NCBI GenBank assembly: GCA_016283295.1 | Contig: JAEEMQ010000010.1 | Coordinates: 1 to 59,332, forward strand | Origin: Alphaproteobacteria bacterium | Lineage (GTDB): Bacteria > Pseudomonadota > Alphaproteobacteria > RF32 > CAG-239 | Reading direction: 5' to 3' | DNA: 59,332 nucleotides | Shown: in pieces, positions 1-59,332 of the stretch | Layout: every line of letters begins with the position of its first letter | How positions within the stretch are numbered: the stretch's first letter is position 1 | The notes under the pieces: generated by a model | Databases searched by the model: none | Seen by the model: only the letters and a program-made list of their open reading frames with translations | What the model was told of the DNA's origin: nothing | Translations under genes and position numbers: made by a program

Positions 1-1013
1 ATCAGCCCGTCGACAAATTCGGCCTCGGCCATTCTTTCGCCGGTTTCGTAATAACGCACGGTTTTGCCGTTTATTCTGCCTTCTTGATAAGGAATTACGG
101 CATAAGGTCTGCCGTTGGGATAATTGAGGGTGAGCGGGCCGTTGACAATATCGTTGACATAGGTAGCCGAAGTCAGCAAAACGCCTTTATCGCTGAATTT
201 TTTGTATTCGCCCTGTTTAAGACCGTCGACAAAGTTGTATTGTTCTCTGACTTTGCCGTTGGGCCAATAGGTGGTGGCAACGCCGTTTATTTTGCCTTTT
301 TGATATTCGGCGCTGGCAAGCAACACTCCTTGTTCGCTGTACGTGCGTTGCGGGCCCTCCAGCATATCGTTTATGTATTGCGAAGTTTGGAACAATTCGC
401 CGTTTTCATAGAAAATCTGCTCCAAGCCGTCTTCTTTACCGTGAGAATATGAGGTTTCGCGGCGAATCTTGCGGTTTTCGTAAAATTCCTGCATTTTGCC
501 GTGCAACCGGCCGTCTTCGTCAAAATAAAATTCGGCTTTTACTTTGCCGCTCGGATAATAAGCAATTTCTTTTTCGTGCTGCTTGTTGTTGACAAAGGTG
601 GTTTCGCTGACCAAAATGCCGTTCTTGTCATAAGATTTGGCCGGTCCGTTCAACATATCGTCAACATAGGTGTAGGTTTTTTCGAGCTGACCGTTTTTGT
701 AATAAGTTTTGGTTTCGCCTTCGCGTCTGCCGTGAACATAGTTGACTTCGGAACGTAACGAGCCGTCGGCGTAATAATAAAAGGCCTTACCCTGGCGTTC
801 TCCGTTAACATAATTGGTTTCGCTGCGAACCGCGCCGTTGGAAAAATAGGTCTTCTCCAGGCCGTCGGTATGTTTGACGGTGTAGCTGTTATTTATATCC
901 ACGGCTTCTTTTTGCAGTTGCTCGTGGTCAATGCGCGGGTGCCAATCCGTTTTTACGACAATGAAAAACACCGCCATAACGGCTATCAATGTGAGCAGAC
1001 GACCTTTATTCAT
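1..1013 (-). CDS. MORN-variant repeat (YwqK-like) protein with N-terminal membrane anchor; 3' end runs off the window
   Basis: Absent from the ORF track because it has no stop in the window. Manual translation from ATG at 1013 gives MNKGRLLTLIAVMAVFFIVV..., then repeats such as DGLEKTYFSNGAVRSETNYVNGERQGKAFYYYADGSLRSEVNYVHGRREG, still in frame at the window edge (INGKTVRYYETGERMAEAEFVDGL). GGAG SD upstream. Confidence 0.85.
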   Translation of the reverse strand, partial: MNKGRLLTLIAVMAVFFIVVKTDWHPRIDHEQLQKEAVDINNSYTVKHTDGLEKTYFSNGAVRSETNYVNGERQGKAFYYYADGSLRSEVNYVHGRREGETKTYYKNGQLEKTYTYVDDMLNGPAKSYDKNGILVSETTFVNNKQHEKEIAYYPSGKVKAEFYFDEDGRLHGKMQEFYENRKIRRETSYSHGKEDGLEQIFYENGELFQTSQYINDMLEGPQRTYSEQGVLLASAEYQKGKINGVATTYWPNGKVREQYNFVDGLKQGEYKKFSDKGVLLTSATYVNDIVNGPLTLNYPNGRPYAVIPYQEGRINGKTVRYYETGERMAEAEFVDGL

Positions 1014-1114
1014 AATTTTTTCTCCGTTGCGAGTAATCGGTTTGTGATGAAGTTAGCACGAATTTTTATATTCTTCAAGCGCTTTGATGTAAATTAACAG
1101 CTTGATCGAGGATT

Positions 1115-2491
1115 TTAGCGATGGTCGGAGATTAAGGCGCTGATGACGGCCGGCAGAGTTTGAGTATTTTCTTTCTTGAGGGTTTGATAAACCTTGAGTT
1201 CACTGTTGCTGAGCGGGGTAGCAATACCGTATGTTTCGTAGAAACGGGCGCTTTCTTCCTTCATTTCTTTGGCCTTGGTCTCCAGCCCCTGGGCCTGATA
1301 GTATTCGGACAACTTTTGTTGCGCGTTGGCAATTTGCTCGGAATAAAGTATGCGGTCGCCGATATCCAGAACGGTTTGATAAGCTATCATGGCCTTGCCT
1401 TTGGTATCTTCAAGCATATAAATATCGCCGAGACGGCTCCATGCCGTTACGTTTTTGGGCGAAAGCTCGGTAGCCAGTTCAAAAGAGTTGTGCGCCAGTT
1501 CTAAATCTCCGAGTTTGGCAATGTTACCCATAAGGCAGGCAACATTGGCGGCCATCGCATAAGTAAGGTCGCGGATAATGCCGCTCTCGCCCTCGGCCTT
1601 TTGCATTTGCGAATTAAGCAAGGATTGCAGCAAAATCAAACACGAAGCGGAATCGCCGTTCGATAAATCAATCATGGCGTTAACCGGCGTCGGCAGCGGC
1701 TGCTTTTGCGGCGGCAGATTGAATTTGCCTGATTTGCACAAATCAATGAATTTGTTGATTGAGGAAACAACCTGAATAATATCTTCTTCCGACATTTTGG
1801 CTTTGTTATGATAATATAAAGCTTGTGCGATTTTCTGCTCGGTTACACCATGGCCGAGCATACCCAAAACGACGGCCACCGGATTATCCGGAGTATCATC
1901 AATTTCTTCTTTTATTTCCGGCTCGACATCGGTATTCTTTTTATTTCCTCTCGGTTTCTTAATGGCGGCAATTTGCTCTTCTTCAAGCATTTTGCGGCGG
2001 CGCTGACTTTCTTGAGCATGCTTTTGCATTTTTCTTTTAAGCTCGAGATAATCCTCTTCCAAATGCAGATAATCGGCGGTTTGTTGCGAGGCCAGAATCA
2101 AATCGGCGGAAAGTTTCTGGTCTTCTTTTAACTTTTCAAATTCTTCGCTGTCAAAAACCTGGATGAAGTCCGCATCGTTATCGTTAGCCAGAGTTAATTC
2201 CGGTTCTTCCACGGTATAGAACAAACCGTCCGGTTCGGCATCGGCATCTTCCATTTCGGCCCGGCCGGCGCTGAAGGTATCAAGCAGCGATTTGATGTAA
2301 ATCACGATGATAATCAGCAAAAACAGAAAAAACAGGAACAGAACGATAAAACCGTTGGGTCCGAACTCCGCCATAACCAGCTCGTGAATATGATTATAGC
2401 GGGCATAAAATTGCGAAATAAGGTTGTGCCATTCAGCTTCGGGCGGAAGTTGAAACAGAGCTATTCGGTTTATAAAATCCATATTCAGCAT
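1115..2491 (-). CDS. Membrane-anchored protein with C-terminal TPR-like repeats
   Basis: 458 aa; hydrophobic segment FIVLFLFFLFLLIIIVIYI; TPR pattern AHNSFELATELSPKNVTAWSRLGDIY. Confidence 0.75.
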   Translation of the reverse strand: MLNMDFINRIALFQLPPEAEWHNLISQFYARYNHIHELVMAEFGPNGFIVLFLFFLFLLIIIVIYIKSLLDTFSAGRAEMEDADAEPDGLFYTVEEPELTLANDNDADFIQVFDSEEFEKLKEDQKLSADLILASQQTADYLHLEEDYLELKRKMQKHAQESQRRRKMLEEEQIAAIKKPRGNKKNTDVEPEIKEEIDDTPDNPVAVVLGMLGHGVTEQKIAQALYYHNKAKMSEEDIIQVVSSINKFIDLCKSGKFNLPPQKQPLPTPVNAMIDLSNGDSASCLILLQSLLNSQMQKAEGESGIIRDLTYAMAANVACLMGNIAKLGDLELAHNSFELATELSPKNVTAWSRLGDIYMLEDTKGKAMIAYQTVLDIGDRILYSEQIANAQQKLSEYYQAQGLETKAKEMKEESARFYETYGIATPLSNSELKVYQTLKKENTQTLPAVISALISDHR

Positions 2492-2556
2492 AAAAAATGA
2501 CTACCTTAAATCTTTTATCAATTCAATTTATACAATTCATATCCAAAAGTAAAGAA

Positions 2557-4041
2557 TTATCTATTTGCCCTGTGCTTTTCAATCAGAGCCACCAATTCTT
2601 CGTCGCCGGTTTCTTTGGCATATTCCAGGGCAATTTGCCAGTTTGAGGTCGCATTGTCGGCATAATCCGTCAGCTCATCAATCAGCGCCAGGTTGGCATA
2701 ATCGGCGGCCAAACCTTCGCAACGGCGGTGGCTTTGTTCGAGGTGCAAAGATTGCTGAAACAGAACTTTGGCGCGTTGCAAATCCTTTTTTTGCAAATAA
2801 ATCAGACCGAGCAGGCTGTAAGCATTGGCCGTGTGGAAACTGTTGGGATGGGCTCGATTGATTTGCAGAATTTCGCGCAGATTTTTTTCGGCCGCGGTGT
2901 TGCTACGCATTTTGTATTGCGCTTCCGCCTCCAGATACAAACATTCGGCCGTGGCGGAAAAATTCTTTTGTTTACGATAGAGCTCACAGGCTTGAGCGGC
3001 ATCTTTTACCGTGAGGCGGTGCTGCTTTTTCTGGAAGTGAATATGGGCCGAAAGCTGCAACGAAAGGGCGGTGCCGTACGGATTTTTCAGGCGCTTTTGC
3101 ATATCAAGAGCCTGTTTGACGTAACCGGCTGCGGCCGCGGTATCGTTTTGTGCCAATTTGAGCAGAGCCAGCTGATTTGAAATATCGGCGTGCAGTTGCG
3201 GCGTAATCGGCAGTTGCAGCGCTTTTTGGTATTCGGCTTCGGCTTCTTCAAAACGATTTTCGAACACCATCAGCATTCCTTTGGCCGTATGGGCTTTGGC
3301 CAAAAAGAGAGGAGCGTTTTGGGTTTGATAAATTTTGAGGGCAGATTCAATCATGGTTTGCGCAATATCATTGACGCAGCTTATACGGTAAATTTCAGCC
3401 AATATCAGATGGCAGGCCGCGGTTTCCATGGCAAATTGCTTTTTTTGAAAAAATTTGAGCGCAGCCGAAGCATTTTGCGAGGCCGAGAGCATATCGCCTT
3501 CGTGCAAATAAGCATAAGCCGCAACCGCCTTAAAATAGGCCCGTGCGGTGCGGTTGTATTTTGCCAGGCGCGGATTTATTTTTTCTACGGACGCAAGAAA
3601 GACGCGCCGGTCATGCACCAGATGCGCCGTCAGCGGGATATATACGCCGAACTCGCGGTCGGTTATTTGCGGAATATGCCCGCGTTTGCTTTGTTTGTAA
3701 GCCTCGTTGATATCGGTATGCGCCAACAACAGTAAAGCCAGCTCCGGATGTTTTTTTTGCAGAAAAGCAACGGCCGGTTCGGTGTTGCCGCCGGTCAGCG
3801 CCCGCAGAGCGTGTTTGGCTTCCGCCGCGGTGCAGAAAAATAAAATGCGGGCGGATTTATTCAAAATATCGGCAGAAAACAGCAGGCTGAAATTGCTCTT
3901 TTGCTGACGTTTCAAAATGCCGATGCGCACGAGATTTTGCAAAAAGCGCAGGCGTATATGCAAACGCCATATAATCGCCGGCAGCAAAAACGCGCAAATA
4001 AGCAGAAAATATACCGTCCATTCAAAATATTTTTCCGACAT
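2557..4041 (-). CDS. Tetratricopeptide repeat protein with N-terminal TM helix
   Basis: 494 aa; repeated TPR-like helices (AYSLLGLIYLQKKDLQRAKVLFQQSLHL; EEAEAEYQKALQL); GAGGG SD. Confidence 0.8.
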   Translation of the reverse strand: MSEKYFEWTVYFLLICAFLLPAIIWRLHIRLRFLQNLVRIGILKRQQKSNFSLLFSADILNKSARILFFCTAAEAKHALRALTGGNTEPAVAFLQKKHPELALLLLAHTDINEAYKQSKRGHIPQITDREFGVYIPLTAHLVHDRRVFLASVEKINPRLAKYNRTARAYFKAVAAYAYLHEGDMLSASQNASAALKFFQKKQFAMETAACHLILAEIYRISCVNDIAQTMIESALKIYQTQNAPLFLAKAHTAKGMLMVFENRFEEAEAEYQKALQLPITPQLHADISNQLALLKLAQNDTAAAAGYVKQALDMQKRLKNPYGTALSLQLSAHIHFQKKQHRLTVKDAAQACELYRKQKNFSATAECLYLEAEAQYKMRSNTAAEKNLREILQINRAHPNSFHTANAYSLLGLIYLQKKDLQRAKVLFQQSLHLEQSHRRCEGLAADYANLALIDELTDYADNATSNWQIALEYAKETGDEELVALIEKHRANR

Positions 4042-4108
4042 TTACCCTCTGTTAGCATTTTAAGTCTATATTATTTATAATTGTTCATTATATAAGGATT
4101 ATTTTAAA

Positions 4109-6547
4109 ATGGCTATTACAAAATTGAATTCTAACCAACTTTATCGCAAGTGTGATACTTCGCAATTCGGTTTCAGTACCACGGCTGATTTGGAAGAGCG
4201 TCTGTCCGCGTTGGGACAAGACCGAGCCATCAGCGCCGTTGAGCTGGGTATACACATTCGTTCTCGCGGATATAACCTGTTCTGCCTCGGACCGGAGGGA
4301 ACTGGTAAAACCAGTTTGGTTAAGAGAATTTTGGAAAAAGAAGCGAAAAAGCGCAAAACGCCGGACGATTGGGCTTATATCTATAACTTTGAAGAGCCGT
4401 ATAAGCCGAAGGCAATTCGTTTTCCGGCCGGACGTGCCAGTGAATTTGCCAAAGATGTGGACGATTTGTTGGACGAGCTTGCGTCGTCGCTGACGGTTTT
4501 GGTGGAATCCGACGAATATAAGGCGGCACTCGGCATTATCAAACAAAAGTATAAATCCAAAAAAGACGATTATATCAACATTTTGCAAAAGAAGGCTAAA
4601 GGCAAGCGTGTATCGCTGTTGCACATGCAAATGGGGTTGGTGGTTGCGCCGATGAAAGACGGCGAAGTGCTGAGCCCGGACGTTTTTGACCAGCTTCCGG
4701 ATGACGAAAAGAAGCTGATTATGGACGATTTGAATGCCATGCAGGAAGAAATCGAAAACGCGACGCAGGATTTGCCTAAGTGGGAAGAAAAGCAAAAAGA
4801 CGAGATAGATACCCTGCGTATGAAGTTTGCCAAGGCAGCGGTTAAGGAGCCGATTGATGAGCTGCGTAAAAAATATAAAGGTCTGGCGCAGGCAACGAAA
4901 TTTTTGAAATCGGTTCAGGACCATATTTTGGACAATGTCGATGACTTTGTGCCGGAAGATAAGGAAAAGAATCTGATGGCCGGCAATAATGAAGATGAGC
5001 CGTTGCAAATGTTGCTCAGCCGGATGAAACAGCCGGAAGATGACAAGTTTGCCAAACTCAAAGTAAACGTTATCGTTAAAAATACGCCGGATTCCGGAGC
5101 GCCGATTATTACGCTCGACCACCCGACACAGGGTAATTTGGTCGGAAAGGTGGAAAGAATACAACAATACGGTGCGTTGCTGACCGACTTTACGTTGATT
5201 AAGGCCGGTGCTTTGCACAGCGCTAACGGCGGTTTTTTGCTTTTGGATGCGCGCAAAGTTTTGGAACAGCCGTTCGCCTGGGATTCATTGAAGCGAGCGA
5301 TTGCCTCCAAACGCATCAAAATCGAGGCTCCGAGCGAAGATACCAGTTTTACGACGATTTCGCTTGACCCGGAGCCGATTCCGCTCAGCATTAAAATTGT
5401 GCTGACCGGCGATTTTGAAATTTATGACCTGTTGTGCGAGCGTGATCCGGACTTCAGGGATTTCTTCAAAGTCGAGGCCGATTTCGGTACGATTATGGAC
5501 CGCACGCCGGAAAACGAGGTGGAATATGCCAAGCTCATCGGTTCGCTTTCACAAAAGAAAGGTCTGCGCTCGCTGAATAAGCAGGCGGTGGCTCGCGTGA
5601 TTGAGCATGCGTCGCGTTTGGCCGATGATGCCAATAAGCTGACGGCTCACATTTCTTCCATCGGCGATTTGCTGCGAGAGGCCGATTATTGGGCGCGCAA
5701 GTCCAATTCTAAGCAAATCGGCAAAAATCATATCGACCAGGCGATTGATGCTCAGATTTATCGTTCCGACCGCGTGAAAAAAGCCATGCTCGAAGAAATC
5801 GATAAGGGAACGATTTTGATGGACGTTGTCGGCGAAAGAGTGGGCCAAATCAACGGTTTGGTGGTATATGATTTTTCCAATTATACCTTCGGTAAGCCGG
5901 CTCGAATCACCACGCAGGTGCGGATGGGTAAGGGCGATTTTGTGAACATCGAGCGCGAAGTGTTGATGAGCGGGCCGATACACAGCAAAGGTGTGCTGAT
6001 TTTGAAATCGCTGATAGCCAACCGCTTTGCCAAACATTCGCCGCTTTCGCTTTCCGCTTCCATTGTGTTTGAGCAGTCTTACGGCGGGGTAGACGGTGAC
6101 AGTGCTTCCTCAACCGAATACTATTGTATGATTTCGGCGATCGCCGAGTTGCCGATTAAGCAGAGTATTGCCGTGACCGGTTCCATTAACCAGTTCGGCG
6201 AAATTCAGCCGATCGGCGGGGTGAACGAAAAAATCGAAGGTTTCTTTGATGTATGCGCTTATAAAGGGCTGACCGGTAATCAGGGCGTAATTATTCCGCG
6301 GACCAATGTGGATAACCTGATGCTGCGCGCCGATATTTTGCAGGCGGTGGAAGAAGGCAAATTTACGATTTATGCCATCGACACGGTTGATGACGGTATC
6401 GAGATTTTGACCGGCAAAAAGGCCGGAAAGCTCAATGCCAAAGGCGAATACCCGAAAAATACGGTAAATTATATGGTACAGCAAAGCCTTAAAGCATACT
6501 ATAGCGATTATGTACGTTGTGCCAAAGAAACCAACGGCTGTCTTTAA
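4109..6547 (+). CDS. Lon-family (S16) protease, LonC/AAA_32 type
   Basis: LGQDRA, Walker A GPEGTGKT, GALHSANGGFL, catalytic Ser in FEQSYGGVDGDSAS and Lys in IGGVNEKIEGFF. Confidence 0.92.
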   Translation: MAITKLNSNQLYRKCDTSQFGFSTTADLEERLSALGQDRAISAVELGIHIRSRGYNLFCLGPEGTGKTSLVKRILEKEAKKRKTPDDWAYIYNFEEPYKPKAIRFPAGRASEFAKDVDDLLDELASSLTVLVESDEYKAALGIIKQKYKSKKDDYINILQKKAKGKRVSLLHMQMGLVVAPMKDGEVLSPDVFDQLPDDEKKLIMDDLNAMQEEIENATQDLPKWEEKQKDEIDTLRMKFAKAAVKEPIDELRKKYKGLAQATKFLKSVQDHILDNVDDFVPEDKEKNLMAGNNEDEPLQMLLSRMKQPEDDKFAKLKVNVIVKNTPDSGAPIITLDHPTQGNLVGKVERIQQYGALLTDFTLIKAGALHSANGGFLLLDARKVLEQPFAWDSLKRAIASKRIKIEAPSEDTSFTTISLDPEPIPLSIKIVLTGDFEIYDLLCERDPDFRDFFKVEADFGTIMDRTPENEVEYAKLIGSLSQKKGLRSLNKQAVARVIEHASRLADDANKLTAHISSIGDLLREADYWARKSNSKQIGKNHIDQAIDAQIYRSDRVKKAMLEEIDKGTILMDVVGERVGQINGLVVYDFSNYTFGKPARITTQVRMGKGDFVNIEREVLMSGPIHSKGVLILKSLIANRFAKHSPLSLSASIVFEQSYGGVDGDSASSTEYYCMISAIAELPIKQSIAVTGSINQFGEIQPIGGVNEKIEGFFDVCAYKGLTGNQGVIIPRTNVDNLMLRADILQAVEEGKFTIYAIDTVDDGIEILTGKKAGKLNAKGEYPKNTVNYMVQQSLKAYYSDYVRCAKETNGCL

Positions 6548-6571
6548 TTAAGTATTGCAATCGGAAATTAA

Positions 6572-6617
6572 CATAAAGCACCCGGATACAATTTTTGGGT
6601 GTTTTATGCTTATTTTT
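6572..6617 (+). terminator. Probable intrinsic terminator after the Lon-like gene
   Basis: CATAAAGCACCC...GGGTGTTTTATG inverted repeat followed by a T-rich tract. Confidence 0.55.
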
Positions 6618-6724
6618 TCGCATAAAATAAAAAGTTGTGAATCATTTGTTTAAAGTGGTTTTGTTTTTGTCCGCTTGGCATTATATATTAGTCAATCGTT
6701 TAATTTAACTAAAGGGAAGGAAAA

Positions 6725-7015
6725 ATGAAAACTGTTACGCGTGTAAGCATTACCGAAGCCATTTATGAAGAAATCGGATTATCTCGTAAAGACTCCGGCG
6801 ATGTTTTGGATATGATCATCGAAGAAATAAAGTCGGAACTGGCCAAAGGTAATGATGTCAAGATTTCTTCGTTCGGCACTTTTGCGTTGCGCAAGAAAAA
6901 TGCGCGAATCGGACGCAATCCGAAAACCGGTGTCGAAGCCGCAATTACGCCGCGTACCGTGATTTCGTTTAAGCCTTCGCAGATTTTGAGAAAGGCTGTC
7001 AGCGGCGTAAAATAA
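6725..7015 (+). CDS. ihfA: Integration host factor alpha subunit
   Basis: VKISSFGTF, RIGRNPKTGVEAAITPRTVISFKPSQIL; followed by a MerR gene, as is usual in Alphaproteobacteria. Confidence 0.93.
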   Translation: MKTVTRVSITEAIYEEIGLSRKDSGDVLDMIIEEIKSELAKGNDVKISSFGTFALRKKNARIGRNPKTGVEAAITPRTVISFKPSQILRKAVSGVK

Positions 7016-7040
7016 CCGCTCCGGTCGGGAGGGCTGAATT

Positions 7041-7490
7041 ATGATGATAAACAAGTCTAAATCCGCATTTAAGACGATTGCCGAAGTGGCAGATGAACTT
7101 GGTGTGGCAACCCACGTTTTGCGCTTTTGGGAAACAAAATTCAGCCAGATTAAACCGATGAAAACCGGCGGCGGACGGCGCTATTATCGTCCGGATGACG
7201 TGGAAATCATCAAACTGATTAAAAGTTTGCTTTATAATAATCGCTACACGATTGAAGGCGCGCAGCAACTGATTAAAACCAAGGGGTTGAAGACGTTGCT
7301 CGGTGAAGAAGAAATCCAAAAAGATTTCTTTGAAACGCAAGCGGAACGGACCGCCGAACCGGCGGCAGCACCGGCGGCAGCACCGGCAACGGTTTTGGTG
7401 CGGCAGGAACTCAGCCGAGAGGCGATTGAGAGTATTTCCGGCGCGGTCAATACCTTGAAAAATTTACGGATGAAATTGACAAATCTGTAA
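7041..7490 (+). CDS. MerR-family transcriptional regulator (ihfA-associated)
   Basis: [43 protein letters not shown]. Confidence 0.9.
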
Positions 7491-7506
7491 CAGCTTAATT
7501 AATTAC

Positions 7507-7535
7507 GGCGGAGATTGAATATCTCCGCTTTTTTT
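7507..7535 (+). terminator. Intrinsic terminator
   Basis: GGCGGAGAT-tgaat-ATCTCCGCT followed by a T run. Confidence 0.85.
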
Positions 7536-7731
7536 ATGCCAAAACTGCGGCTCTCGCGCGGTTACACGGCTTTTGTTGTTTGCGCAAAAATCGGCGCGGT
7601 TAGCAAAAAAATGTAAAAAAATGAAAATTTTTCTTGATTTTTGACAAAATATATGTATACTGGCAACAGTTAAGCAATAATCATGTCTATAATTTAGAAA
7701 AACTCACAAATACTCACAAACACAAAAAAGT

Positions 7732-8157
7732 ATGAGAAAGATTGTTTTAGGTCTGATCGGCCTCGCACTGACAATGTCAGTGGTTTCCTGCCAAAAGGCA
7801 GATGATGAGTTGGTTGTCCCCACGGTTGACATCAAAACCCCGGAAAAATTCGCCAGCAGAGGTGACAAGCCGGTGGAGATTATCAGCAAGAACTTCAGGT
7901 ATGACAAGACCGGTTGTACGGGTGTGGTTGAGACAAACTACTGCACAATTCCGGTCCGCTTCGACATCAGGGCAAAGTCTACAAGAGCTCGCGTTGAGGA
8001 GGAAGTGATTATGATTGACCCGTTCTTTGTTCAGGGCGGATATGTCGTAATTGAACTGCTTTCTGCCGATGAAGAGGTGTTAGACTCCCGCCGGGTATGG
8101 TTCGATATTATCGATACCGATGAAAAAATCCACGCTTGGGGCGGAAAGAGAAAGTAA
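7732..8157 (+). CDS. Hypothetical lipoprotein
   Basis: Signal peptide with lipobox-like VVSC; A/C-rich leader without SD; own terminator. Confidence 0.7.
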   Translation: MRKIVLGLIGLALTMSVVSCQKADDELVVPTVDIKTPEKFASRGDKPVEIISKNFRYDKTGCTGVVETNYCTIPVRFDIRAKSTRARVEEEVIMIDPFFVQGGYVVIELLSADEEVLDSRRVWFDIIDTDEKIHAWGGKRK

Positions 8158-8177
8158 AAATTTTTTGAGTGAGAATA

Positions 8178-8218
8178 AAAACATCCGACGGGTAAAACCG
8201 CCGGATGTTTTTGTTTTT
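8178..8218 (+). terminator. Intrinsic terminator
   Basis: AAAACATCCGACGG-gtaaaa-CCGCCGGATGTTTT plus T-rich tail. Confidence 0.85.
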
Positions 8219-8302
8219 GCAATATTTTTTTTGTGAAATAATTGAGCTTTTGCGGGACTTTTTCGGATATTCGTTATTTTGTAATTATTTTTGTCATTCC
8301 TG

Positions 8303-8331
8303 TTGACAAAACTGCTTTATTGTGATAAGGT
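8303..8331 (+). promoter_or_regulatory. Sigma70-type promoter of the AAA+/vWA block
   Basis: TTGACA (8303-8308), 17-bp spacer, TAAGGT (8326-8331) with extended TG. Confidence 0.65.
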
Positions 8332-8390
8332 AACACATAATATATTTATATATTAAAAATTGGACGAAAATAGTTGAGAAAGGTAATAAA

Positions 8391-11093
8391 ATGGCTAAAA
8401 ACTATGCTTATATCGGTTCCGAGAATTGTCCTATTCCGTACATGAATGATGACGGGCAATTAGTACTTCTGCGTGATGACAATACCTATATCCGCCTGCC
8501 GGTTATGTATGACGGCACCCCTGAGGAAGTTCAGGCTAAGGTGCTGGGTAAAATGATGCGTAATTTCCCGGTCAGAAGCAGAATTAACGACTTTATGGAA
8601 AACTTGCGTCGCCGCAGTGACAATATCGATGCCAACATTGCGGGCCGCAATATTTTTGAACAGCGTCGTCGCGCCAAATTCATTAAAGGTGAACCTGGAC
8701 GCGGTAAAACGCACGATTTGAAAACCCTTTGCAAAATGGTGGACCCGCAGGGCGGTATTTACGTTAACTGTAAAGACCGTGATTTGAAGACCCTGATTGT
8801 GCAAACCGTTTTGGATACGTCCAATATCGATGTTGAGAAAAATGCCATTGATGCTCGTATCAAAATGTATAACAAGGGTGATAAGAGCGCTTTATCCGCC
8901 GAAGGTATTTCGCTTTTGAAAACCATGTTTGACGATGCCTTTACCATTGATGAAAGCGGCAAAATTTCGCTTGATTGGAACGGTGCACGCGGCAACACAG
9001 CTTTGGATTCGGCTGATCGGGATAAAGAATTCGTAAGCTTGCTGCAACAGTTCTGCAAACGCGAAAACATCGACTATTCGTACAATATCAACAGCGTCGG
9101 CTTTGTGGAAAAAGACGGCGAATTATTACAGGCTCTCGAAAGCGGCCGTCCGATTATCTTAGATGAAATCAACCGCGGTAAAAACCAAGACTTCCTGTTG
9201 CCGTATCTGGACTTTTTGAACGGCAGCTACGAAGATATAAAAATTACCGGCGCCAACGGTCGTGAAATACACCTTTCCAAAGCAGATTTACCGGATACCT
9301 TTATGTTGGAAGCCACCGGTAACCCTGAAACCGCGGAAATGGGTATTAAGGAAAAGATGAGCGAGCCGTTGCGCGACCGTTTTGATATTTCCGAAATGGC
9401 CGATTTCAACCCGAAAGATTTTACGGATATGTATTGCTCTTTGATGACCGGCGTTCCGGTTTCCATCATCAAAGATGCCTATCAGCTTGAAAATGAAGAA
9501 GATTTATCTAATGTTTGTAAGTTTTTGCGCACCGTGGGCTTAAGCAAAAAAGAAATTGACGCGATTCCGCCGGAGCAAATGATATATTTGGATAACGTCG
9601 GAATGTTTTTGGAAACGGCCGAATGCATCGGTAAGGCTCTGTATGAGGTTTATCAGTTCAAAAAAGATGTGGTGGTCAGCTCCAATACCAGCATATATTG
9701 CGAAGACCAGGTGTTGCGTAAACATATTCAGGACGAGCCGTACAGCTTCCGTATTTTGGAAGATATTTGCAACCGTGCCCGTACCTATATTCCGCAACGC
9801 GCCGGCAAATCGTCCAACAACCCGTTCCTGAACTATTCGTTTGCCAAGCCGTCCGGCAGCAACACCCTGCAAATGCGTTTGCGTAACCAGGGCGAAGGCT
9901 GGGAAAAGGCTATTATGGGCGCGGTTAAAGAAGTGTTCACCTGCCAGGGAATGAATCCGGATTTGGGCGCACAAACCCTAGGTATTGCCAACCAAATTTT
10001 GGGACGTAACGGTATCGGCGACGAAGAAAAGCTGATGGAGGCCAGAGCACTCGACCAGCCGCGTTTGAAAGATATGTTTGATTTCCCGATTCCGGGCGAA
10101 AAGAGCACCAAAAAAGCCAGCCAGGAAGCTCTGCGCATTCAGGAAACGATTTGCAAAATGGTTCGCGAAAGATATCCTTCCAACGAAGCCAAGAGCAACG
10201 ATGACATTGTTGACCCGTTCGTGATTGAAGGCGTTCTGACAACCGTCAGAGAAAATCCGTTAGAACAGCACGCTTTGCTCGGAAAAGCCATTTTGGTTAA
10301 CAATGCCGAAGAAACCAATAACCAGATGCCGTTCCTCAAAAACGCGGCAGTGGTGGAAACGCTCGGTACGGCTTCGCTGGTTGAAACCAAGCATTTGGCC
10401 GATGTTGATGCGTTTTTGACCACACTGACCATCGACGGCTTGTCCGATAGCAATTTGGGCACGATTTGGCCGAGTATCTATTCGATGGACAGAAGTAAAG
10501 AGGAACCTTTGGAAGTTCTTTCCGGACGTCACGACAGAATTGCTTACAACTCGTTTATCTTGAAGGATGCTCAAGATAATCCGATTGCGCTCGATATTGT
10601 TCATGTTAAAATGCCGGACGGGAAGAAGGCCGGCGAATCTCATACGTTGATTGTCGGCGAAAAGATTTCTCCGGTGATGGCATTCCGCCTGAAACAAAAC
10701 GGTATTACCTACATTGACCGTAACGGCGGAGATGTGGTCGAAAACGAAGAATCCGGCAAAAAACTGAGCGTGGAAAAGAGAATCAGAGAATGGATCAGCA
10801 GGGCCGAGGCAAATTCCAATTATGATAATTTGGAAGATTTGCTGACCGCGTCCGTTGATGAAAAATTCGATATTTCCAGCGTGGGTAATGTTCAAAGCCT
10901 CTTTAAGTCGGGTCTGGAGAGCCGCAAGGTGGATAACATGGCACAAATGACCACGTTTACGACTTCGGAACTTGACCGCGGCGTTAAAGATGCCAAAGCC
11001 TTTACCGACGAAGACGGCACCAGAATAAGCGAAGAAACCGCTAAGGTATATCAGGTATTCGCTAATTTGGAAGACAGAAGTAACGATTATTGA
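8391..11093 (+). CDS. AAA+ ATPase of the MoxR/CobS/dynein-related (AAA_5-like) clade with a long unknown C-terminal region
   Basis: Walker A GEPGRGKT, Walker B PIILDEINR, sensor-I LEATGN, Arg finger SEPLRDRF. Confidence 0.85.
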   Translation: MAKNYAYIGSENCPIPYMNDDGQLVLLRDDNTYIRLPVMYDGTPEEVQAKVLGKMMRNFPVRSRINDFMENLRRRSDNIDANIAGRNIFEQRRRAKFIKGEPGRGKTHDLKTLCKMVDPQGGIYVNCKDRDLKTLIVQTVLDTSNIDVEKNAIDARIKMYNKGDKSALSAEGISLLKTMFDDAFTIDESGKISLDWNGARGNTALDSADRDKEFVSLLQQFCKRENIDYSYNINSVGFVEKDGELLQALESGRPIILDEINRGKNQDFLLPYLDFLNGSYEDIKITGANGREIHLSKADLPDTFMLEATGNPETAEMGIKEKMSEPLRDRFDISEMADFNPKDFTDMYCSLMTGVPVSIIKDAYQLENEEDLSNVCKFLRTVGLSKKEIDAIPPEQMIYLDNVGMFLETAECIGKALYEVYQFKKDVVVSSNTSIYCEDQVLRKHIQDEPYSFRILEDICNRARTYIPQRAGKSSNNPFLNYSFAKPSGSNTLQMRLRNQGEGWEKAIMGAVKEVFTCQGMNPDLGAQTLGIANQILGRNGIGDEEKLMEARALDQPRLKDMFDFPIPGEKSTKKASQEALRIQETICKMVRERYPSNEAKSNDDIVDPFVIEGVLTTVRENPLEQHALLGKAILVNNAEETNNQMPFLKNAAVVETLGTASLVETKHLADVDAFLTTLTIDGLSDSNLGTIWPSIYSMDRSKEEPLEVLSGRHDRIAYNSFILKDAQDNPIALDIVHVKMPDGKKAGESHTLIVGEKISPVMAFRLKQNGITYIDRNGGDVVENEESGKKLSVEKRIREWISRAEANSNYDNLEDLLTASVDEKFDISSVGNVQSLFKSGLESRKVDNMAQMTTFTTSELDRGVKDAKAFTDEDGTRISEETAKVYQVFANLEDRSNDY

Positions 11094-11167
11094 CGAGTTA
11101 AACCGGCGTCAGCAAAAAACGCTGATGCCGGCGCAATTTTCAATAGTTTGCAGAAAGGTAAAGAATT

Positions 11168-11476
11168 ATGAAAAGTAATGATAAAAAATTGGATATAATT
11201 TCCAGCGAAATGTTTTTGAAACAAATTTTATCCGGTCCGTATGAAACCGTCGGCACCTGCCGTGTGTTCAGCATTGACCGCGAAGCGGATATCAAAGAAG
11301 CCGCACGTTCCGATAAAGTTGCCGTATGCGCCGATATTGCCGCATTTAAGCAAAACCTGGAGAGCAACGGTGCGCCGAATGTGATGATTTCGCAACATTT
11401 GTTGAATAAAACATTGCTTACCCGGTTGGCGGAGGCATCTTCGTCCGAAAAAAATATTATATGGATTAACGACTGA
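11168..11476 (+). CDS. Hypothetical protein (102 aa)
   Basis: Fills the gap between AAA+ and vWA genes; AAAGGT SD-like upstream. Confidence 0.65.
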   Translation: MKSNDKKLDIISSEMFLKQILSGPYETVGTCRVFSIDREADIKEAARSDKVAVCADIAAFKQNLESNGAPNVMISQHLLNKTLLTRLAEASSSEKNIIWIND

Positions 11477-11493
11477 TAACCAGGAGTAGGGGC

Positions 11494-14400
11494 ATGAATA
11501 ACGCCTATAAATCTGCCGATGAAATTATGCATAAACCGTTTGCACCTTTGCGTATGGAAACGAGTGAAAAGTTTTTTGCAAAAAAGCTGACGATGACGGA
11601 TTTCACCGAGTTAAGCACCAGAATGTTGCAAGCCGCGCAGCTTATGCCGAATATTTCCGTATCGGATCTCGGTATTGAAATCAAAAAGGCCTATGAGTTT
11701 TTGAAGACCGGTAAGTGCGAACAATATCCGGATATTAAAGACCCGGCGCAACAATATGTGTGGGGTATGGCGTTAGCCTGTACCGAATGCGATCCGCAAA
11801 TTCGTGCCCGTTGGCAGGGACCGGAAAAGAATCGGCCGATTTATAAACTGGAAGTTTGGGATAAATTAAAACGCAGCGCACCGGCAATCAGCGAGCTGCG
11901 ACGCCACGCCTTTATGGTGGCGGAAATGCCGTTTTTGAAGGAAGATGTCGAACTTAAATGGGGCGCTTGCCAATATCCGAGCGTCGGTTTCTATTTTGAC
12001 CCGCAAAACAATAAGATTAACCTGGATTTGGTGTGGGCGCTCATCGGCGGTTTCGAACATTCGCGTGCGGCGCAGTTGCACGAAATCGGACACAGCCGCG
12101 GCACTTTGAAGTTTACGCGCAAGCTCAACGAGTTGAAAAAAACATACGACGAGCTCAATGAAAAGGCGCGCAAGCGTACCATTACCAAGGAAGAGTATAA
12201 ACAACTCAAGAGCGTGGCACGTGAATATCAATATCGTTTTTCTATTTTTGATGAAGCGGAAAACAGCTATGCCAACCGGTTTGCGGTAAATGCTTCCGAT
12301 TTCGGTATGGTGCGTCAGGATGTCGGTTATGACCTGAACTCGATTGAAACTCAGCTGTTCAGCGTCGGTGCCGATATTTTGCTGAACCGTCAGGAATTTA
12401 AGTTACCGCCGGATACGCCGGCCAATCGTGCTTATAACTTTAAGCGGGCATTGCGTTTGTCTTTCCACGTCAATAACGATATTGTCGAAGACGATGCCAA
12501 AGGCTGGCAGGATTTGGGTATCAATGTCGATTGGATTGAGTATACCGACGACAACGGTAAAGAAATCAAAGGTCCGGAAGCGCTGAAGAAATTGCGCGAA
12601 ATGGCGACTCGCCTGGAGAAATTGCAATTAAGCGAACGCGATTATCATAAGCCGGAAAAGCAGATTATTAAGCTGTTTGAAGATTATTCGGAGAAGAGAT
12701 GTGAAGTAATCGATGAAATATTCGAGCGCTTTGCCAAGAGATATTATGACCAGACCAAGGATAAGGAACGCGAAGACAACAAGCAACAAGGTCAAAACGG
12801 TCAGAACGGCCAGCAGGGTCAAAACGGTCAGCAGGGCCAGCAAGGCCAGAACGGTCAACAAGGCCAACAAGGGCAACAGGGACAACAAGGACAACAAGGC
12901 CAGCAGGGCGGTCAGAGCCAGGGCGGTCAAGGCCAAAATCAGCAAGACCAGGAAGGTCAGCAGAATCAAAACGGCGGTCAGCAAAACCAAGAAGGTCAGG
13001 GCGGCGGACAGGAAGGTCCGGAAGATGAAAACGGCGGCCAGGGCAGTCAGGAGCTGAACGACGACGAAAACAATTCGCGTCAAGGCAAAAATAATTCCGG
13101 CGACCACAGCGATTTACCGGGAACCGACCAGGAAGACGATAAAGTTGACGAAGACGGTCGCGGCGGTAACGGCGACGAGAAGGACAAGTCCGGTAAAGGC
13201 GGTGACGAAAAGGATGAATCCGGCAAGGGCGAAGGCGACGAAAAAGACCAGTCCGGTAAAGGCGGCGAAGGCGACGAAAAGGATAAGTCAGGCGAAGGCA
13301 ACGAAAAGGGCGAAGGTAATAATTCGAGTAATGACCATGACGATTTGCCGGGCATTGACGAAGAAAGCAAGAAGAGCGGCGAAGATGCCGAAAACGAAGA
13401 TAACGACGATTATCCGGGCAAAAAACAAAAGTCGGGTAAAGATCATGACGATTTGCCGGGTGTGGGCGAAGGCGATGACCGCAGCGGCGAAGACGCTCAG
13501 AAAAACAAAAACAAGAAAAAGCCTAAACCTCGTGCCGGCAGTGATGAAGAAAAAGCCGAATTTATGGAGAATTTCGAACAGCAGATTTCAGATGAAGATT
13601 TGACACCGGAAAATATGGTGCCGCTGGAAGATTTGCCGGAAACTCCGGAAGAGGTATATCGGCAGATGATTGAAGCCATAATGGAAAACATTGATGACGG
13701 CGAGGGTATGGACGCCACGGATATTATCCGTATGTCGCCGGAAGAGGAACAGGCAAACTGCGAAAAAGAACATTCCGAAGACAACAGCGACCATCAGCGG
13801 CAGCAAACTTCCAAGCACCAAAAAGTCAAGAGCGACAGCGCTGCCGTATCGTACGAGTTGCCGAAGCATCTGGTAAAGGAAAACGAGTTCCAGAAGATTA
13901 TCGGCAAGCATCAGGAAACCATTGAAAAACTGCGCAATAAGTTTATTGAGCTGCAAAACAAATATTATGACTATGTTCCGGATCAGGATGTTTTGGCCAC
14001 CGTTCCGGATGCCGGCAATTTGCGGGTGGATATTCCGTCGTATATCGAGCGGCTCAAAAAGCAGGCCATGGGCGAGGAGCTTAAGGAGAAGGATTTTGAA
14101 AACTATATCGTCAGCTCCGAGGCCAGAGAAGAAACCAAAGCGCCGATAGACGTTGTTATTCTGATTGATAACTCCGGCTCAATGACCTATAACAATATGG
14201 ATAAGACGGCGATTGAAATCGGTTGCTGTTTATTCCAGGCAACGCGCGATAATCCGGCATTTAACGTATATGTCGAGATGATGCACGATCCGGTTACGTG
14301 GATTGCCAAACCGGGCGAAAACAGCGTGGAAATTTCGCGTCGTTTGGCCACGGTTATGCACGATACCCGTTACGGCGACGATAAAATCGGTGCATGTATC

Positions 14401-14811
14401 GAAGATACCATTGAAGAAGTGAGCAAGCGCGACCCTACCTCCAGCCATGAGGGTATGGTAAACTTCTTTATGATTACCGACGGCGGACACACCGACGGCG
14501 GAGACTCCTTCGAACTGGTAGAAAACATTGTCGAAAGCGATTTGCCGATTACGTTTAACTGGGTACTGACCGAATCGTTCAGAAGAAGCTATGTTGAGGA
14601 CCTGATTGAAGAACATAGTACCGGTACAGGCAACAAGCGTATTGATTATGTTGAACATGTTGACGGCAGAAACGTTTTGGAAAAACTGGTACCGATGATT
14701 GAAAAGCGGGTGGAAGATGCCATGCATATCTCGGCACAAAAGACCAGCGATAAACAAATGGATTTGAATACTTTTATGGAAAAGAAAGGACGCGGTGATT
14801 ACGATGGTTAA
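11494..14811 (+). CDS. vWA (MIDAS) domain protein with N-terminal HExxH metallopeptidase-like domain and Q/G- and D/E-rich linker (CobT-like architecture)
   Basis: QLHEIGH plus downstream EAENSYAN; MIDAS DVVILIDNSGSM and FFMITDG; AGGAG SD. Confidence 0.85.
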   Translation: MNNAYKSADEIMHKPFAPLRMETSEKFFAKKLTMTDFTELSTRMLQAAQLMPNISVSDLGIEIKKAYEFLKTGKCEQYPDIKDPAQQYVWGMALACTECDPQIRARWQGPEKNRPIYKLEVWDKLKRSAPAISELRRHAFMVAEMPFLKEDVELKWGACQYPSVGFYFDPQNNKINLDLVWALIGGFEHSRAAQLHEIGHSRGTLKFTRKLNELKKTYDELNEKARKRTITKEEYKQLKSVAREYQYRFSIFDEAENSYANRFAVNASDFGMVRQDVGYDLNSIETQLFSVGADILLNRQEFKLPPDTPANRAYNFKRALRLSFHVNNDIVEDDAKGWQDLGINVDWIEYTDDNGKEIKGPEALKKLREMATRLEKLQLSERDYHKPEKQIIKLFEDYSEKRCEVIDEIFERFAKRYYDQTKDKEREDNKQQGQNGQNGQQGQNGQQGQQGQNGQQGQQGQQGQQGQQGQQGGQSQGGQGQNQQDQEGQQNQNGGQQNQEGQGGGQEGPEDENGGQGSQELNDDENNSRQGKNNSGDHSDLPGTDQEDDKVDEDGRGGNGDEKDKSGKGGDEKDESGKGEGDEKDQSGKGGEGDEKDKSGEGNEKGEGNNSSNDHDDLPGIDEESKKSGEDAENEDNDDYPGKKQKSGKDHDDLPGVGEGDDRSGEDAQKNKNKKKPKPRAGSDEEKAEFMENFEQQISDEDLTPENMVPLEDLPETPEEVYRQMIEAIMENIDDGEGMDATDIIRMSPEEEQANCEKEHSEDNSDHQRQQTSKHQKVKSDSAAVSYELPKHLVKENEFQKIIGKHQETIEKLRNKFIELQNKYYDYVPDQDVLATVPDAGNLRVDIPSYIERLKKQAMGEELKEKDFENYIVSSEAREETKAPIDVVILIDNSGSMTYNNMDKTAIEIGCCLFQATRDNPAFNVYVEMMHDPVTWIAKPGENSVEISRRLATVMHDTRYGDDKIGACIEDTIEEVSKRDPTSSHEGMVNFFMITDGGHTDGGDSFELVENIVESDLPITFNWVLTESFRRSYVEDLIEEHSTGTGNKRIDYVEHVDGRNVLEKLVPMIEKRVEDAMHISAQKTSDKQMDLNTFMEKKGRGDYDG
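12784..13470 (+). repeat. Intragenic low-complexity repeats: (GQQ/GQN)n, (GDEKDxSGKG)n and DHxDLPG units
   Basis: 9-bp periodicity with varied synonymous codons at ~12784-12910; ~30-36-bp units at ~13170-13310; DHSDLPG, DHDDLPG, DDYPG, DHDDLPG. Confidence 0.9.
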
Positions 14812-16171
14812 GATTACGGACACGGTAGAAATTCATGACGGCGTGGCGTTGATGATAGGGCGACACGACGAGGCCAGTGGCCCGAATATTATGCCGCGCG
14901 GCGCGATGTTTGCTTATGCCATGGGTAAATACGGGGCGGAATATTTCAAAATCGACCCGCCGGAAATGATTATGCATTCGCCGGTATCGCGGGCACGCAA
15001 TACGGCATTGATGCACCGTAATACCATGATTTTCAACGAGATGGGCGAGCCGGAAATGTCGACGGATATGCGCCTGCACGAACAAGCCGGCGACGAGCTG
15101 CTGTGTCTGGCGGCGGAAGAGGCCATTCGCTATGCGGCGAATATGGGCTATAAAACCGTTGAAATTATCACCCACTCCGATTCTCCTTTCAGTATCGCCC
15201 ACCATTTCGGCGGTTATAACAGCAGCGGTTTGAACTACGGCGGTATGATAGTGCTTAAAGCCGACAACTGGGAGGATATGCTGAACAAAAAAACATACGG
15301 ACAGGGAGTTGTTTACGGTTCGCAAGAGTTGGCGCGCAAAGTTTTGGGCAATTTAGCGGTTGATACGCTTAATGTTATGAGTATGCCGAATAATACGTTG
15401 TATTTGGATGAATTACACAAAAACCAAGAAGCACAAAAAATCTGGCGGGAAGCCGGCATACAAGATCATTCCGAGCTTGAGGTAAAGCTTAATGCGATTA
15501 TTAAGGCCAAAGAAGCAGAATCGCAGGAATGGCTCATAAAGGCGCTCAAAGGTGAAGAAGTCGAATCGGTGGTGGCGCCGAACGAATTTATGCAAATGTA
15601 TGATGCCTATATATATTGGGTGCAGAATATGGCGCTGACGGTGGGAATTAATCCGTATGAAACGACCGACGGGCGGTTGTATGATTATGACGGCAATTTC
15701 AAAGATAATCAGGGCAGAATGCAATCCAAGATGATGGATAAACTGGCGGGGCTGGATAAGCGCGCCCGTACGCTTTCGGCGGCGCTTTCCGACGATGATC
15801 AGGATTATTTGTACCCGATTTTGAACGCGGCGGTACAAAAAAGGGAAGACGGACGCTTTACGGAACGCAAGGGCAGAGTGGCCGGGCATGCCGGCAGTAT
15901 CGGTCTTAATGTTCCGGGATATACCGATATGATGCAGCCGGAGAAGTTCAGCCCGGAATTTGTCGCGAAGAAGAAAGATGGTTATCAGATGGAAGAAACC
16001 GAGGACCATCCGCTGTTGAACGCCTTGTTGGCGGCCAGAATGCGGGCGGCGGCGCGTAAAGAAGCGGAAGAAAATGCGGAGGCGCAAAGAAGCGCTCCGG
16101 CAACATCCGGCGGAAACGCTCCGTCGGCGGTGGATATTGCTTTAAGTAAAGGCGGCAACGACGGCAAATAA
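14804..16171 (+). CDS. Histidine phosphatase superfamily-like N-terminal domain plus unknown C-terminal region
   Basis: LMIGRHD, MHSPVSRARNTA and IITHS match the RHG / SPxxRAxxTA / xxH motifs; ATG 14804 overlaps the end of the vWA gene (track start is GTG 14795). Confidence 0.65.
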   Translation: MVKITDTVEIHDGVALMIGRHDEASGPNIMPRGAMFAYAMGKYGAEYFKIDPPEMIMHSPVSRARNTALMHRNTMIFNEMGEPEMSTDMRLHEQAGDELLCLAAEEAIRYAANMGYKTVEIITHSDSPFSIAHHFGGYNSSGLNYGGMIVLKADNWEDMLNKKTYGQGVVYGSQELARKVLGNLAVDTLNVMSMPNNTLYLDELHKNQEAQKIWREAGIQDHSELEVKLNAIIKAKEAESQEWLIKALKGEEVESVVAPNEFMQMYDAYIYWVQNMALTVGINPYETTDGRLYDYDGNFKDNQGRMQSKMMDKLAGLDKRARTLSAALSDDDQDYLYPILNAAVQKREDGRFTERKGRVAGHAGSIGLNVPGYTDMMQPEKFSPEFVAKKKDGYQMEETEDHPLLNALLAARMRAAARKEAEENAEAQRSAPATSGGNAPSAVDIALSKGGNDGK

Positions 16172-16197
16172 TTATTACATAAACAGGGAGAACAGTA

Positions 16198-19100
16198 ATG
16201 GCCGGGCATGATTGTATTGAATTGAACCGAAAACTCACAGATGACGGACTCTTTAGTCCTTATTATATCTTGCACGATATAGATGATGAAGAATTCGGCT
16301 ATCTGAAGAAAGATAAATTCTATTTGGATGCGGCTAAAAAGACTTTTGATATAACCAATTATGCCAAAAGAGAAGACCCGGTCGATGAGGTTGTTTTATC
16401 GTCAATAGCCAGGTGGAAACCGCAGAAAAAAGATGACGGCCATGCCATTTCCGAATTGTTTGATGCCGAGAGCATTCTGCGCGAATCGATTAAGCGCGAC
16501 GGCGGTAAGAACTTTACCAAACTTCTTAAAGAGAAAATGGAATATGATAATTATCTCCCTGCCGAATATTTAGAATATTTGGCTCAGCATGAATTTGCCG
16601 CGGAAATATTGGCCGCAAATCCGGATATTGTCGCGGCCGTAAAAGAATCGTTCAACGTTTATAATTGCGGTTTCAGGTCTAATTATGCTGTATTTGAAAC
16701 CAGCATGAAAAACTATGCGGAGAAACTCGAAAAAATTGCCGACAACGAGGTGTTTAAGCCGTATTTTGACGCGCGGAAACAAATAGAAGAATCGCAAAAA
16801 TTAAGTAAGAACGATGCCTGGGCTAAGGCTTTGGCGGCATCGGAGAAAAGACTGTCTTTAGATACTTTGGAAAAGAATTTTGATAGAATCGTCGAGGCAT
16901 TGCCGAAGCATCCGGAGTTGATTCCGCTGGTGGCCAACAGCCTTAATGTCAAGCGCAGTGACTATAATCTTGATTGGCACTATGACGACGACTATGCAAG
17001 AGGCAGGAGAAGAGCCAGAGAATTAAGAGAATCCGGCAGGCTGACTTATGATTGCTATGTGGCCGCCTTAAAAGTCGATGAGCTGGAATATGCCGAGTTT
17101 AAGGACCGCGAGGAAATCATTAAAACTTATTTGCAACAAAAAGATTTGAATATCTTTGAACTCAGGAATTGTCTGGCGATTAACAGCAAAATTACCGAGG
17201 AATTTATCCGCAGCGTTCCGGAGATTCGCGAGAGGGTGGAAAAATTGTTCGAGAATCCGCGCAATTATAAGGCGCAGGAGCAATTTAACGACTCGCCGAC
17301 ACTCAATAAGTTTTTTAAGGTGTCGAAAAAGTTGGCCGTTGCCGAAAAGAATTTGCGCAAGATGAGCGGCGACGAAGTGTTTGATATTTTAACGCAGGAT
17401 GTAAACAATATTCCGGAAGCGCGTGAAGCAGAACGACAAATGGAGATGCTGCTGAGATATTTCAAACAGACGAAAGGTTTGAGCGAATACGACCCGGGGG
17501 CGGATTTGTGTTATTCCGGTTATAATAAAGACGGACGCTGGGAGAGTTTGAACCCGTTGCTTAACGATGTCGGCACTTATAAATGTTCGCCGAAAATGGC
17601 CGAGGTTTTGGAAAAGCGTATTGCCCGCATATTTGCCCATCATAACTATCATAACGTGCCGCGCAAAGAGGCCAGTTACAGCTATATGAGCGATGTCGGA
17701 ATAGAGCATTTTGCCAAGGAGATGGCAAAGGCGCTGATTAAAGACCCGGATTCTCATCAATCCAAGTTTTATTTGAAATATTCGCAATATGTGTTAAATC
17801 AATGGCAGGGTGGCAAGAGCTCTTACAAAGATATGGCAACGGAGGTGTTGCCGGAGATGGCGAAAAAAGGGCGCTTTGACGTTTTTGAAAAGATTTTGCA
17901 CGATATGAACACGGCCGAAGGCAAACAATATGAGTTAAAAGAATGGATGCCGGAAAATATGAAAAAAGAGCTGGAAAAAGGCGTCAACTCACCGATTTCA
18001 AAATATTATCTGGAGCGAATTGAAACCAACTTCCAAAACACCGAAACTTTGGCCAACGTGGTCGGGGATTTTGTGGCTGCGGATAAGGGTAAGCATCTGC
18101 CGGAAACCGAAAGATTGTGCAATGCTTTGCTGAACTTATATAATAAGAAAGGCATCAATAAAGAAAACGCTCAAGAATTTGAGAACAGCTTGGTCAATAT
18201 CTATCAGCACCATAAAGATGCCAACATAGCCGATGTATTGGAAAAGAACAGCAAAAGCATCGAAATTGATAAAGGGGAGAAAAAAAGCAAGCAGCTGTTT
18301 GAATATTACGTTAAATGGCAACGCACCGGCCTGAAATGCTTTGAAGATGTGGTTGATAAGATTTTGGCCAAGACCAAGGAGTTGAGCTTAAACGGTGTAG
18401 ACGAGTTGGATAAAAATATTGATCTTACCGCACTGCATGAGAAATTTAAGACGGCCGGAATTGAACGTATCAATTATGAATATCATAAAATTGAGTTGCC
18501 GGTATTGAAGCAGTTGATGAGCGGACATCCGCATTTGAAAAAAATCTATATGGATGTGCGTGATGAGGCAGAACTTCCGCTTGAAGCTTTTGCTCCGGCG
18601 CCGAAGTTGGAAGAAATCTTTATAGACAGCAGCTCAAGAGCAGGATTGGGTAATATTCCCGAGATAATCGCCGGCTGTCCGAATTTGGAACAGATAGATG
18701 ACAACAGAACAAGAAGATTAAGCGAGAAGGAAACGCAGGAGTTATATGAATATCTGATGGCAAGCAAACCGGGAAGATTCTTTGACATCAGCTACGAATT
18801 TACAAATGAACAAGCCCGAAATCTGATGGAAAAATATCCGACGCTGACGGTAGGAATCCGGTATTTCGGCGGCGATAAGGAATATGAGAAGTTGGCGGAG
18901 TTGTGCGGACGCAATCGACATATTCAGGAAATTGTCCGCGGTAAGGATGCTTATGACGACAAGGTAAGAATTACCGATGCCAAGACGTTGCAAGGCTTGA
19001 TTGAAAAGAAGGTTTTGGCGGAGTGTTTGGAGCTTATGGAGCCGAAAAGACGTCCGAGTTTTGAAAAACTGTGCGGCTCAATGGACGGTTTCCATGATGC

Positions 19101-19539
19101 GGTCAAAAAGAGTTACGGCAATGAATACAGCAAAGTTATTGCCAAAGTTGCCGATTTGACCGGTGCCGTCGACTTCAAAAACGAGATAGATTTGCGGCAG
19201 GCAATCGCCAAAGATAAGGTTATGGAATTTTTGAACGGATTTGCCGATGATAAGCGGCCGAACGTCAGACTGCTGAACGGACATCAGGTTGACGATGTTA
19301 CGCCGTTTGAAAACTTGGCCAAGAAAAAGAAAAACCGTATGGAATTGGCGGCGGTAATCGAAGCCTTTAAGCCGAGCGATAAGGATTTGGATGCTTTGGC
19401 GGCCGCCAGCAACGCCAAGTCAGCGTTGCACGGGGTGGTTGAATATGTTAAATCCGAACGGCAGGAAAAAGCTCGGAAAGAAAAGGAAAGGGCCAGATTT
19501 GCACAATGGAAGGCTAAAAATATCCGGGACGATAAGTAG
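16198..19539 (+). CDS. Large hypothetical protein, paralog A (helical, possible degenerate LRR segment)
   Basis: 1113 aa; GGGAG SD; collinear similarity to the next gene; LKKIYMD/LEEIFID/LEQID spacing. Confidence 0.85.
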   Translation: MAGHDCIELNRKLTDDGLFSPYYILHDIDDEEFGYLKKDKFYLDAAKKTFDITNYAKREDPVDEVVLSSIARWKPQKKDDGHAISELFDAESILRESIKRDGGKNFTKLLKEKMEYDNYLPAEYLEYLAQHEFAAEILAANPDIVAAVKESFNVYNCGFRSNYAVFETSMKNYAEKLEKIADNEVFKPYFDARKQIEESQKLSKNDAWAKALAASEKRLSLDTLEKNFDRIVEALPKHPELIPLVANSLNVKRSDYNLDWHYDDDYARGRRRARELRESGRLTYDCYVAALKVDELEYAEFKDREEIIKTYLQQKDLNIFELRNCLAINSKITEEFIRSVPEIRERVEKLFENPRNYKAQEQFNDSPTLNKFFKVSKKLAVAEKNLRKMSGDEVFDILTQDVNNIPEAREAERQMEMLLRYFKQTKGLSEYDPGADLCYSGYNKDGRWESLNPLLNDVGTYKCSPKMAEVLEKRIARIFAHHNYHNVPRKEASYSYMSDVGIEHFAKEMAKALIKDPDSHQSKFYLKYSQYVLNQWQGGKSSYKDMATEVLPEMAKKGRFDVFEKILHDMNTAEGKQYELKEWMPENMKKELEKGVNSPISKYYLERIETNFQNTETLANVVGDFVAADKGKHLPETERLCNALLNLYNKKGINKENAQEFENSLVNIYQHHKDANIADVLEKNSKSIEIDKGEKKSKQLFEYYVKWQRTGLKCFEDVVDKILAKTKELSLNGVDELDKNIDLTALHEKFKTAGIERINYEYHKIELPVLKQLMSGHPHLKKIYMDVRDEAELPLEAFAPAPKLEEIFIDSSSRAGLGNIPEIIAGCPNLEQIDDNRTRRLSEKETQELYEYLMASKPGRFFDISYEFTNEQARNLMEKYPTLTVGIRYFGGDKEYEKLAELCGRNRHIQEIVRGKDAYDDKVRITDAKTLQGLIEKKVLAECLELMEPKRRPSFEKLCGSMDGFHDAVKKSYGNEYSKVIAKVADLTGAVDFKNEIDLRQAIAKDKVMEFLNGFADDKRPNVRLLNGHQVDDVTPFENLAKKKKNRMELAAVIEAFKPSDKDLDALAAASNAKSALHGVVEYVKSERQEKARKEKERARFAQWKAKNIRDDK

Positions 19540-19550
19540 GAGTTCGTAAC

Positions 19551-22500
19551 ATGGATAATCAGGAAATATGGAAAAAATTAAAAGAGCAGGCGGCAACACA
19601 AGGGTATGTCGATTTAACTGACTTTCGGAAGCTGAATACCGAATTTGTTAAAGAAGAATTGCCGAAAGATGCGAAGATGCTGGCGGCGGTAATGAAGACG
19701 GTCGATATTGCCACCTATGCCGATACGGAAGAAGGTGTTGATGAATACAAATTGTCTTATATAGTAAGAGCCGCCAAGGAATTTTGCGATACCGAGAAAA
19801 TTTTTAGCGAATCGCTGCAAAAAGACGGCGGTAAAAATTTGGAAAAACAGTTGCGCTACATAGCAAAAGCACACAAAGGAGCTTCTGTTTTTAGCAGCCG
19901 CATGGAGTACTATATCGAGAATAATCCGTTTTTAGATAAGGTGTTGACGGAGAATCCGGATATAGTCGAAGGTTTGAAAAAATATTTTGATGTGACACGG
20001 AGCGGGTTGACCGGCAGTAAAAATAATTGTAACAGATTGGAAGAATATTATATCAAGTCTGTTGCCACGATTGCCGACAGCGGAAGATTTGCTCCGTATT
20101 TTGACGCTTATGCGATAATCAATTCTACAAGAGAATTAAACGAAAAAGAGAAGTTTTTGCGTCGTATGCAAAATGAGGCTGTCGAGAACGGCGGAAAGCT
20201 ACGGCCGTTAATACTTAAAGAATATATGGATGAGGTTTTGGAAGCATTGCCGGAGCATCCGGAGATTCTGCCGATAATCGAAAAGAGCTTTGCTGTGGAC
20301 AGTAAGGATAAGTATATAGAAGAACATGGTTATAAATATGGAGAAGAAGCATACGAAGCAGATAAAAAAGCGGCCGCGGCAATTTTGCTCTTTGGGAAGC
20401 TGAAAAAGTTTTTCAATGTGGAAAAAGCTTGGGCTTACGGTGAACCCGGCGGCAAAGAGAGGCTGGCTTATGATGATAAGGAGCGAATTGTCAATTTATA
20501 TTTGCAACGCGACGATTTGAACATATATCAGCTGCGAGCCTGTCTGGCAATCAGCCGAAGTGCGACGGAATGGGCAATTAGGAACCATCCGGAAATCAAA
20601 GAGCGCGTCAATAAAATGCTGGAAGGCGCCCAATCGTATAAGTTGTTGCAAAGCTTTGCCAACGACTCTACCCTGAACAAGTTTTTTGATATGCACGAAA
20701 AATTCGAGCGCTCGGCCGAGGCAGTGCAACAGCTGAGCGGCAAGGAAGTGTATACGATTTTTACCACGCCGGAAAGCGAAATTCCGGAAGCGGCGGAGAT
20801 GAACCGGCAATACCGGGTAATTAAAGAATATCTCGAACAAACTAAGGAATTGAGCAAACGTAGTTTTGATGCCGATTTGTGTTATACCGGTTTTCGTAAA
20901 GACGAACGTTGGTACGAAAACGGCGGGCTGAACGAGTTTTTGCAAGATGCCGGCACCTTTAAGGGTGCGCCGGAAATAACGCAAATGGTCGATGAATGTG
21001 TCGGGCGGATTTTTGCTCACTATATCTATAATACAGAGGGCAAAAAATCGCGGTTTTCCTACATGAGCACCAGCGGAATTGAGAAGTTTGCCGAGAATAT
21101 GGAAGAAGAAGTAAAGGCCGACCCGGATTCGTCTAAGGCGCAGTTTTATTTGAAGTACGCTCCGATAGTGTTGGACCAGTACGGATCCGGTATTTATAAA
21201 GGGGTGGCTCAGGTTTTGTTGCCGGAAATGGCGGAAAGAGGCCGGTTTGACGTTTGCAAACAAATTTTTACGGGGATGAAACAGACGGACGGATATTACA
21301 GCGGTGCCAACACTTGGTGTACTTACAATATGCGGGAAGTGCTGTCGTCCGCGGAAACCGAAAAGCCGCTGTTTAAGTTTTATTTGCAAAACGCCAAAGA
21401 ATTTTGTTCGAGCATCGACCAATATTTGGATTTTGCCGCGGTACTCATCGGCAAGGATATGAACGCGCATCCGGAAATTACCGCTCAATTAGGCAAAGAA
21501 ATCGGCGAGATGTATAAAGAAATGAAGCCGAAAGATCCGCAAGAATGTGCCGATAAACTGGCGCGGATTTATCAATATTATCCGGCGCCGGAATTTGCCG
21601 AGATTATTGACGAGAGGAGCAGATCTTTGGAGCTGACGGAAGAAAATTTGTGCAAATATTACACCAACTGGCAATGCACCGGTATGAAGAGTTTCGAATT
21701 TGCGGTGGAAAACATTTTGATTGATATGAAAAAGTTTGTTTATAAACCGCAGGACGGTATTGATTATAAGCCGCTGTTGGAGCGACTTAAGCAGTCCGAT
21801 ATCAAGGAAATAGAAGTGCGTAAGCTGTTGCCGTCGCAAGATACCGATTTTGCCCTGAGCGGTTATAAAACGCTGGAAAGGATACACTTTAATTGCGTGG
21901 GCAAAATCAATGCCGAGGCGCTGTTTGACAATCCGTCTTTAAAGATAGTTGATAAGGAATACGAAGCGGGAGTTACCGTTAATAATTTGGAAAAACTGTT
22001 TGACGGCGCTTTACCGAGTTTGGAGGAATTCAAACTAAGTCCGACGGTTATACCGGAGCAGGAAGAAGCATTATATAATCTCTTGATGGAACGAAAACCG
22101 GAAAGTTTGCATGTATTATACTACGACTTTGAAAGAGAAAAAGCCGAGAATCTGATGGATAGAAATTTACTGTTAGTGGTGAACAGCCACAAGTTGGATA
22201 CGTATCATAATTCTCAGATGTCGCGTAACGAGGAGTTTATCGGCTTTCATAAAGGCACGAGGTCGCTGGAGCAACGCTACGTATTGGATGACGTAATCAG
22301 GTATAAAAGATTGGTCGAAGCCATATCGGTTATGCCGCCGGAAAAACGGCCGACGCTGCAACAGATGGAGAATACTTTTAATCCCGAAGACCCGGGTAAA
22401 CTGCATGAGCGAATCAAAGAATATTACGGCGAAGACAGATATCCGGAGGTTATACAACGCGTGAATGATTTGTCGAACGGCAAAGAAATTAAATTCAATC

Positions 22501-22871
22501 TTGATTTGCAGCTGGCTTGTCGCAACCATACGCTTATCGAACATCTGCAAGAGTTGCCGCCGGAGAAACGGCCGAAGCTTGCCGAGCTGTTTGAAGTCAA
22601 CAATTTGCGAATTATCAAAGGAAGCATCGCCGATAATTTGATAGGAGAAGACAGAAAGGCCGACCCGAAAACCTGGCAGAAAGTTATTGATATATTGAAC
22701 CCGAGCGACGAAGAACTCCTTGAAGCTGGCAGAACGAAAAAATGTTCCGCAGAAGTAAAGGAAATACTTGACAGAGTGGTTACGGTGCGCAAAGATGTCA
22801 AAGAGGATGCCTTAAAAGCAAAACGGCGTGCCGCTTTCGAAAGCTGGAAGAAAAACAATACAAAAGATTAG
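19551..22871 (+). CDS. Large hypothetical protein, paralog B
   Basis: 1106 aa; AGGAG SD; shared blocks such as ADLCYTGFRKDERW vs ADLCYSGYNKDGRW and LPEMAERGRFDV vs LPEMAKKGRFDV. Confidence 0.85.
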   Translation: MDNQEIWKKLKEQAATQGYVDLTDFRKLNTEFVKEELPKDAKMLAAVMKTVDIATYADTEEGVDEYKLSYIVRAAKEFCDTEKIFSESLQKDGGKNLEKQLRYIAKAHKGASVFSSRMEYYIENNPFLDKVLTENPDIVEGLKKYFDVTRSGLTGSKNNCNRLEEYYIKSVATIADSGRFAPYFDAYAIINSTRELNEKEKFLRRMQNEAVENGGKLRPLILKEYMDEVLEALPEHPEILPIIEKSFAVDSKDKYIEEHGYKYGEEAYEADKKAAAAILLFGKLKKFFNVEKAWAYGEPGGKERLAYDDKERIVNLYLQRDDLNIYQLRACLAISRSATEWAIRNHPEIKERVNKMLEGAQSYKLLQSFANDSTLNKFFDMHEKFERSAEAVQQLSGKEVYTIFTTPESEIPEAAEMNRQYRVIKEYLEQTKELSKRSFDADLCYTGFRKDERWYENGGLNEFLQDAGTFKGAPEITQMVDECVGRIFAHYIYNTEGKKSRFSYMSTSGIEKFAENMEEEVKADPDSSKAQFYLKYAPIVLDQYGSGIYKGVAQVLLPEMAERGRFDVCKQIFTGMKQTDGYYSGANTWCTYNMREVLSSAETEKPLFKFYLQNAKEFCSSIDQYLDFAAVLIGKDMNAHPEITAQLGKEIGEMYKEMKPKDPQECADKLARIYQYYPAPEFAEIIDERSRSLELTEENLCKYYTNWQCTGMKSFEFAVENILIDMKKFVYKPQDGIDYKPLLERLKQSDIKEIEVRKLLPSQDTDFALSGYKTLERIHFNCVGKINAEALFDNPSLKIVDKEYEAGVTVNNLEKLFDGALPSLEEFKLSPTVIPEQEEALYNLLMERKPESLHVLYYDFEREKAENLMDRNLLLVVNSHKLDTYHNSQMSRNEEFIGFHKGTRSLEQRYVLDDVIRYKRLVEAISVMPPEKRPTLQQMENTFNPEDPGKLHERIKEYYGEDRYPEVIQRVNDLSNGKEIKFNLDLQLACRNHTLIEHLQELPPEKRPKLAELFEVNNLRIIKGSIADNLIGEDRKADPKTWQKVIDILNPSDEELLEAGRTKKCSAEVKEILDRVVTVRKDVKEDALKAKRRAAFESWKKNNTKD

Positions 22872-22893
22872 AAATTATTCGGGAAGGTAGACA

Positions 22894-24006
22894 ATGGATT
22901 TGAGAGTATATTATAACAGTTACGGGCAAAGAGTGCCGCTGGGAGTTTTGTCTGACCGTGACGAAACATATATTTTTGAGTACGATGCCGGGTTCGAATA
23001 CAGAGAAATCGATGTGTGTCCGTTGTTTCCGTCTGCCGACGTGCGCAAGATAAAAGGCACCAAAAATATGTTGCCGTGTTTGTTTTGGGACTTTTTGCCG
23101 TCGGGGTATAATGCCGAAGTTTTGCATAAGTTGAGTTCAACCTCCATCCCGCTTTTGAAACAGCTGGCAATGCACGGCCGGCGCGGTGTGGGCGCGTTGG
23201 AATTTGAGCCGGAGTTGGCTTACAGTTACGAAAAAATACCGGTTGATTTGGATATGGCGGAAAGCGATATTCGTTTTGAAAATAATTTGAGCCGGCAGTT
23301 TCGTTTGTCCGCCGGTATTGCCGGGCATACGCCGAAAATCTCGGTAAAAGTTTCAAAAGATAAGCAGCAAATTTATGAAGATACCGATGACGAAGGCTTT
23401 GCCGATTGGATAATCAAATTGCCGTCGTCGCAGAAAAATCCGCTGGACGGGGTGGCCGAGTTTGTATATAACAAAATGGCAAAAAAGGCCGGTATTACCG
23501 TGCCGCAGTTTTATTTGTTTAATGCCAGAGCTTCGGCCGGATATTTCGGCAGTAAGCGTTTTGATTATCAAAACGGGATAAAGCGCCATGTTCTTTCCAT
23601 CGGCTCGCTGATGAACAAAAACTATCTGTTTGAAAGAATCTATCTCGGTTATTATACGGATATTGTCAGAAAAATCGCGCCGGAAGAAATCGAAAAGCTG
23701 CTGAGATTGCTGATGTTTGATTTGAAAACCGGCAACGAAGATATACGCGGCGGCGGGATTTCCATGATTTTGACCGAAGAAAATAAGTGGGTTTTGGCGC
23801 CGGCTTATGATTTGGTGCCGTTCTCTTTGGAAAATGATTATACTCCGAAAATGCTGAAGAAAGATTATGAAAAAGATGCCGTCGATGCGCTTATTTATGA
23901 TTTGTGCGAAGCGGCGGAATTTGACTTTGATACGGCCGCAAAAATGATTGAACAGGTTGAGGACGCGGTGGCCGAATATTCTCGCTTGAGTTTAGAGTTT
24001 AAATAA
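22894..24006 (+). CDS. HipA-family kinase-like protein with a degenerate catalytic loop
   Basis: YIFEYD, DFLPSGY, GVGALEFEP, IAGHTPK, WIIKLP, FGSKRFD, GNED, LAPAYDL. Confidence 0.8.
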   Translation: MDLRVYYNSYGQRVPLGVLSDRDETYIFEYDAGFEYREIDVCPLFPSADVRKIKGTKNMLPCLFWDFLPSGYNAEVLHKLSSTSIPLLKQLAMHGRRGVGALEFEPELAYSYEKIPVDLDMAESDIRFENNLSRQFRLSAGIAGHTPKISVKVSKDKQQIYEDTDDEGFADWIIKLPSSQKNPLDGVAEFVYNKMAKKAGITVPQFYLFNARASAGYFGSKRFDYQNGIKRHVLSIGSLMNKNYLFERIYLGYYTDIVRKIAPEEIEKLLRLLMFDLKTGNEDIRGGGISMILTEENKWVLAPAYDLVPFSLENDYTPKMLKKDYEKDAVDALIYDLCEAAEFDFDTAAKMIEQVEDAVAEYSRLSLEFK

Positions 24007-24076
24007 ATTATAACGATTTATCAATATGTTAAATGCCAGTAGGAAAGTGTTTTTGTCGGTAAAAGGCAAAAACATC

Positions 24077-24104
24077 TTGACATTTTTATTTTTGGAATTA
24101 TCGT
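24077..24104 (+). promoter_or_regulatory. Sigma70-type promoter of the NAD salvage operon
   Basis: TTGACA (24077-24082), 16-bp spacer, TATCGT; the predicted start near 24110 coincides with the first base of the leader hairpin. Confidence 0.55.
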
Positions 24105-24109
24105 AAAAT

Positions 24110-24222
24110 TGTTCTCGGTGCCTGCAGGGCTTATAGGCAGAGAACAGTATAAAACCGAGCCGGTTTAATGAGATGAAAGTATTTTTATTTTGTTGACGGC
24201 TCCTGTTTAAGGAGTTTTTTTT
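24110..24222 (+). promoter_or_regulatory. Structured 5' leader, copy 1 (candidate riboswitch with SD-sequestering hairpin)
   Basis: TGTTCTC/GAGAACA + TGCCTG/TAGGCA stems, loop CAGGGCTTA; second hairpin AAACC-GAGCC-GGTTT; GGCTCCT/AGGAGTT hairpin over the SD. Confidence 0.6.
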
Positions 24223-24765
24223 ATGAGTAAATATAAGTATAAACACGGTTTTTGTATTATGCGTGCCCAGCCGTTTCATATCGGGCACCAAAAAATCATT
24301 GATCAGATGTTGAAAGAGTGCGAACGCGTAACGGTGGCTCTGGGCTCGATTCAGGAACAGGGAACGGCGCGCAACCCGCTCAACTATACCACTCGCAAGA
24401 AAATGATTCAGAATATTTATCGCGACAAGCCGGAATACGAGCGGCTCAAAATCATCGGGCTGTTTGATATCAATAATCCGGCGGAGTGGGGCGATTTTGT
24501 GGTTGATTTCCTGAAAGAGAGTTTTCCGGATTTGCCGCTGCCGGAGGCATATTATGCCGGTTCGGAATATGATGCGCACTGGTTTAAGGAGCATTTCAAG
24601 CATATTGAACTGGTGGACCGCACCGACCCGAATTTTCCGTTTGTAACCGGAACCATGGTGCGCGATATGATTAAATTCGGCGACAAGCGTTGGAAAAATT
24701 TTGTGGCGCCGGAAAATCATCATCTGGTGGAAGAACATTTTAACAAGAAAAAAGGTATTGTTTAA
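24223..24765 (+). CDS. NMN/NaMN adenylyltransferase (NadM-like nucleotidyltransferase)
   Basis: MRAQPFHIGH, LGSIQE, RNPL..TTRKKMI, VTGTMVR; NAD salvage context. Confidence 0.85.
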   Translation: MSKYKYKHGFCIMRAQPFHIGHQKIIDQMLKECERVTVALGSIQEQGTARNPLNYTTRKKMIQNIYRDKPEYERLKIIGLFDINNPAEWGDFVVDFLKESFPDLPLPEAYYAGSEYDAHWFKEHFKHIELVDRTDPNFPFVTGTMVRDMIKFGDKRWKNFVAPENHHLVEEHFNKKKGIV

Positions 24766-24772
24766 TTTTATG

Positions 24773-24840
24773 CGTCTGCGTCTTGCGCAGGGCTTATGCA
24801 AGACAGACGATTTTAACCTGATAAGCCTGAAGGGAAGGAA
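24773..24840 (+). promoter_or_regulatory. Structured intergenic leader, copy 2 (candidate riboswitch)
   Basis: CGTCTG/CAGACG + TCTTGCG/TGCAAGA stems, identical loop CAGGGCTTA; complement TAAGCC at 24822-24827 next to the SD region. Confidence 0.6.
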
Positions 24841-24843
24841 ATT

Positions 24844-25467
24844 ATGACTCAAAATATTTTAATGCGGATAGATTTTCAAAACGATTTTGTGCATCCGCAC
24901 GGCGCACTCAGCCTGAAGGCGCCGGAATTGATAGAAAAACAGCAAAAATTTGCCGATGCATTGTTTGTCGGCAGTTTTGATAAAATCATCGATACGTATG
25001 ACACGCATTTTGCCGAAACTTACGGCAATACTTCGGAATCCGACAGCTTTCCGCCGCATTGTATTCAAGGCACTTGGGGCTGGCAGCAGGCGGCGCCGTT
25101 TAAGCCGGAGTTGGAGGCGGAGAAAATGTATAAATCCACCACCAATATTTGGAACGAGTTGAAACAATATCGCACCCTGCAACAGGATTGGAGCGATACC
25201 AACGTTTATTTGTGCGGCGTTTTGAGCGATGTGTGTGTCAAACAGGCTTTGAATGGTCTGTTAAAGCACGGCGCGAAGGTGGCGATTATTGAGGATTTAT
25301 GCCTGGGAGCCGAGCAGCAAATCGGCGATATTTTGCAAAAAGAAGTTTATCAGCCGTTTATCGAGGCGGGTTATCTGCGGCGGATTACGGCGGCGCAATT
25401 TTTCCGCAAAGAATTGCATAATAAAAAAATTCAACACAATTTAGTTCATAAAAGTTTAGGAGAATAG
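24844..25467 (+). CDS. pncA: Nicotinamidase (isochorismatase family)
   Basis: IDFQNDFVHPHGAL, DTH, FPPHCIQGTWG, GVLSDVCV; adjacent to pncB. Confidence 0.85.
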   Translation: MTQNILMRIDFQNDFVHPHGALSLKAPELIEKQQKFADALFVGSFDKIIDTYDTHFAETYGNTSESDSFPPHCIQGTWGWQQAAPFKPELEAEKMYKSTTNIWNELKQYRTLQQDWSDTNVYLCGVLSDVCVKQALNGLLKHGAKVAIIEDLCLGAEQQIGDILQKEVYQPFIEAGYLRRITAAQFFRKELHNKKIQHNLVHKSLGE

Positions 25468-25469
25468 CC

Positions 25470-26963
25470 ATGACAAATACCAGACCGAATATTTTGGAAA
25501 ACGGAACCCCGTTGTTTTGCGATTTATATCATTTAACCATGGCGCAGGCGTGGTTTTTGGACGGCAAAGCCGAGGAAATCAAAACTTCGGAAGCGTTCTT
25601 CAGAAAAAATCCGTTCGGCGGCAGCTATTTGCTGTGCGCCGGCTTGGGCGAGTTTATACAATGGCTGGAAAATTGGCACTTTACCAAAGAAGATATTGAT
25701 TATCTGCGCCAGGAAAAAAATGCCGACGGCAGCGCGCGTTTTGATGAGCGCTTTTTGCAATTTTTGGACGGGAAAAAGTTAGAGGTCAGTATTAATGCGG
25801 TGCCGGAAGGCGAGTTGGTGTTCCCGAACGAGCCGGTTTATTCGGTAACCGGTCCGACCTGGCAGGTGGATTTGCTGGAGGCGGCGCTTTTGAATGCGTT
25901 TAACTCGCAGAGTTTGGTGGCAACCAAAGCCTCCCGTATGGCGTATGCCGCTTCTCTTGACGGCAAGCAACGCCCGCTGTTGGAGTTCGGTTTGCGGCGC
26001 GGTCACGAGCTCGGCGGATTTTCCGAAACCAGAGCGGCATTTATCGGCGGGGCCACCGGTACTTCCAACACGGCGGCGGCCAAACATTACGGGATTCCGG
26101 ATTCCGGCACCATGGCGCACTCTTTTGTGATGAGCTACGAGAAAGAGGTTGATGCTTTTAAGGCCTTTATGCGCGGCAATCCGGGTAACACCACGTTGCT
26201 GGTCGATACTTATGATACACGCGAGGGAATTAAACATGCCATCGAGGCAACCAAAGAAGTAGGTTTGCCGCTGATGGGAATGCGGGTGGATTCCGGCGAT
26301 TTGGCTTATTGGGCCAAAGAAGCGCGCAAAATGATTGATGCCGAGGGCGATAACCCGCTGTTTGCCAATGTTAAGATGGTGGCTTCCAACGATTTGGACG
26401 AGCATTTGATTGAAAATCTGTTGGTGGTGCAAAAAGCGCCGTACGATATTTTGGCGGCCGGTACTAAACTTGTGACGGCGTATGACACGCCGGCGCTGGG
26501 CGGAGTGTTCAAAACCAAGCAATATATGGGGCGGACGTGTATTAAAATCGCCGAGGGTAAAACTACTATTCCGGGTGCGACCAATGTGGTGCGAATCGTG
26601 CGCAACGGCAAGTTTGAGGGCGATATTATCTGCGGTGCGGACGCAACCGATTTGTTGCAAGAGGGCAAGCTGAGCCGCAATATTACTTCGTATACGCTTG
26701 ACAGCCTGAACGGATTGAAACGCAATTTTAAGGCCGGCGAGCAGGCTTATTTGTTGTTGCAACCGGTGGTAAAAGACGGCAAGGTAATCAACCCGCCGGA
26801 GCTGAATTTGCAAAAATTGCAACAGCGTAGCAAGGAAAATCTGGCGCGGCTCGATGAAGCATACAAGCGTTTGGCTAATCCGCATATTTACGGCGTCGGA
26901 CTGGAAACAAACTTGTATAATATACGGCAAAATCTGATTATGAATGCCGGGAAGGAGAGATAG
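25470..26963 (+). CDS. pncB: Nicotinate phosphoribosyltransferase
   Basis: DLYHLTMAQA, LEFGLRR, GTSN, GTMAHSFV, LLVDTYDT, RVDSGDL, ASNDLDE. Confidence 0.95.
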   Translation: MTNTRPNILENGTPLFCDLYHLTMAQAWFLDGKAEEIKTSEAFFRKNPFGGSYLLCAGLGEFIQWLENWHFTKEDIDYLRQEKNADGSARFDERFLQFLDGKKLEVSINAVPEGELVFPNEPVYSVTGPTWQVDLLEAALLNAFNSQSLVATKASRMAYAASLDGKQRPLLEFGLRRGHELGGFSETRAAFIGGATGTSNTAAAKHYGIPDSGTMAHSFVMSYEKEVDAFKAFMRGNPGNTTLLVDTYDTREGIKHAIEATKEVGLPLMGMRVDSGDLAYWAKEARKMIDAEGDNPLFANVKMVASNDLDEHLIENLLVVQKAPYDILAAGTKLVTAYDTPALGGVFKTKQYMGRTCIKIAEGKTTIPGATNVVRIVRNGKFEGDIICGADATDLLQEGKLSRNITSYTLDSLNGLKRNFKAGEQAYLLLQPVVKDGKVINPPELNLQKLQQRSKENLARLDEAYKRLANPHIYGVGLETNLYNIRQNLIMNAGKER

Positions 26964-26966
26964 GCG

Positions 26967-27746
26967 ATGGAAAAACTGTGGCATAAATTGCAAGACGGTT
27001 TGCGCCAATATTGCGCCGAAAACGGCTTTAATAAAGCTATTCTCGGGCTCTCCGGCGGGATAGATTCGGCGCTGACCGCGGTGTTGGCAGCAGATACGTT
27101 GGGCGGCAAAAACGTTACGGCGATTATGATGAAAACCCGCTATACGTCGGATTTGAGCTTGCAAATTGCGCGCGAAATCGCCGAGCTCAATCATCTTGAT
27201 TATCACGAGCTGGATATTGAGCCGTTGGTGCAAGCGGAAATCGATTTTTTGGCGCGGGCGTTCAACGGCGAAGTGCGCGGCATCGTGCAGGAAAATCTGC
27301 AGGCACGTATTCGCGGACAGCTGTTGATGGCGTGGTCTAACCAAAACGGCGGGTTGGTGTTGGCTTGCGGCAATAAGTCGGAGGCGCTGACCGGATATTG
27401 CACACTCTACGGCGACACCTGCGGCGGCCTAATGCCAATCGGCAACGTGTATAAAACGGCGATTTTTGCGCTGGCCGAGTGGCGCAATAAACAGGGGTAT
27501 GCTTTGCCGGCCGCGGTAATTACGCGCGCACCGTCGGCGGAATTGGCGGAGGGGCAGAAAGATGAAGATTCGTTGCCGCCATACGCTGTTTTGGACGAAG
27601 TATTGAAATTGCTTTATGATGAGCAAAAGTCAGTAGCGGAAGCGGTTGCTGCCGGTTTTGATGCGGCTTTGGTCGAGCGTGTGGAAAAATTAATTCGCCG
27701 CTCGGAGTTCAAACGCAAACAGATGGCGCCGGCTTTGGCAATATGA
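26967..27746 (+). CDS. nadE: NAD+ synthetase, single domain (no glutaminase domain)
   Basis: LGLSGGIDSA, ENLQARIRG, GNKSEALTGYCTLYGD, PSAELAEGQKDEDSLPPY. Confidence 0.95.
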   Translation: MEKLWHKLQDGLRQYCAENGFNKAILGLSGGIDSALTAVLAADTLGGKNVTAIMMKTRYTSDLSLQIAREIAELNHLDYHELDIEPLVQAEIDFLARAFNGEVRGIVQENLQARIRGQLLMAWSNQNGGLVLACGNKSEALTGYCTLYGDTCGGLMPIGNVYKTAIFALAEWRNKQGYALPAAVITRAPSAELAEGQKDEDSLPPYAVLDEVLKLLYDEQKSVAEAVAAGFDAALVERVEKLIRRSEFKRKQMAPALAI

Positions 27747-27767
27747 TGTTTCCGAAATCCGTACAAG

Positions 27768-27795
27768 AAAAACGTTCCGCAAGGGACGTTTTTTT
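27768..27795 (+). terminator. Intrinsic terminator of the NAD operon
   Basis: AAAAACGTTCC-GCAA-GGGACGTTTTTTT. Confidence 0.85.
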
Positions 27796-27834
27796 ATGCT
27801 ATAAATTTTGCAGTCGGTCACAAACTTAATTATA

Positions 27835-27863
27835 TTGCAAAACGACAAAAATAGTGCTACTAT
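27835..27863 (+). promoter_or_regulatory. Sigma70-type promoter
   Basis: TTGCAA, 17-bp spacer, TACTAT with extended TG. Confidence 0.6.
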
Positions 27864-27889
27864 GGTGCGAAACAAACAAGGGGAAATTT

Positions 27890-29935
27890 ATGACCGAAGA
27901 AAAAACGCAAAGAGAACGCAATCAGGATATCTTGAATTCATACGACGGGTCGGACATTATGCATCCGCAAGTGATATTGCGCAAGGTTAAGCAAGTCGAC
28001 GGCGATATTCTTGATGATGGATTGTTCGGAGTAAAGCTCAGTTGCTATCGTGTATATGATGCTTATGAGATAATGGACAGGTTACCGGAAGAATATCAAT
28101 GGGCGAGCCGGAGCATTGCTGATTTTATGGATGAATATACAAAGCTGCTGGAGCATCCGACGGAGAGAATACAGTTGGAAGCGTTGGCCAAAAGCGGTTG
28201 CCGGATTTTTATTGAGGACAAATGTTCCTCAACGGACGGAAACGGTAAAAGCGCGGGATATAGCGGACAATCTTCACATAATATTGCGGGAAAACCGGCC
28301 ATTAAGTTGGTGGCATACAGATTCGGTAACAGAACTTTTTTGCACGAGGCCATACATAATTCGGATTTGCGGCTGTGCTGGAGTTATTTCACTAAGCAAA
28401 AGATTTATCAGGCGGCGATTATGATGCTTGACGCGCAAAAAATCCAGTCTTCGCACGGCTATCAAAGCGTAAAAAAACTGCGCCATATTAACGAGGTTTA
28501 TCAAGCCGGCGAAATTTATACCGAAGGCTTGGCCTGGATCGGCTCCATGTCGATGGAAGAATTGGCTCATGAAAAAAATCATATCGGCAAAAACTTAAAA
28601 GTTCTGCATTCTCTGTATACCGAAGCATTGTTGAAAGAGCAAGGGGCGGTGTTGGATTGTTTTCGCTTTTGGCAACCTTCGGCTCATATAGGAAAATTGT
28701 TGGAAACTTATAATGCCAACGGCCAGAAAATCGGCAAAGAGCGCGATAAAATATTAAAACAACAGAAACATCTCTGGGACGAGATGATGAAATTCCGCAA
28801 GGAAATAAATAAACTCAAGGTAAACGGGCTGGAGAGCAAAACATTGTCGCTTTGGGGCGGTTCGTATTATTATTGCCAAACCGGCGGTGTTAAATCGCTG
28901 TTTCCGTTGTATATGGCGCAAGACAAGGCCGACAAAGCATTTCAACAAATTGAAGATGATGAAAAATTGTCGCCGAACACCAAAAAGCGGCGGCATACCG
29001 CAGTATTAAAAGCGTTGTTTAAGGAAATTAAGGCGGGAGATTTGAACGTTCCTTCATTGTTTGCGGAAAAGTTTTTGACCTGCAAGGAATATCTGTATAA
29101 AATGCGTAAATATTATCCGTCTTATGATTATAATGATATGCTTTTCGACTTGTCGCCGAAGGAAAACGAGCCGAAAGGAATCGCCGGACGTAAGCGGCTT
29201 TATGATAATTTAGAAGCTCAGGCCAATATTTTGTATATGCAGATGCATTCCGTTTATAATCTCAAAGAGTGTGCGTTGGCATATTTGTATAAGGCATATC
29301 ACGAATCCGTGCGTTCCGGCGATGAAATGGTCAAGATGGCCATGATGAGCAATACTAGTTCGCTTGAACATAAAAGAGAGTATGTGAAAGACTTGATAAC
29401 CAGAGCGCGGGAAAAAACGTCGCGGCGTATGACAGGGCGTTATGCGGCGGAGGCCTTTATGGGCATGGAATATTTGTTGCAGAAATATAATCTGTCGCGA
29501 AATACGCACGGGGTGTTGGAAGCGGATGATTTGCGGAATTTTTACACTTCGGAGAAAGTCGTCGACGATTTGAAATGGTTCAAAACCAAAGAGAATGCCG
29601 ACGGTTTGTCGCTTGAAACGTATAAGTGTTTTGACGCGGGAATTGTCAGCGATTATTGTTCGCGACCGGCAAGCGCTTTTAAGGCAGAAAGCGGGGATTA
29701 TATACCGAATAACTATAAAAACCAAGACTCACAAAAGGTTGCCCATACGCGCGCCTTGTATGAATTTTTGGCACTGCGGCACGCTTATCAGGCCAAAACG
29801 CATTGCAAGAAGTTTCCGCAGCATTTGCAGTTGCAGGCGTTTATGCCGAACTCCGATTATTACCGACAAATCAGATTTTTGGCGGCACCTCAGGTAATTT
29901 CCGCAAAAGATTCCAAAGATAACGGCGGGAAGTGA
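27890..29935 (+). CDS. Hypothetical protein with a zincin-like HExxH...E motif
   Basis: TFLHEAIHNSD and downstream YTEGLAW; ATG 27890 with AAGGGGA SD preferred over track start 27854. Confidence 0.75.
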   Translation: MTEEKTQRERNQDILNSYDGSDIMHPQVILRKVKQVDGDILDDGLFGVKLSCYRVYDAYEIMDRLPEEYQWASRSIADFMDEYTKLLEHPTERIQLEALAKSGCRIFIEDKCSSTDGNGKSAGYSGQSSHNIAGKPAIKLVAYRFGNRTFLHEAIHNSDLRLCWSYFTKQKIYQAAIMMLDAQKIQSSHGYQSVKKLRHINEVYQAGEIYTEGLAWIGSMSMEELAHEKNHIGKNLKVLHSLYTEALLKEQGAVLDCFRFWQPSAHIGKLLETYNANGQKIGKERDKILKQQKHLWDEMMKFRKEINKLKVNGLESKTLSLWGGSYYYCQTGGVKSLFPLYMAQDKADKAFQQIEDDEKLSPNTKKRRHTAVLKALFKEIKAGDLNVPSLFAEKFLTCKEYLYKMRKYYPSYDYNDMLFDLSPKENEPKGIAGRKRLYDNLEAQANILYMQMHSVYNLKECALAYLYKAYHESVRSGDEMVKMAMMSNTSSLEHKREYVKDLITRAREKTSRRMTGRYAAEAFMGMEYLLQKYNLSRNTHGVLEADDLRNFYTSEKVVDDLKWFKTKENADGLSLETYKCFDAGIVSDYCSRPASAFKAESGDYIPNNYKNQDSQKVAHTRALYEFLALRHAYQAKTHCKKFPQHLQLQAFMPNSDYYRQIRFLAAPQVISAKDSKDNGGK

Positions 29936-29943
29936 TTTTTTAC

Positions 29944-29971
29944 TTGACAAAATATTTAAATGTGCTACATT
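29944..29971 (+). promoter_or_regulatory. Sigma70-type promoter driving the candidate ncRNA
   Basis: TTGACA (29944-29949), 16-bp spacer, TACATT with extended TG. Confidence 0.65.
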
Positions 29972-29977
29972 GAACCT

Positions 29978-30323
29978 GTGATGTTATTATGAAGATACCG
30001 TTTATTTTATGTAATTATCGGACATTCAGTCAGGTTCGTGTTTCTTCCCCCACCCAAAATATAAATACCGGGGATTAAGGAAGACGCACGAGGGAGAGTT
30101 TTAGCACGGTCGGTACCAAAGGAAGGTACTTGTAACCTATACGGCTTGACTTTCTTGCAATGATTTATCGTTGCCTTGTTTCTGATTGTGATGTCCAGTG
30201 CGTGGCTTATTCTTTTATCCGGATTAAAATCCGATATTGGAAATAAAGCCACAAGAAAGTGCCGTTTGCAAAACAAATGGCACGAAAAGTAAACGGCCCC
30301 GCTAAAACGTGGGCCCTTTTTTT
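29978..30323 (+). ncRNA. Unassigned, highly structured ~345-nt RNA
   Basis: Bracketed by a promoter and a hairpin+T run; at least six helices including a 15-bp long-range helix (30020-30034/30181-30196); many G-U pairs that work only on the + strand; no credible long ORF. Confidence 0.65.
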
Positions 30324-30348
30324 ATTTTAAAATATCGCACTTTTTTGT

Positions 30349-30377
30349 TTGACAAAAAGGAAAATAAATGCTACCTT
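30349..30377 (+). promoter_or_regulatory. Sigma70-type promoter
   Basis: TTGACA (30349-30354), 17-bp spacer, TACCTT with extended TG; the track's TTG start is this -35 box. Confidence 0.65.
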
Positions 30378-30417
30378 GATCAGAGTTTATTTATTAGTTA
30401 CAAATTTTTTTCAATTT

Positions 30418-31002
30418 ATGTACAATCCAAACGAAGTTAATCCCTATTTTTTCGGGGATCCTGAAAAAGTTAATGAACTGTGCGAGTTGTTGAAGGATGC
30501 CCGCAACATCGTGGCTCCGGACGACGAGAAGTATTTGTTCAAACCGGAATATCGCCCGGCATTGTTCGAATACCTCAAGCATCATTCCCTACATGAGGTG
30601 AATCAGGGCCTGATGTTCCGTCCCGAGAACGAAGACGTGCTCCTTTTCTTCCTGGAGAACTGGGTTCTGGGCTCAGTGTTCGAGGCTATGCTGTTCGAGC
30701 CGGAGTTCCGCGGTAAGTATCTGATGAAGTACATCGAGTTCCATAACTTTGCGGACCACGACAACGAAATGTTGCTGTGGGGCAGAGGGATGCGCGAGTA
30801 CCGTCGTTTCTACATCAACCAAACGGAATTCCATATCCGCGAGGCTGAGTTGAATCTCTTAAAGCCGGAGAACGCCGAGGACCTGCAAATCTACGTCAAG
30901 AACAAGCGCAGGTTCTTCCGTGACGTCGAGCCGGAGTTCCGCAAGAAGGCGGCTCCCGAGCTGGTGGCTCTGTATGATTTGTACCATAACGCTAAGGCGT
31001 GA
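30418..31002 (+). CDS. Hypothetical protein with ~24-26-aa imperfect helical repeats
   Basis: EKYLFKPEY, GLMFRPEN, EAMLFEPEF, ELNLLKPEN recur; ATG 30418 downstream of the promoter; no SD. Confidence 0.75.
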   Translation: MYNPNEVNPYFFGDPEKVNELCELLKDARNIVAPDDEKYLFKPEYRPALFEYLKHHSLHEVNQGLMFRPENEDVLLFFLENWVLGSVFEAMLFEPEFRGKYLMKYIEFHNFADHDNEMLLWGRGMREYRRFYINQTEFHIREAELNLLKPENAEDLQIYVKNKRRFFRDVEPEFRKKAAPELVALYDLYHNAKA

Positions 31003-31005
31003 CTA

Positions 31006-31050
31006 TATCCCCGAAATGCTGCTTGAATGCCGCTTTCGGGGATAAAATTT
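31006..31050. terminator. Hairpin between convergent genes
   Basis: TATCCCCGAAA...TTTCGGGGATA inverted repeat. Confidence 0.7.
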
Positions 31051-31053
31051 ATA

Positions 31054-31434
31054 TTAATAACAATCGTCGCCGTTGAAATTAAAATCCGTTATAATATTGT
31101 TGCGGATAACGAAAGCGGTTTTGCAATAAAACAACGGCGGCGGCAGCGGCAAACCGTAGTTCGGAACCGCCATGGCGGCATAACTCAGCTCGCCGGCATA
31201 GGGCTGATAATCGTCAGCAACGGGTTGGCTTTCCGCGGAGTAATAAACGGCCAAATAAGTGTTGTCGGCAACCGGAATTATCTGTTGCGGCTGGCCCCAT
31301 GAGCCATAAAGATAAGCGGCGCTTTTGCCGACCGTATTTTCAAGCTTTTCCTGATATGCGGAGCGGGAATAGCCAACGTTTTGACAGGCGGCAACAAGCA
31401 ATATTCCCGCCGACAAATATATGAATTTTTGCAT
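31054..31434 (-). CDS. Hypothetical lipoprotein
   Basis: Lipobox LVAAC; VGKS...L..SWGQP; directly downstream of hflX. Confidence 0.75.
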   Translation of the reverse strand: MQKFIYLSAGILLVAACQNVGYSRSAYQEKLENTVGKSAAYLYGSWGQPQQIIPVADNTYLAVYYSAESQPVADDYQPYAGELSYAAMAVPNYGLPLPPPLFYCKTAFVIRNNIITDFNFNGDDCY

Positions 31435-31435
31435 T

Positions 31436-32752
31436 TTATTTCCTTATACTTATATCCTGATTTTGTTCGCATATTTTGCTGAGGCGCGCCAAATCGTCCG
31501 CGCGTATGCTTACGGTATAAGTATTTTCGTTTTCCGAATTTTCAAGTTTTTCGATGCGGCTGTTTTGGTGCAACCAGGCCGCGGTTTTGCCGTCGGATAC
31601 GGGAAAAATAACCTGGCAGCGAATGTGAGCCGAGGTCAGTTTTTGTTCGATAAGGTGCAAGAGATTATCGCAACCGGCACCGTTATGGGCCGAAGTCAGG
31701 ACCGTTCCGCTCTTATCTTTGATTTTGTTGTGCCAACTCTGTCTTTCGTCAGGCTCCAGCAGGTCGGCCTTGTTCAAAACTTCGATATAATTATCGGAAT
31801 ACTGAATTTCGTTAAGTCCGAGATTGGCTAAAACCTGCAACACATCGGTGCGCTGGGTGTTGCTGTCCGGGTTAGAAATATCGCGAACATGGAGGATAAT
31901 GTCGGCATTCAACACTTCTTCCAAAGTGGCGCGAAAAGCCATAATCAGTTCGTGCGGCAAATCGGAAATAAAGCCCACGGTGTCGGAGAGGATAATCTCC
32001 ATCCCGTGCGGCAGGGCAATTTTGCGCATGGTCGGGTCGAGGGTGGCAAACAGCATATCCGCCGCCATCACGTTGCTTTGCGTGAGTTTGTTGAACAGGG
32101 TTGACTTGCCGGCGTTGGTGTAGCCGACCAGCGCTACAATCGGGTAGGGTACTTTGCGGCGGGCACTGCGTTGAATGTCGCGGGTTTTGCGCACCTTTTC
32201 CAAATCTTTTTTAATGCGAACGATTTTATCATCGATAATACGGCGGTCAAGTTCGATTTGGGTTTCGCCCGGGCCGCCCAAAAAACCGGCGCCGCCGCGC
32301 TGACGTTCCAAGTGAGTCCAACTGCGGACCAGGCGCGAACGCTGATAGGTCAAGTGTGCCAACTCAACCTGTAATGCGCCTTCTTTGGTTTGCGCCCGCT
32401 CACCGAAAATCTCCAAAATAAGTGCGGTGCGGTCAATAACTTTCAGTTTGAGTTCGCGCTCAAGATTGCGTTGCTGAATCGGACTTAAGCGGGTATCTAC
32501 CACCATCAGGTCAATATTTTGCTCGGCAATAATCGGCTGCATCCGCTCGATAAAACCGCGACTGAAATAGGTGGCCGGCTTGAGTTCTTTTAAGTTGACG
32601 ATTTCGCTGTAGGCAATATCGAGATTGATAGCCCGGGCCAGACCTTTGGCTTCTTCCAAACGGCTTTCGGGAGACAAACTCAACGTTTCGCCCGCAACAA
32701 TCGGGCAAATAACACAAGTTTTGCAAACGGGATTTTGTTGATATTCTATCAC
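31436..32752 (-). CDS. hflX: GTPase HflX
   Basis: RSWTHLERQRGG, GPGETQIE, GYTNAGKS, LFATLDPT, DTVGFI, NKAD. Confidence 0.97.
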   Translation of the reverse strand: MIEYQQNPVCKTCVICPIVAGETLSLSPESRLEEAKGLARAINLDIAYSEIVNLKELKPATYFSRGFIERMQPIIAEQNIDLMVVDTRLSPIQQRNLERELKLKVIDRTALILEIFGERAQTKEGALQVELAHLTYQRSRLVRSWTHLERQRGGAGFLGGPGETQIELDRRIIDDKIVRIKKDLEKVRKTRDIQRSARRKVPYPIVALVGYTNAGKSTLFNKLTQSNVMAADMLFATLDPTMRKIALPHGMEIILSDTVGFISDLPHELIMAFRATLEEVLNADIILHVRDISNPDSNTQRTDVLQVLANLGLNEIQYSDNYIEVLNKADLLEPDERQSWHNKIKDKSGTVLTSAHNGAGCDNLLHLIEQKLTSAHIRCQVIFPVSDGKTAAWLHQNSRIEKLENSENENTYTVSIRADDLARLSKICEQNQDISIRK

Positions 32753-32967
32753 TATTCTTCGGCAATATCCAATGCAACGCTCGGCATAATGGTAGAAACG
32801 GCGTGCTTATATACCAACTGCGTATGGCCGTCGCGGCGCAACAACAAACTTTCTTCATCCTGTGCCGTAATAATGCCCTGAAGCTTAACTCCGTTAATCA
32901 AAAACACGGTAACGGCCACTTTTTCTTCTTTAATATCGTTCAAGAAATCACTTTGTACTTTGTTCAT
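32752..32967 (-). CDS. hfq: RNA chaperone Hfq
   Basis: [26 protein letters not shown]; upstream of hflX. Confidence 0.97.
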
Positions 32968-33114
32968 TATTTTTATCCTTATTTAAAAGTATCTCTGAGA
33001 TTACGATATAAAACTTTTTTGCATAAAAATCCACGATATTTGTACTTTTTTACACGGAATATTTACGATTTTACGCCTAAAATATCAAAAAATACGCAAA
33101 CAAAGGAGGACAAT

Positions 33115-34185
33115 ATGAAAAAAATAATTTTTACCGGCGGCGGTTCGGGAGGCCACGTAACGCTGAATTTGGGGCTGATTCCTTTGTTTATGCAAGCCGG
33201 ATGGGAAGTGATTTACATCGGTTCTAAAACCGGAATTGAAAATGAGCTGATTAAAAAAATTAAGGGTGTGAAATACTATCCGATTGCTACCGGCAAGCTG
33301 CGTCGCTATTTTTCGTGGGAAAATTTTAAGGACGCGATGCGGGTACCGCTCGGGGTGTTCGAGGCTTGGAACATTATCCGCAAAGAAAAGCCGGATGTGG
33401 TGTTCTCCAAGGGAGGTTTTGTATCGTTTCCGGTGGTGTTCGGAGCCTGGCTTAACGGCATTAAAAAGGTTTATATGCATGAATCCGACGTTACGCCGGG
33501 GCTGGCCAATAAAATGTCGTTGCCGTTTGTCGGTACCTTTTTCACGACTTTTGCCGATACGGCCGAATATGTCGGCGATAAGCGCAAGGTGCGTTGTGTG
33601 GGGCCGGTGTTGACCGATCGGCTGGATAACGGCGATGCGGAAAAAGCCCGCGATATGTGTAATTTTAAGGCGGATAAGCCGGTGTTGATGTTTGTCGGCG
33701 GCTCGCTCGGGGCCAAAAGCATCAATAATGCGGTGATAAAAAATTTGGAGGCACTGCTTGAAAAATATCAGATTATTCATATCTGCGGTAAGGGGCAGAC
33801 GTCACTTGCGCGTTGCGAAGGTTATGCGCCGTTTGAGTTTGTGGATAAGGAATTTAAGGATTTGATGGCGCTGGCTGATGTGGTAATTTCGCGCTCCGGC
33901 TCCAATGCCATTTTTGAGCTGTTGAGCCAGAAAAAGCCGATGCTGTTGGTGCCGCTGCCTTCAACTTCGAGCCGCGGCGAGCAGGCTCTCAATGCCAAAT
34001 CGTTCCAAAAACAGGGCTTTGCCGAAATTTTACGCGATGATAAGGTGGAAGCCGATTTGCCGGAGGCGATTGAAAACGTGTTCAAATATCGGCAGGATTA
34101 TATTACCAATATGGAAAATGCCGAGTGGAAACGCACTACCAATCAGGAATTGTTTGAGGAAATTTGTAACGATGCGCAAGTATAA
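33115..34185 (+). CDS. murG: Undecaprenyl-PP-MurNAc-pentapeptide GlcNAc transferase
   Basis: MKKIIFTGGGSGGHV, TGKLRRY, FSKGGFVS, HESD..PGLANK, GGSLGA, SRSGSNAIFE; ATG 33115 with AGGAGG SD (track start 32803 overlaps hfq). Confidence 0.9.
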   Translation: MKKIIFTGGGSGGHVTLNLGLIPLFMQAGWEVIYIGSKTGIENELIKKIKGVKYYPIATGKLRRYFSWENFKDAMRVPLGVFEAWNIIRKEKPDVVFSKGGFVSFPVVFGAWLNGIKKVYMHESDVTPGLANKMSLPFVGTFFTTFADTAEYVGDKRKVRCVGPVLTDRLDNGDAEKARDMCNFKADKPVLMFVGGSLGAKSINNAVIKNLEALLEKYQIIHICGKGQTSLARCEGYAPFEFVDKEFKDLMALADVVISRSGSNAIFELLSQKKPMLLVPLPSTSSRGEQALNAKSFQKQGFAEILRDDKVEADLPEAIENVFKYRQDYITNMENAEWKRTTNQELFEEICNDAQV

Positions 34186-34879
34186 AAATATTGTTATTCT
34201 GACCGGTGCCGGTATTTCCGCCGAATCCGGGTTGGCGACTTTTCGCAGCGAGGACGGATTGTGGAACAAGCATCGGGTAGAAGATGTTGCTACCATTGAA
34301 GCGTTTTATCGCAACCCCGATTATGTGCATGAGTTTTATAACGAAATGCGGCCGGAGCTGTTTAACGCTCAGCCTAATGCCGCGCATAAGGCAATTACAA
34401 CCCTGCAGGAAAAATACCCGGCCGAAATCAGCGTGGTGACGCAGAATGTCGATACATTGCACGAAAAGGCCGGCAACAAAAACGTATATCATATTCACGG
34501 ACAGATTAATCAGATGCGTTGCTTAAATTGCGGCCATGTGTTTGAAACCTGGGGCGAATTTTCTTCGGAAGACGTGTGCGAAAATTGCGGCCTGGCGGCA
34601 ACTTTGAAGCCGAATATCGTGTTTTTCGGCGAAGATTTATTATATATGGATAAGGTCGATGATTTATTAAGGACGTGTGATTTGTTCTTATCAATCGGCA
34701 CTTCGGGGGTGGTATATCCGGCGGCCGGATTTGTGCAAATAGCCAAGATGTTCGGGGCGGATACTTACGAATTTAATATGGAAAAAACCTCAAACAACCT
34801 GATGTTTGACGAACATATCTACGGTCCGGCCGGTACGACGTTGCCGGAGTTCGTGGAAAAATTGCTGGCGGAAAAATAA
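34172..34879 (+). CDS. cobB: NAD-dependent deacylase (Sir2 family)
   Basis: LTGAGISAESGLATFR, TQNVDTLHEKAG, HIHG, CxxC...CxxC, IGTSGVVYPAAG; ATG 34172 overlaps the murG end. Confidence 0.93.
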   Translation: MRKYKNIVILTGAGISAESGLATFRSEDGLWNKHRVEDVATIEAFYRNPDYVHEFYNEMRPELFNAQPNAAHKAITTLQEKYPAEISVVTQNVDTLHEKAGNKNVYHIHGQINQMRCLNCGHVFETWGEFSSEDVCENCGLAATLKPNIVFFGEDLLYMDKVDDLLRTCDLFLSIGTSGVVYPAAGFVQIAKMFGADTYEFNMEKTSNNLMFDEHIYGPAGTTLPEFVEKLLAEK

Positions 34880-34920
34880 AAGAGCCAAACGTTCGTAAAG
34901 AACGAATGGCTCTGTCATCT

Positions 34921-35181
34921 TTAGAGGTTGGGATGAAACTTTTCAATCATCTGACTGACTTCATCAGCAACCTTGGGCTCAACCGGCGCTATTTTCTGCA
35001 GCAAGGTCTTGATTTTCGGAACCTCCTCAATGGGGATGTTTTCAACTTCTCCCATTTTGTCCTCCAACATCTTGACGATGCCGGTGCGGATTACGTGACT
35101 GTTCTCAGATTCCGTTTTCAATGATTGGCTGATAAGGCGCAACGGTAGCAGGAGCCCGCTTGTTTTCTTGTTTTCACTCAT
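34921..35181 (-). CDS. Hypothetical protein (86 aa)
   Basis: Consensus promoter upstream and hairpin downstream (AGAGCCA...TGGCTCT, 34882-34913); AT-rich leader. Confidence 0.65.
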   Translation of the reverse strand: MSENKKTSGLLLPLRLISQSLKTESENSHVIRTGIVKMLEDKMGEVENIPIEEVPKIKTLLQKIAPVEPKVADEVSQMIEKFHPNL

Positions 35182-35217
35182 AGATATGTAACTAAATAAT
35201 TTTTTTCACAATTCTCT

Positions 35218-35246
35218 ATTATATGCTCTCAAAATATAAATGTCAA
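35218..35246 (-). promoter_or_regulatory. Consensus sigma70 promoter
   Basis: TTGACA (35246-35241), 17-bp spacer, TATAAT (35223-35218) on the minus strand. Confidence 0.8.
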
Positions 35247-35273
35247 GTATATAAAATCAAACGCCATAAAAAA

Positions 35274-35690
35274 CTATTCGGCATTTATCCATTCGACGGT
35301 GTCTTTGGCAATGCATACCACCGCGGCAACAAACAGCCGAAGCATTCTCCACAAAGCGGAGACTACCCACAACAAACAGATGACGAATGAATAGCAAACC
35401 ACAAAATAGATGAGCAGAACTACCATCAAATTGATGAAATAGTTTAAACAAGAGAACGATTCATTTTGCCAATAATTACCCACCTCGGCAAACAACGCAA
35501 GCAGTACGTTTACAACATACAGCGCCCTGCAGATTTTTTGCATGTCGGGGTGCTTGGTAAAAGTGAATTTCTGATACCGCGCCAACGGTACGCTCATGTC
35601 ATTGAGATAAAACTCGCAACCGGCCAGAAAAGCCGCCAGCAACAGACCGATCCAAAAAATCGGGTTACCGTAACTAAATAATAACTCCAT
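35274..35690 (-). CDS. Hypothetical membrane protein
   Basis: Several hydrophobic segments; ATG 35690 preferred; promoter TTGACA(35762-35757)-17-TACACT upstream. Confidence 0.65.
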   Translation of the reverse strand: MELLFSYGNPIFWIGLLLAAFLAGCEFYLNDMSVPLARYQKFTFTKHPDMQKICRALYVVNVLLALFAEVGNYWQNESFSCLNYFINLMVVLLIYFVVCYSFVICLLWVVSALWRMLRLFVAAVVCIAKDTVEWINAE

Positions 35691-35770
35691 ACATAAAGAT
35701 ATTAAATAACACACTAATTCTTAATTGAGGGGCAGTGTATTATTCTTTTATCAATATGTCAACAAGTGAT

Positions 35771-36715
35771 TTATTTATATGAGGCGCGTTTCAGACGGTC
35801 GTTGATGGCCAGGCCCAAACCGTTGCGCGGAACCGGGGCTACGGCGATTTTGCCGCGAGTTGCCGAAGAATCGGCCAAACGCAGATAGGCAAACAGGTTG
35901 CCGGCAGCTTCTTTAACATCGCCGCGCGGGCTCAAGTTTATGTCGCCGTCGATTTTGCCGAATCCGATGAAATATTCGTCCTTATCCGGCCGGACTACAT
36001 TGATGCGCAAGACGTTGCGCGGAGCATAGTGACGCAATAATTGCCCCGGAGCGGAAGGTAAATCCGGGTTGCCGGCAGAAAACAAAACTTCTTCGCCCAA
36101 AAATTCTTCAATATCTTCTTTGGCCGTACCGCCGGCACGCAACATAACCACTTGCGGACCGGTTAAATCCAAGATGGTTGATTCAACCCCGACCGCACAA
36201 GGGCCGCCGTCCAAAATCATATCGACCTTATCGCCCAAACCGTCGGCAACGTGCTGCGCCGTGGTCGGGCTGACTGACTGGTATTTGTTGGCCGAAGGCG
36301 CCACAATCGGTACACCGCTTTTGCGTATGAGTTCCAGCGCCATCGGATGACGCGGCATTCTTACCGTCAGCGTGCGCAAGCCGGAACAAGCCAAATCTAT
36401 TGCCGGATTTTCTTCGACGCGCTTCAAAACAAAAGTGAGCGGACCGGGCCAAAAACGTTTGGCTAAAGCAAATACACGGGCATCGGTGGCGGCATATTCT
36501 TTTAAGAAATCCACCTCGGCAATATGCGAAATCAGCGGGTCGAAATGCGGGCGCTGTTTGGCGGCAAAAATGGCGGCAACCGCCTGTGCGTTGTATACGT
36601 TGGCGCCCAGGCCGTAAACCGTTTCGGTCGGGAAGGCCACCAGCCCGCCGTTTTTGATAATCGCGGCGGCTTTTTCCATATTTTGCGGAGTATTTTTATA
36701 AATATTATCAGTCAT
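35771..36715 (-). CDS. sua5: Threonylcarbamoyl-AMP synthase, Sua5 type
   Basis: VAFPTETVYGLGA, K.RP..DPLI.H, FWPGPLT, APSAN, GVESTI, APGQL.RHYAP, LAINDRL.RA. Confidence 0.95.
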   Translation of the reverse strand: MTDNIYKNTPQNMEKAAAIIKNGGLVAFPTETVYGLGANVYNAQAVAAIFAAKQRPHFDPLISHIAEVDFLKEYAATDARVFALAKRFWPGPLTFVLKRVEENPAIDLACSGLRTLTVRMPRHPMALELIRKSGVPIVAPSANKYQSVSPTTAQHVADGLGDKVDMILDGGPCAVGVESTILDLTGPQVVMLRAGGTAKEDIEEFLGEEVLFSAGNPDLPSAPGQLLRHYAPRNVLRINVVRPDKDEYFIGFGKIDGDINLSPRGDVKEAAGNLFAYLRLADSSATRGKIAVAPVPRNGLGLAINDRLKRASYK

Positions 36716-36716
36716 C

Positions 36717-37118
36717 TCAAAAATTAAAAATCTTACTCAAAGCATAGTCCAGCTCGACATCTCCGTACTTGTCCGTAACCTTAAAATCGTTGCGGTCGAT
36801 AATCAGATATTCGCCCAGTGTGTAATCGTAACAAAGCAAATCAAAATCGTTGTATCCGAGCAAAATGGTGTTTTCCGGCTTTTTCATCTGCTCGTTTTTA
36901 TCAATGATATCCAAATCGTCGTCAACGGTGGCGCCGAAAAGATAAGAACCGTCGAACTTCATCCCGTTATAATGGTGAAGAAAATCGGCATAAGACTTCG
37001 GAATCATGCCCAGTCCCATATTATGCAGAACTTTTTGGGCGATAATCAGCGCCTCGGCTTCCAGCTTTTCGCCGTGAGCAAACTTTTTGCCCTTGATTTC
37101 ATCCAGAAATGTATTCAT
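36717..37118 (-). CDS. SUKH (SMI1/KNR4, YrhA-like) immunity-type protein
   Basis: IPKSYADFLHHYNG...LFG, ILLG...LLCYD...GEYLIIDR; start overlaps the upstream stop. Confidence 0.75.
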   Translation of the reverse strand: MNTFLDEIKGKKFAHGEKLEAEALIIAQKVLHNMGLGMIPKSYADFLHHYNGMKFDGSYLFGATVDDDLDIIDKNEQMKKPENTILLGYNDFDLLCYDYTLGEYLIIDRNDFKVTDKYGDVELDYALSKIFNF

Positions 37119-38683
37119 AGCTCATTTCCTTTATTCTTTTTGGTCAGCTTCAGATTTTTCCCCGCGGCCTTGTTGATGCTCTTTTGAGCTTTGGAATCAG
37201 GCACGATCCAATCGGTGAAAATCTGTAAATCTTCGGCGGAAACGTTGATTTTATCTTGCAACATACCAATCAGGTTGCGGCGCTCGTTGCTCAAATCGCG
37301 CTTAGAATATTCAATGTGGTAGCGGTCAGCAATTTCCGGAATATTGTTAAAGCGCTGTAGTTGCATTTCATAATAGTTAACCACGTTTTGCTTATCTTGC
37401 TTAATGCGTTTTTGCAAACTGCTGTTTTTATCCCATTCGCAACTGATTTCAAAATTAAAGCCGTCAAGCAGCGCCACATTTGAATCATACATATTGATAC
37501 GGGAAAAATACATTTCGTTGTTTTTTGCAACTTCGTCGGTATCGTCAAACCCGTGGAAATAAGCGCGGTGCATTTCGTGCTCAACCAACACCAGGTTGGT
37601 CGGGTAGTTAACTTTGGCCAGATAATCGTCGTCGTTGGCAAATTTTACGGCATTTTTATGATGCACCTCAAAGCACGGCATATCGTCTTTGCTCAGCGGC
37701 ATGCCGTTTTCGTCGCGGGCAACGAGAATATTCTCTTTATCGGCCAAAAACATTCGGTCCATCAGCTCTTCCGGTATTTTATCGCCGACTTTATAGTCTT
37801 CGCTGTAATACGGGGTGTTGCGCAAATCTTTGATAATGCGCGGAGTGAAATTGATTTCCGTCACTACCAGGGTAGCAATATCGCAGCAACCGCTTTGCGC
37901 CATACGTCGACACAGCGAAACAACCTTGCGCTCGTCCAAACCGTTGGCAATCAGCCGATTATACAAGGTTTTGCCTTGTTCGCGCATAAAACTCTTAACA
38001 AACTTCTTTTTATAGCCGGTTTTAAGGAACAATGCTTTCATCGATTCCGGGGTCTTGGCAAATGATTTATGAATAACATCGCAGAAGTCGCTGACCGACA
38101 TTACCTTGAGCGCATCGGGATTAATGCCGTTTCTGTACATATAGCGGCGAACATTCGGGGCAATCGTGCGGAAGCTCTCAAACTGGTTGAAAACGCGCCA
38201 CATCGGCGATTGCGATAAATCATAATCTTTCAATCTGAATTTGCCGCGGTTTTCGTTTTTGCAGAAAAACTTGTAATACGAGCTGAGTTCGTGTTCGCGA
38301 CGGGCATCAATGGAGCCGTAACATTCCATCCGCACCAGCTTTTTTTCGTCATCGGACAGCGGATAATAAATGTTGCCGGCATCATAAAAAGAACCGCACA
38401 TCCAACCGATCATCTCGAGGCAATCGGCGCTTAAATCAAGCAATTTCTCCTGCATTTTGGCCGGAGAAATCGTGACTTTGTTATAGGTAATGTCGTGCAA
38501 CAGGTCAACCAGGGCGATTTGCCGCGGATAGGCCAGATTGGTAAAATTTTCCTGAAAATCGATGGGGTTGCGCAGAGTTTCCCATAAGTCGGCATTATCC
38601 TTGATAAATCTGCCGGTCAGCTCAGAGGCGCTCGGTAGAAAATCAAAATGTTTTTCGGCGTATGTTTTTTTTCTGCGGCTCAT
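37115..38683 (-). CDS. Protein with internal HNH endonuclease motif (putative nuclease toxin)
   Basis: FEVHHKNAVK...VNYPTNLVLVEHEMHRAYFH. Confidence 0.7.
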   Translation of the reverse strand: MSRRKKTYAEKHFDFLPSASELTGRFIKDNADLWETLRNPIDFQENFTNLAYPRQIALVDLLHDITYNKVTISPAKMQEKLLDLSADCLEMIGWMCGSFYDAGNIYYPLSDDEKKLVRMECYGSIDARREHELSSYYKFFCKNENRGKFRLKDYDLSQSPMWRVFNQFESFRTIAPNVRRYMYRNGINPDALKVMSVSDFCDVIHKSFAKTPESMKALFLKTGYKKKFVKSFMREQGKTLYNRLIANGLDERKVVSLCRRMAQSGCCDIATLVVTEINFTPRIIKDLRNTPYYSEDYKVGDKIPEELMDRMFLADKENILVARDENGMPLSKDDMPCFEVHHKNAVKFANDDDYLAKVNYPTNLVLVEHEMHRAYFHGFDDTDEVAKNNEMYFSRINMYDSNVALLDGFNFEISCEWDKNSSLQKRIKQDKQNVVNYYEMQLQRFNNIPEIADRYHIEYSKRDLSNERRNLIGMLQDKINVSAEDLQIFTDWIVPDSKAQKSINKAAGKNLKLTKKNKGNEL

Positions 38684-38811
38684 TATATCAACCCCGTTTG
38701 CATATTGAAATTTGTTTTGTCTAAACTATAACAAAAAAATATTATAAAGTCTACTATTTTTTAACGATATTCAACGATTATAATAAAAAAAGTTCTGTAA
38801 AGGAGGAAATA

Positions 38812-40236
38812 ATGGTTGAATTCGTAATCGGGCGCAATATCGGCGCCAAAGGGGATAAAGTTATTGCGGCGGCAAAACCGGAAGATATCGTTAAGTTACT
38901 TAATGATAATGAAGCGGGGTTGGTTGCCGCCGTCAAAAAGCAAAAACCGGAAGATAAAATCAAAGAATATGATTTGGGCGAATATAAGGTGTTTATTGCC
39001 GTGATTAGGGCCCCTACGTCGGTAGAATGGCAAAAGTTCGGCGGGGCAATGTGGCAAAAAATCAAGAATTGCCGCACGGTTAAGGTGGCTCTGCCGAAGG
39101 TGAGCGCGCAAAAAGTGTATGACTTTGCGCTCGGCGTTGAGCTGACTTCGTATCGCTTTGATAAATATTTTACCAAGAAAAAAGAATCGTTTTATCCGAA
39201 ACTGGAAAAAATCGCTTTTACCAACACCGGTCTTAAAGATATGAGCGGCTATAAAGATGTTGCCGCCGTGGCCAATGCCGTGCGCTATGCCCGCGATTTG
39301 ATTAACGAGCCGGCAAATGCCATGACGCCGGAAATTTTGGCCGGGGATATCAAGCGCTTGGAATATCTCGGTCTGGAAGTGGAAATTTTGGAAGAAACCA
39401 AAATGCGGGAGCTCGGCTTTAATTTGGCGCTGGCGGTGGCGCAAGGTTCGGTTAATCGGCCGCGGATTGCGATTATCAAATGGCGCGGCAACCCGAAAGA
39501 CGATAAATTTGCGGTCGGTCTGGTCGGCAAGGGCGTAACTTTCGACAGCGGCGGTATATCGATTAAACCGGCGGCCAATATGGGCGATATGAAACAGGAT
39601 ATGGCCGGTGCGGCGGCAATGACGGCGGTGATGAAATCGCTGGCTTTGCAAAAAACGCCGAAAAATGTGGTGGCGGTTGTCGGTTTGGTGGAAAATATGC
39701 CGTCGGGAAGCGCTTATCGTCCGGGTGATGTCTTTACTTCTATGTCCGGCCAGACGGTGGAAGTTTTGAATACCGATGCGGAAGGGCGGTTGGTGTTGGC
39801 CGATTGTCTGACCTATATTCAAAAGACGTTCAAGCCGAAATGTATTGCCGATATGGCGACTTTGACCGGAGCGATTATTATTGCGCTGGGCCATACTTTT
39901 GCCGGTATTTTTGCCAATAACGACAAGCTGGCGGAAAAAATTACGGCGGCCGGCAAACAGAGCGGCGAGCGGGTATGGCGGTTGCCGATGGATGCCGAAT
40001 ATGACAAGCAGATGGATTCTACGATTGCCGATATGCGGAATATCGGCGGCGGACGCGTGGCAGGTTCGGCAACGGCGGCGTGTTTCCTGCAACGTTTTGT
40101 TGAGAAAGGGACACCATGGGTGCATATCGATATTGCCGGTATGGACCTGAGCGAAGGTACAAATGTTTTGTATCCGAAAGGAGCCAGCGGCTTCGGGGTG
40201 CGTTTGCTCAACACGTTTATTAATTCGCTGAAATAA
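38812..40236 (+). CDS. pepA: Leucyl aminopeptidase (M17)
   Basis: VGKGVTFDSGGISIKP, MKQDMAGAA, NTDAEGRLVLAD, ATLTGA, HIDIAG. Confidence 0.96.
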   Translation: MVEFVIGRNIGAKGDKVIAAAKPEDIVKLLNDNEAGLVAAVKKQKPEDKIKEYDLGEYKVFIAVIRAPTSVEWQKFGGAMWQKIKNCRTVKVALPKVSAQKVYDFALGVELTSYRFDKYFTKKKESFYPKLEKIAFTNTGLKDMSGYKDVAAVANAVRYARDLINEPANAMTPEILAGDIKRLEYLGLEVEILEETKMRELGFNLALAVAQGSVNRPRIAIIKWRGNPKDDKFAVGLVGKGVTFDSGGISIKPAANMGDMKQDMAGAAAMTAVMKSLALQKTPKNVVAVVGLVENMPSGSAYRPGDVFTSMSGQTVEVLNTDAEGRLVLADCLTYIQKTFKPKCIADMATLTGAIIIALGHTFAGIFANNDKLAEKITAAGKQSGERVWRLPMDAEYDKQMDSTIADMRNIGGGRVAGSATAACFLQRFVEKGTPWVHIDIAGMDLSEGTNVLYPKGASGFGVRLLNTFINSLK

Positions 40237-40271
40237 TAAATCAGCCGCTGCAACGGCGGCCGGAAATATAT

Positions 40272-40312
40272 AAAATCCGCCTGAGGCAAGATGCTTTAAG
40301 CGGATTTTTTTT
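40272..40312 (+). terminator. Intrinsic terminator of pepA
   Basis: AAAATCCGC...GCGGATTTT plus T run. Confidence 0.85.
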
Positions 40313-40317
40313 ATTAA

Positions 40318-40602
40318 TGTCATCCTTCGCACGGCACGGCGCGTCCGTGCGTCCAAGGATCTCATCTTTCAATGCCGTCGGCATTGCTTCCGATTCACAA
40401 AAAATATAGCGCTTCGCAAAGGTCAGATGTCTTGACGCGGTGATGCACCGCACACCGCGAGGCATGACAATAAAATGCCGCCGTGCGACTTTAGCAGTAG
40501 GATTTTTTTGTTTGACTCCGAGCTGTTTTTTATTTAAGGTATGCGTCGGAAAATCTATAATTATAACAGCGAATTATTAATCAAACAAAATATTATTAAA
40601 GT
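40318..40602 (+). repeat. Module copy 1: inverted pair of GTCAT-ended REP-like palindromes + promoter + AT-rich leader
   Basis: TGTCATCC...GGATCT (40318-40362) and AGATGTC...GGCATGACA (40425-40469); TTGACT(40512)-17-TAAGGT(40535); 40364-40563 nearly identical to 41801-42000. Confidence 0.85.
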
Positions 40603-41094
40603 ATGGAACATGTTATTGAATCTCGTGTTATCTTGGGATTGTTGATCCTGATACACTTGTTTGCCGGTTATGCCTCCGGTATTTCTTGGGGACACATCAA
40701 CCGCAAAGTGCTTCACAGTGTCATCATAACGGAGCTGATTGCAGTAACGGCGTATATCATATACGACAACCTGCAGACGCCCCCGTACGATGGCTGGACT
40801 CTCGCCATTATCGGTTATCTCTTGCTGTATGCTCTGATTCTGATGACTTGGTACGGCTACTACATTTATACGGAGCTGGACAGGGATAAGGTTTATGAAA
40901 TGACCATCCGCGACCATATACGTTATATGAACGAGGATTATTTCCGCGGCACGGTAGTGGATGACAAGCGCGAAGTTGAGGTATATCTTCCTTATTCAGA
41001 GGAGCTTAAGCCGAAAGATAAAACCGCTAAAAAGCAAAATGTCAAATATGACAATGTGCTTAGGGGTGTTCACATTCTGGTAAAATTAACTTAA
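40603..41094 (+). CDS. Hypothetical membrane protein
   Basis: Three N-terminal hydrophobic segments, polar C-terminus; no SD. Confidence 0.75.
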   Translation: MEHVIESRVILGLLILIHLFAGYASGISWGHINRKVLHSVIITELIAVTAYIIYDNLQTPPYDGWTLAIIGYLLLYALILMTWYGYYIYTELDRDKVYEMTIRDHIRYMNEDYFRGTVVDDKREVEVYLPYSEELKPKDKTAKKQNVKYDNVLRGVHILVKLT

Positions 41095-41107
41095 AACATA
41101 AACGCGT

Positions 41108-41248
41108 ATGGAAAAAAACAGTAAAGCGCCGCAAGGCAAGAAAGCTTACACAGCTCAAGAAGCTGAAGCCATGGGTTTTTCTATCGAAGAGCCGAAAAGG
41201 TTACGCTCTTTCAAGAGCAGTCCCTATTACAGATGTAGTAACTCTTAA
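41108..41248 (+). CDS. Small hypothetical protein (46 aa), below the ORF-track cutoff
   Basis: MEKNSKAPQGKKAYTAQEAEAMGFSIEEPKRLRSFKSSPYYRCSNS; fills the gap neatly and has the same GCGTATG start context as the next gene. Confidence 0.5.
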   Translation: MEKNSKAPQGKKAYTAQEAEAMGFSIEEPKRLRSFKSSPYYRCSNS

Positions 41249-41260
41249 ATACAAAAGCGT

Positions 41261-41707
41261 ATGAAAAAGTTAGTCTTTGCGTTAATTGCCGCGCTCAGCG
41301 TAGCATTAACCGGTTGTTCCTCCTTTGAAAGCGACCCGATTGAGCCAAACATTATCGGCACGACATTCTTGCAAGAAGAAAAAGGCCTGATTTTTGCGGA
41401 GTTCGACTCTGTGCGCTATGCCCCGACAATCATCTACATCGGCAAAAAGGTCGGTCGAGACGGTATAGAGGCAAAAATCGAGCCGATTGCTGGTATGCAG
41501 GTTACGGCATTTACCAGCAATATGCATCAAAAGCCGGTCTTTTTTGCCGGTCAGGTAACAGCCGATCAGATTGAGAAATACTATCACAGAGACTTTACGG
41601 CTTTGATTATTCTCGCAATCATAATCATCGGTCTTATGCTGATGTGTATTATCATTCCTGCTGTCAACGGCAAACGTACCGCTAAAGTTGCAGATGTTCA
41701 TGATTAA
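41261..41707 (+). CDS. Hypothetical lipoprotein with C-terminal TM helix
   Basis: Lipobox LTGC; hydrophobic ALIILAIIIIGLMLMCIII. Confidence 0.75.
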   Translation: MKKLVFALIAALSVALTGCSSFESDPIEPNIIGTTFLQEEKGLIFAEFDSVRYAPTIIYIGKKVGRDGIEAKIEPIAGMQVTAFTSNMHQKPVFFAGQVTADQIEKYYHRDFTALIILAIIIIGLMLMCIIIPAVNGKRTAKVADVHD

Positions 41708-41708
41708 T

Positions 41709-41749
41709 AAAAACTCCCCCGCCGCTAACCGCCGCGGGGGAGTTTTTTT
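41709..41749 (+). terminator. Intrinsic terminator, cassette copy 1
   Basis: AAAAACTCCCCCGC...GCGGGGGAGTTTTTTT. Confidence 0.9.
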
Positions 41750-41754
41750 ATTAT

Positions 41755-42032
41755 GGTCATACCTCAACCTGCGCTGTGCGTCAGGTTGTCAAGGTATCTA
41801 ATCTTTCAATGCCGTCGGCATTGCTTCCGATTTACAAAAGATATAGCGCTTCGCAAAGGTCAGATGCCTTGACGCGGTGATGCACCGCACACCGCGAGGC
41901 ATGACAATAAAAGGGCGCCGTGCGACTTTAGCGGTAGGATTTTTTTGTTTGACTCCGATCTGTTTTTTATTTAAGGTATGCGCCGGAAAACCTATAATTA
42001 TTCGAAATTATTAACTTTAAATATTATTACTT
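41755..42032 (+). repeat. Module copy 2: REP-like palindrome pair + promoter + leader
   Basis: GGTCATACC...GGTATCT (41755-41799), AGATGCC...GGCATGACA (41862-41906), TTGACT(41949)-17-TAAGGT(41972). Confidence 0.85.
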
Positions 42033-42440
42033 ATGGATTTAAAACTACTGAAAATCATTAGAGATGTGTGTCCGAAAAGTTGCATCGTAAAAAGTCTGTC
42101 AACCAGACGCAAAGGCAATCCGGACCTGGTGATTGTAAAATTTCCCGCCGTCAGGATTATACGGGGTTATACCGTAGATGATTGGGAAATTGAACAAACG
42201 CATGATTTACATCACAGCAAAATCCGTCCGTTGAAACTCCCCGAAGGATGCAGAGTGTTTTATTGCTGCGGAGAGTTTTTTGTGTTTTATTCACCTTTGG
42301 GCGGATTCCTTGAAGATTTCGGAGGGTACATCACATATAAGGTATTCGGTAAAGACGAATATCAACGATATGTCGGTATATGCTACGATATCAACAAACT
42401 TATTTCTTATCTGACCGATACGGAAGATATTGTTTATTGA
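42033..42440 (+). CDS. Hypothetical protein (135 aa)
   Basis: AT-rich ORF between module copy 2 and terminator copy 2. Confidence 0.65.
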   Translation: MDLKLLKIIRDVCPKSCIVKSLSTRRKGNPDLVIVKFPAVRIIRGYTVDDWEIEQTHDLHHSKIRPLKLPEGCRVFYCCGEFFVFYSPLGGFLEDFGGYITYKVFGKDEYQRYVGICYDINKLISYLTDTEDIVY

Positions 42441-42444
42441 ATAA

Positions 42445-42487
42445 AAAACTCCCCCGCCGCCATCGTGCCGCGGGGGAGTTTTGTTTT
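42445..42487. terminator. Intrinsic (probably bidirectional) terminator, cassette copy 2
   Basis: AAAACTCCCCCGC...GCGGGGGAGTTTT, same stem as 41709-41749. Confidence 0.9.
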
Positions 42488-42495
42488 ATAAGTAA

Positions 42496-43002
42496 CTAAA
42501 TGTTACCGAACAAATCAGCTTTCAGCATATCGCCGAGCTCGATGTTGTATTTATCGGCCTGACCGGCATTAATCTCCAACACCGCACGCGGTCTTTTCGG
42601 AGCAACAATCGGAGTAATGTCGTTCGGTTGTGCATTTTTATAAATGTAGAAAACAACGCCGTTTTCATCCAGGAACAGCATATCCAGCGGAATCAGCGTA
42701 TCTTTCATCCAAAATGCGATCTGGGCATCTTTCGGCGCAATATTAACATCAAACAGCAAACCGTAGTTCTCATCAATAGAGGTGCGTCCCATTAAGCCGT
42801 GATAAATCTTTTCCTGTGTATCGGCAACATTGATTTGGAAAGTATTCTTTGTCTCCCCGCCGTCTCTAGCCACAACCGCGGCTTCGGAAACTGCAGGCCA
42901 TTCAAGAGAGGCTTTGTTGGCGGCCTGGTTATTTTCTTCATCGGAACATGCAGACATCAAAACCATTGCTGCCAGCGCTAAAATTCTGTAAAACTTAAAC
43001 AT
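42496..43002 (-). CDS. DUF192-family lipoprotein
   Basis: Lipobox MSAC; GLMGR, FWMKDTLIPLDMLF, VLEINAG; ATG 43002 with AGGAG SD. Confidence 0.88.
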   Translation of the reverse strand: MFKFYRILALAAMVLMSACSDEENNQAANKASLEWPAVSEAAVVARDGGETKNTFQINVADTQEKIYHGLMGRTSIDENYGLLFDVNIAPKDAQIAFWMKDTLIPLDMLFLDENGVVFYIYKNAQPNDITPIVAPKRPRAVLEINAGQADKYNIELGDMLKADLFGNI

Positions 43003-43187
43003 AATCACTCCTATTTTTATCGTTTGACGTGTGTATGGTACAGCACATTTTCAATAAGTTCAAACATATTTTAATAATTATTTACAAAAAAAACGTTAAT
43101 TTTTTTGGGGAAAAACCGCTTTTCCGTTTGTGTTAATATGTAATATCTCATAGATTATAAAGCAAAGAATTTTAAAGGAGATATGAT

Positions 43188-43658
43188 ATGAAAAAGTTGT
43201 TATTTGTCGGTATGTCCCTGATTTTAAGCGGTTGCGCCGGGTTATTCAACGGTCCGGATTGCCGTTTATCCGAAGATGAATACGTTTCCAAAATTGCCGA
43301 GGCAAGATTGGAGGGAATTGTACATTTTGACGACGGTAAGGCCGATTTGAAGGAAAAAGATTTGCAAATCATTCGCGATGTTGCCGCCAAAACAACCGAC
43401 GATGCGATATTGGTCGTTTACGGACACGCTTCGCATCGCACCAGAACCAAGGACCCGATACAGCGGATTTTGGTAAATATCGATATTTCCAACGAGCGAG
43501 CGGTTAATACGGCAAAAGCTTTGGCCGCGGCCGGAGTTTCTGCCGATAAAATAAGCACTATCGCCATGTTTGACAGCCGTCCGGTTAAAAAGGAAGTTAC
43601 CAGAGCCGATGAGGCCGCCAACCGTCGTGCGGAAATCTATTTGTATCGGCTTAAGTAA
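43188..43658 (+). CDS. OmpA-family peptidoglycan-binding lipoprotein
   Basis: Lipobox LSGC; VHFDDGKADL, VYGHAS, ISNERA, ANRRAEI. Confidence 0.88.
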   Translation: MKKLLFVGMSLILSGCAGLFNGPDCRLSEDEYVSKIAEARLEGIVHFDDGKADLKEKDLQIIRDVAAKTTDDAILVVYGHASHRTRTKDPIQRILVNIDISNERAVNTAKALAAAGVSADKISTIAMFDSRPVKKEVTRADEAANRRAEIYLYRLK

Positions 43659-45412
43659 TGCAAGACGATATTTCTTTGGGCGGAAATATATGGAACGAGC
43701 CGGAAACGGACGATAAACTTTGTCATCATATATCGGAAGTTTGCGGGGTTCCGCTTTCTATTGCGCGGATTTTGTGTTTGCGCGGTATTGCCGCCGAAGA
43801 AGCCGATAGTTTTTTGCACCCGAAAATTCAGAAACTGATGCCGGAGCCGACGGTATTAAAAGATATGCAAAAAGCATCCGAGCGCATTGCCGCGGCGGTG
43901 GAAAAGCACGAGCAGATAGCGATAATCGGCGATTATGACGTTGACGGTGCCACCTCAACTTCGATTTTAACCCGTTTCTTCCGCCAGGTGGGGATTGAGC
44001 CGCTTATCCATATTCCGAGCCGGGAAGAAGGCTACGGGCCGAGCGATGTCGCTTTTAAGGAATTTGCCGACGGTAAGGCAAGTTTGGTTATTACCATAGA
44101 TTGCGGTACCACGGCGTTTGAGGTGTTAAATCGGGCGGCCGAAAAGTTTGATATTATCGTTATCGATCATCACGAGGCTGAGCCGATTTTGCCGAAGGTG
44201 TATGCGGTGGTTAACCCGAAACGGCTGGATGAGGATAATCCGTATACCTATTTGCAATATATGTCGGCGGTGGGAGTCGGTTTTATGGTGTTGGTGGCGG
44301 TGAACAGGCTGTTGCGGCAACGCGGCTTTTATCAAAATCGTCCGGAGCCGGATTTGCTGCAACTGCTGGATTTGGTGGCGCTCGGCACGGTGTGCGACGT
44401 AGTGCCGCTGCTCGGTCTCAACCGGGCTTATGTGCGCCAGGGCTTAAAGGTTATGCATAAGCTGCAAAATGTCGGATTGCGGCAGCTGATGAAGGTTTTG
44501 AATTTGCAGGAAGCGCCGACGGCGTATCATTTGGGCTTTGCCATCGGACCGCGAATCAATGCCTGCGGTCGGGTGGGCGATGCGCGGCTCGGCAGCCGGT
44601 TATTGTGTTCGGAAAGCGAAGAAGAAGCGCAAATGTTGGCCGAACAATTCAACCAGTTTAATTTTGAGCGCAAAGAAATCGAGAATTTTGTACTGCTTGA
44701 TGCAATTGAGCAGATTGAAGGCACGCCGCAGGAATATCCGATGGTGTTTGTTTACGGTCATGACTGGCATCAGGGAGTTATCGGCATTGTGGCCGGAAAG
44801 TTGCGCGAACGTTACAATGTGCCGGCATTCGTAATGTCGGTGGAACCGGACGAGGTAAAAGGTTCGGCACGTTCTACCGAGGGAATTGATTTGGGTGCGT
44901 TGATTCTTTCGGCCAAAGAAAAAGGCGTTATCAGCGGCGGCGGTGGACATATTATGGCGGCCGGTTTTTCGCTGAGTGAAGAACAGATACCCGAATTCAG
45001 GAAATTTGCCGGCGAATATATTTTGTCGCGGCTCGGTAACGAAAAAATCGTGCCGGTGCTTAATATCGACGCGGTGGTAAGCCCGAGCGCGATTAACGAA
45101 CAATTTGCCGAGGATTTGCAGCTGCTCGAGCCTTACGGCACCGGAAATCCCGAACCGCAGATTATGTTGCGGAACGTGCGTTTCGGTTGGGCGCAGATTG
45201 TAGGCAGCGGTCATGTTAAATGTACTTTGCTGTCGGCCGCGGGCGATAAAATCCCGGCGATTGCTTTTCGCGCCGCCGATAATGATATCGGTCAGGCAAT
45301 ATTGCAAAATAACGGCGAAATGTTTGATGTGGCGGGATATGTGCGTTGCGACAGCTGGCAGGGGCGCAAACGCGTGCAAATGTTAATCAACGATATAAAG
45401 AGGAAGTCATGA
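43658..45412 (+). CDS. recJ: ssDNA exonuclease RecJ
   Basis: GDYDVDGATS, TIDCG, IDHH, LGTVCDVVPL, GPRINACGR, KGSARS, GGGHIMAAG. Confidence 0.96.
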   Translation: MQDDISLGGNIWNEPETDDKLCHHISEVCGVPLSIARILCLRGIAAEEADSFLHPKIQKLMPEPTVLKDMQKASERIAAAVEKHEQIAIIGDYDVDGATSTSILTRFFRQVGIEPLIHIPSREEGYGPSDVAFKEFADGKASLVITIDCGTTAFEVLNRAAEKFDIIVIDHHEAEPILPKVYAVVNPKRLDEDNPYTYLQYMSAVGVGFMVLVAVNRLLRQRGFYQNRPEPDLLQLLDLVALGTVCDVVPLLGLNRAYVRQGLKVMHKLQNVGLRQLMKVLNLQEAPTAYHLGFAIGPRINACGRVGDARLGSRLLCSESEEEAQMLAEQFNQFNFERKEIENFVLLDAIEQIEGTPQEYPMVFVYGHDWHQGVIGIVAGKLRERYNVPAFVMSVEPDEVKGSARSTEGIDLGALILSAKEKGVISGGGGHIMAAGFSLSEEQIPEFRKFAGEYILSRLGNEKIVPVLNIDAVVSPSAINEQFAEDLQLLEPYGTGNPEPQIMLRNVRFGWAQIVGSGHVKCTLLSAAGDKIPAIAFRAADNDIGQAILQNNGEMFDVAGYVRCDSWQGRKRVQMLINDIKRKS

Positions 45413-46065
45413 AACAGGAAAACAAAGCGGAAGATACCTTCTTTCGCAGATTGAAAAATTACTTTTTTACCGGCGTTATTGTGGCGGCACCGGTGGCGAT
45501 TACGATATATATGTCGTATCATCTGGTGATATGGATAAACGAGGTAACCAAAAAGCTGATACCGCAACAATGGAAAATCGGTGATTTTGTGCCGTATGCC
45601 GTGCCGGGGCTGGGTTTGTTGTTGCTGATTTTGTTGCTACTGTTTATCGGTATGCTGACCACCGGCTATATCGGCAAGTTTTTTGTGCGGCTGTGGGAAA
45701 AAATAATTCGCAAAATGCCTGTAATTTCAAGCATATACTCGCTGTTGAAGCAGATTTTCGAAACGTTTTTATCGCAAAAATCCCGCTCGTTTAACGAGGT
45801 GGTGTTGGTGGAATATCCGCGCAAAGGGCTGTGGTCGATTGCGTTTGTCAGCAACACCGAAACCGGCGGCGAAATCGACGCCAATACCAAGCAAAAGACC
45901 TTGAGTATTTTTGTGCCGACCACACCGAACCCGACTTCCGGATTTTTGATTTTTGTGCCGGAAAATGATGTGATTAAACTCAACATGAGTGTTGAAGACG
46001 GCATTAAATATGTGATATCATGCGGCATCGTGACGCCGGATATGAAAGATAACGAAGAAGAATAA
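45409..46065 (+). CDS. DUF502 membrane protein
   Basis: LKNYFFTG, VVLVEYPRKG, FVPTTPNPTSGFL; ATG 45409 overlaps the recJ stop. Confidence 0.9.
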   Translation: MKQENKAEDTFFRRLKNYFFTGVIVAAPVAITIYMSYHLVIWINEVTKKLIPQQWKIGDFVPYAVPGLGLLLLILLLLFIGMLTTGYIGKFFVRLWEKIIRKMPVISSIYSLLKQIFETFLSQKSRSFNEVVLVEYPRKGLWSIAFVSNTETGGEIDANTKQKTLSIFVPTTPNPTSGFLIFVPENDVIKLNMSVEDGIKYVISCGIVTPDMKDNEEE

Positions 46066-46076
46066 AGGAAACTGAT

Positions 46077-46628
46077 ATGAGAACGAAACTTTTATCGGCT
46101 GTGGTGTTACTCGGTTGCTGCTTCGGTTTGCGGGCAGAAGCCAGTTGGTGGGCCGACAGTTATAATTTTTTGAAAAACGACATCAAAGAAGTGTGGTATG
46201 AGCACGATTATGAATTGTTTGTACCGTTCTATGCCTGGCATAACCGTTTGACCTATGACAGAGAACACCTCGACAGATATAACGAATATCCGTGGGGCGC
46301 GGGTTTCGGTATTTCGCACAGCAACGAAGAGGGAACATGGTCGGGGTTGTATGCTCTCGGTTTTAAGGATTCCAACTCGTATTTTGAAACATATTTCGGC
46401 TACGCTCGTCAATGGAACTGGTTTGCCGGCGAACAAGACCAATGGCATGCCGGTGTCGGCTATACATTGGGTCTGACCCAACGCCACGAATATCACTATA
46501 TTCCGGTGCCGTTGCCGTTGCCGCTGGTCGGTGCGGGATATCGCAATTTTGAAGTACACGGGGCGTATATTCCGGGCGTTAAAAACGACGGAAACGTGTT
46601 CTTTATGTTTGCCCGTTTGCGTATATAG
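46077..46628 (+). CDS. pagP: Lipid A palmitoyltransferase PagP
   Basis: Signal peptide; AWHNRLTYD...RYNEYPWGAGFG, LYALGFKDS, GYTLGLTQR, YIPVPLPLP, YIPG..NDGNVFF. Confidence 0.88.
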   Translation: MRTKLLSAVVLLGCCFGLRAEASWWADSYNFLKNDIKEVWYEHDYELFVPFYAWHNRLTYDREHLDRYNEYPWGAGFGISHSNEEGTWSGLYALGFKDSNSYFETYFGYARQWNWFAGEQDQWHAGVGYTLGLTQRHEYHYIPVPLPLPLVGAGYRNFEVHGAYIPGVKNDGNVFFMFARLRI

Positions 46629-46636
46629 GAGGTAAT

Positions 46637-47482
46637 ATGGAACAGAAAACTATCCAAATCGGGAAGGTGGCGCTCGGCAATAAACTGCCGTTGGCGCTTA
46701 TATCGGGACCATGCCAGATAGAGAGCCGCGAACACGCGATTTTTATTGCCGGTTCGTTGGTGGAAATTACGCAAAAACTCGGGCTGCCGTATATTTTTAA
46801 GGCTTCGTTTGATAAGGCTAACCGTACCTCGATCAACAGCGCGCGCGGTGTGGGGCTGGAAGAAGGAATGAAAACCTTTGAGCAAATTCGCAAGCTGTAT
46901 CCGGATTTGCCGATTTTGACCGATATTCACGAAGTATGGCAATGCGCCGAAGTGGCTAAATATGTGGATGTGCTGCAAATTCCGGCGTTTTTGTGCCGGC
47001 AGACCGATTTGGTGGTGGCGGCGGCCAAAACCGGCAAGGTGGTTAATATCAAAAAAGGCCAGTTTTTGGCACCGTGGGATGTGAAAAATATCGTAAAGAA
47101 GGTCGAAGATTCCGGAAATCATAATATTTGCATTACCGAGCGCGGTACCAGTTTCGGTTATAATACTTTGGTTACGGATATGCGGGCTTTTCCGCAAATT
47201 GCCAAAGATACCGGCTATCCGCTGATTTTTGATGCTACCCATTCGGTACAACAACCGGGAGGTTTGGGTGGAACTACCGGCGGACAGCGCGAGTTTGCAC
47301 CGGTGTTGGCCAGAGCGGCGGTGGCCGTGGGCGTGGCCGGTGTGTTTATCGAAACTCACGAAAACCCGGATAAGGCGCTCTCCGACGGGCCTAACTCCAT
47401 AAAGTTGAGCGATATGGAGCGGGTGCTGACCGAGTTGATGGCATTCGATAAAATCAATAAAACTTTGATAAAAGAATATTAA
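46637..47482 (+). CDS. kdsA: KDO-8-phosphate synthase
   Basis: GPCQIES, FKASFDKANRTS, QIPAFLCRQTD, KKGQF, DATHSVQQPGG, SDGPN. Confidence 0.97.
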   Translation: MEQKTIQIGKVALGNKLPLALISGPCQIESREHAIFIAGSLVEITQKLGLPYIFKASFDKANRTSINSARGVGLEEGMKTFEQIRKLYPDLPILTDIHEVWQCAEVAKYVDVLQIPAFLCRQTDLVVAAAKTGKVVNIKKGQFLAPWDVKNIVKKVEDSGNHNICITERGTSFGYNTLVTDMRAFPQIAKDTGYPLIFDATHSVQQPGGLGGTTGGQREFAPVLARAAVAVGVAGVFIETHENPDKALSDGPNSIKLSDMERVLTELMAFDKINKTLIKEY

Positions 47483-47531
47483 GAATTTTGTGCTATAAAA
47501 GGGACAACAGGGTTTTATTGACAGGTAGAAT

Positions 47532-48260
47532 ATGCAATTCAGCGGCGAAGGATATATCATAAAATTGCGAAAACACGGCGAACAATCAGCGATTGTGACG
47601 CTTGTTTGTCCGCATAAAGGCAAAATTGTCGGCTATGTCAAAGGGGCGCTCAATAAACGAGGTTTGGGCGTTTTTCAAATCGGTAATTATATTTCGTTCA
47701 ATGCTTATGCGCGGGTGGAAGAAAATATGCTGAGTTTGCGCGGGGTTGAACTGGTGCGTTCGCACACCGCCGATTTTGTGCTGAACGAAGATAAAATCGA
47801 GGCGCTGGTTTCGCTGTGTCGGTTGCTTGACGAATGTGTGGCACAAAACGACGACTTGGGCTCGTTTTATGGCGCGGTGGATGATTTTTTTGAGCATATC
47901 AACGACGATAACTGGCTGGCGTATTATTCGTTTTTTGAGTTTTATTTGCTGGATTTTCTGGGTATCGGTCTGGATATCAAAGAATGTGCGGTTACCGGCA
48001 AACATACGGATTTGCTTTATGTTTCGCCGAAGACCGGACGTGCGGTGTGTGCCGAAGTCGGAGCACCGTATAAGGATAAATTGTTTGCTTATCCGCAGTA
48101 TATAGCACAGAAAAACTATCGGCCGCAACACAAGGAAATTGCTGATGTTCTGGCGATGACCGGCAGCTTTTTGCAGAAAAATTTTCTGGCGCAGCATAAC
48201 TTGCAATTACCGGAAAATCGGGTTAATCTGCTGAAATTCGGGAAAATGTATAAGATTTAG
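47532..48260 (+). CDS. recO: DNA repair protein RecO
   Basis: RKHGE, LGIGLD..ECAVTG, YVSPKTGRAV; precedes parC. Confidence 0.9.
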   Translation: MQFSGEGYIIKLRKHGEQSAIVTLVCPHKGKIVGYVKGALNKRGLGVFQIGNYISFNAYARVEENMLSLRGVELVRSHTADFVLNEDKIEALVSLCRLLDECVAQNDDLGSFYGAVDDFFEHINDDNWLAYYSFFEFYLLDFLGIGLDIKECAVTGKHTDLLYVSPKTGRAVCAEVGAPYKDKLFAYPQYIAQKNYRPQHKEIADVLAMTGSFLQKNFLAQHNLQLPENRVNLLKFGKMYKI

Positions 48261-48269
48261 GGTGAGATA

Positions 48270-50489
48270 ATGGTTGATGAAGCGCAAAAAATAAAAGACG
48301 TGCAATTCGGAGAGGAATTGAGTAAACGCTATTTGTCGTACGCGATGTCGACCATTGTATCGCGCTCGTTGCCTGATGTGCGCGACGGCTTGAAACCGGT
48401 GCATCGGCGGTTGATGTATGCGATGCGGCAGTTGCATCTCGACCCGAAAAACAGCTTCAAAAAATGTGCTCGCGTGGTCGGCGATGTTATCGGTAAATAC
48501 CATCCGCACGGCGATAGCGCGGTTTATGGCGCGATGGTGCGTCTGGCGCAGGATTTTTCGGTGCGTTATCCGCTGGTTGACGGGCAGGGTAACTTCGGTA
48601 ATGTTGACGGCGACGGGGCCGCGGCCATGCGATATACAGAAGCGCGATTGACCGAATTTGCCATGGATTTGATGGACGGGCTGAATTCCGACGCGGTGGA
48701 CTTTACCGACACTTATGACGGCGAGGACAGCGAACCGGTGGTAATGCCGGCGATGGTGCCGAATTTGCTGTGTAACGGCTCGATGGGTATTGCCGTGGGT
48801 ATGGCGACCAATATTCCGCCGCATAATTTAAGCGAGCTTAGTGATGCGCTGTTGTTGATGATTGATAACCCGGAGTGCAGCGAAGAAGCGGTGGTACGCA
48901 AGGTGCAGGGACCGGATTTTCCGACCGGCGGCATGTTGGTTGATTCGTTTGAAACGATTTTGAATAACTATAAGCAAGGTAAGGGAAATTTCCGTATTCG
49001 CGCCAAGTGGACGACCGAGGATTTGGGACACGGGCAATATCAGATTGTGGTGACCGAGATTCCGTATCAGGTGGTTAAGTCAAAGCTGATTGAGAAAATC
49101 GCCGAGTTGCTGTTGAATAAAAAATTGCCGCTGTTGAACGATATCAGAGATGAATCGGCGCAGGATATCCGTATTGTGTTGGAGCCGAAAAATCGCACGG
49201 TGGATGCGGCGGTGTTGATGGAACAGCTGTATCGGCAGACCGATATGGAAGCCAAGTTCAATATGAATATGAACGTGCTCGATTTGGACGGGGTGCCGCG
49301 GGTGATGAGTCTAAAGCAGGTTTTGCATGATTATTTAGTTCACAGAAATAACGTTTTTTTACGTAAAATCAATTTCAGATTAAGTAAAATTAATGCAAGA
49401 CTTGAAATCCTTGAAGGCTATCTAATCGCTTATCTCAACCTGGATGAAGTAATCAGAATCATTCGCCAGGAAGACGAGCCGAAAGCGGTGTTGATGCAAA
49501 CGTTTAAGCTGACCGATAATCAGGCCGAGGCGATTTTGAATATGAAACTTCGCAATTTGCGCAAGCTCGACGAGGAAGAAATCAAGGCCGAGCATACCGA
49601 TTTGCTGGCGGAAAAGGCGGGGCTCGAAGTGTTGGTCGGCGATGAAGCCAAACGTTGGGCCGCAATTGCCGAGGAAATTAAGCGCATTAAGGAAAAATAC
49701 AGCAAGAAAACCGCACTGGGACGGCGTCGTACCGAAATTGCCGAACCGCCGGCGGAGATTGAATTTACGCCTGAAGTATGGATAGAAAAAGAGCCGATAA
49801 CCGTTATTTTGTCGCAGAAAGGCTGGATACGTTGTTTGAAGGGTTATGCCGATTTGAACGAGGGCTTTAAGTTCAAAGACGACGACGCTTTGGCCTTTGC
49901 CGTTCATGCGCAAACCACCGACAAAATCGTGTTGCTCGACAATAAAGGCAAGTTCTTCAACATCGCTGCCGGCGATATTCCGAGCGGCCGCGGTTTCGGC
50001 CAGCCGGTGCGCCTGATGATAGATTTGGCGCAAACCGACGATATTGCGGCGATGTTTGTGTATGAGCCGGATGCCAAATATCTGATTGCCTCGGATAAGG
50101 CTTACGGCTTTATTGTGGACGAGAATCACATTTTGGCGCAAACTCGCAACGGGCGCAAGATTATGAACGTGGCCGACGGCGAGGTGATTAAGTTCTGCGT
50201 CAAGGTTACCGGCGATTATGTGGCAACCGTGGGCGAAAACCGCAAACTTTTGGTGTTCAAGGCCGAGGAAATTCCGACGATGGCGCGCGGACACGGAGTT
50301 TTGCTGCAAAGATACAAAGACGGCAGTATTACCGACATTCAGTTCTTTAAGGGCGAGGAGGGTTTCAGCTATAATCGCGCCGGCGGAATCAGTACCGAAA
50401 AAGAGTTGATAACCTGGCTCGGACATCGCGCCCAAGTGGGTAAACTGGTGCCGTTCGGCTTCCCGAAAAACAATAAGTTTTTGAAGTAA
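48270..50489 (+). CDS. parC: DNA topoisomerase IV subunit A
   Basis: [45 protein letters not shown]; 739 aa; recO-parC context. Confidence 0.93.
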
Positions 50490-50501
50490 CAGGGGGTTGT
50501 T

Positions 50502-51452
50502 ATGCGACCTGAGGAAATCAATGCAGGTACAAAATACATAATTACCTTTAATGAAGAGGAAAAAATTAAGAAGGTTATCGCTAAAGCTTTTCATAACGAT
50601 ATAGATGAAAGACTTCTTAAATTTGAGGTAAAAGGGCATATTTATAAAGTCGGGTATGATAATATCGTAAAAATAAAACCTTTATGGGCACGCTGGCTCA
50701 AAATTTCAGGTATAATACTGTTAGCCGCGGCTGTTACTGCTTTACTGTTATTATTTTGGTACAGAACTCCGAGATTCCATAATTGCGGATATTTTCGCAG
50801 TGGTTTGATTATGGATGGTAGCTCCGGTTATGAAGAAGGTGATTGGGTGTGTAGAGGGATACATTGTTATTGTTACAAGCCATTGGAATATATGGATAAG
50901 CCCATAATTTATCTCTATCCGCAAGAAACGACGGAGGTACGGGTTGAGTTGGGGTATCCGGAAAACACGTTGCACACTTATCCGAAATATAAGGATTATT
51001 GGCAGGTGCGGGCCGAGCCGGACGGTAATTTGACCGACATGGCAACGGGGCGGCATTATTATGCCTTGTATTGGGAAGGCAAAAATACGGTTTCCGTGGC
51101 GCATCCGAGCGAAGGTTTTGTGGTTAAAGGCGAAGATACGATTGCTTTTTTGGAAGAAAAATTGGCGCAGTTGGGCTTGAATGAACGAGAGGCGGAGGAA
51201 TTTATTGTTTATTGGCTGCCGCAGCTGGAAGATTCGCCGTATAATTATATTCGTTTTCAGACGATGGCGGAGCAAAATAAAAATATGCCTTTGCTGATTA
51301 CGCCGAAACCGCAAACGGTAATTCGGGTAATGATGGAGTATGATAATCTTGAGGAGCCGTTGGAAATTGAGCCGCAAATTTTGCCGACAGAAGCACCGAC
51401 ACGCACCGGCTTTACCGTCGTGGAGTGGGGCGGTACGAAAATAAGTTTTTGA
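50502..51452 (+). CDS. Membrane-anchored hypothetical protein with conserved KPxIYLYP...VVEWGG domain
   Basis: TM segment; KPIIYLYP, YYALYWEG, EFIVYWLP, RTGFTVVEWGG. Confidence 0.75.
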   Translation: MRPEEINAGTKYIITFNEEEKIKKVIAKAFHNDIDERLLKFEVKGHIYKVGYDNIVKIKPLWARWLKISGIILLAAAVTALLLLFWYRTPRFHNCGYFRSGLIMDGSSGYEEGDWVCRGIHCYCYKPLEYMDKPIIYLYPQETTEVRVELGYPENTLHTYPKYKDYWQVRAEPDGNLTDMATGRHYYALYWEGKNTVSVAHPSEGFVVKGEDTIAFLEEKLAQLGLNEREAEEFIVYWLPQLEDSPYNYIRFQTMAEQNKNMPLLITPKPQTVIRVMMEYDNLEEPLEIEPQILPTEAPTRTGFTVVEWGGTKISF

Positions 51453-51463
51453 AAATCAGCAAG

Positions 51464-52486
51464 TTAAACGTTGTTTTTGGCGGCGAATTTGGCCAAACGC
51501 AATACGGTGTAGCCGGCGATTTGTTCGGCCGGCATATTAGTGGTTTTGCAATCGCGCTCACATTCATAAAGGGTGTTGATGGCGCTTAAAAGCTGCTCTT
51601 TATGCCATATCCGCAGTTGCTTATAAAAATCATTTTTGCGATAAAACATCAAATTGAAAAATTTTGTGGCCTCGTCGGCGGATTTGCCGTCAGCTATTTG
51701 CGCCGAAGCTTCCAGCAACCGCCCGAAGTGATATTCCAGCTGCCGTACCAGAGTTGCCGGCTCTTCGCCTTCTTTGAGCAGGCGATTGAACATGGCACAG
51801 GCCTTTAAGGCTTGACCGCCGGCGGTGTAATAACACAAATCCTCAATATTGGCGCCGGCCACATCGCTGACCGCATTTTTCACGTCTTCCACGGTTACGG
51901 TGGTGCGCTCGCCCATATACATAGCCAGTTTATCAATCTCGCTCTGGTTGAGACGACGGTCCGGCGAAAGCCGTGCTCGCAACACCTGCAACGTGGCGTT
52001 ATCGGCCATCAGCCCTTTGGCTTTCAGCATGGTTTCGACATCGGCGGCAATATCGGTTTCGCGGTCTTCGTAACAACCGACCAGCATTATGTCTTTGCGG
52101 TCTTTGGCCCAAGAGATTAAGGCCGAGCTTTTTTTATAAACCGTCGAGGTCAAAATCAGCAGATTTTCCGACGGTGTATCCGGCAACATATTTTTAATCA
52201 GCGGTGTCAGGTTGTTGTCGGCGTTTTGCACCACAACCGCCCGTCTGCCGCCCATCAGCGACTGCGAGTGGAATTCGGCATAAACTTCGCCGCCGTCTTT
52301 GGAAATATCTTCCATTTGCAGCAAACAATAGCGGAACGCATCGTCGGTTGAGCCGCACGCCGCTTCGGCACATTGTTTTTGCAACATGGAAATCTCGCCT
52401 TCGTTATTGCCGTACAGGACAATGCACTTGACGGCCGGGTCGGGATTTTTGCAAAAACTTTCAAGCTGTGCCGGTTTAAAATTCAT
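51464..52486 (-). CDS. holA: DNA polymerase III delta subunit
   Basis: IVLYGNNEG, SLMGGRRAV, EIDKLAMY, ERDCKTT; third gene of leuS-lptE-holA; ATG 52486 preferred. Confidence 0.88.
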   Translation of the reverse strand: MNFKPAQLESFCKNPDPAVKCIVLYGNNEGEISMLQKQCAEAACGSTDDAFRYCLLQMEDISKDGGEVYAEFHSQSLMGGRRAVVVQNADNNLTPLIKNMLPDTPSENLLILTSTVYKKSSALISWAKDRKDIMLVGCYEDRETDIAADVETMLKAKGLMADNATLQVLRARLSPDRRLNQSEIDKLAMYMGERTTVTVEDVKNAVSDVAGANIEDLCYYTAGGQALKACAMFNRLLKEGEEPATLVRQLEYHFGRLLEASAQIADGKSADEATKFFNLMFYRKNDFYKQLRIWHKEQLLSAINTLYECERDCKTTNMPAEQIAGYTVLRLAKFAAKNNV

Positions 52487-53042
52487 CGGGATTGCCCACC
52501 TTGGTGTTGACGGAGTGGAAGTAAGCACCGATTCTGAGGGCTATATCGTTGGCAATGATTTTGGCGCCGTCTTTTTCGATTTTTTTCTTATCCATGGTGG
52601 TGGAATAAGGATTATCAAGCAAGTCGTAACTCAAAATCGTGGAACTGTCGCCGCTTATGAGTTTGCCTTTTGTATTGCTCCAAAGTTCATAATTGACGGT
52701 GTATGTAACTTTTTCGCGGGTGGCGGTAATATCATCACGCAGAGCTTGTTGTACCGTCTGCGATACGGGCGCGTGAATCTTCAAAAAATATTCGGAATTT
52801 TTCGGCGCGCCGTATGGGTTAAACATATCTATCAATTCGTTTTTAATCAGCTGCCCCATACGACCGCCGGCCGCGTTGATTTTGATTTGCGCCATTTGCT
52901 TGACAATATCGGCATCATACTGATTGTTATAATACCATAAATCATCGCCGCCGGTTTTTTCAACGTATAACGGCTCAAAACCGCAGGCGGAAAGACCGCA
53001 AATCAAGAACGCTGCCGTAAATATTTTCTTTGTTGCCACCAC
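52476..53042 (-). CDS. lptE: LPS assembly lipoprotein LptE
   Basis: LSACGFEPLY lipobox; position between leuS and holA. Confidence 0.8.
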   Translation of the reverse strand: MVATKKIFTAAFLICGLSACGFEPLYVEKTGGDDLWYYNNQYDADIVKQMAQIKINAAGGRMGQLIKNELIDMFNPYGAPKNSEYFLKIHAPVSQTVQQALRDDITATREKVTYTVNYELWSNTKGKLISGDSSTILSYDLLDNPYSTTMDKKKIEKDGAKIIANDIALRIGAYFHSVNTKVGNPDEF

Positions 53043-53044
53043 TT

Positions 53045-55537
53045 TTACATTCCCACTACAATGTTAACGATTTTATTCGGTACCACGATTACCTTCTTGA
53101 TGGTTTTGCCCTCAAGTTGGCGTGCCACGTTTTCGAGCTTCAAGGCTTCGGCCTCGGCCACATCGTTGGCCGCGTCTTTGGCAATGGTAATGGTACCGCG
53201 CATTTTTCCGTTCATCTGTACGCCGATGGTAACCACGTTGTTTTCCGCCAGTTTGGCATCGCCTTCCGGCCAGCTTTCGGCAACAATCAGCGTGTTGTGG
53301 CCCAAACGAGCCCACATTTCTTCCGCCAAATGCGGAGTAAACGGCGACAACAGCTTCAACAGAGTTTCATACATGGTCGCCGGAATTTTATCTTTGTTGC
53401 CGAGATAGTTGACATAGGTCATCAGAGCCGAAACCGCCGTGTTGAACTTCATCTGCTCGATACGCTCGGAAACATCCAAAATGCAGCGATGCATTTCGCG
53501 CAAATCTTCGGAGTTCATCGGGGCATCTTTGTCGGCATAAACTTTGGTAAACAGGGAGTATACGCGGCTGACAAAGCGATATACGCCGTTTAAGCTTTCT
53601 TCCGACCACATTGCCACCTGATCGAACGGACCGATGAACATTTCATACAAACGGAAAGTATCGGCGCCGTAGTTTTCGACAATCTCATCCGGATTAACCA
53701 CGTTGCCGCGTGATTTACTCATTTTCTCGCCGTCGGCCGCCAAAATCATACCGTGCGAAGTGCGTTTTTGATACGGCTCCGGCATCGGCACATAGCCGCA
53801 ATCATAGAGGAATTTGTGCCAGAAACGGGAATAGAGCAAGTGAAGTGTGGTATGCTCCATACCGCCGTTGTACCAATCTACGTTCATCCAATATTTGAGC
53901 GCTTCCGGAGAGGCAAATTCCTTATCGTTGTGCGGGTCGCAATAACGCAGGAAATACCACGACGAACCGGCCCAGTTCGGCATTACGTCGGTTTCGCGCC
54001 GGGCGTGTCCGCCGCATTTAGGGCAGGTGGTATTTACCCACTCGGTAGCGTTGGCCAGAGGAGAATCGCCGTTATCGTTCGGGCGATAATCCGGTACATC
54101 CGGCAACGTCAGCGGTAACTGATCTTCCGGAACCGGTTGCCAACCGCAATGTTCGCAATAAACCATCGGAATCGGCTCACCCCAATAACGTTGACGCGAG
54201 AACACCCAATCACGCAGCTTGAAATTGACTTTAGCGTGGCCGAAACCGTGTTCTTCGGCATATTTGATGGCGGCGGCCATGGCGTCTTTTTTATCCATGC
54301 CGTCCATAAAACCGGAGTTAATGTGCGTGCCGTCTTCTTCCCAGGCTTCTTTGGAAATGTCGCCGCCGGCCAATACCTGAATAATCGGCAGATTGAACAC
54401 TTTGGCAAAATCATAGTCGCGTTGGTCGTGCGCCGGAACCGCCATAATTGCGCCGGTGCCGTATCCGGTCAGAACATAATCGGATATAAATACCGGAATT
54501 AAAGTGCCGGTATATGGGTTGCGGGCTTTAATACCTTTTAATTCCACACCGGTCTTGGTGGTATCGGCGGTACGTTGCAGTTCGGATTTTTTTGCCGTTT
54601 CGTTAACGTAATTCTGCACTTCGGCGGCATTTTCAAACTTATCCATTAAGTCTTTTACAAACTGATGTTCCGGCGCCATAACGCAATAAGTTGCACCGAA
54701 AATCGTATCCGGACGGGTAGTGTAAACCACCATTTTTTTGCCTAAATTGTTGCCGCTGTCGTCGGTGAGCTCAAATTCCAACTCAGCACCCTCTGAGCGC
54801 CCAATCCAGTTAATTTGTGTGGTTTTGACACGGTCAATGAAATCAACCGTTTCGATATCGTTAATCAAACGGTCGGCATATTTGGTAATGGCGAGCATCC
54901 ATTGTTCCTTGTCGCGGCGTACCACTTCAGCCCCGCAGCGCTCGCAATGACCGTTGACGACTTCTTCGTTGGCAAGTCCGACTTTGCAGGACGGACACCA
55001 GTTAATCGCCATTTTATCCTTATAGGCTAATCCGTGTTTCCAGAATTGAATAAACATCCATTGCGTCCATTTATAATATTCCGGATCGCAAGTGTTGAAA
55101 CATCTGTCCCAATCAAACGAAAAACCGAGCGATTTGAGCTGACGGGTAAAGGTTTCGATATTTTGTTTGGTGGAAACGGCCGGATGTACACCGGTTTTGA
55201 TGGCATAGTTTTCTGCCGGCAGACCGAAGGCATCGAAGCCCATCGGATACAAAACATTGAGGCCCTGCATACGTTTTTTGCGAGCAATTACATCGAGCGC
55301 GGTATACGAACGCGGATGGCCTACGTGCAAGCCGGCACCCGACGGATACGGGAACTCAACCAAAGCATAGAATTTTTCTTTGTTATGGTCGATATCTACC
55401 TTATAAGCCTTTTCGTCTTCCCAAATTTTTTGCCATTTTTTCTCGATGGTACGAAAGTTGTAGCGCTCCTCGTTTTGCCAAGTTTCGCGCCATTCTTCCC
55501 AAGTTTCTTTTCCGTTATATCGTGCATTTCCCGACAT
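53045..55537 (-). CDS. leuS: Leucine--tRNA ligase
   Basis: FPYPSGAGLHVGH, NWIGRSEG, TTRPDT, GTGAIMAVPAHDQRD, KMSKS. Confidence 0.97.
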   Translation of the reverse strand: MSGNARYNGKETWEEWRETWQNEERYNFRTIEKKWQKIWEDEKAYKVDIDHNKEKFYALVEFPYPSGAGLHVGHPRSYTALDVIARKKRMQGLNVLYPMGFDAFGLPAENYAIKTGVHPAVSTKQNIETFTRQLKSLGFSFDWDRCFNTCDPEYYKWTQWMFIQFWKHGLAYKDKMAINWCPSCKVGLANEEVVNGHCERCGAEVVRRDKEQWMLAITKYADRLINDIETVDFIDRVKTTQINWIGRSEGAELEFELTDDSGNNLGKKMVVYTTRPDTIFGATYCVMAPEHQFVKDLMDKFENAAEVQNYVNETAKKSELQRTADTTKTGVELKGIKARNPYTGTLIPVFISDYVLTGYGTGAIMAVPAHDQRDYDFAKVFNLPIIQVLAGGDISKEAWEEDGTHINSGFMDGMDKKDAMAAAIKYAEEHGFGHAKVNFKLRDWVFSRQRYWGEPIPMVYCEHCGWQPVPEDQLPLTLPDVPDYRPNDNGDSPLANATEWVNTTCPKCGGHARRETDVMPNWAGSSWYFLRYCDPHNDKEFASPEALKYWMNVDWYNGGMEHTTLHLLYSRFWHKFLYDCGYVPMPEPYQKRTSHGMILAADGEKMSKSRGNVVNPDEIVENYGADTFRLYEMFIGPFDQVAMWSEESLNGVYRFVSRVYSLFTKVYADKDAPMNSEDLREMHRCILDVSERIEQMKFNTAVSALMTYVNYLGNKDKIPATMYETLLKLLSPFTPHLAEEMWARLGHNTLIVAESWPEGDAKLAENNVVTIGVQMNGKMRGTITIAKDAANDVAEAEALKLENVARQLEGKTIKKVIVVPNKIVNIVVGM

Positions 55538-55702
55538 TGATTTTTCCTTTGATTAATATACATTACAAAACATTACGGCGAAAATAGCACAATATTTGAT
55601 AAATTTCAATGCTTAACCGCATTATACACAAAACAAAAAAACGAGTTTTTTTAACGAAAAAATAACGCTTGTGCAATAAGATAACCCCTAAAGGGGACAA
55701 CA

Positions 55703-56857
55703 ATGAACGATAAGGCTTTTTTACGATACGCTCTGGAACAGTCTTTTCTCCGTCCGCAAAATAACGCGGCGGAATGTGTTGATTTGCAATATAATATCAA
55801 AAATTCAAACGGTTATACGCTGGTCGATAAAAGGCATGCGGAAATTGTGCCGTACCTGTTGCCGGGGGCTACGGTTAAAAAATGCGTTAAATCGGTGACC
55901 CACGATATCGGCCGCAACACGCGCTTGTTTGAAGAATACGAACGCTATAAGCACGATTTGGCGGAAAATATAATTATTCCCGAAAATGTGCCGGAAATAG
56001 GGCGCGCCCGCAAGGTGCTCGATTTGGTTACGGTCAATCGGCAATCGGCGCAAAAAAAGAAAATCGCCGCAACGCTGATTCCGGCGACATTTGCCCTGAA
56101 AATGAAGGATATTCATCGGGTTTACGGCGAAATCTGGCTGCAGTCGGAAGCGGAATTGCAAAAAAATCCCGAGGCCGTCGATTTGTCGCTGATTAAGGAT
56201 TTTGCGCAGACGTACGATACGGCCATGCGGCGTTTCGGTCTGGCTCACCCGCTGTATCGGCTGAATAAAAAGCGTATGAAATACTATTTGAATGAGGCGG
56301 CGCAAATTTTGAAATCGCATCATCCTTTGGCTGATGATTTTTGCGTAACTCATTGTTTTTATGAAATGAAATTGTTCGGTAATAAGGTTTCCAAAACCTG
56401 TGCCGATATGTTGTGCAATATGGTGGCGCAGTTGCAGCGGATGGCGCATCAGCCGCAGTTGCTGACCTTAGCGCAGATTTTGTTGGCCGATAACCGCAAA
56501 TTTGCCAAGGCTATGCAGGATTACGCCGCCGAGCACAAAGTTGCTGATTCGGCGCGGGTCGATACCATTCGGCATGATGTGCAGAAGTTGTTTAAAAAAT
56601 ACGCGTTGTTGTGCTATTTGGACAGTGCGCGTTTTGCCTTTGAAAACAAGTTTTTGAACGAATGCCCGGAGCCGCGGCATCCGCCGTTGCCGACGGTATC
56701 GCCGACCGACGAGCTGCGGATGGTTTCGCAAATCGTGGAAGAAAGCCATAAAATCACTATTACAGACGGTAAAATCTGCAAAATCTATAATGACGCGTTG
56801 GCGGCTTATGAACACGACCTGACGGCTTTGCAAAAAGTTCTGGATGGCAAAGCTTGA
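55703..56857 (+). CDS. Hypothetical protein (384 aa)
   Basis: Long ORF with AAGGGG SD; no recognised motif. Confidence 0.75.
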   Translation: MNDKAFLRYALEQSFLRPQNNAAECVDLQYNIKNSNGYTLVDKRHAEIVPYLLPGATVKKCVKSVTHDIGRNTRLFEEYERYKHDLAENIIIPENVPEIGRARKVLDLVTVNRQSAQKKKIAATLIPATFALKMKDIHRVYGEIWLQSEAELQKNPEAVDLSLIKDFAQTYDTAMRRFGLAHPLYRLNKKRMKYYLNEAAQILKSHHPLADDFCVTHCFYEMKLFGNKVSKTCADMLCNMVAQLQRMAHQPQLLTLAQILLADNRKFAKAMQDYAAEHKVADSARVDTIRHDVQKLFKKYALLCYLDSARFAFENKFLNECPEPRHPPLPTVSPTDELRMVSQIVEESHKITITDGKICKIYNDALAAYEHDLTALQKVLDGKA

Positions 56858-56879
56858 TTTTTCTCAGCAAAGCGGGGGA

Positions 56880-59332
56880 TTAGCCCATTGAGTTGCCGCC
56901 TTTTTGCATGGCAACCAGATTGTTCAGGCTCAAAGTATTGTCCTGAGTACCTTGTTGCTTGGTGCTTTCCTTGGCATAGGTTTGCGAGCCGCTCATCTCG
57001 TTGATGTTTTTCTGAACCACGGCCAAACCGACTTTTTCTTGGTCCAAATTCGGCGCTTGCTGCAGGTCTTTCATAAACTGATTGGCCTGAGCTTGTGTCA
57101 TCGGTTGGTCATTGACTGTAAAGTGCATGATGCGTCCGCCGTTTTCAAACGTTACGGTGCGTACCTCGTTGCCTTTGGTAATCTTAAAGCCGTTTTGCGT
57201 AGATTCGGCATATTCGGTTTCGGTAACCGGCGTATCCTTCGGCTGTCCGGCGGCGGTTTGACCGTCTTTGCCGGCCTTGGCTTCCTTACCTTCCTTGCCT
57301 TCTTTACCTTCTTTACCGTCCTTAGCCTCTTTACCTTCTTTACCGGCCTTACCGTCCTTGCCTTCGTCTTCTTTCTTTAAGCCTTGTTCTTTCATCAGCT
57401 TATCCAGTTCTCCCTGCAGGGCTTTGGCTTTCTCGTCGTTACCCTTACTCTTGGCCTTTTCAATTTTCTTTTCCAGCTTTTTAATCTGCTTGGCGGCCTT
57501 TTCCTGGTCTTTAAGCATTTGTTCTTTGAGCTTTTCTTCTTTTTCCACGGTGTTGATGACATCGAGGTTATACTTAGCCTGACCGGTCATTTCTCCGTTT
57601 TCTGCGGCCTTTTCGTAGCCTTCTTTGGCTTTTTTGAACTTTTTAGGGTCGTTTTTATACAGCTCATGATAAGCCTTCATATCTTCATCGTGTTTCTGCG
57701 CTTCGGCCGAACCTTTAAGATAGCCGTAACTGTCGAGCTCTATCGGTTTTATCTGCATCGGGTCGGCATTTTCCTTGGTTAAGGCCACACCTTCAACCGT
57801 CGGAATTTCCGGACCGGCTTTGACTCTTTCCAAGTTCTCGGCATGTTCAATTTGCTGGATTGCCGCTTGTGCGTCTTGAGTAAATGCCTGCTGACCTTCC
57901 GGAGTATCGGCATATCCGGCCTGTTTCATCATTTGGAGAGCCAACTGCATGAGGGCATCCTCAAGGTTTCCACCGTTGGCAAGCTGGCTGACCGCCGAGG
58001 TGAGGTCGCCGTATTGTTCCGGATTGTTGGCCTTCATATCCGCCAGACCTTCCTGCAGTTTTTCCTGCGGGCTCTTGTCCGGTCCGAGCTCAGCCGGCGA
58101 TAAAGCCCGATCGGCGTATTCTTTAGCTTGTTCCGGCGACAGGTTGGCCAGATAGTCAACCGCTTCACGCGAATAGGTTTGTGCTCTGCTCGTAATGGCT
58201 CCGTCGGCATGGCCGTTAACATCATTCGGCGCCATTATGGCTTCGTTCAACAGGGTTGAAGCATTTTCGCCGTAAAGGTCGTGCATTTTTTGCGCGGTTT
58301 TTTGCGGGTCGATATATTTCGACGAACCTTCTTCGGCATTGTTAACCGTATTCATATATTGGATTTTTTTAGCCATCTCGGCGATATCCGGACTTACCGC
58401 TTCCGCCTCATGACCTTCAACCGTCGGAGTGGCAGGGGCTGCCGGAGATTCCTGTTCGGCCGTAGGAGCAGCAGGGGCTGCCGGAGCCGCCTGTTCGGCC
58501 GCAGGGGCTTCCCGCGGAGTAAATTTGAATTCACCGTTGCTGATATCAACCGTTCCGCGTTCGAGTTTAACTCCCGGAATTCCGGCGAATGCCTGCGCGG
58601 CATCATCCATTACTTTATCCATTTTGGCTCTGGCGCTTGCGGCGTTTGCCGGCGGATTAAGGGTAATGGTTTGCGGTTGCGGAGCTTCCGGTGCCGGCGC
58701 ATCGTGGCCTTGGATATTATCCATTACACGTTGTCCGGCCTGCTGTAATGCGGAGAAAGTGTTTGGATCGGCTTGTAATCCTTCCGAAGAGGCCAAATCA
58801 ATCGTTTCGCCGGCATTCAAATCAACATTATCCATTACACGTTGCCCGGCCTGCTGTAATGCGGAGAAAGTAGCACCGTCATTTTCCATCGCGGCAACAT
58901 TTTCCGGCGACATGTCAAGTTCGTCGGTCGGCAGAGGTATACCGGCACTCACTTCGGCATCGGTAACATTGGTAACCTGTTCGCCGTCCTGCACTTCGTG
59001 AGATGTCCATTGTTGCTCCATTTGTTGAGCATAAGCTTCATTTTCCATGGCTCTCACGTTTTCTTGCGACATGTCGAGTTCTTGAAAATTCTCCTGTTCT
59101 GCATCGTGTATTTCGTGAGATTCCCACGGCTGTTCCATCTGTTGAGCAAATCTTTCGGCACTCATATCAATTTCGTCGGTCGGCAGAGGAATACCGGCAC
59201 TCACTTCGGCATCGGTAACATTGGTAACTTGTTCGCCTTCATGGATTTCATGAGATACCCACGGCTGTTCCATCTGTTGAGCAAATCTCTCGGCACTCAT
59301 GTCAATCTCGTCGGTTGGCAGAGGTATACCGG
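56880..59332 (-). CDS. Large low-complexity repeat protein; 5' end lies beyond the window
   Basis: Frame stays open to the window edge (GIPLPTDEID precedes the track Met); acidic repeats, PAA and GKE repeats, Lys/Glu-rich coiled-coil-like segment. Confidence 0.85.
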   Translation of the reverse strand, partial: GIPLPTDEIDMSAERFAQQMEQPWVSHEIHEGEQVTNVTDAEVSAGIPLPTDEIDMSAERFAQQMEQPWESHEIHDAEQENFQELDMSQENVRAMENEAYAQQMEQQWTSHEVQDGEQVTNVTDAEVSAGIPLPTDELDMSPENVAAMENDGATFSALQQAGQRVMDNVDLNAGETIDLASSEGLQADPNTFSALQQAGQRVMDNIQGHDAPAPEAPQPQTITLNPPANAASARAKMDKVMDDAAQAFAGIPGVKLERGTVDISNGEFKFTPREAPAAEQAAPAAPAAPTAEQESPAAPATPTVEGHEAEAVSPDIAEMAKKIQYMNTVNNAEEGSSKYIDPQKTAQKMHDLYGENASTLLNEAIMAPNDVNGHADGAITSRAQTYSREAVDYLANLSPEQAKEYADRALSPAELGPDKSPQEKLQEGLADMKANNPEQYGDLTSAVSQLANGGNLEDALMQLALQMMKQAGYADTPEGQQAFTQDAQAAIQQIEHAENLERVKAGPEIPTVEGVALTKENADPMQIKPIELDSYGYLKGSAEAQKHDEDMKAYHELYKNDPKKFKKAKEGYEKAAENGEMTGQAKYNLDVINTVEKEEKLKEQMLKDQEKAAKQIKKLEKKIEKAKSKGNDEKAKALQGELDKLMKEQGLKKEDEGKDGKAGKEGKEAKDGKEGKEGKEGKEAKAGKDGQTAAGQPKDTPVTETEYAESTQNGFKITKGNEVRTVTFENGGRIMHFTVNDQPMTQAQANQFMKDLQQAPNLDQEKVGLAVVQKNINEMSGSQTYAKESTKQQGTQDNTLSLNNLVAMQKGGNSMG
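58910..59332 (-). repeat. Intragenic 135-bp (45-aa) tandem repeat with partial and mosaic copies
   Basis: MSAERFAQQMEQPWxSHEIH and EQVTNVTDAEVSAGIPLPTDE(I/L)DM each recur with near-identical DNA. Confidence 0.9.

Follow-up and report, generated by a model that had tools for sequence, protein, structure and literature searches.

Few coenzymes are as abundant as NAD+. Only two riboswitch classes that respond to it have been described, both rare, and their authors argued that there ought to be more (PMC7749635). The NAD+-I class (nadA motif) of Acidobacteria lies upstream of nadA and carries two adjacent homologous domains in each leader, each with a ACANCCCC bulge and an internal loop (PMC7297122, PMC6859854). 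The NAD+-II class (pnuC motif) of Streptococcus is a proposed translational OFF switch (PMC7749635, PMC9841397). Its helices P1 and P1a are joined by J1, an internal loop that is large and conserved; the terminal loop of P1a is variable, and a 3-bp pseudoknot runs from J1 to the SD (PMC9841397).

In the current study, we analyzed a stretch of 59,332 nucleotides (hereafter the window) and describe a new cis-regulatory leader RNA of a four-gene NAD salvage operon. The RNA is most plausibly, with somewhat better than even confidence, a riboswitch, shutting the operon off when NAD+ or a close pyridine-nucleotide relative is in good supply. That the element is a real, conserved regulatory RNA is well supported even if its effector is a protein; its helices, their complementarity, a competing pairing and an exclusive gene association are demonstrated here.

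Several likenesses and differences were found between this RNA and the two described classes, judged from the published text descriptions of the latter. Like NAD+-II, it is a small leader RNA of a NAD-salvage-related gene, with a long-range 3′ pairing that ends in SD sequestration. Unlike NAD+-II, it has only a 2-nt bulge and an invariant terminal loop engaged in a 5–8-bp pairing, and the SD stands outside the long-range pairing, in a helix of its own (P2 or the terminator); the taxon and the genes differ as well. With NAD+-I it shares the character of a cis-regulatory RNA of NAD biosynthesis genes made of bulged stem-loops. However, its two copies stand ~660 nt apart before different genes, each has no internal loop and carries GG or CG as its 2-nt bulge, and the genes are those of salvage rather than de novo synthesis.

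The salvage operon and its two hairpins

The operon encodes a NadM-like adenylyltransferase, PncA, PncB and NadE, which lead from nicotinamide or nicotinate to NAD, and belongs to uncultured gut Alphaproteobacteria-like genomes. Its genes are as follows.

24223..24765, + strand: NadM-like nicotinamide/nicotinate-nucleotide adenylyltransferase gene, operon gene 1, 180 aa, Pfam CTP_transf_like
24844-25467, + strand: pncA, open reading frame, Pfam Isochorismatase
25470-26963, + strand: pncB, open reading frame, Pfam NAPRTase
26967-27746, + strand: nadE, open reading frame, Pfam NAD_synthase

The last three genes are closely spaced (24844..27746, + strand; gaps of 2–3 nt), and the gene order repeats in relatives. 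The NadM-like protein matches the NCBIfam NMNAT families, in every case under the curated cut-off. Searching the source genome, which is 95% complete, gave no match to NadA, NadD, PnuC or the NiaR 3H domain; thus, the operon looks like the only NAD route of this organism, which is a typical riboswitch target. Across the genus, NadD was found in none of 50 genomes at the cut-off, and the 19 weak matches are probably other cytidylyltransferases.

Two hairpins precede the NadM-like gene and pncA, respectively.

24110..24146, + strand: type-1 P1 (copy 1), 13-bp hairpin with a 2-nt bulge, a nearly invariant G at position 8 and the loop CAGGGCUUA
24773..24809, + strand: type-2 P1 (copy 2), 13-bp hairpin with bulged G and loop as in copy 1

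Read directly, copy 1 is TGTTCTC-GG-TGCCTG-CAGGGCTTA-TAGGCA-GAGAACA and copy 2 is CGTCTG-CG-TCTTGCG-CAGGGCTTA-TGCAAGA-CAGACG. A preliminary description of this DNA had reported two 37-nt hairpins with downstream complements of their loops, and the letters bear it out down to every coordinate: in each copy, a 2-nt 5′ bulge interrupts a stem of 13 pairs, of which the closing one is G-U, and the 9-nt loop is the same in both. Copy 2 lies within the 78-nt gap separating the NadM-like gene from pncA. Both hairpins are the MFE structures in RNAfold, at −13.9 kcal/mol (z −2.05) for copy 1 and −14.0 kcal/mol (z −2.20) for copy 2. The bulged G is retained in both types, and the 5′ UGUUC is conserved in type 1. 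Conserved unpaired bases are few (the bulged G8, A17, G18, U25 and the AA before P2) and a multi-helix junction is absent; a candidate aptamer would be small, a point against the riboswitch reading.

The 9-mer by itself is no rarity: the window contains nine matches at one mismatch or fewer against 7.5 expected. A covariance model of the two copies, in contrast, matches nowhere else in the 1.65-Mb genome at E ≤ 10 (E of 4e-11 and 9e-11 for the copies themselves). An exact 9-mer at 44438 was rejected as a member, there being no hairpin arms in the surrounding stretch examined, and a third exact GCAGGGCTTAT (11-mer) in the genome proved to be a degenerate CRISPR repeat rather than a member of the motif.

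Rfam 15 includes both NAD+-I and NAD+-II families. No match was obtained at gathering thresholds anywhere in the window, and relaxing the threshold to E ≤ 10 over 23950-24900 returned only five chance-level matches to unrelated families, so the comparison with Rfam called for in the preliminary description speaks for novelty. The motif matches neither of the two NAD+ covariance models. The preliminary description had held that neither class has this loop, and the architecture differs from those published for both. A literature search found no third NAD riboswitch class.

Covariation of the stem and of the loop pairing

The P1 stem was examined on 127 distinct sequences. Of its 12 modelled pairs, 11 vary at both partners, and pairing extends to 96.7% of the cells, compared with 30–51% when the partner is slid. 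Among 52 distinct type-2 copies, 10 of the 13 pairs vary at both partners and 98.7% of the cells are paired. The closing pair is G-U in 117/127, which ties the fold to the transcribed strand.

The pairing between the loop and its downstream complement, which lies in cis at a fixed distance in every copy, is 94.6% paired over the same 127 sequences, and the pair 22:63 is U-A in 122 and C-G in 4, and never unpaired. Compensatory loop pairs read GGCCUA/UAGGCC in the genus and in one further locus (L148), GGCC/GGCC in two others (L139 and L122), and GGCCU/AGGCC and GGCUA/UAGCC in a genome from another family; one type-2 copy (L178) has AAGCA in place of AAGCC. The covariation foreseen for stem and pseudoknot was thus found in both. 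It is strong in the stem; in the pseudoknot it is seen in several lineages and, as the segment hardly varies, depends on one pair and a handful of sequences. What is generally looked for in a riboswitch, a conserved and covarying structure in a sense-strand 5′ leader, is present.

The leader of the NadM-like gene

The following features surround copy 1.

24077..24104, + strand: promoter-like site TTGACA-16-TATCGT, from a consensus scan (10/12 matches), ending 5 nt before copy 1
24152..24166, + strand: type-1 P2, an AAACC/GGUUU hairpin displaying GAGCC (24157-24161)
24168..24195, + strand: variable A/U-rich hairpin, from the fold, which juxtaposes GAGCC and GGCUC; some relatives have a much longer insert instead
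24197..24222, + strand: copy 1 expression platform, a cGGCUCCU (anti-SD)-GUUUA-AGGAG (SD) hairpin with U8 and the AUG at 24223, terminator-like as well as SD-sequestering

A TTGA[CT] box starts 33–35 nt before the hairpin in 56/68 related leaders. The remaining 12 comprise ten with TTGCAA or TTGTAA at the box position and two outliers at 17 and 24 nt. The conserved spacing of this promoter-like box suggests that copy 1 begins at about the 5′ end of the transcript, consistent with the earlier placement of copy 1 at a predicted transcription start. In a search of RNA data, only a single 264-nt contig from one gut metatranscriptome, derived from a relative less than 90% alike, touches 24104-24293; it also includes promoter sequence and carries no weight as to transcription, starts or ends.

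The GAGCC segment complements GGCUU of the P1 loop and, read as GAGCCG, also complements CGGCUC at 24197-24202. A P2 helix around AGCC exists in 68/68 type-1 copies, with the arms AAAC/GUUU, AACC/GGUU or GAAC/GUUC, and also AGAG/CUCU. In some type-1 copies, P2 begins 1 nt past P1, and for this reason a simple coaxial kissing complex may not accommodate P2 and the loop pairing together.

The expression platform reads as a putative intrinsic terminator in a consensus scan (a G+C hairpin at 24198-24216, then T8); its stem is short, with five Watson-Crick pairs and two G-U pairs. The (x)GCUCC element recurs in 68/68 related leaders, as GCUCCU in 67, and the anti-SD/SD hairpin followed by a U-run in 67/68, the divergent leader (L094) having no U-run. 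In the 65/68 leaders reading GGCUCC, the base after GAGCC and the base before GGCUC form G:C in 43, A:U in 8 and G:U in 2, with 12 non-pairs. The MFE structure pairs the anti-SD with GAGCC in 54/67 distinct leaders. When GAGCC is blocked, the SD-sequestering hairpin forms in 66/67, at a mean cost of 3.2 kcal/mol; the OFF hairpin is already the MFE structure in 12/67, a point against the proposed switch.

The intergenic copy before pncA

The second copy has its own platform.

24817..24833, + strand: type-2 P2, with the anti-SD CCU at 24817-24819 and, at 24831-24833, the AGG of the pncA SD region; AUG at 24844

The loop of type-2 P2 holds AUAAGCCU (24821-24828), with TAAGCC at 24822-24827, and is complementary to the P1 loop. 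A CCY:RGG helix is found in 80/83 distinct type-2 copies, most often as CCC:GGG (34) or CCU:AGG (25), which represents C:G to U:A covariation, and its 3′ arm ends 7–10 nt before the start codon in 73/80. The promoter-like box was sought at copy 2 and found in 0/58. The idea that the loop complement resides inside a second small hairpin can accordingly be refined: P2 itself is conserved and covaries, and in both copies it is linked to a platform that sequesters the SD. Mutually exclusive pairings within the expression platform, another general mark of riboswitches, are found in silico for type 1 and type 2 alike.

Proposed mechanism

We propose that the 13-bp bulged hairpin P1 would act as the sensor, with its conserved loop NAGGGCUUA pairing with the GAGCC or AUAAGCCU shown in the P2 loop. 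In copy 1, GAGCC could pair with either of two partners, the loop of P1 or the GGCUC that forms part of the 5′ arm of the terminator/SD-sequestering hairpin (GGCUCCU/AGGAG-U8-AUG). In the ON state, free GAGCC would pair with GGCUC and leave the SD and the transcript open; in the OFF state, the P1 loop would hold GAGCC, and the terminator/anti-SD hairpin would form. The ligand-stabilized P1 loop (GGGCUUA) would thereby imitate the anti-SD (GGCUCCU) and take its partner GAGCC. In copy 2, the P2 loop in the OFF state would be locked on the P1 loop, stabilizing the otherwise weak anti-SD:SD helix, and translation would be blocked, since the SD itself makes up the 3′ arm of P2. The 2–3-nt gaps before pncB and nadE suggest that their translation is coupled to that of pncA. 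Thus, the copy at the 5′ end would serve as a transcription/translation switch and the internal copy as a translation switch. We infer the stabilization of the loop-loop contact by a small molecule, the identity of that molecule and the sign of the regulation.

On this basis, we would put at about an even chance the more specific proposition that the motif represents a third natural NAD-related riboswitch class, limited to uncultured gut/rumen Alphaproteobacteria-like lineages, working by mimicry and deployed twice per operon.

Parts of this scheme have counterparts among other riboswitches. Cobalamin riboswitches use a kissing-loop platform, in which the sensor contributes a loop that pairs with that of a downstream RBS-hiding hairpin, and the stabilized contact turns translation off. 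The loop-loop contact to an SD-hiding hairpin is thus common to both; the cobalamin aptamer, however, is large and multi-helical, whereas here there is one bulged hairpin. Guanidine-II (mini-ykkC) is a very small ON-type switch, with two hairpins whose identical ACGR tetraloops are in contact. The present RNA likewise has two hairpins with contacting conserved loops, but its loops complement each other, one hairpin is longer than the other (13 bp vs 3–6 bp), and the logic looks OFF-type.

Gene association and a possible protein effector

Each of the 126 checked copies is on the coding strand, the 68 first copies (68/68) directly upstream of the NadM-like gene and the 58 second copies (58/58) directly upstream of pncA. 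The homologues are therefore not scattered without regard to gene function or orientation, a behavior that the preliminary description had named as the sign of a repeat. Outside these 126, one distant genome has a second, near-identical copy before an unrelated RlmN/Cfr-like radical-SAM gene, the sole exception seen to the rule, general for riboswitches, that the genes controlled belong to one metabolic pathway. The motif was present at 80/80 fetched NadM-like loci (which overlap with the genomes of the order sample described below), in two copies at 68 and in one at 12; in 6/8 single-copy genomes examined, pncA is not adjacent to the NadM-like gene. Within the genus, motif and NadM-like gene co-occur in 8/8 genomes, vs 0/17. 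The NadM-like protein is unusually conserved, with an identity range of 69–100% vs 42–100% for PncA.

The same RNA switch might instead be driven by a protein, that is, by an RNA-binding factor that recognizes the bulged-G hairpin and the conserved loop and stabilizes the OFF fold. We regard this as unlikely, yet as an alternative to be taken seriously. By analogy with PyrR-type attenuation, the factor could be the NadM-like adenylyltransferase of the operon, loaded with NAD or NaAD. The strict co-occurrence of motif and NadM-like gene (80/80 loci; 8/8 vs 0/17 genomes) speaks for a protein, and autoregulation by the NadM-like protein fits its much better conservation relative to PncA equally well; the copy before the RlmN/Cfr-like gene could be used by a trans factor as easily as by a metabolite. 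Moreover, a classic protein operator has just this shape, one hairpin with a bulged purine and a conserved loop. In PyrR-type attenuation, a purine-bulge hairpin recurs in several leaders of one operon, with terminator/antiterminator alternatives, and is bound by a homologue of a pathway enzyme. The present RNA resembles it in the bulged-purine hairpin, the conserved loop and the terminator alternatives, but differs in having a conserved cis complement of the loop. Further points weigh against a protein. First, only the cytidylyltransferase fold was matched in the NadM-like protein, and no RNA-binding domain was found in it. Second, no conserved regulator gene stands beside the operon: the 139 upstream ORFs fall into 81 clusters, the largest of which is present in 8 loci. 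Third, the competition between P1 loop and anti-SD for GAGCC already amounts in itself to a complete switch, for which a small stabilizing ligand would suffice.

Other explanations

It is improbable that the element is a structural one, independent of any ligand, whereby the 5′ hairpin would guard the mRNA from decay and the intergenic hairpin would set a translation ratio or a processing site. Stable hairpins at a transcript's 5′ end do stabilize transcripts, and the positions are suitable, copy 1 starting at the predicted 5′ end and copy 2 being intergenic within the operon. Such a role, however, leaves unaccounted for the invariant loop that is common to hairpins with different stems, the conserved downstream complement with its compensatory changes, and the GAGCC:GGCUC competing pairing together with the bulged G in both types.

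We give little credence to the notion that the conserved loop is the target of an RNA acting in trans, be it an sRNA or a tRNA, with the downstream complement as a decoy. An accessible, invariant 9-nt loop could indeed pair in trans, but every copy has the cis complement at its fixed distance, and the hairpin model finds only two copies in the genome, the other exact 11-mer being the CRISPR repeat remnant.

Least credible of all is a DNA-level element, be it a mobile repeat or a palindrome that a DNA-binding repressor uses as its operator. The overlap of copy 1 with the transcription start region and the conservation of its 5′ TGTTC would fit, but the arms vary yet stay complementary, the conserved part is an asymmetric loop, the closing G-U (117/127) would be an A-C mismatch on the other strand, and the two copies per genome keep one orientation to the genes, the second lacking the box (0/58).

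Distribution and significance

Exactly two matches per genome were found in 12/50 genomes of the genus, and the covariance model matched 60/151 genomes in a sample of the order. Two weak cmsearch matches (E of 0.28 and 0.93) had been excluded before the counts. In the class sample, the motif is limited to one family and three lone genomes, each of these three distant genomes being the sole one of its order in the collection; in the phylum sample, it occurs in 0/150 other genomes. Given this narrow distribution, part of the conservation reflects shared ancestry.

If the riboswitch reading is true, the RNA would be a third NAD riboswitch class, structurally unrelated to the other two, and a compact pyridine-nucleotide sensor of about 60 nt. 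It would also show how the sole NAD route is controlled in uncultured gut bacteria that seem wholly dependent on host or dietary niacin. With a protein effector instead, it would still be a new regulatory RNA and an unusual mimicry-based switch, with clear testable mutants.

Viral contigs were also searched with the strict type-1 pattern, and the single stretch obtained lies inside a coding region, with neither complementary arms nor NAD genes, and was discarded as a chance match. Phage NMNAT genes share 25–28% identity with the NadM-like protein among the ten matches listed.

Two hairpins in a NAD salvage operon

The preliminary description had reported two hairpin copies in front of NAD salvage genes, and our re-reading of the sequence matches that description exactly. 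The hairpins (P1) share the 9-nt loop CAGGGCUUA, closed by a G-U pair in both, and differ in stem sequence; both are minimum-energy folds (RNAfold). Downstream of the element is a compact operon, the four genes of which correspond to the four nicotinamide-to-NAD steps.

Features of the element and the operon in the window
24110-24146, +: P1 hairpin of copy 1; 37 nt, 13 bp, 2-nt 5'-side bulge
24157-24161, +: GAGCC complement of copy 1, in the loop of AAACC/GGUUU
24223-24765, +: NadM-like adenylyltransferase gene
24773-24809, +: P1 hairpin of copy 2; 37 nt, 13 bp, 2-nt 5'-side bulge
24822-24827, +: UAAGCC complement of copy 2, flanked by CCU and AGG
24844-25467, +: pncA, isochorismatase-family nicotinamidase
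25470-26963, +: pncB, nicotinate phosphoribosyltransferase
26967-27746, +: nadE, NAD synthase

In the source genome (95% complete), neither NadA nor canonical NadD, the PnuC transporter or the NiaR 3H domain gave a match, so the salvage operon looks like the only NAD route of this organism. Across the genus, NadD reached the cut-off in none of 50 genomes, and the operon is present in just 12 of the 50.

A promoter-like site stops 5 nt upstream of copy 1. Among 68 relatives, the equivalent of its -35 box lies 33-35 nt before the type-1 hairpin (that before the NadM-like gene) in 56, while TTGCAA or TTGTAA takes its place in ten of the remaining 12 leaders, the other two being outliers. No -35-type box precedes any of the 58 second copies (type 2, before pncA). 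Copy 1 would thus form the 5' end of the transcript, with copy 2 internal. Upstream neighbours vary among genomes, with no conserved gene (139 ORFs form 81 clusters, and even the largest is present in just 8 loci); in the window, the gene directly upstream of the promoter encodes a HipA-like kinase (22894-24006, +; Pfam HipA_C and Couple_hipA). Two large flanking ORFs, 19551-22871 (+, 1106 aa) and 27854-29935 (+, 693 aa), matched nothing in Pfam or in NCBIfam at E<=0.001.

The loop 9-mer alone is unremarkable (9 matches with at most one mismatch vs 7.5 expected); hairpin and loop together are specific, since R1, a covariance model built from copies 1 and 2, matches just these two in the 1.65-Mb source genome at E<=10. 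A third exact loop 11-mer was rejected as a member, being part of one decayed repeat of a CRISPR-like array (~33-nt repeats, ATCTCAATCCCCGCAATTACGGGGCTATTAT...; source-genome contig G000:C39, about 10135-13145; L003:1300-1750, - strand). A near-match of the 9-mer led to window 57300-57500, where short units resembling CTTTACC/TTCTTTACC recur imperfectly, in what looks like a low-complexity coding repeat.

Distribution and gene context

Within the genus, exactly two R1 copies, ~670 nt apart, occur in 12 of 50 genomes; all 8 genomes encoding the NadM-like protein carry the motif, as do none of the 17 that do not encode it. R1 matches were found in 60 of 151 genomes sampled from the order; 59 of the 60 are among the 149 genomes of the family, and 12 of 20 genera are represented. 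One locus per genome was then fetched and re-searched with R1 (E<=2e-4 kept, two weak matches excluded), yielding 126 matches in 68 genomes, with two copies in 58 and one in 10. Every first copy precedes the NadM-like gene (68/68) and every second copy precedes pncA (58/58), so that the placement originally claimed holds, on the coding strand, for all 126 copies. In 6 of the 8 single-copy genomes examined pncA does not adjoin the first gene, which argues that the second copy travels with pncA.

Guided by the NadM-like protein, a search through 185,579 species genomes recovered 148 of its relatives. The best 80 of these loci, which overlap the genomes of the order and genus samples, have the motif in 80/80, twice in 68, and come almost entirely from uncultured gut, rumen or faecal Alphaproteobacteria. 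Some fetched loci have shorter operons, namely NadM-like, pncA and nadE without pncB (L067, L069, L074, L078, L083) or NadM-like and nadE only (L068, L081, L087, L094); in L091 and L096 the NadM-like gene is the only match within the fetched stretch. All these forms retain the first motif copy.

With a broader model, R2 (P1, linker and RAGCC), the motif was found in just three other genomes of a class sample (150 genomes, one per family), each the sole genome of its order, and in 0/150 other genomes of a phylum sample. In a distant genome of the class, where the first copy precedes NadM-like and pncB genes (L100), a near-identical second copy (L102:1501-1556, -) precedes L102:533-1414 (-), the 293-aa product of which is a radical-SAM protein of the RlmN/Cfr-like kind (RlmN is its best match in NCBIfam, at E 3e-25, far below cut-off). 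No other context outside NAD genes was seen.

Conserved structure

The P1 helix is very well supported. As had been claimed from two copies, its stem covaries: over 127 distinct copies, types 1 and 2 together, both partners vary in 11 of 12 modelled pairs, the share of paired cells is 96.7% (vs 30-51% with the partner slid by 1-3 columns), and no shuffle equalled the covariation score. In 52 distinct type-2 copies, both-side changes occur in 10 of 13 pairs, with 98.7% of cells paired. The closing pair is G-U in 117/127 and U-G pairs are frequent, indicating that the transcribed strand is the one that folds. Outside the helices, conservation extends to the bulge G at position 8, the loop N-A-G-G-G-C-U-U-A followed by U, an A-A-M-C block preceding the complement, and RAGCC itself.

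The loop complement, described as lying within a second small hairpin, is always in the loop of that hairpin (P2). Type-1 P2 arms vary yet pair (AAAC/GUUU, AACC/GGUU, GAAC/GUUC, AACUU/GAGUU, AGAG/CUCU). Type-2 arms are CCY and RGG (CCC:GGG 34 times, CCU:AGG 25 times), forming a helix in 80 of 83 distinct copies; in 73 of the 80 the 3' arm ends 7-10 nt upstream of the start codon, which identifies it as the Shine-Dalgarno sequence (SD).

The proposed pairing between loop and complement is also supported: it is 94.6% paired and nearly invariant, and where it varies both sides change together. Three species of the genus, L148, L139 and L122, and a genome of another family combine loop U22->C with partner A->G. 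Over the 127 distinct copies, this pair is U-A in 122, C-G in 4 and unpaired in 0. In the type-1 copy of that other-family genome, GGCUA pairs with UAGCC in place of GGCUU with GAGCC. One copy has a mismatch (L178, AAGCA). P2 starts 1 nt after P1 in some type-1 copies, so a straight coaxial kissing complex is hard to fit; this suggests that the hairpin bends at its bulge, or that P2 opens to give an H-type pseudoknot.

Proposed switch logic

In 67 of 68 type-1 leaders, (C)GGCUCCU - loop - AGGAG - U7-9 - AUG stands right before the start; the exception, L094, is divergent and has no U-run. This short hairpin has the look of an intrinsic terminator and at the same time hides the SD. GGCUC in its 5' arm complements the P2 GAGCC, which thus has two possible partners. 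The adjoining position shows partial covariation in the 65 of 68 leaders reading GGCUCC (G:C 43, A:U 8, G:U 2, non-pairs 12). In the minimum-energy folds (no pseudoknot term) of 54 of 67 distinct leaders, the anti-SD pairs with GAGCC and the SD is free; with GAGCC and the P1 loop blocked, the SD-sequestering hairpin forms in 66 of 67, costing 3.2 kcal/mol on average. A loop pairing of 5-6 bp has about the same energy, which puts the two states close to balance, the condition that a switch requires. GGGCUUA, the P1 loop, would thus be a mimic of the anti-SD GGCUCCU.

For type 2, a third partner would be unneeded: the 3-5-bp anti-SD:SD helix, with its 11-nt loop, should be weak alone and form only if P1 holds the loop. 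In both copies, stabilising the loop-loop contact is predicted to switch expression OFF, the sign expected for end-product feedback.

Some type-1 leaders carry an extra, partly conserved insert between P2 and the terminator hairpin (including ...GATAAATTTATCTAGCTGGCAACTAAAGCAATTTTACGCGG...), of 168-178 nt in L049, L056, L071, L077, L087, L089 and L090 and 84-105 nt in L067, L074, L076, L083 and L092.

Relation to known families

Rfam 15 gave no match in the window at gathering thresholds and, over the motif region at E<=10, just five chance-level matches to unrelated families. Among the papers listed by full-text literature searches, nadA (NAD+-I) and pnuC (NAD+-II) were the only NAD riboswitch classes; no candidate riboswitch turned up for pncA, pncB or nicotinamidase, and no third NAD+ class or nadM/pncA motif, the matches for the latter being to the sirtuin usage 'class III NAD+'. 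As described in the text of these papers, NAD+-I comprises two adjacent domains with a ACANCCCC bulge, upstream of nadA (PMC7297122, PMC6859854), and NAD+-II has an internal loop that is large and conserved, a terminal loop that varies, and a pseudoknot of 3 bp with the SD (PMC7749635, PMC9841397). Neither text description fits the element; NAD+-II shares its presumed function, a small OFF switch for NAD salvage acting via long-range pairing. Cobalamin riboswitches have a kissing-loop platform, which the loop-loop switch proposed here may resemble in mechanism.

The element is a genuine cis-regulatory RNA, conserved and restricted to its lineage, whose predicted switch is well defined; it has no match in Rfam and no description in the literature searched. 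Judged by its sequence, it makes a strong candidate for a riboswitch class of its own, with NAD+ or a precursor as the ligand.

What may stabilise the contact

The main rival to such a ligand is an effector protein, which could be the operon's own NadM-like enzyme. Hairpins combining a bulged purine and a conserved loop are typical of protein operators, and P1 has this shape; moreover, the motif and the unusually conserved NadM-like gene always co-occur. We nevertheless favour a small molecule, probably NAD+ or a close relative. First, bases are conserved beyond what pairing explains. Second, the switch is complete in cis. Third, no regulator gene travels with the RNA. Fourth, the operon it controls is apparently the only way to NAD in a reduced genome.

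Follow-up and report, generated by a model that had tools for sequence, protein, structure and literature searches.

A large structured RNA, very probably of a new family, encoded directly downstream of a putative zincin-like protein gene in rumen Alphaproteobacteria

Introduction

Large structured bacterial RNAs with good covariation are rare, and known examples such as RNase P, OLE, ROOL, and GOLLD have turned out to have unusual chemistry or architecture. The locus described here raises the question of whether another such RNA is encoded in a contig of a rumen alphaproteobacterium (JAEEMQ010000010.1, assembly GCA_016283295.1), positions 1 to 59,332 of which were analyzed and are referred to below as the window. 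The region concerned is bounded by a long ORF on the + strand, which stops at 29935, and by the promoter of the following gene (TTGACA, 30349-30354). An initial annotation, made from the sequence alone, had proposed that it encodes a stand-alone RNA of about 345 nt that is highly structured and belongs to no recognized family. In this study, we have asked whether the region is an RNA gene at all, whether the RNA falls into a known family, and whether it truly stands alone. Genomes are referred to by our own handles, G000 being that of the window.

Results

Homologues and boundaries of the RNA gene

The RNA gene is present as a single copy in its genome. BLASTN against 60 relatives yielded two real matches, in G017 (91% identity) and G035 (72%), and in total five homologues were found in metagenome-assembled genomes (MAGs) of related rumen Alphaproteobacteria (G017, G035, G015, G062, and G001), giving six copies with that of G000. 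The three more distant copies (G015, G062, and G001) are about 466 to 493 nt long, and the predicted transcripts of the homologues span about 327 to 493 nt.

A TTGACA-16-TACATT promoter with an extended TG and a terminal hairpin followed by a T run had been noticed at the two ends of the region. Both were recovered by the scans and both are present in all six homologues (Table 1), where the promoter region reads TTGACAAAAT, nine bases, and GTGnTAnAnT in 6/6. The same scans returned 9 promoter-like sites (5.5 ± 2.5 in shuffles) and 4 terminator-like sites (3.2 ± 1.8 in shuffles), numbers that are not above chance; the promoter and the terminator of the RNA gene are counted as signals because they are conserved in the homologues. 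Transcription is predicted to start near 29978, and the RNA would be made from its own strong sigma-70-type promoter and end at the intrinsic terminator.

Table 1. Positions of the features of the RNA gene and the neighboring protein gene in the window
Feature	Position (nt)	Strand	Evidence
Unit of 2545 bp (protein gene and RNA gene)	27796..30340	+	Present in G000, missing from the collinear G066 site
Protein-gene promoter (TTGCAA, 17-nt spacer, TGn-TACTAT)	27835..27863	+	Read from sequence; recognizable in 5/6 homologous loci
Gene for orphan 681-aa protein	27890..29935	+	No Pfam or NCBIfam match; alignments
RNA-gene promoter (TTGACA, 16-nt spacer, TGn-TACATT)	29944..29971	+	Consensus scan; kept in 6/6 homologues
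Predicted RNA transcript, ~345 nt	29978..30323	+	Ends inferred from promoter and terminator
Conserved 5' domain (helices A to D)	30017..30199	+	Covariance model R1, 174.5 bits; covariation; consensus folds
Helix A, closing the junction that bears B, C, and D	30020-30034 with 30181-30196	+	
Helix B	30036-30048 with 30079-30091	+	
Helix C, GGTACC/GGTACT tip	30092-30100 with 30148-30156	+	
Helix D	30157-30174	+	
Invariant stretch TTTTAGCACGGTC, 5' side of inner helix C	30099..30111	+	Identical in 6/6 homologues
Near-invariant stretch CTATACGGCTTGAC, 3' side of inner helix C	30137..30150	+	Three positions differ
Hairpin E (GTGGCTT...AAGCCAC)	30202..30252	+	Minimum-energy folds of all six; consensus folds
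Hairpin F (GTGCCGTTTG/CAAATGGCAC), variable	30259..30283	+	Folds
Possible long-range closing helix, 3' strand	30285..30296, with 29998-30008	+	Fold prediction
Intrinsic terminator (hairpin 30298-30313, seven-T run 30317-30323)	30298..30323	+	Scan; GC-rich hairpin and T run in 6/6 homologues

Coding potential

Between these signals, the initial annotation had seen no credible ORF, and the homologues agree. In G000, the + strand has short ORFs (29, 28, and 38 aa) and the - strand one of 89 aa, any of which could speak for a small-protein gene; however, none is conserved among the six homologues, and some are lost at 91% nucleotide identity, the 29-aa ORF (29989-30078) being missing from the G017 copy and the 28-aa ORF (30160-30246) being shortened there to 14 aa. 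Furthermore, the indels that separate the homologues are not multiples of three, and the substitutions keep base pairs. That the locus encodes a small protein instead of an RNA is extremely improbable.

Comparison with known RNA families

Rfam 15 gave no match at the gathering score in the whole window. A permissive search of 29850-30450 returned 8 matches, all with E values of at least 2.4 and far under the thresholds, and detected no known self-cleaving motif; Rfam searches of four homologue loci found nothing on the RNAs, and ARAGORN found no tRNA or tmRNA in the window. Each of the housekeeping RNAs has one clear copy elsewhere in the genome: RNase P RNA on contig C47 (269.6 bits), the two-piece alpha tmRNA on contig C28 (217.4 bits), and 6S RNA and SRP RNA on contig C52 (61.8 and 60.5 bits, respectively). 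The earlier view that the region carries no clean RNase P, tmRNA, SRP, or hammerhead signature is therefore upheld by the Rfam searches, by the housekeeping copies on other contigs, and by the lack of a self-cleaving motif.

Size and degree of structure alone would suit a divergent copy of some other known RNA, including those of mobile elements, and the neighborhood was searched accordingly. No reverse transcriptase domain, the mark of a retron (msr-msd), was found in the 18 neighboring ORFs scanned, nor did the neighboring ORFs contain a RuvC, HNH, or DEDD nuclease domain or a recombinase domain in Pfam or NCBIfam, as expected beside an IscB/TnpB guide RNA or a bridge RNA. TnpB/IscB and Cas domains are likewise missing from the neighbors, and no CRISPR-like repeats were found around the unit. 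The gene downstream of the RNA varies, being a 194-aa orphan in G000, G017, and G062, a thioredoxin gene in G035, and other genes in G015 and G001, and in G000 it has its own promoter, as it also does at the corresponding site of G066 (see below). Because the downstream gene differs between genomes, the RNA is not a riboswitch or leader. It is scarcely credible, in our judgment, that the locus is a divergent copy of RNase P RNA, tmRNA, 6S RNA, SRP RNA, a retron RNA, a guide RNA, or a riboswitch leader. A nonexhaustive literature search found no description of this RNA.

Folding and helix architecture

The + strand of 29975-30323 folds with a minimum energy of -115.7 kcal/mol, compared with -85 ± 5.8 for 100 dinucleotide shuffles (z = -5.28), none of which was as good; the - strand of the same region gave a z score of -3.97. 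Helices A, B, C (with its GGTACC/GGTACT tip), D, E, and F and the terminal hairpin, all originally picked out by eye, are present in the minimum-energy fold where they had been drawn (Table 1), and the pair table of the 5' domain alignment confirms the observation that frequent G-U pairs fit the + strand alone.

The conserved 5' domain is predicted to form a junction bearing three helices, closed by helix A. Within helix C, the two inner stretches are conserved in sequence; that on the 3' side (CTATACGGCTTGAC) differs by C to A in G062 and by G to A and C to A in G035. This invariance suggests that the inner helix-C loops form a surface that is recognized by a protein, binds a ligand, or makes a tertiary contact. 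An apparent complementarity between a helix-C loop (30098-30112) and the terminator loop (30294-30308) was attributed to chance and is absent from G017 and G035.

The 3' half is more variable. Helices E and F are predicted from folding energy and partial conservation. In the G015/G062/G001 clade, hairpin E has a different interior and is separated from the 5' domain by an extra domain of ~130 nt, and hairpin F is tandemly duplicated in G062. A long-range helix between 29998-30008 and 30285-30296 may possibly close the whole structure, as the fold prediction suggests; its 3' strand is invariant in G000, G017, and G035 and has weak A/U pairing in the other three homologues, and compared with shuffled leaders the pairing is not above expectation (z, -1.0 to +0.7).

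Covariation

A covariance model of the 5' domain (R1; 189 positions and 54 pairs) was built, and the six sequences were realigned to it. Of the 54 pairs, 22 are changed on both sides, and 93.1% of cells are standard paired, figures that lean towards structure because R1 was fitted to these same six sequences, which are kin. None of 500 shuffles reached either value, and when the 3' partners were slid by 1 to 3 columns, pairing fell to 38.8 to 47.7% with 3 to 7 pairs changed on both sides. An independent MAFFT and RNAalifold run recovered the same helices, with 24/61 pairs compensatory; in the 3' half of the long clade, the corresponding value was 5/54.

The homologue search and the covariation check thus establish that the base pairs of helices A to D are conserved across six copies. 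The proposal of a large orphan structured noncoding RNA is supported, since no known family was matched and pairs rather than an ORF are conserved, and we conclude that the locus is very probably a gene for a large, conserved structured noncoding RNA of a new family.

Range and expression of the RNA

Within the genus, R1 gave strong matches (E ≤ 2e-37) in exactly 6 of 50 genomes, which are the six that also carry the neighboring protein, and no strong match in the 44 protein-less genomes. A weak match in G019 (18.5 bits; E, 0.042) was treated as noise because that genome has no homologue of the protein. Beyond the genus, R1 found nothing in 150 other genomes sampled evenly across the class or in 127 genomes from 19 other genera of the order. 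When all GTDB species genomes were scanned for an exact pattern, five contigs came up, from Alphaproteobacteria or Proteobacteria MAGs; three of them are explicitly from rumen, and the five were taken to be the known relatives. The same kind of scan gave no hits in JGI metagenome contigs or in IMG/VR viral contigs, and BLASTN of the RNA against plasmids and phages gave no matches.

A search of public runs listed six, three of which contain part of the region; one of these three is an RNA library. Contigs of the runs were compared with 29300-31000, and a fourth run gave nothing. In that run, a bovine gut metatranscriptome, a single 173-nt contig matches 30063-30175 with 95 to 99% likeness. It represents a variant of the RNA interior, and its loose ends resemble the G017-type sequence. 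The other two runs, of unspecified library kind, have contigs of 155 to 168 nt that are 100% identical to 30099-30266. A contig in an RNA library could also come from DNA carry-over. The metatranscriptome therefore provides a weak hint, not proof, that the interior of the RNA is transcribed. Coverage in the runs was considered as a sign of differential expression and dropped; no run covers the flanks, but missing cover proves nothing.

The RNA gene and the upstream protein gene as a unit

The long ORF upstream of the RNA encodes a 681-aa protein. Among the 50 genomes of the genus, those with the protein are the very six that have the RNA (G000, G017, G035, G015, G062, and G001), and each time the RNA gene follows the protein gene directly on the same strand. 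The strongest evidence that the two genes form one unit comes from G066. When window positions 26900 to 31100 were compared with that genome by BLASTN, position 27795 was joined straight to 30341. At this empty site, the terminator of nadE (NAD synthase) abuts the promoter of the 194-aa gene, which in G000 comes after the RNA. The additional sequence of G000 contains precisely the two genes, each with its promoter, and the terminator of the RNA gene, so that the two genes constitute a single 2545-bp indel.

The outer surroundings of the unit are not conserved. NAD synthase lies upstream in G000 and an autotransporter in G062; an outer-membrane barrel gene is near the unit in G015, and genes for thioredoxin and L17 follow it in G035. 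Similarity among the homologous loci stops upstream of the protein-gene promoter. The flanking gene that is conserved is the HExxH protein gene on the upstream side of the RNA, which is kept in 6/6. T runs bound the unit (27789-27795 and 30341-30346), and a direct repeat, D5, sits at the two terminator ends; these T runs and the terminator-like direct similarity of D5 were all that was seen in a search for terminal inverted repeats or a target duplication, and no mobility mechanism was identified.

We conclude that the RNA and protein genes are likely to be a two-gene accessory unit. Judging from sequence comparison, the unit appears to be gained or lost whole, and it occupies differing contexts in the species of a single genus, whose members are rumen Alphaproteobacteria with small genomes. 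Because the six genomes with the unit are related to one another, the co-occurrence does not represent six independent events. The RNA had been described as stand-alone; this holds with the reservation that, judging from the co-occurrence and the G066 indel, its gene is one of a pair, the other being the protein gene upstream.

The protein can be found without the RNA. In G426, which belongs to another genus, a homologue of the protein (E, 8.5e-155) is followed immediately by a convergent gene, and R1 has no match anywhere in that genome (92% complete), so the link between RNA and protein is not universal. Downstream of the gene for P0024, a remote relative of 915 aa, lies a protein gene, and no such RNA is present there. 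These two cases argue against an obligate RNA-protein partnership.

The neighboring zincin-like protein

The protein was taken to start at ATG 27890 because an upstream GTG frame contains a stop in G017. Its layout comprises an N-terminal HExxH domain, a basic middle region (approximately residues 221 to 330), and an all-helical C-terminal domain. The HExxH motif occupies residues 152 to 156, of which H152, E153, and H156 are invariant in 18/18 aligned relatives; D159 and E212 are near-invariant in the same alignment and in a closer set of 10. The sequence therefore appears to hold both the HExxH motif and the further downstream ligand that are expected of a zincin metalloprotease. The middle region has a pI of 9.2 to 10.2 in 10/10 homologues.

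The protein family has no assigned function. Pfam, NCBIfam, and PADLOC gave no match to the 681-aa protein, in which no RNA-binding domain was recognized, and a PHROGs search gave weak matches (E ≥ 0.00024). Relatives numbered 13 among 5.8 billion proteins and 18 among 1.84 billion cluster representatives; none has a functional name, the sole source name being "hypothetical protein."

The model of the N-terminal domain (pLDDT, 77) has its best fold match, a weak one, in PPEP-2 (6fpc_A; Z, 5.3; rmsd, 3.5 over 96 residues); the best 50 matches are mostly zincin proteases, all with Z values below 6, and the best Foldseek E value was 0.1. A protein language-model look-up, which we regard as a lead only, placed the protein in a "putative metalloprotease" cluster (0.90). 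The N-terminal domain is thus putatively zincin-like, as its motif and, weakly, its fold matches suggest. With the whole protein, Foldseek returned nothing at E ≤ 0.1, and the wide VIA-align search returned generic helical bundles alone, which match the C-terminal domain (all Z ≤ 6.9).

A possible connection to a named family comes from a remote relative, P0026, which matches Pfam eCIS_core/DUF4157 (PF13699) exactly at the HExxH motif (E, 2.3e-6). In PMC8213781, DUF4157/eCIS_core domains are described as zincin-like domains at the N termini of proteins that are linked to toxins of contractile injection systems. As in these proteins, the HExxH domain of the window protein is N-terminal, and a long linker connects it to a C-terminal domain; unlike them, the window protein and its nine closest relatives (0/10 members of the family proper) miss PF13699 even at E ≤ 10. 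No match to PF13699 was found anywhere in this genome.

Discussion

In this study, we have shown that the base pairs of a large RNA domain are conserved in six related genomes, in each of which the RNA is encoded directly downstream of the same orphan protein gene. The RNA resembles several known systems in part, and we rate it as a new RNA family outside any of them, with a narrow range.

One of the two closest parallels, next to the large orphan RNAs considered below, is with type III toxin-antitoxin systems (ToxIN, CptIN, and TenpIN), in which the toxins are ToxN/AbiQ-like endoribonucleases and the antitoxin RNAs consist of tandem direct repeats that are processed into units, the RNA gene lying upstream of the toxin gene with a terminator between them. 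The locus described here is likewise a compact accessory unit, in which a protein gene is adjacent to a gene for a structured RNA that is probably the more strongly expressed of the two, and it is patchily distributed in close relatives. Unlike the antitoxin RNAs, this RNA has no tandem repeats (Tandem Repeats Finder gave 0 rows for 27700-30450 at a minimum score of 30), and its gene comes after that of the protein, from which no terminator separates it; its partner is zincin-like rather than of the ToxN/AbiQ type, and PADLOC matched none of five proteins.

The arrangement of the two genes bears on how the RNA would be produced. Since there is no terminator between them, the RNA is probably produced in two ways, on its own and as the 3'-terminal part of the protein mRNA. 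Furthermore, the -35 box of the RNA promoter has the consensus sequence, compared with TTGCAA for the protein gene, which suggests that the RNA is in excess. One explanation may be that the RNA is a cis-acting structured 3' untranslated region of the protein mRNA, serving as a stabilizer, a terminator region, or a means of translational feedback, and that the internal promoter is unused; read-through into the RNA is indeed expected from the lack of a terminator after the stop codon at 29935. We consider this very unlikely. The internal promoter, with its consensus -35 box, extended -10 box, and fixed spacing, is kept in 6/6 homologues despite diverged surroundings and is nearer to consensus than the protein gene's own promoter; moreover, a domain of ~190 nt with 22 covarying pairs exceeds what protection from exonucleases would need.

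Alternatively, the RNA could be a trans-acting small RNA that lies at the 3' end of the protein gene, base pairs with other mRNAs, and has no tie to its neighbor. Small RNAs such as DapZ and MicL of enterobacteria come from 3' untranslated regions and have their own promoters inside or just after the upstream gene. Similarly, the RNA gene in the window starts a few bases after the upstream stop codon, shares its terminator with the upstream mRNA, and has its own conserved promoter, and the invariant internal-loop stretches are candidate seeds. Unlike DapZ and MicL, however, this RNA is several times larger, is conserved in structure, and gives no seed-target signal; at 345 to 490 nt and with a covarying four-helix junction, it goes far beyond typical seed-pairing small RNAs. 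Genome sites complementary to the invariant stretches with at most 2 mismatches occur at the level of chance, with 42 and 10 matches, about as expected (~10.6 for the 14-mer), and none at the translation starts that were inspected. With 25 random 70-nt segments per genome as controls, RNAduplex gave no better pairing for the neighbor's own translation start (z, -0.8 to +3.2). Nor would a global regulator be expected to be inherited so strictly together with a single accessory gene. Accordingly, we regard a base-pairing role of this kind as unlikely. Two copies of the ACGGCTTGAC stretch with 1 mismatch had been considered as targets and were rejected; they are same-sense, and that at C28:10962 looks like an ordinary -35 region.

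A third explanation is that the RNA is autonomous, i.e., a ribozyme, a ligand-binding RNA, or a self-assembling RNA like ROOL, GOLLD, or OLE, and that the protein gene simply travels on the islet with it. A preprint (bioRxiv 10.1101/2024.12.08.627333) deals with assemblies of GOLLD, ROOL, and OLE that consist of RNA only. Like ROOL, GOLLD, OLE, raiA, and HEARO RNAs, the RNA described here is large (345 to 490 nt), is built around a multihelix junction with covarying stems and internal loops of invariant sequence, comes with a promoter and a terminator of its own, and is patchy in range; the occurrence of the protein family without the RNA in G426 would also fit this explanation. Unlike those RNAs, it matches none of their Rfam covariance models, is far narrower in range (one genus, 6/50 species genomes), and is tied to one protein gene. 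No known self-cleaving motif was found in it, and it was never found without the protein (0/44 genomes in the genus, 0/150 in the class sample, and 0/127 in the order sample). For these reasons, an autonomous RNA with an unrelated neighbor seems to us quite unlikely.

We tentatively favor a functional coupling, in which the RNA is a binding partner or regulator of the neighboring zincin-like protein; this is a possible reading that we hold with less than even confidence. It can be envisioned that the RNA would act in trans as a partner of the protein, as an inhibitor or "antidote," as a scaffold, or as a cofactor, and that the invariant helix-C loops might contact the strongly basic, conserved middle region of the protein. 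Two of the observations reported above speak against such a coupling, namely, that the protein has no recognized RNA-binding domain and that the G426 homologue is without the RNA.

More far-reaching possibilities can be considered. The locus might represent a new protein-RNA pair, in which an ornate RNA rather than a repeat array protects against a zincin-like protease or effector, as its antidote or immunity factor, or is indispensable to it as a cofactor, or else a new self-assembling or catalytic RNA on a 2.5-kb islet that moves without a recognizable recombinase. We think it doubtful that either is the case. If the first were true, type III toxin-antitoxin systems would have a counterpart made up of a protease and an RNA, and we know of no precedent for the control or equipping of a protease by a structured RNA.

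These results come from six sequences in one genus of uncultured rumen Alphaproteobacteria. Within it, the RNA offers a compact and well-supported core of ~190 nt together with a co-inherited, orphan zincin-like partner, and its role is therefore directly testable.

Variation in the RNA and its matches

In the relative G062, which carries a longer copy of the predicted structured RNA, the region of the variable 3' hairpin F is tandemly duplicated as two ~45-nt units (L026:3936-4025); the duplication shows that the 3' half of the RNA is tolerant of large changes. The covariance model of the 5' domain (R1) also gave a weak match (18.5 bits; E = 0.042) at G019:C10:11401-11532 (L042), in a genome that lacks the 681-aa zincin-like protein encoded upstream of the RNA, and this match is probably noise.

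Promoters and neighboring genes

The three consecutive transcription units share a common promoter layout, in which TTGACA or TTGCAA is followed by a 16- to 17-nt spacer, TGn, and a TAnnnT -10 box; a T run lies upstream of two of the three. The promoters of the RNA and of the next gene are 88% alike (repeat D8, 17 nt).

Features of the window
Feature	Position	Remark
Promoters of three consecutive transcription units	27835-27863, 29944-29971, 30349-30377	common architecture
HipA-like kinase gene	22894-24006	Pfam HipA_C, E 2.5e-25, and Couple_hipA
NAD salvage and synthesis genes	24223-27746	four consecutive, same strand
MurG-like glycosyltransferase ORF	32803-34185	
Sir2-family gene	33992-34879	downstream of the NAD run
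1106-aa ORF	19551-22871	
522-aa ORF	37115-38683	- strand

The NAD run comprises a cytidylyltransferase-like (NMNAT-type) gene, an isochorismatase-family (nicotinamidase-type) gene, and genes for nicotinate phosphoribosyltransferase and NAD synthase. The MurG-like and Sir2-family ORFs, which share a strand, overlap by ~190 nt as listed; the actual start codons probably lie downstream of the listed ones. The HipA-like kinase may be the toxin of a toxin-antitoxin system. The large 1106-aa and 522-aa ORFs had no matches in Pfam and NCBIfam, and large orphan proteins seem to be common in this small genome (1.65 Mb).

Follow-up and report, generated by a model that had tools for sequence, protein, structure and literature searches.

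Organization of the pepA-DUF192 interval

The window, which is the whole 59,332-nucleotide stretch of DNA analyzed here, derives from an uncultured rumen bacterium; all of the genomes compared with it are metagenome-assembled genomes (MAGs), in which many cassettes lie at contig ends. The coordinates bear out the gene order described in the original prediction: pepA and its terminator are followed by a first module (A), three ORFs, a terminator, a second module (B), a single ORF, a further terminator, and a DUF192 gene. The DUF192 gene is on the minus strand and all other features are on the plus strand, with the two cassette terminators reading both ways. pepA (38812..40236), the conserved left neighbor, codes for an M17 leucyl aminopeptidase (Pfam PF00883, E 1.5e-124) with 97%, 94% and 83% identity to its orthologs in genomes G017, G066 and G035, respectively. 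The conserved right neighbor, the DUF192 gene (42496..43008; Pfam PF02643, E 9e-28), is present in 48 of the 50 genus genomes. The cassette sequence starts at the T-run of the pepA intrinsic terminator (40272..40312; hairpin -18.7 kcal/mol, z -4.7).

Module A begins with a MITE (copy A, 40319..40468; GTCAT...ATGAC) with a left arm that we refer to as type 1; it has further copies in the same genome and a predicted DNA fold of -36.6 kcal/mol (z -4.0). A linker (40469..40511) ending in GGATTTTTTT leads to PL-A, a putative promoter plus leader (40512..40602; nhmmer profile E 1.6e-21). The three genes downstream are A1 (40603..41094, family F07), coding for a 163-aa orphan with about three transmembrane (TM) segments; A2 (41108..41248, family F08), coding for a 46-aa orphan with the start context GCGT-ATG-GAA; and A3 (41261..41707, family F01), coding for a 148-aa lipoprotein with a variable middle and a C-terminal TM segment. 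Families F07 and F08 have five members each (dN/dS 0.22 and 0.17), and F01 has 14 (dN/dS 0.30), 13 of them with a lipobox. The cassette closes with TERM-A (41709..41749), composed of an A-tract, a G+C hairpin and a T-tract (-29.2 kcal/mol, z -7.5; TERM profile E 7e-13).

Module B has the same layout, with MITE copy B (41756..41905), a linker (41906..41948), and PL-B (41949..42032; nhmmer E 1.7e-16). The left arm of copy B is of a second type (type 2), the same one that follows pepA in G017 and G035. The only gene is B (42033..42440, family F04; dN/dS 0.34), coding for a 135-aa soluble orphan with a DHHA1/C-Ala-like alpha/beta fold, and TERM-B (42444..42487; -27.6 kcal/mol, z -5.8) is common to the convergent B and DUF192 genes.

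A composite direct repeat

The two modules form a direct repeat of 263 nt (40302-40564 and 41739-42001; 89% identity) at an offset of 1437 nt. The near-identity of about 200 bp reported at this offset is thus real, but it is not the cassette signal itself and is mostly MITE plus local duplication or gene conversion, which account for the identity between A and B beyond the family consensus. Each module is a composite of a hairpin-ended MITE of about 150 nt, a linker of about 40 nt and a PL of about 90 nt, and identity varies along its length: 14/16 positions in the T-run flank, 30/46 (65%) in the MITE left arm, 109/113 (96.5%) in the rest of the MITE, 32/35 in the linker, 51/54 (94%) in the promoter up to TATAATTAT, and 24/38 (63%) in the leader to the ATG. 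Similarity had been described as continuing through the leader to the start codon; the motifs named there are conserved genus-wide, but at 63% identity the leader similarity is only partial and is carried by those motifs. As originally described, the two terminators match (41709-41754 and 42444-42489; 72-87% alike) and begin 1-4 nt past the stop codons.

The complete composite module has only two copies in its own genome, A and B, and its parts are separable: the MITE part occurs at ten more own-genome loci without PL, and the PL part at loci C40 and C51 without the MITE. The promoter is therefore not inside the MITE. The MITE, at 12 own-genome loci in total, is a noncoding, multi-copy element of 150 nt with terminal inverted repeats; two terminal hairpins in mirror orientation flank a small central hairpin, and the copies show compensatory changes. 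These hairpins fit the description of REP/REPIN elements as two inverted palindromes, but the label of 'REP-pair' fails: the Y1/RAYT transposase profile PF01797 had no matches in this genome (95% complete), with controls matching in 6 of 14 genomes. By eye, the linker resembles the right half of a cassette terminator that has decayed; the TERM profile gave no call on the window linker, and in G017 the linker position holds a clear right half of TERM. In G066, PL lies directly 3' of the pepA-terminator T-run without an intervening MITE.

A plain tandem duplication, whose coding parts have since diverged beyond recognition, would yield regulatory stretches in tandem at this level of identity and similar terminators, but we regard it as very improbable. 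The enclosed ORFs are mutually dissimilar, as originally described, with hhalign probabilities of 0.1-0.6% for A against B cargo and of 0.1% each for the B family against the A1, A2 and A3 families; one cassette has three genes with TM segments and a lipobox and the other a single soluble gene. Every cargo family also has separate orthologs at other places, which are under purifying selection, and G017 and G066 carry B or a variant (B') alone at the pepA-DUF192 site, with A-type operons at other sites.

The PL and TERM signals

PL-A contains a near-consensus -35 box, TTGACT (40512-17), paired with TAAGGT (40535-40) at a 17-nt spacer, and a second, overlapping pair, TTTAAG and TATAAT (40556-61), also with a 17-nt spacer. 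An AU-rich and unstructured leader (z +1.5) without a Shine-Dalgarno (SD) site extends to the ATG at 40603. Among the 53 PL copies the best-kept positions, judged by eye, are TTGAC, the TA...T of the first -10 box, and TATAAT, and a palindromic TATAATTATA in the PL family is a potential operator. We infer from these sequence features that PL is a promoter and TERM a terminator; a simple sigma-70 scan listed neither PL promoter, since every pair includes a hexamer that agrees with the consensus at only 3/6 positions, and its terminator rule missed both TERM-A and TERM-B.

The translation start is also distinct. SD-like cores precede 3 of 123 cassette starts, compared with 521 of 971 crude ORFs of at least 200 aa genome-wide, whereas GC(G/T)T precedes the ATG at 55 of the 123 cassette starts and at only 8 of the 971 crude ORFs. 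The cassette context, GC(G/T)T-ATG-(G/A)AA, is also used by internal genes that are not preceded by PL.

The two halves of PL have different affinities. Between A and B the promoter half is 94% identical, and between B and its G017 ortholog 89%, whereas the leader tracks the cargo: PL-B and the G017 B ortholog share 94% identity in the leader, and the two F07 leaders are 95% identical. Over 45 PLs, promoter identity is 81.5 within the same genome, 79.4 with the same cargo and 77.1 at baseline, and leader identity is 78.0 with the same cargo, 73.6 within the same genome and 70.4 at baseline; these trends are modest and are drawn from related genomes.

Genus-wide distribution of the cassettes

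The original prediction proposed that the module and terminator be sought in related strains, and the flanks do occur at many loci and in tandem arrays, with PL in 27 of the 50 genus genomes. Applied to 40 retrieved loci and to the own genome, the profile recovers the 53 PL copies, and the own genome has four PL loci (A, B, C40 and C51); the A and C40 copies are 81% identical over 97 nt. There are about 50 TERM sites across the loci, and in the own genome TERM is confined to three cassettes, one of them C40. More own-genome genes carry PL-like leaders that the profile missed. A strict PL core pattern matches 28 stretches among 185,579 species genomes, all labelled as ruminant-gut alphaproteobacterial MAGs, and 39 stretches in metagenome contigs, where arrays of up to three are seen; there were no matches in viral contigs. 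At many places on the chromosome, cassettes lie just past housekeeping-gene terminators, and at a minimum of 12 places (at least nine, plus three more) the T-run of TERM abuts the -35 box of the next PL.

Between PL and TERM there are one to five small genes. Grouping of the 127 ORFs that follow the 53 PLs gives 23 families and 18 singletons, which occur in many combinations and with the order loosely kept. None of the cargo families, A1 included, has a match in Pfam, PHROG, PADLOC or NCBIfam, and there are no matches to phage gene families or to immunity or defense families. The pool is mostly of membrane proteins or lipoproteins, with TM-like segments in 77 of the 127 ORFs. The cargo is under purifying selection, with dN/dS values of 0.17-0.34 compared to 0.05-0.09 for pepA and the DUF192 gene. 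Family F04, to which the soluble B protein belongs, has eight members in the loci and 52 representatives among 1.84 billion proteins; the AF2 model of B (pLDDT 85.8) resembles DHHA1 domains (VIA Z 8.2-6), and searches for viral relatives of F04 and F02 found none.

Variation at fixed sites and gene flow between species

Cargo differs at fixed sites. In the four genomes that keep synteny, the pepA-DUF192 interval is in four different states, an outcome that favors the exchange originally envisaged, and between close genomes there is a 1437-nt indel bounded by the T-run/MITE and TERM. Similarly, a site downstream of a PreA-like gene has three different cassette sets, with a solo TERM in G066.

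Several genes have histories that depart from those of their hosts. The F02 genes of G017 and G035 share 96.9% nucleotide identity (dS 0.094), compared with 78% (dS 1.48) for pepA of the same pair. A1 of the window genome (G000) is 83.8% identical to its counterpart in the distant G015 and 70.5% to that in G066, and B is 74% identical in G065 (pepA 69%) but only 30% in G066 (pepA 94%). Near-identical genes (95-97% nucleotide identity) are found in three different gene combinations in three species. Cassette genes have thus moved recently between species.

These observations bear on the simpler proposal that PL and TERM reflect shared regulation only, with one regulator, sigma factor or translation mode selecting them in a regulon of envelope genes, and with cassettes spreading by ordinary gene transfer while the flanks do not recombine. 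The best-kept PL positions, judged by eye, are indeed those to be expected if the -35 and -10 boxes are functional, with the palindrome as a possible operator, and both the start context of internal genes and the PL-like leaders beyond the profile fit a common expression mode. Moreover, at the pepA site of G066 compared with that of G000, PL is 70%, TERM 64% and cargo 56% identical, so that the flanks are not sharply better kept than the cargo and are little better kept than intergenic DNA. We nevertheless consider shared regulation unlikely to be the whole explanation: the tracking of genome by the promoter half and of cargo by the leader, the near-identical genes in three combinations, the indels that end at T-run/MITE and TERM, and the solo TERM at the PreA site all need recombination at or near the signals, although selection can act too.

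Recombinases and junctions

No integrase or transposase had been noticed nearby, and none of the 23 ORFs scanned between 27.8 and 55.5 kb of the window codes for a recombinase or transposase. At 38 other loci, 124 of 134 listed flanking ORFs were scanned; only three code for such a domain, of three different kinds (rve_3, IS110 and Resolvase), and none is a tyrosine recombinase.

Active, element-driven capture would entail movement of the 1437-nt unit, or of MITE- or TERM-bounded units, as circles or through a trans-acting transposase or recombinase with terminators and other hairpins as its targets; an IS110-type element from which the MITE derives would be an example of such an enzyme source. 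Contigs from two public runs show the kind of joint that a circle or tandem copy would produce. In the X3 contig the sequence passes from 41742 to 40306, going back 1437, with TERM-A followed by the type-1 (copy-A) arm, and in the X1 contig the 25 letters past 41760 are identical to copy A. However, both are contigs at a depth of 3-5 rather than reads, and the X3 MITE differs from copy A by 11 letters and six gaps, so it is another copy or strain and not a circle of the window unit. The arms also speak to this mechanism: had a circle entered by one crossover within the MITE-PL homology, the left copy should carry the resident (type-2) arm, but the observed arrangement is the reverse, and a non-resident left arm in the new copy fits insertion at the MITE end better. 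Further, the MITE is wedged between a terminator and PL at no fewer than seven places beyond the window, and at locus L071 its left part adjoins an IS110-family transposase gene. Against this, most PL cassettes have no MITE, the own genome has neither an IS110 (PF01548) nor a Y1 (PF01797) gene at 95% completeness, and the few recombinase or transposase genes beside cassettes are of different kinds; on balance we think capture of this type rather unlikely.

The same contigs raise the question of whether the MAG contig has been threaded through a repeated MITE, such that the two cassettes are not truly adjacent. The joint of TERM-A to the type-2 left arm of copy B is confirmed by none of the public contigs listed, the X1 and X3 contigs place a type-1 arm there, and repeats break many assemblies of the genus. 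An artefact is nonetheless very improbable. Independent contigs confirm the joint of the pepA terminator to MITE-A (X1 record 2), the run from MITE-A through PL-A to A1 (X1 record 3, in which the linker is a variant), and the run from MITE-B through PL-B to B (X1 record 6 and X2 record 14), and TERM-A precedes a MITE in every contig version seen. The two copies differ at about one in 25 positions, enough for assemblers to separate them, and cassettes in tandem are a common arrangement both in other genomes and in metagenome contigs.

Interpretation and comparison with known systems

We favor, with a probability of roughly 0.6, the interpretation that these are chromosomal regulatory cassettes resembling phage morons and promoter-early stem-loops (PeSLs), shuffled mainly by recombination at conserved flanks. 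The units share their anatomy and flanks, enclose unrelated and variable cargo that is under purifying selection, and undergo gene flow. Each unit, comprising PL, one to five small orphan genes and TERM, would be a self-contained transcription unit, with the unstructured AU-rich leader and the GC(G/T)T-ATG-(G/A)AA context serving in place of an SD site; PL would thus give strong, SD-independent expression, and TERM would insulate the neighbors. Where TERM abuts the next PL in arrays, the two form a combined terminator and promoter comparable to the PeSLs of T4-type phages. Cargo would be gained, lost, swapped and reshuffled chiefly through homologous or microhomology recombination at PL, TERM and short gene junctions, probably by host functions without a dedicated recombinase, although homologous recombination at PL or TERM cannot explain the first arrival at a new housekeeping-gene site. 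In the window, a MITE with an apparent preference for hairpins sits between terminator and PL, a 1437-nt unit (from MITE, linker and promoter to A1-A3 and TERM) was probably added upstream of an older B cassette, and the two MITE-promoter stretches may later have been duplicated or homogenized locally.

The proposal of gene capture and exchange by conserved flanks is therefore partly supported: shared flanks, variable cargo and transfer across species are all present, but an integron-like capture machine is not supported. As in integrons, unrelated genes are arranged as tandem units that each end in a hairpin repeat; however, there is no IntI or attI here, the cassettes carry their own promoter (PL) and are dispersed rather than in one array, and the 3' hairpin has a perfect stem of G+C followed by a U-run, as in a terminator, in which we see no GTTRRRY core by eye. 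Phage morons are autonomous promoter-gene-terminator units in prophages. The cassettes similarly are self-contained units between unrelated genes, with cargo that is often small membrane proteins or lipoproteins, but they have no prophage context or phage gene families, and their signals form one conserved family rather than being ad hoc.

The closest parallel is with PeSLs, described as mobile regulatory cassettes of T4-type phages, for which recombination between motifs is reported to yield mini-circles (Arbiol et al. 2010, PMC2839356; Comeau et al. 2014, PMC4122927). As outlined in those reports, PeSLs combine a terminator stem-loop with a strong promoter of the sigma-70-like type and, before its -35 box, an AT-rich tract, features that here are read from sequence; they precede orphan genes in variable regions where indels and replacements among relatives end at the motifs; and inter-motif recombination is the proposed shuffling mechanism. 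In the present case a possible circle-type joint (X3) and one matching loose end (X1) occur in contigs. By the same accounts, PeSLs lie in phage hyperplastic regions and have an SD site at the 3' end, whereas PL/TERM cassettes lie in the chromosome among housekeeping genes and nearly always start without an SD-like core. Here, too, the terminator is upstream of the -35 box rather than inside the promoter, units are often multi-gene, and a MITE is often wedged in. PeSL-type cassettes have been described for phages, and a stronger version of our interpretation, which we offer tentatively, is that these are the cellular counterpart: a pool of orphan envelope-protein genes exchanged genus-wide as plug-in units, with flanks that would combine expression signals, an SD-independent start and recombination handles that insert after housekeeping terminators. 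Such handles might act through small circles, or be assisted by a hairpin-seeking MITE or IS110-type element.

Putative mobile promoters (PMPs) are similar upstream sequences (at least 80% over at least 50 nt) that precede non-homologous genes within a genome and recur in different taxa (Nijveen, Matus-Garcia and van Passel 2012, PMC3575422). The A and B promoters (94% over 54 nt) and the A and C40 copies (81% over 97 nt) are as similar as this definition asks, with unrelated cargo. The catalogues of bacterial PMPs give neither a mechanism nor a defined cargo, whereas here there are a conserved leader, start context and matching terminator in addition to the promoter, together with a defined orphan pool and gene flow. 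Correia elements, ERIC and REPIN/RAYT, which the same source names, belong to the small repeats that bear promoters; the first 150 nt of the module are likewise a multi-copy, hairpin-ended noncoding MITE next to promoters, but with the promoter outside the element, ends of the GTCAT...ATGAC type, and no RAYT in the genome. The rAID-1 orphan-immunity arrays of Bacteroidales, as presented by Ross et al. (bioRxiv 10.1101/471110), also come from a gut clade and place small, diverse genes in arrays between which intergenic sequences recur, with indications that genes were acquired. They are described with a conserved XerD-family recombinase, a single cluster and recognizable immunity families, none of which is seen here.

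One promoter-leader-terminator set thus frames at least 23 orphan gene families across this genus of uncultured rumen and gut Alphaproteobacteria, and genes pass between species with no accompanying recombinase. Should the flanks be recombination handles, they would provide small-genome bacteria without obvious mobile elements with a route for swapping surface and envelope genes, and PL and TERM would be a tractable tag for a flexible gene pool in metagenomes. The uniform SD-less start context, in a host whose other genes often have an SD site, is a separate question of translation initiation.

Organization of the pepA–DUF192 region

The pepA gene (38812-40236; PF00883), with its own hairpin terminator downstream (-18.7 kcal/mol), is followed by a first module (A), the three cargo genes A1 (40603-41094), A2 (41108-41248) and A3 (41261-41707, encoding a lipoprotein), a predicted two-way hairpin terminator (TERM-A, -29.2 kcal/mol), a second module (B), the sole ORF B (42033-42440), a second terminator (TERM-B, -27.6 kcal/mol), and a DUF192 gene (42496-43008; PF02643) convergent with B. 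The original prediction, that these are tandem expression cassettes with the same regulatory flanks around unrelated genes, stands: the feature order is confirmed, a repeat search of the window finds a 263-nt direct repeat at an offset of 1437 nt (40302-40564 and 41739-42001, 89% identity) together with the two shared 46-nt terminators, and, as had been noted, integrase and transposase domains are missing nearby, the scan covering 23 ORFs from 27.8 to 55.5 kb. None of 200 shuffles folds as well as TERM-A or TERM-B. The neighbors in the window are HflX, MurG, Sir2, Sua5, RecJ, DUF502, PagP, KdsA-type, RecO, ParC-type, HolA and LeuS genes. Three sub-threshold Rfam matches (E<=1, 39500-43500), to NsiR1 (27.2 and 22.7 bits; gathering threshold 39) and isrK (21 bits; gathering threshold 50), lie on the terminator hairpins and are taken as chance. 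A 522-aa protein encoded beside pepA (37115-38683, minus strand) matches nothing in Pfam at a threshold as loose as E 10, shows a C-terminal H..H..N..H pattern by eye, and also adjoins pepA in two other genomes of the genus, G017 and G066.

Each module consists of three separable parts: a 150-nt hairpin-ended element (MITE; 40319-40468 and 41756-41905), a linker of about 40 nt, and a putative promoter and leader of about 90 nt (PL). When the 301-nt module was used to search its own genome (1.65-Mb assembly, 52 contigs, 95% complete), positions 11-174 were found at ten further loci, all lacking the rest of the module, and positions 202-299 at two others (contigs C40 and C51) lacking the first part. 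The near-identity first reported for the two modules is uneven, the MITEs being 65% identical in the left arm and 96.5% in the remainder, the linkers 91%, and the PLs 94% in the promoter up to TATAATTAT but only 63% in the leader.

Promoter-leader and terminator across the genus

PL is present in 27 of 50 genus genomes by blastn (18 of the 35 high-quality ones), at one to seven places each, and a profile (nhmmer) recovers 53 copies in 40 fetched loci and the own genome. The corresponding TERM profile identifies about 50 sites (99 hits, as a palindrome scores on either strand); the own genome has them at its three cassettes only, and the C40 copy of PL is followed by a gene and then by the third copy of the terminator family. 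A strict PL core of 29 positions occurs in 28 stretches when one genome from each of 185,579 species is searched, all titled as ruminant-gut alphaproteobacterial MAGs, and in 39 stretches of metagenome contigs. It is absent from 2.9 million viral contigs, and no viral relatives were found for the cargo families F04 (which includes B) or F02, and a phage origin of the cassettes is therefore rejected.

By eye, conservation among the 53 aligned PL copies is highest at three places: TTGAC; beyond a 17-nt spacer, a -10 box in which T, A and the closing T are kept and the three letters between them are free to vary; and TATAATTAT, almost invariant, which lies 17 nt past a TTTA-type -35 box. We infer from these motifs that PL carries two overlapping, putative sigma-70-type promoters. 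A consensus scan for sigma-70 promoters and terminators lists neither PL nor TERM, the promoters being missed since each pair includes a hexamer with just three of six matches. At no fewer than nine places, and at three more in metagenome contigs, the T-run of TERM directly precedes the -35 box, making a terminator-plus-promoter unit. Readings of the leader as a CtrA box or an IHF site were considered, and neither fits by eye.

The cassette genes have an unusual start context, shared by first and internal genes alike. A Shine-Dalgarno-like core at -18 to -4 precedes 3 of 123 cassette starts, compared with 521 of 971 crude own-genome ORFs of at least 200 aa, and GC(G/T)T stands directly before the ATG in 55 of 123, compared with 8 of 971; the second codon is GAA or AAA in 70 of the 123. 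Compared with shuffles, the PL leaders show less structure (z +1.3 and +1.5). We note that small own-genome genes at C20:29149, 31026 and 31374, C23:65211 and 106715, C26:27812, C34:12572, C48:16596 and C51:8222 have a PL-like AU-rich leader with GC(G/T)T-ATG yet escape the PL profile; the true extent of the cassette class may exceed the present count.

Cargo genes

Behind the 53 PLs are 127 same-strand ORFs with an ATG start and at least 35 aa, which fall into 23 families and 18 singletons, with no representative matching above cut-off in Pfam, PHROGs, PADLOC or NCBIfam. A transmembrane-like segment is found in 77 of the 127, and a lipobox in 13 of the 14 members of the A3 family (F01). With dN/dS of 0.17-0.34 in eight pairs (0.05-0.09 for pepA and DUF192), the cassette genes are real. 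Units have one to five genes in shifting combinations with loosely kept order, including F07-F08-F01 (A1, A2 and A3 in this window), F07-F06-F02-F08-F01, F07-F19-F08-F01, F11-F12-F08-F01, F02-F01-F09 and F01 with a B-family gene after it, the last from a metagenome contig.

The enclosed genes had appeared unrelated, and profile comparison agrees: hhalign gives the B family a probability of 0.1-0.6% against eight other cassette families, which rules out that the A and B cargo are diverged paralogs. A search of 1.84 billion proteins yields 52 representatives of the B family, and a word-index search only four close relatives of B; the fused relatives of B (P0010, P0051 and P0047) have no informative domain save DUF6043 in one. 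A sequence profile search of the PDB with the B family reaches E 0.7 at best, and for A1 the best score in the ESM Atlas is 0.86, to unnamed clusters. The predicted model of B (pLDDT 85.8) resembles DHHA1/C-Ala domains with Z scores of 8.2-6, a middling range, and Foldseek against the PDB gives nothing at E<=0.001; we take this predicted likeness as one of fold only, not of function. RecJ, which contains a DHHA1 domain, is encoded 1.2 kb from B (43658-45412), probably by coincidence; hhalign gives a B–RecJ sequence relation a probability of 0.13%.

Within the F01 lipoproteins (window 41261-41707) the signal peptide, lipobox and C-terminal transmembrane segment are kept and the middle region occurs in one of two versions, making the gene internally mosaic. 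The own-genome F03 gene (C40:30095-30817, locus L008) codes for 241 aa, compared with about 400 aa elsewhere, and has TERM about 30 nt past the early stop.

Variable cargo at fixed sites

Comparison of the cargo between pepA and DUF192 rests on four genomes in all, since the two genes adjoin in only 3 of 22 other genus loci, and reveals four states. G066 has the pepA terminator, PL, a gene 30% identical to B, and TERM, with no MITE. G017 has a MITE with a nested insert, a second small repeat, PL, B (84% amino acid identity) and TERM, with no cassette A. G035 has a MITE with the type-2 left arm also found in G017, another promoter, a gene for a 314-aa transmembrane protein, and TERM, and in the own genome cassette A is added upstream of the type-2 MITE.

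A second site lies downstream of a PreA-like gene, where, among 23 genomes, the own genome, G017 and G004 have three different cassette sets. At the same position G066 has a solo TERM (locus L128, 314-361), which may be the remnant of a lost cassette, and G063 a weak TERM match (E 1e-3); the remaining 18 are without these signals. An empty site was sought among these 23 genomes, and exact insertion borders are not definable because the downstream synteny differs.

Other cassettes sit among housekeeping genes, including those for LepA, SodC, GltX, GyrA, FtsY, ThrRS, pyruvate kinase, ProRS, trigger factor, RmuC, RpoD, HflX, Hsp33, YchF, InfC, RNase E and others. Recombinase or transposase domains (rve_3, IS110 and Resolvase, each at a different locus) occur in only 3 of 124 flanking ORFs; these are 124 of the 134 listed, the other ten, from L050 and L074, matching by their starts window genes that were scanned separately.

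Gene flow and the regulatory flanks

Cassette genes have moved recently between species, singly or in small groups. Between G017 and G035, F02 has 96.9% nucleotide identity (dS 0.094), compared with 78% for pepA (dS 1.48), and near-identical F02 copies are found in three different gene combinations. The own-genome A1 is 83.8% identical to that of the distant G015 and 70.5% to that of G066, despite a pepA identity of 88% with G066, and the A1 genes of G066 and G006 are 94.5% identical. B has a 74% identical relative at another locus in G065 (pepA 69%), compared with 30% in G066 (pepA 94%).

The two halves of PL behave differently in the window copies. The promoter half is 94% identical between A and B, 89% between B and its G017 ortholog, and 75-83% between A and other A1-type PLs. 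Leaders track cargo instead: the own-genome B leader is 94% identical to that of G017 B, and the A1 leaders of G066 and G006 reach 95%. Among 45 parsable PLs, promoter identity is 81.5 within the same genome, 79.4 with the same cargo and 77.1 at baseline, and leader identity is 78.0 with the same cargo, 73.6 within the same genome and 70.4 at baseline; the trend has the same direction but is small, and is only descriptive because the genomes are related. At the pepA site the contrast between G066 and the own genome is modest (PL 70%, TERM 64%, cargo 56%). The proposal of gene capture and exchange through conserved regulatory flanks is thus partly supported, by the same flanks, the unrelated variable cargo and the gene flow, but a dedicated capture system is not shown.

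Relationship to known systems

The closest known counterpart of the PL/TERM cassettes is the promoter-early stem-loop (PeSL) of T4-type phages, which has a strong sigma-70-like promoter, an AT-rich tract and a terminator stem-loop, with orphan genes, motif shuffling and mini-circles (PMC2839356, PMC4122927). Unlike PeSLs, the cassettes here are in a cellular chromosome, dispersed over many housekeeping junctions across a genus, and have no Shine-Dalgarno site, multi-gene units, and the MITE as a frequent lodger. PL falls within the operational definition of a putative mobile promoter (PMC3575422). Integrons and rAID-1 (10.1101/471110) differ on the recombinase. A limited literature search, which is not proof of absence, found no description of such a cassette system in a bacterial chromosome.

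The MITE and origin of the tandem arrangement

The first part of the module had been labeled a REP pair, wrongly, since the own genome (95% complete) has neither a Y1/RAYT gene nor an IS110-type gene; lacking RAYT, it also falls outside REPIN/RAYT systems. It is instead a 150-nt MITE with ends GTCAT...ATGAC, two mirror-oriented terminal hairpins and a small central one, and its DNA fold is -36.6 kcal/mol (z -4.0). In an alignment of copies the hairpin stems vary by paired changes, and four of the copies resemble one another in their flanking sequence to the left and right alike. To the eye, the linker looks like a decayed right half of the cassette terminator; G017 has a clear right half of TERM at this position.

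Relative to G017, the extra DNA in the window is a 1437-nt unit that starts with the left end of MITE-A and stops at the T-run following TERM-A; an identical T-run plus ATTA stands before each MITE copy. Had a circle integrated by crossover inside the MITE–PL homology, the left copy should have kept the resident type-2 arm; instead, MITE-A has the type-1 arm and MITE-B the type-2. Contigs of public sequencing runs confirm the junctions from the pepA terminator to MITE-A, from MITE-B through PL-B to B and, with a variant linker, from MITE-A through PL-A to A1. In run X1 the sequence past TERM-A matches the copy-A arm over 25 letters without a difference; in run X3 TERM-A leads back 1437 nt, into a MITE with 11 letter differences and 6 gaps relative to copy A. 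These contigs have a depth of 3-5; B lacks contig cover in X3 and X4, and no inference is drawn from uncovered parts of X2-X4. No RNA run is among those listed as containing the stretch. Four readings of the X1 and X3 junctions are possible: differences between strains, conversion among MITE copies, the unit in tandem or circular form, or a MAG contig that is a mosaic.

The MITE lies between a terminator and PL repeatedly, at 40319-40468 and 41756-41905 in the window and at loci L050, L044, L071, L051, L066 and L055, and seems to seek hairpins. Short minus-strand ORFs that begin MPRGVRCITASRHLTFAKRYIFC (40241-40465 and 41798-41902) accompany the MITE wherever it occurs; the repeat itself gives rise to them, and they are not genes. 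At L071 (5112-6123) an IS110-family transposase gene (PF01548 and PF02371), which could be the parent element, directly adjoins a left part of the MITE. The MITE of two genomes, at about 3640-3800 of L050 and in G004, is interrupted by roughly 150 nt of a further repeat, and the two nested insertions resemble each other.
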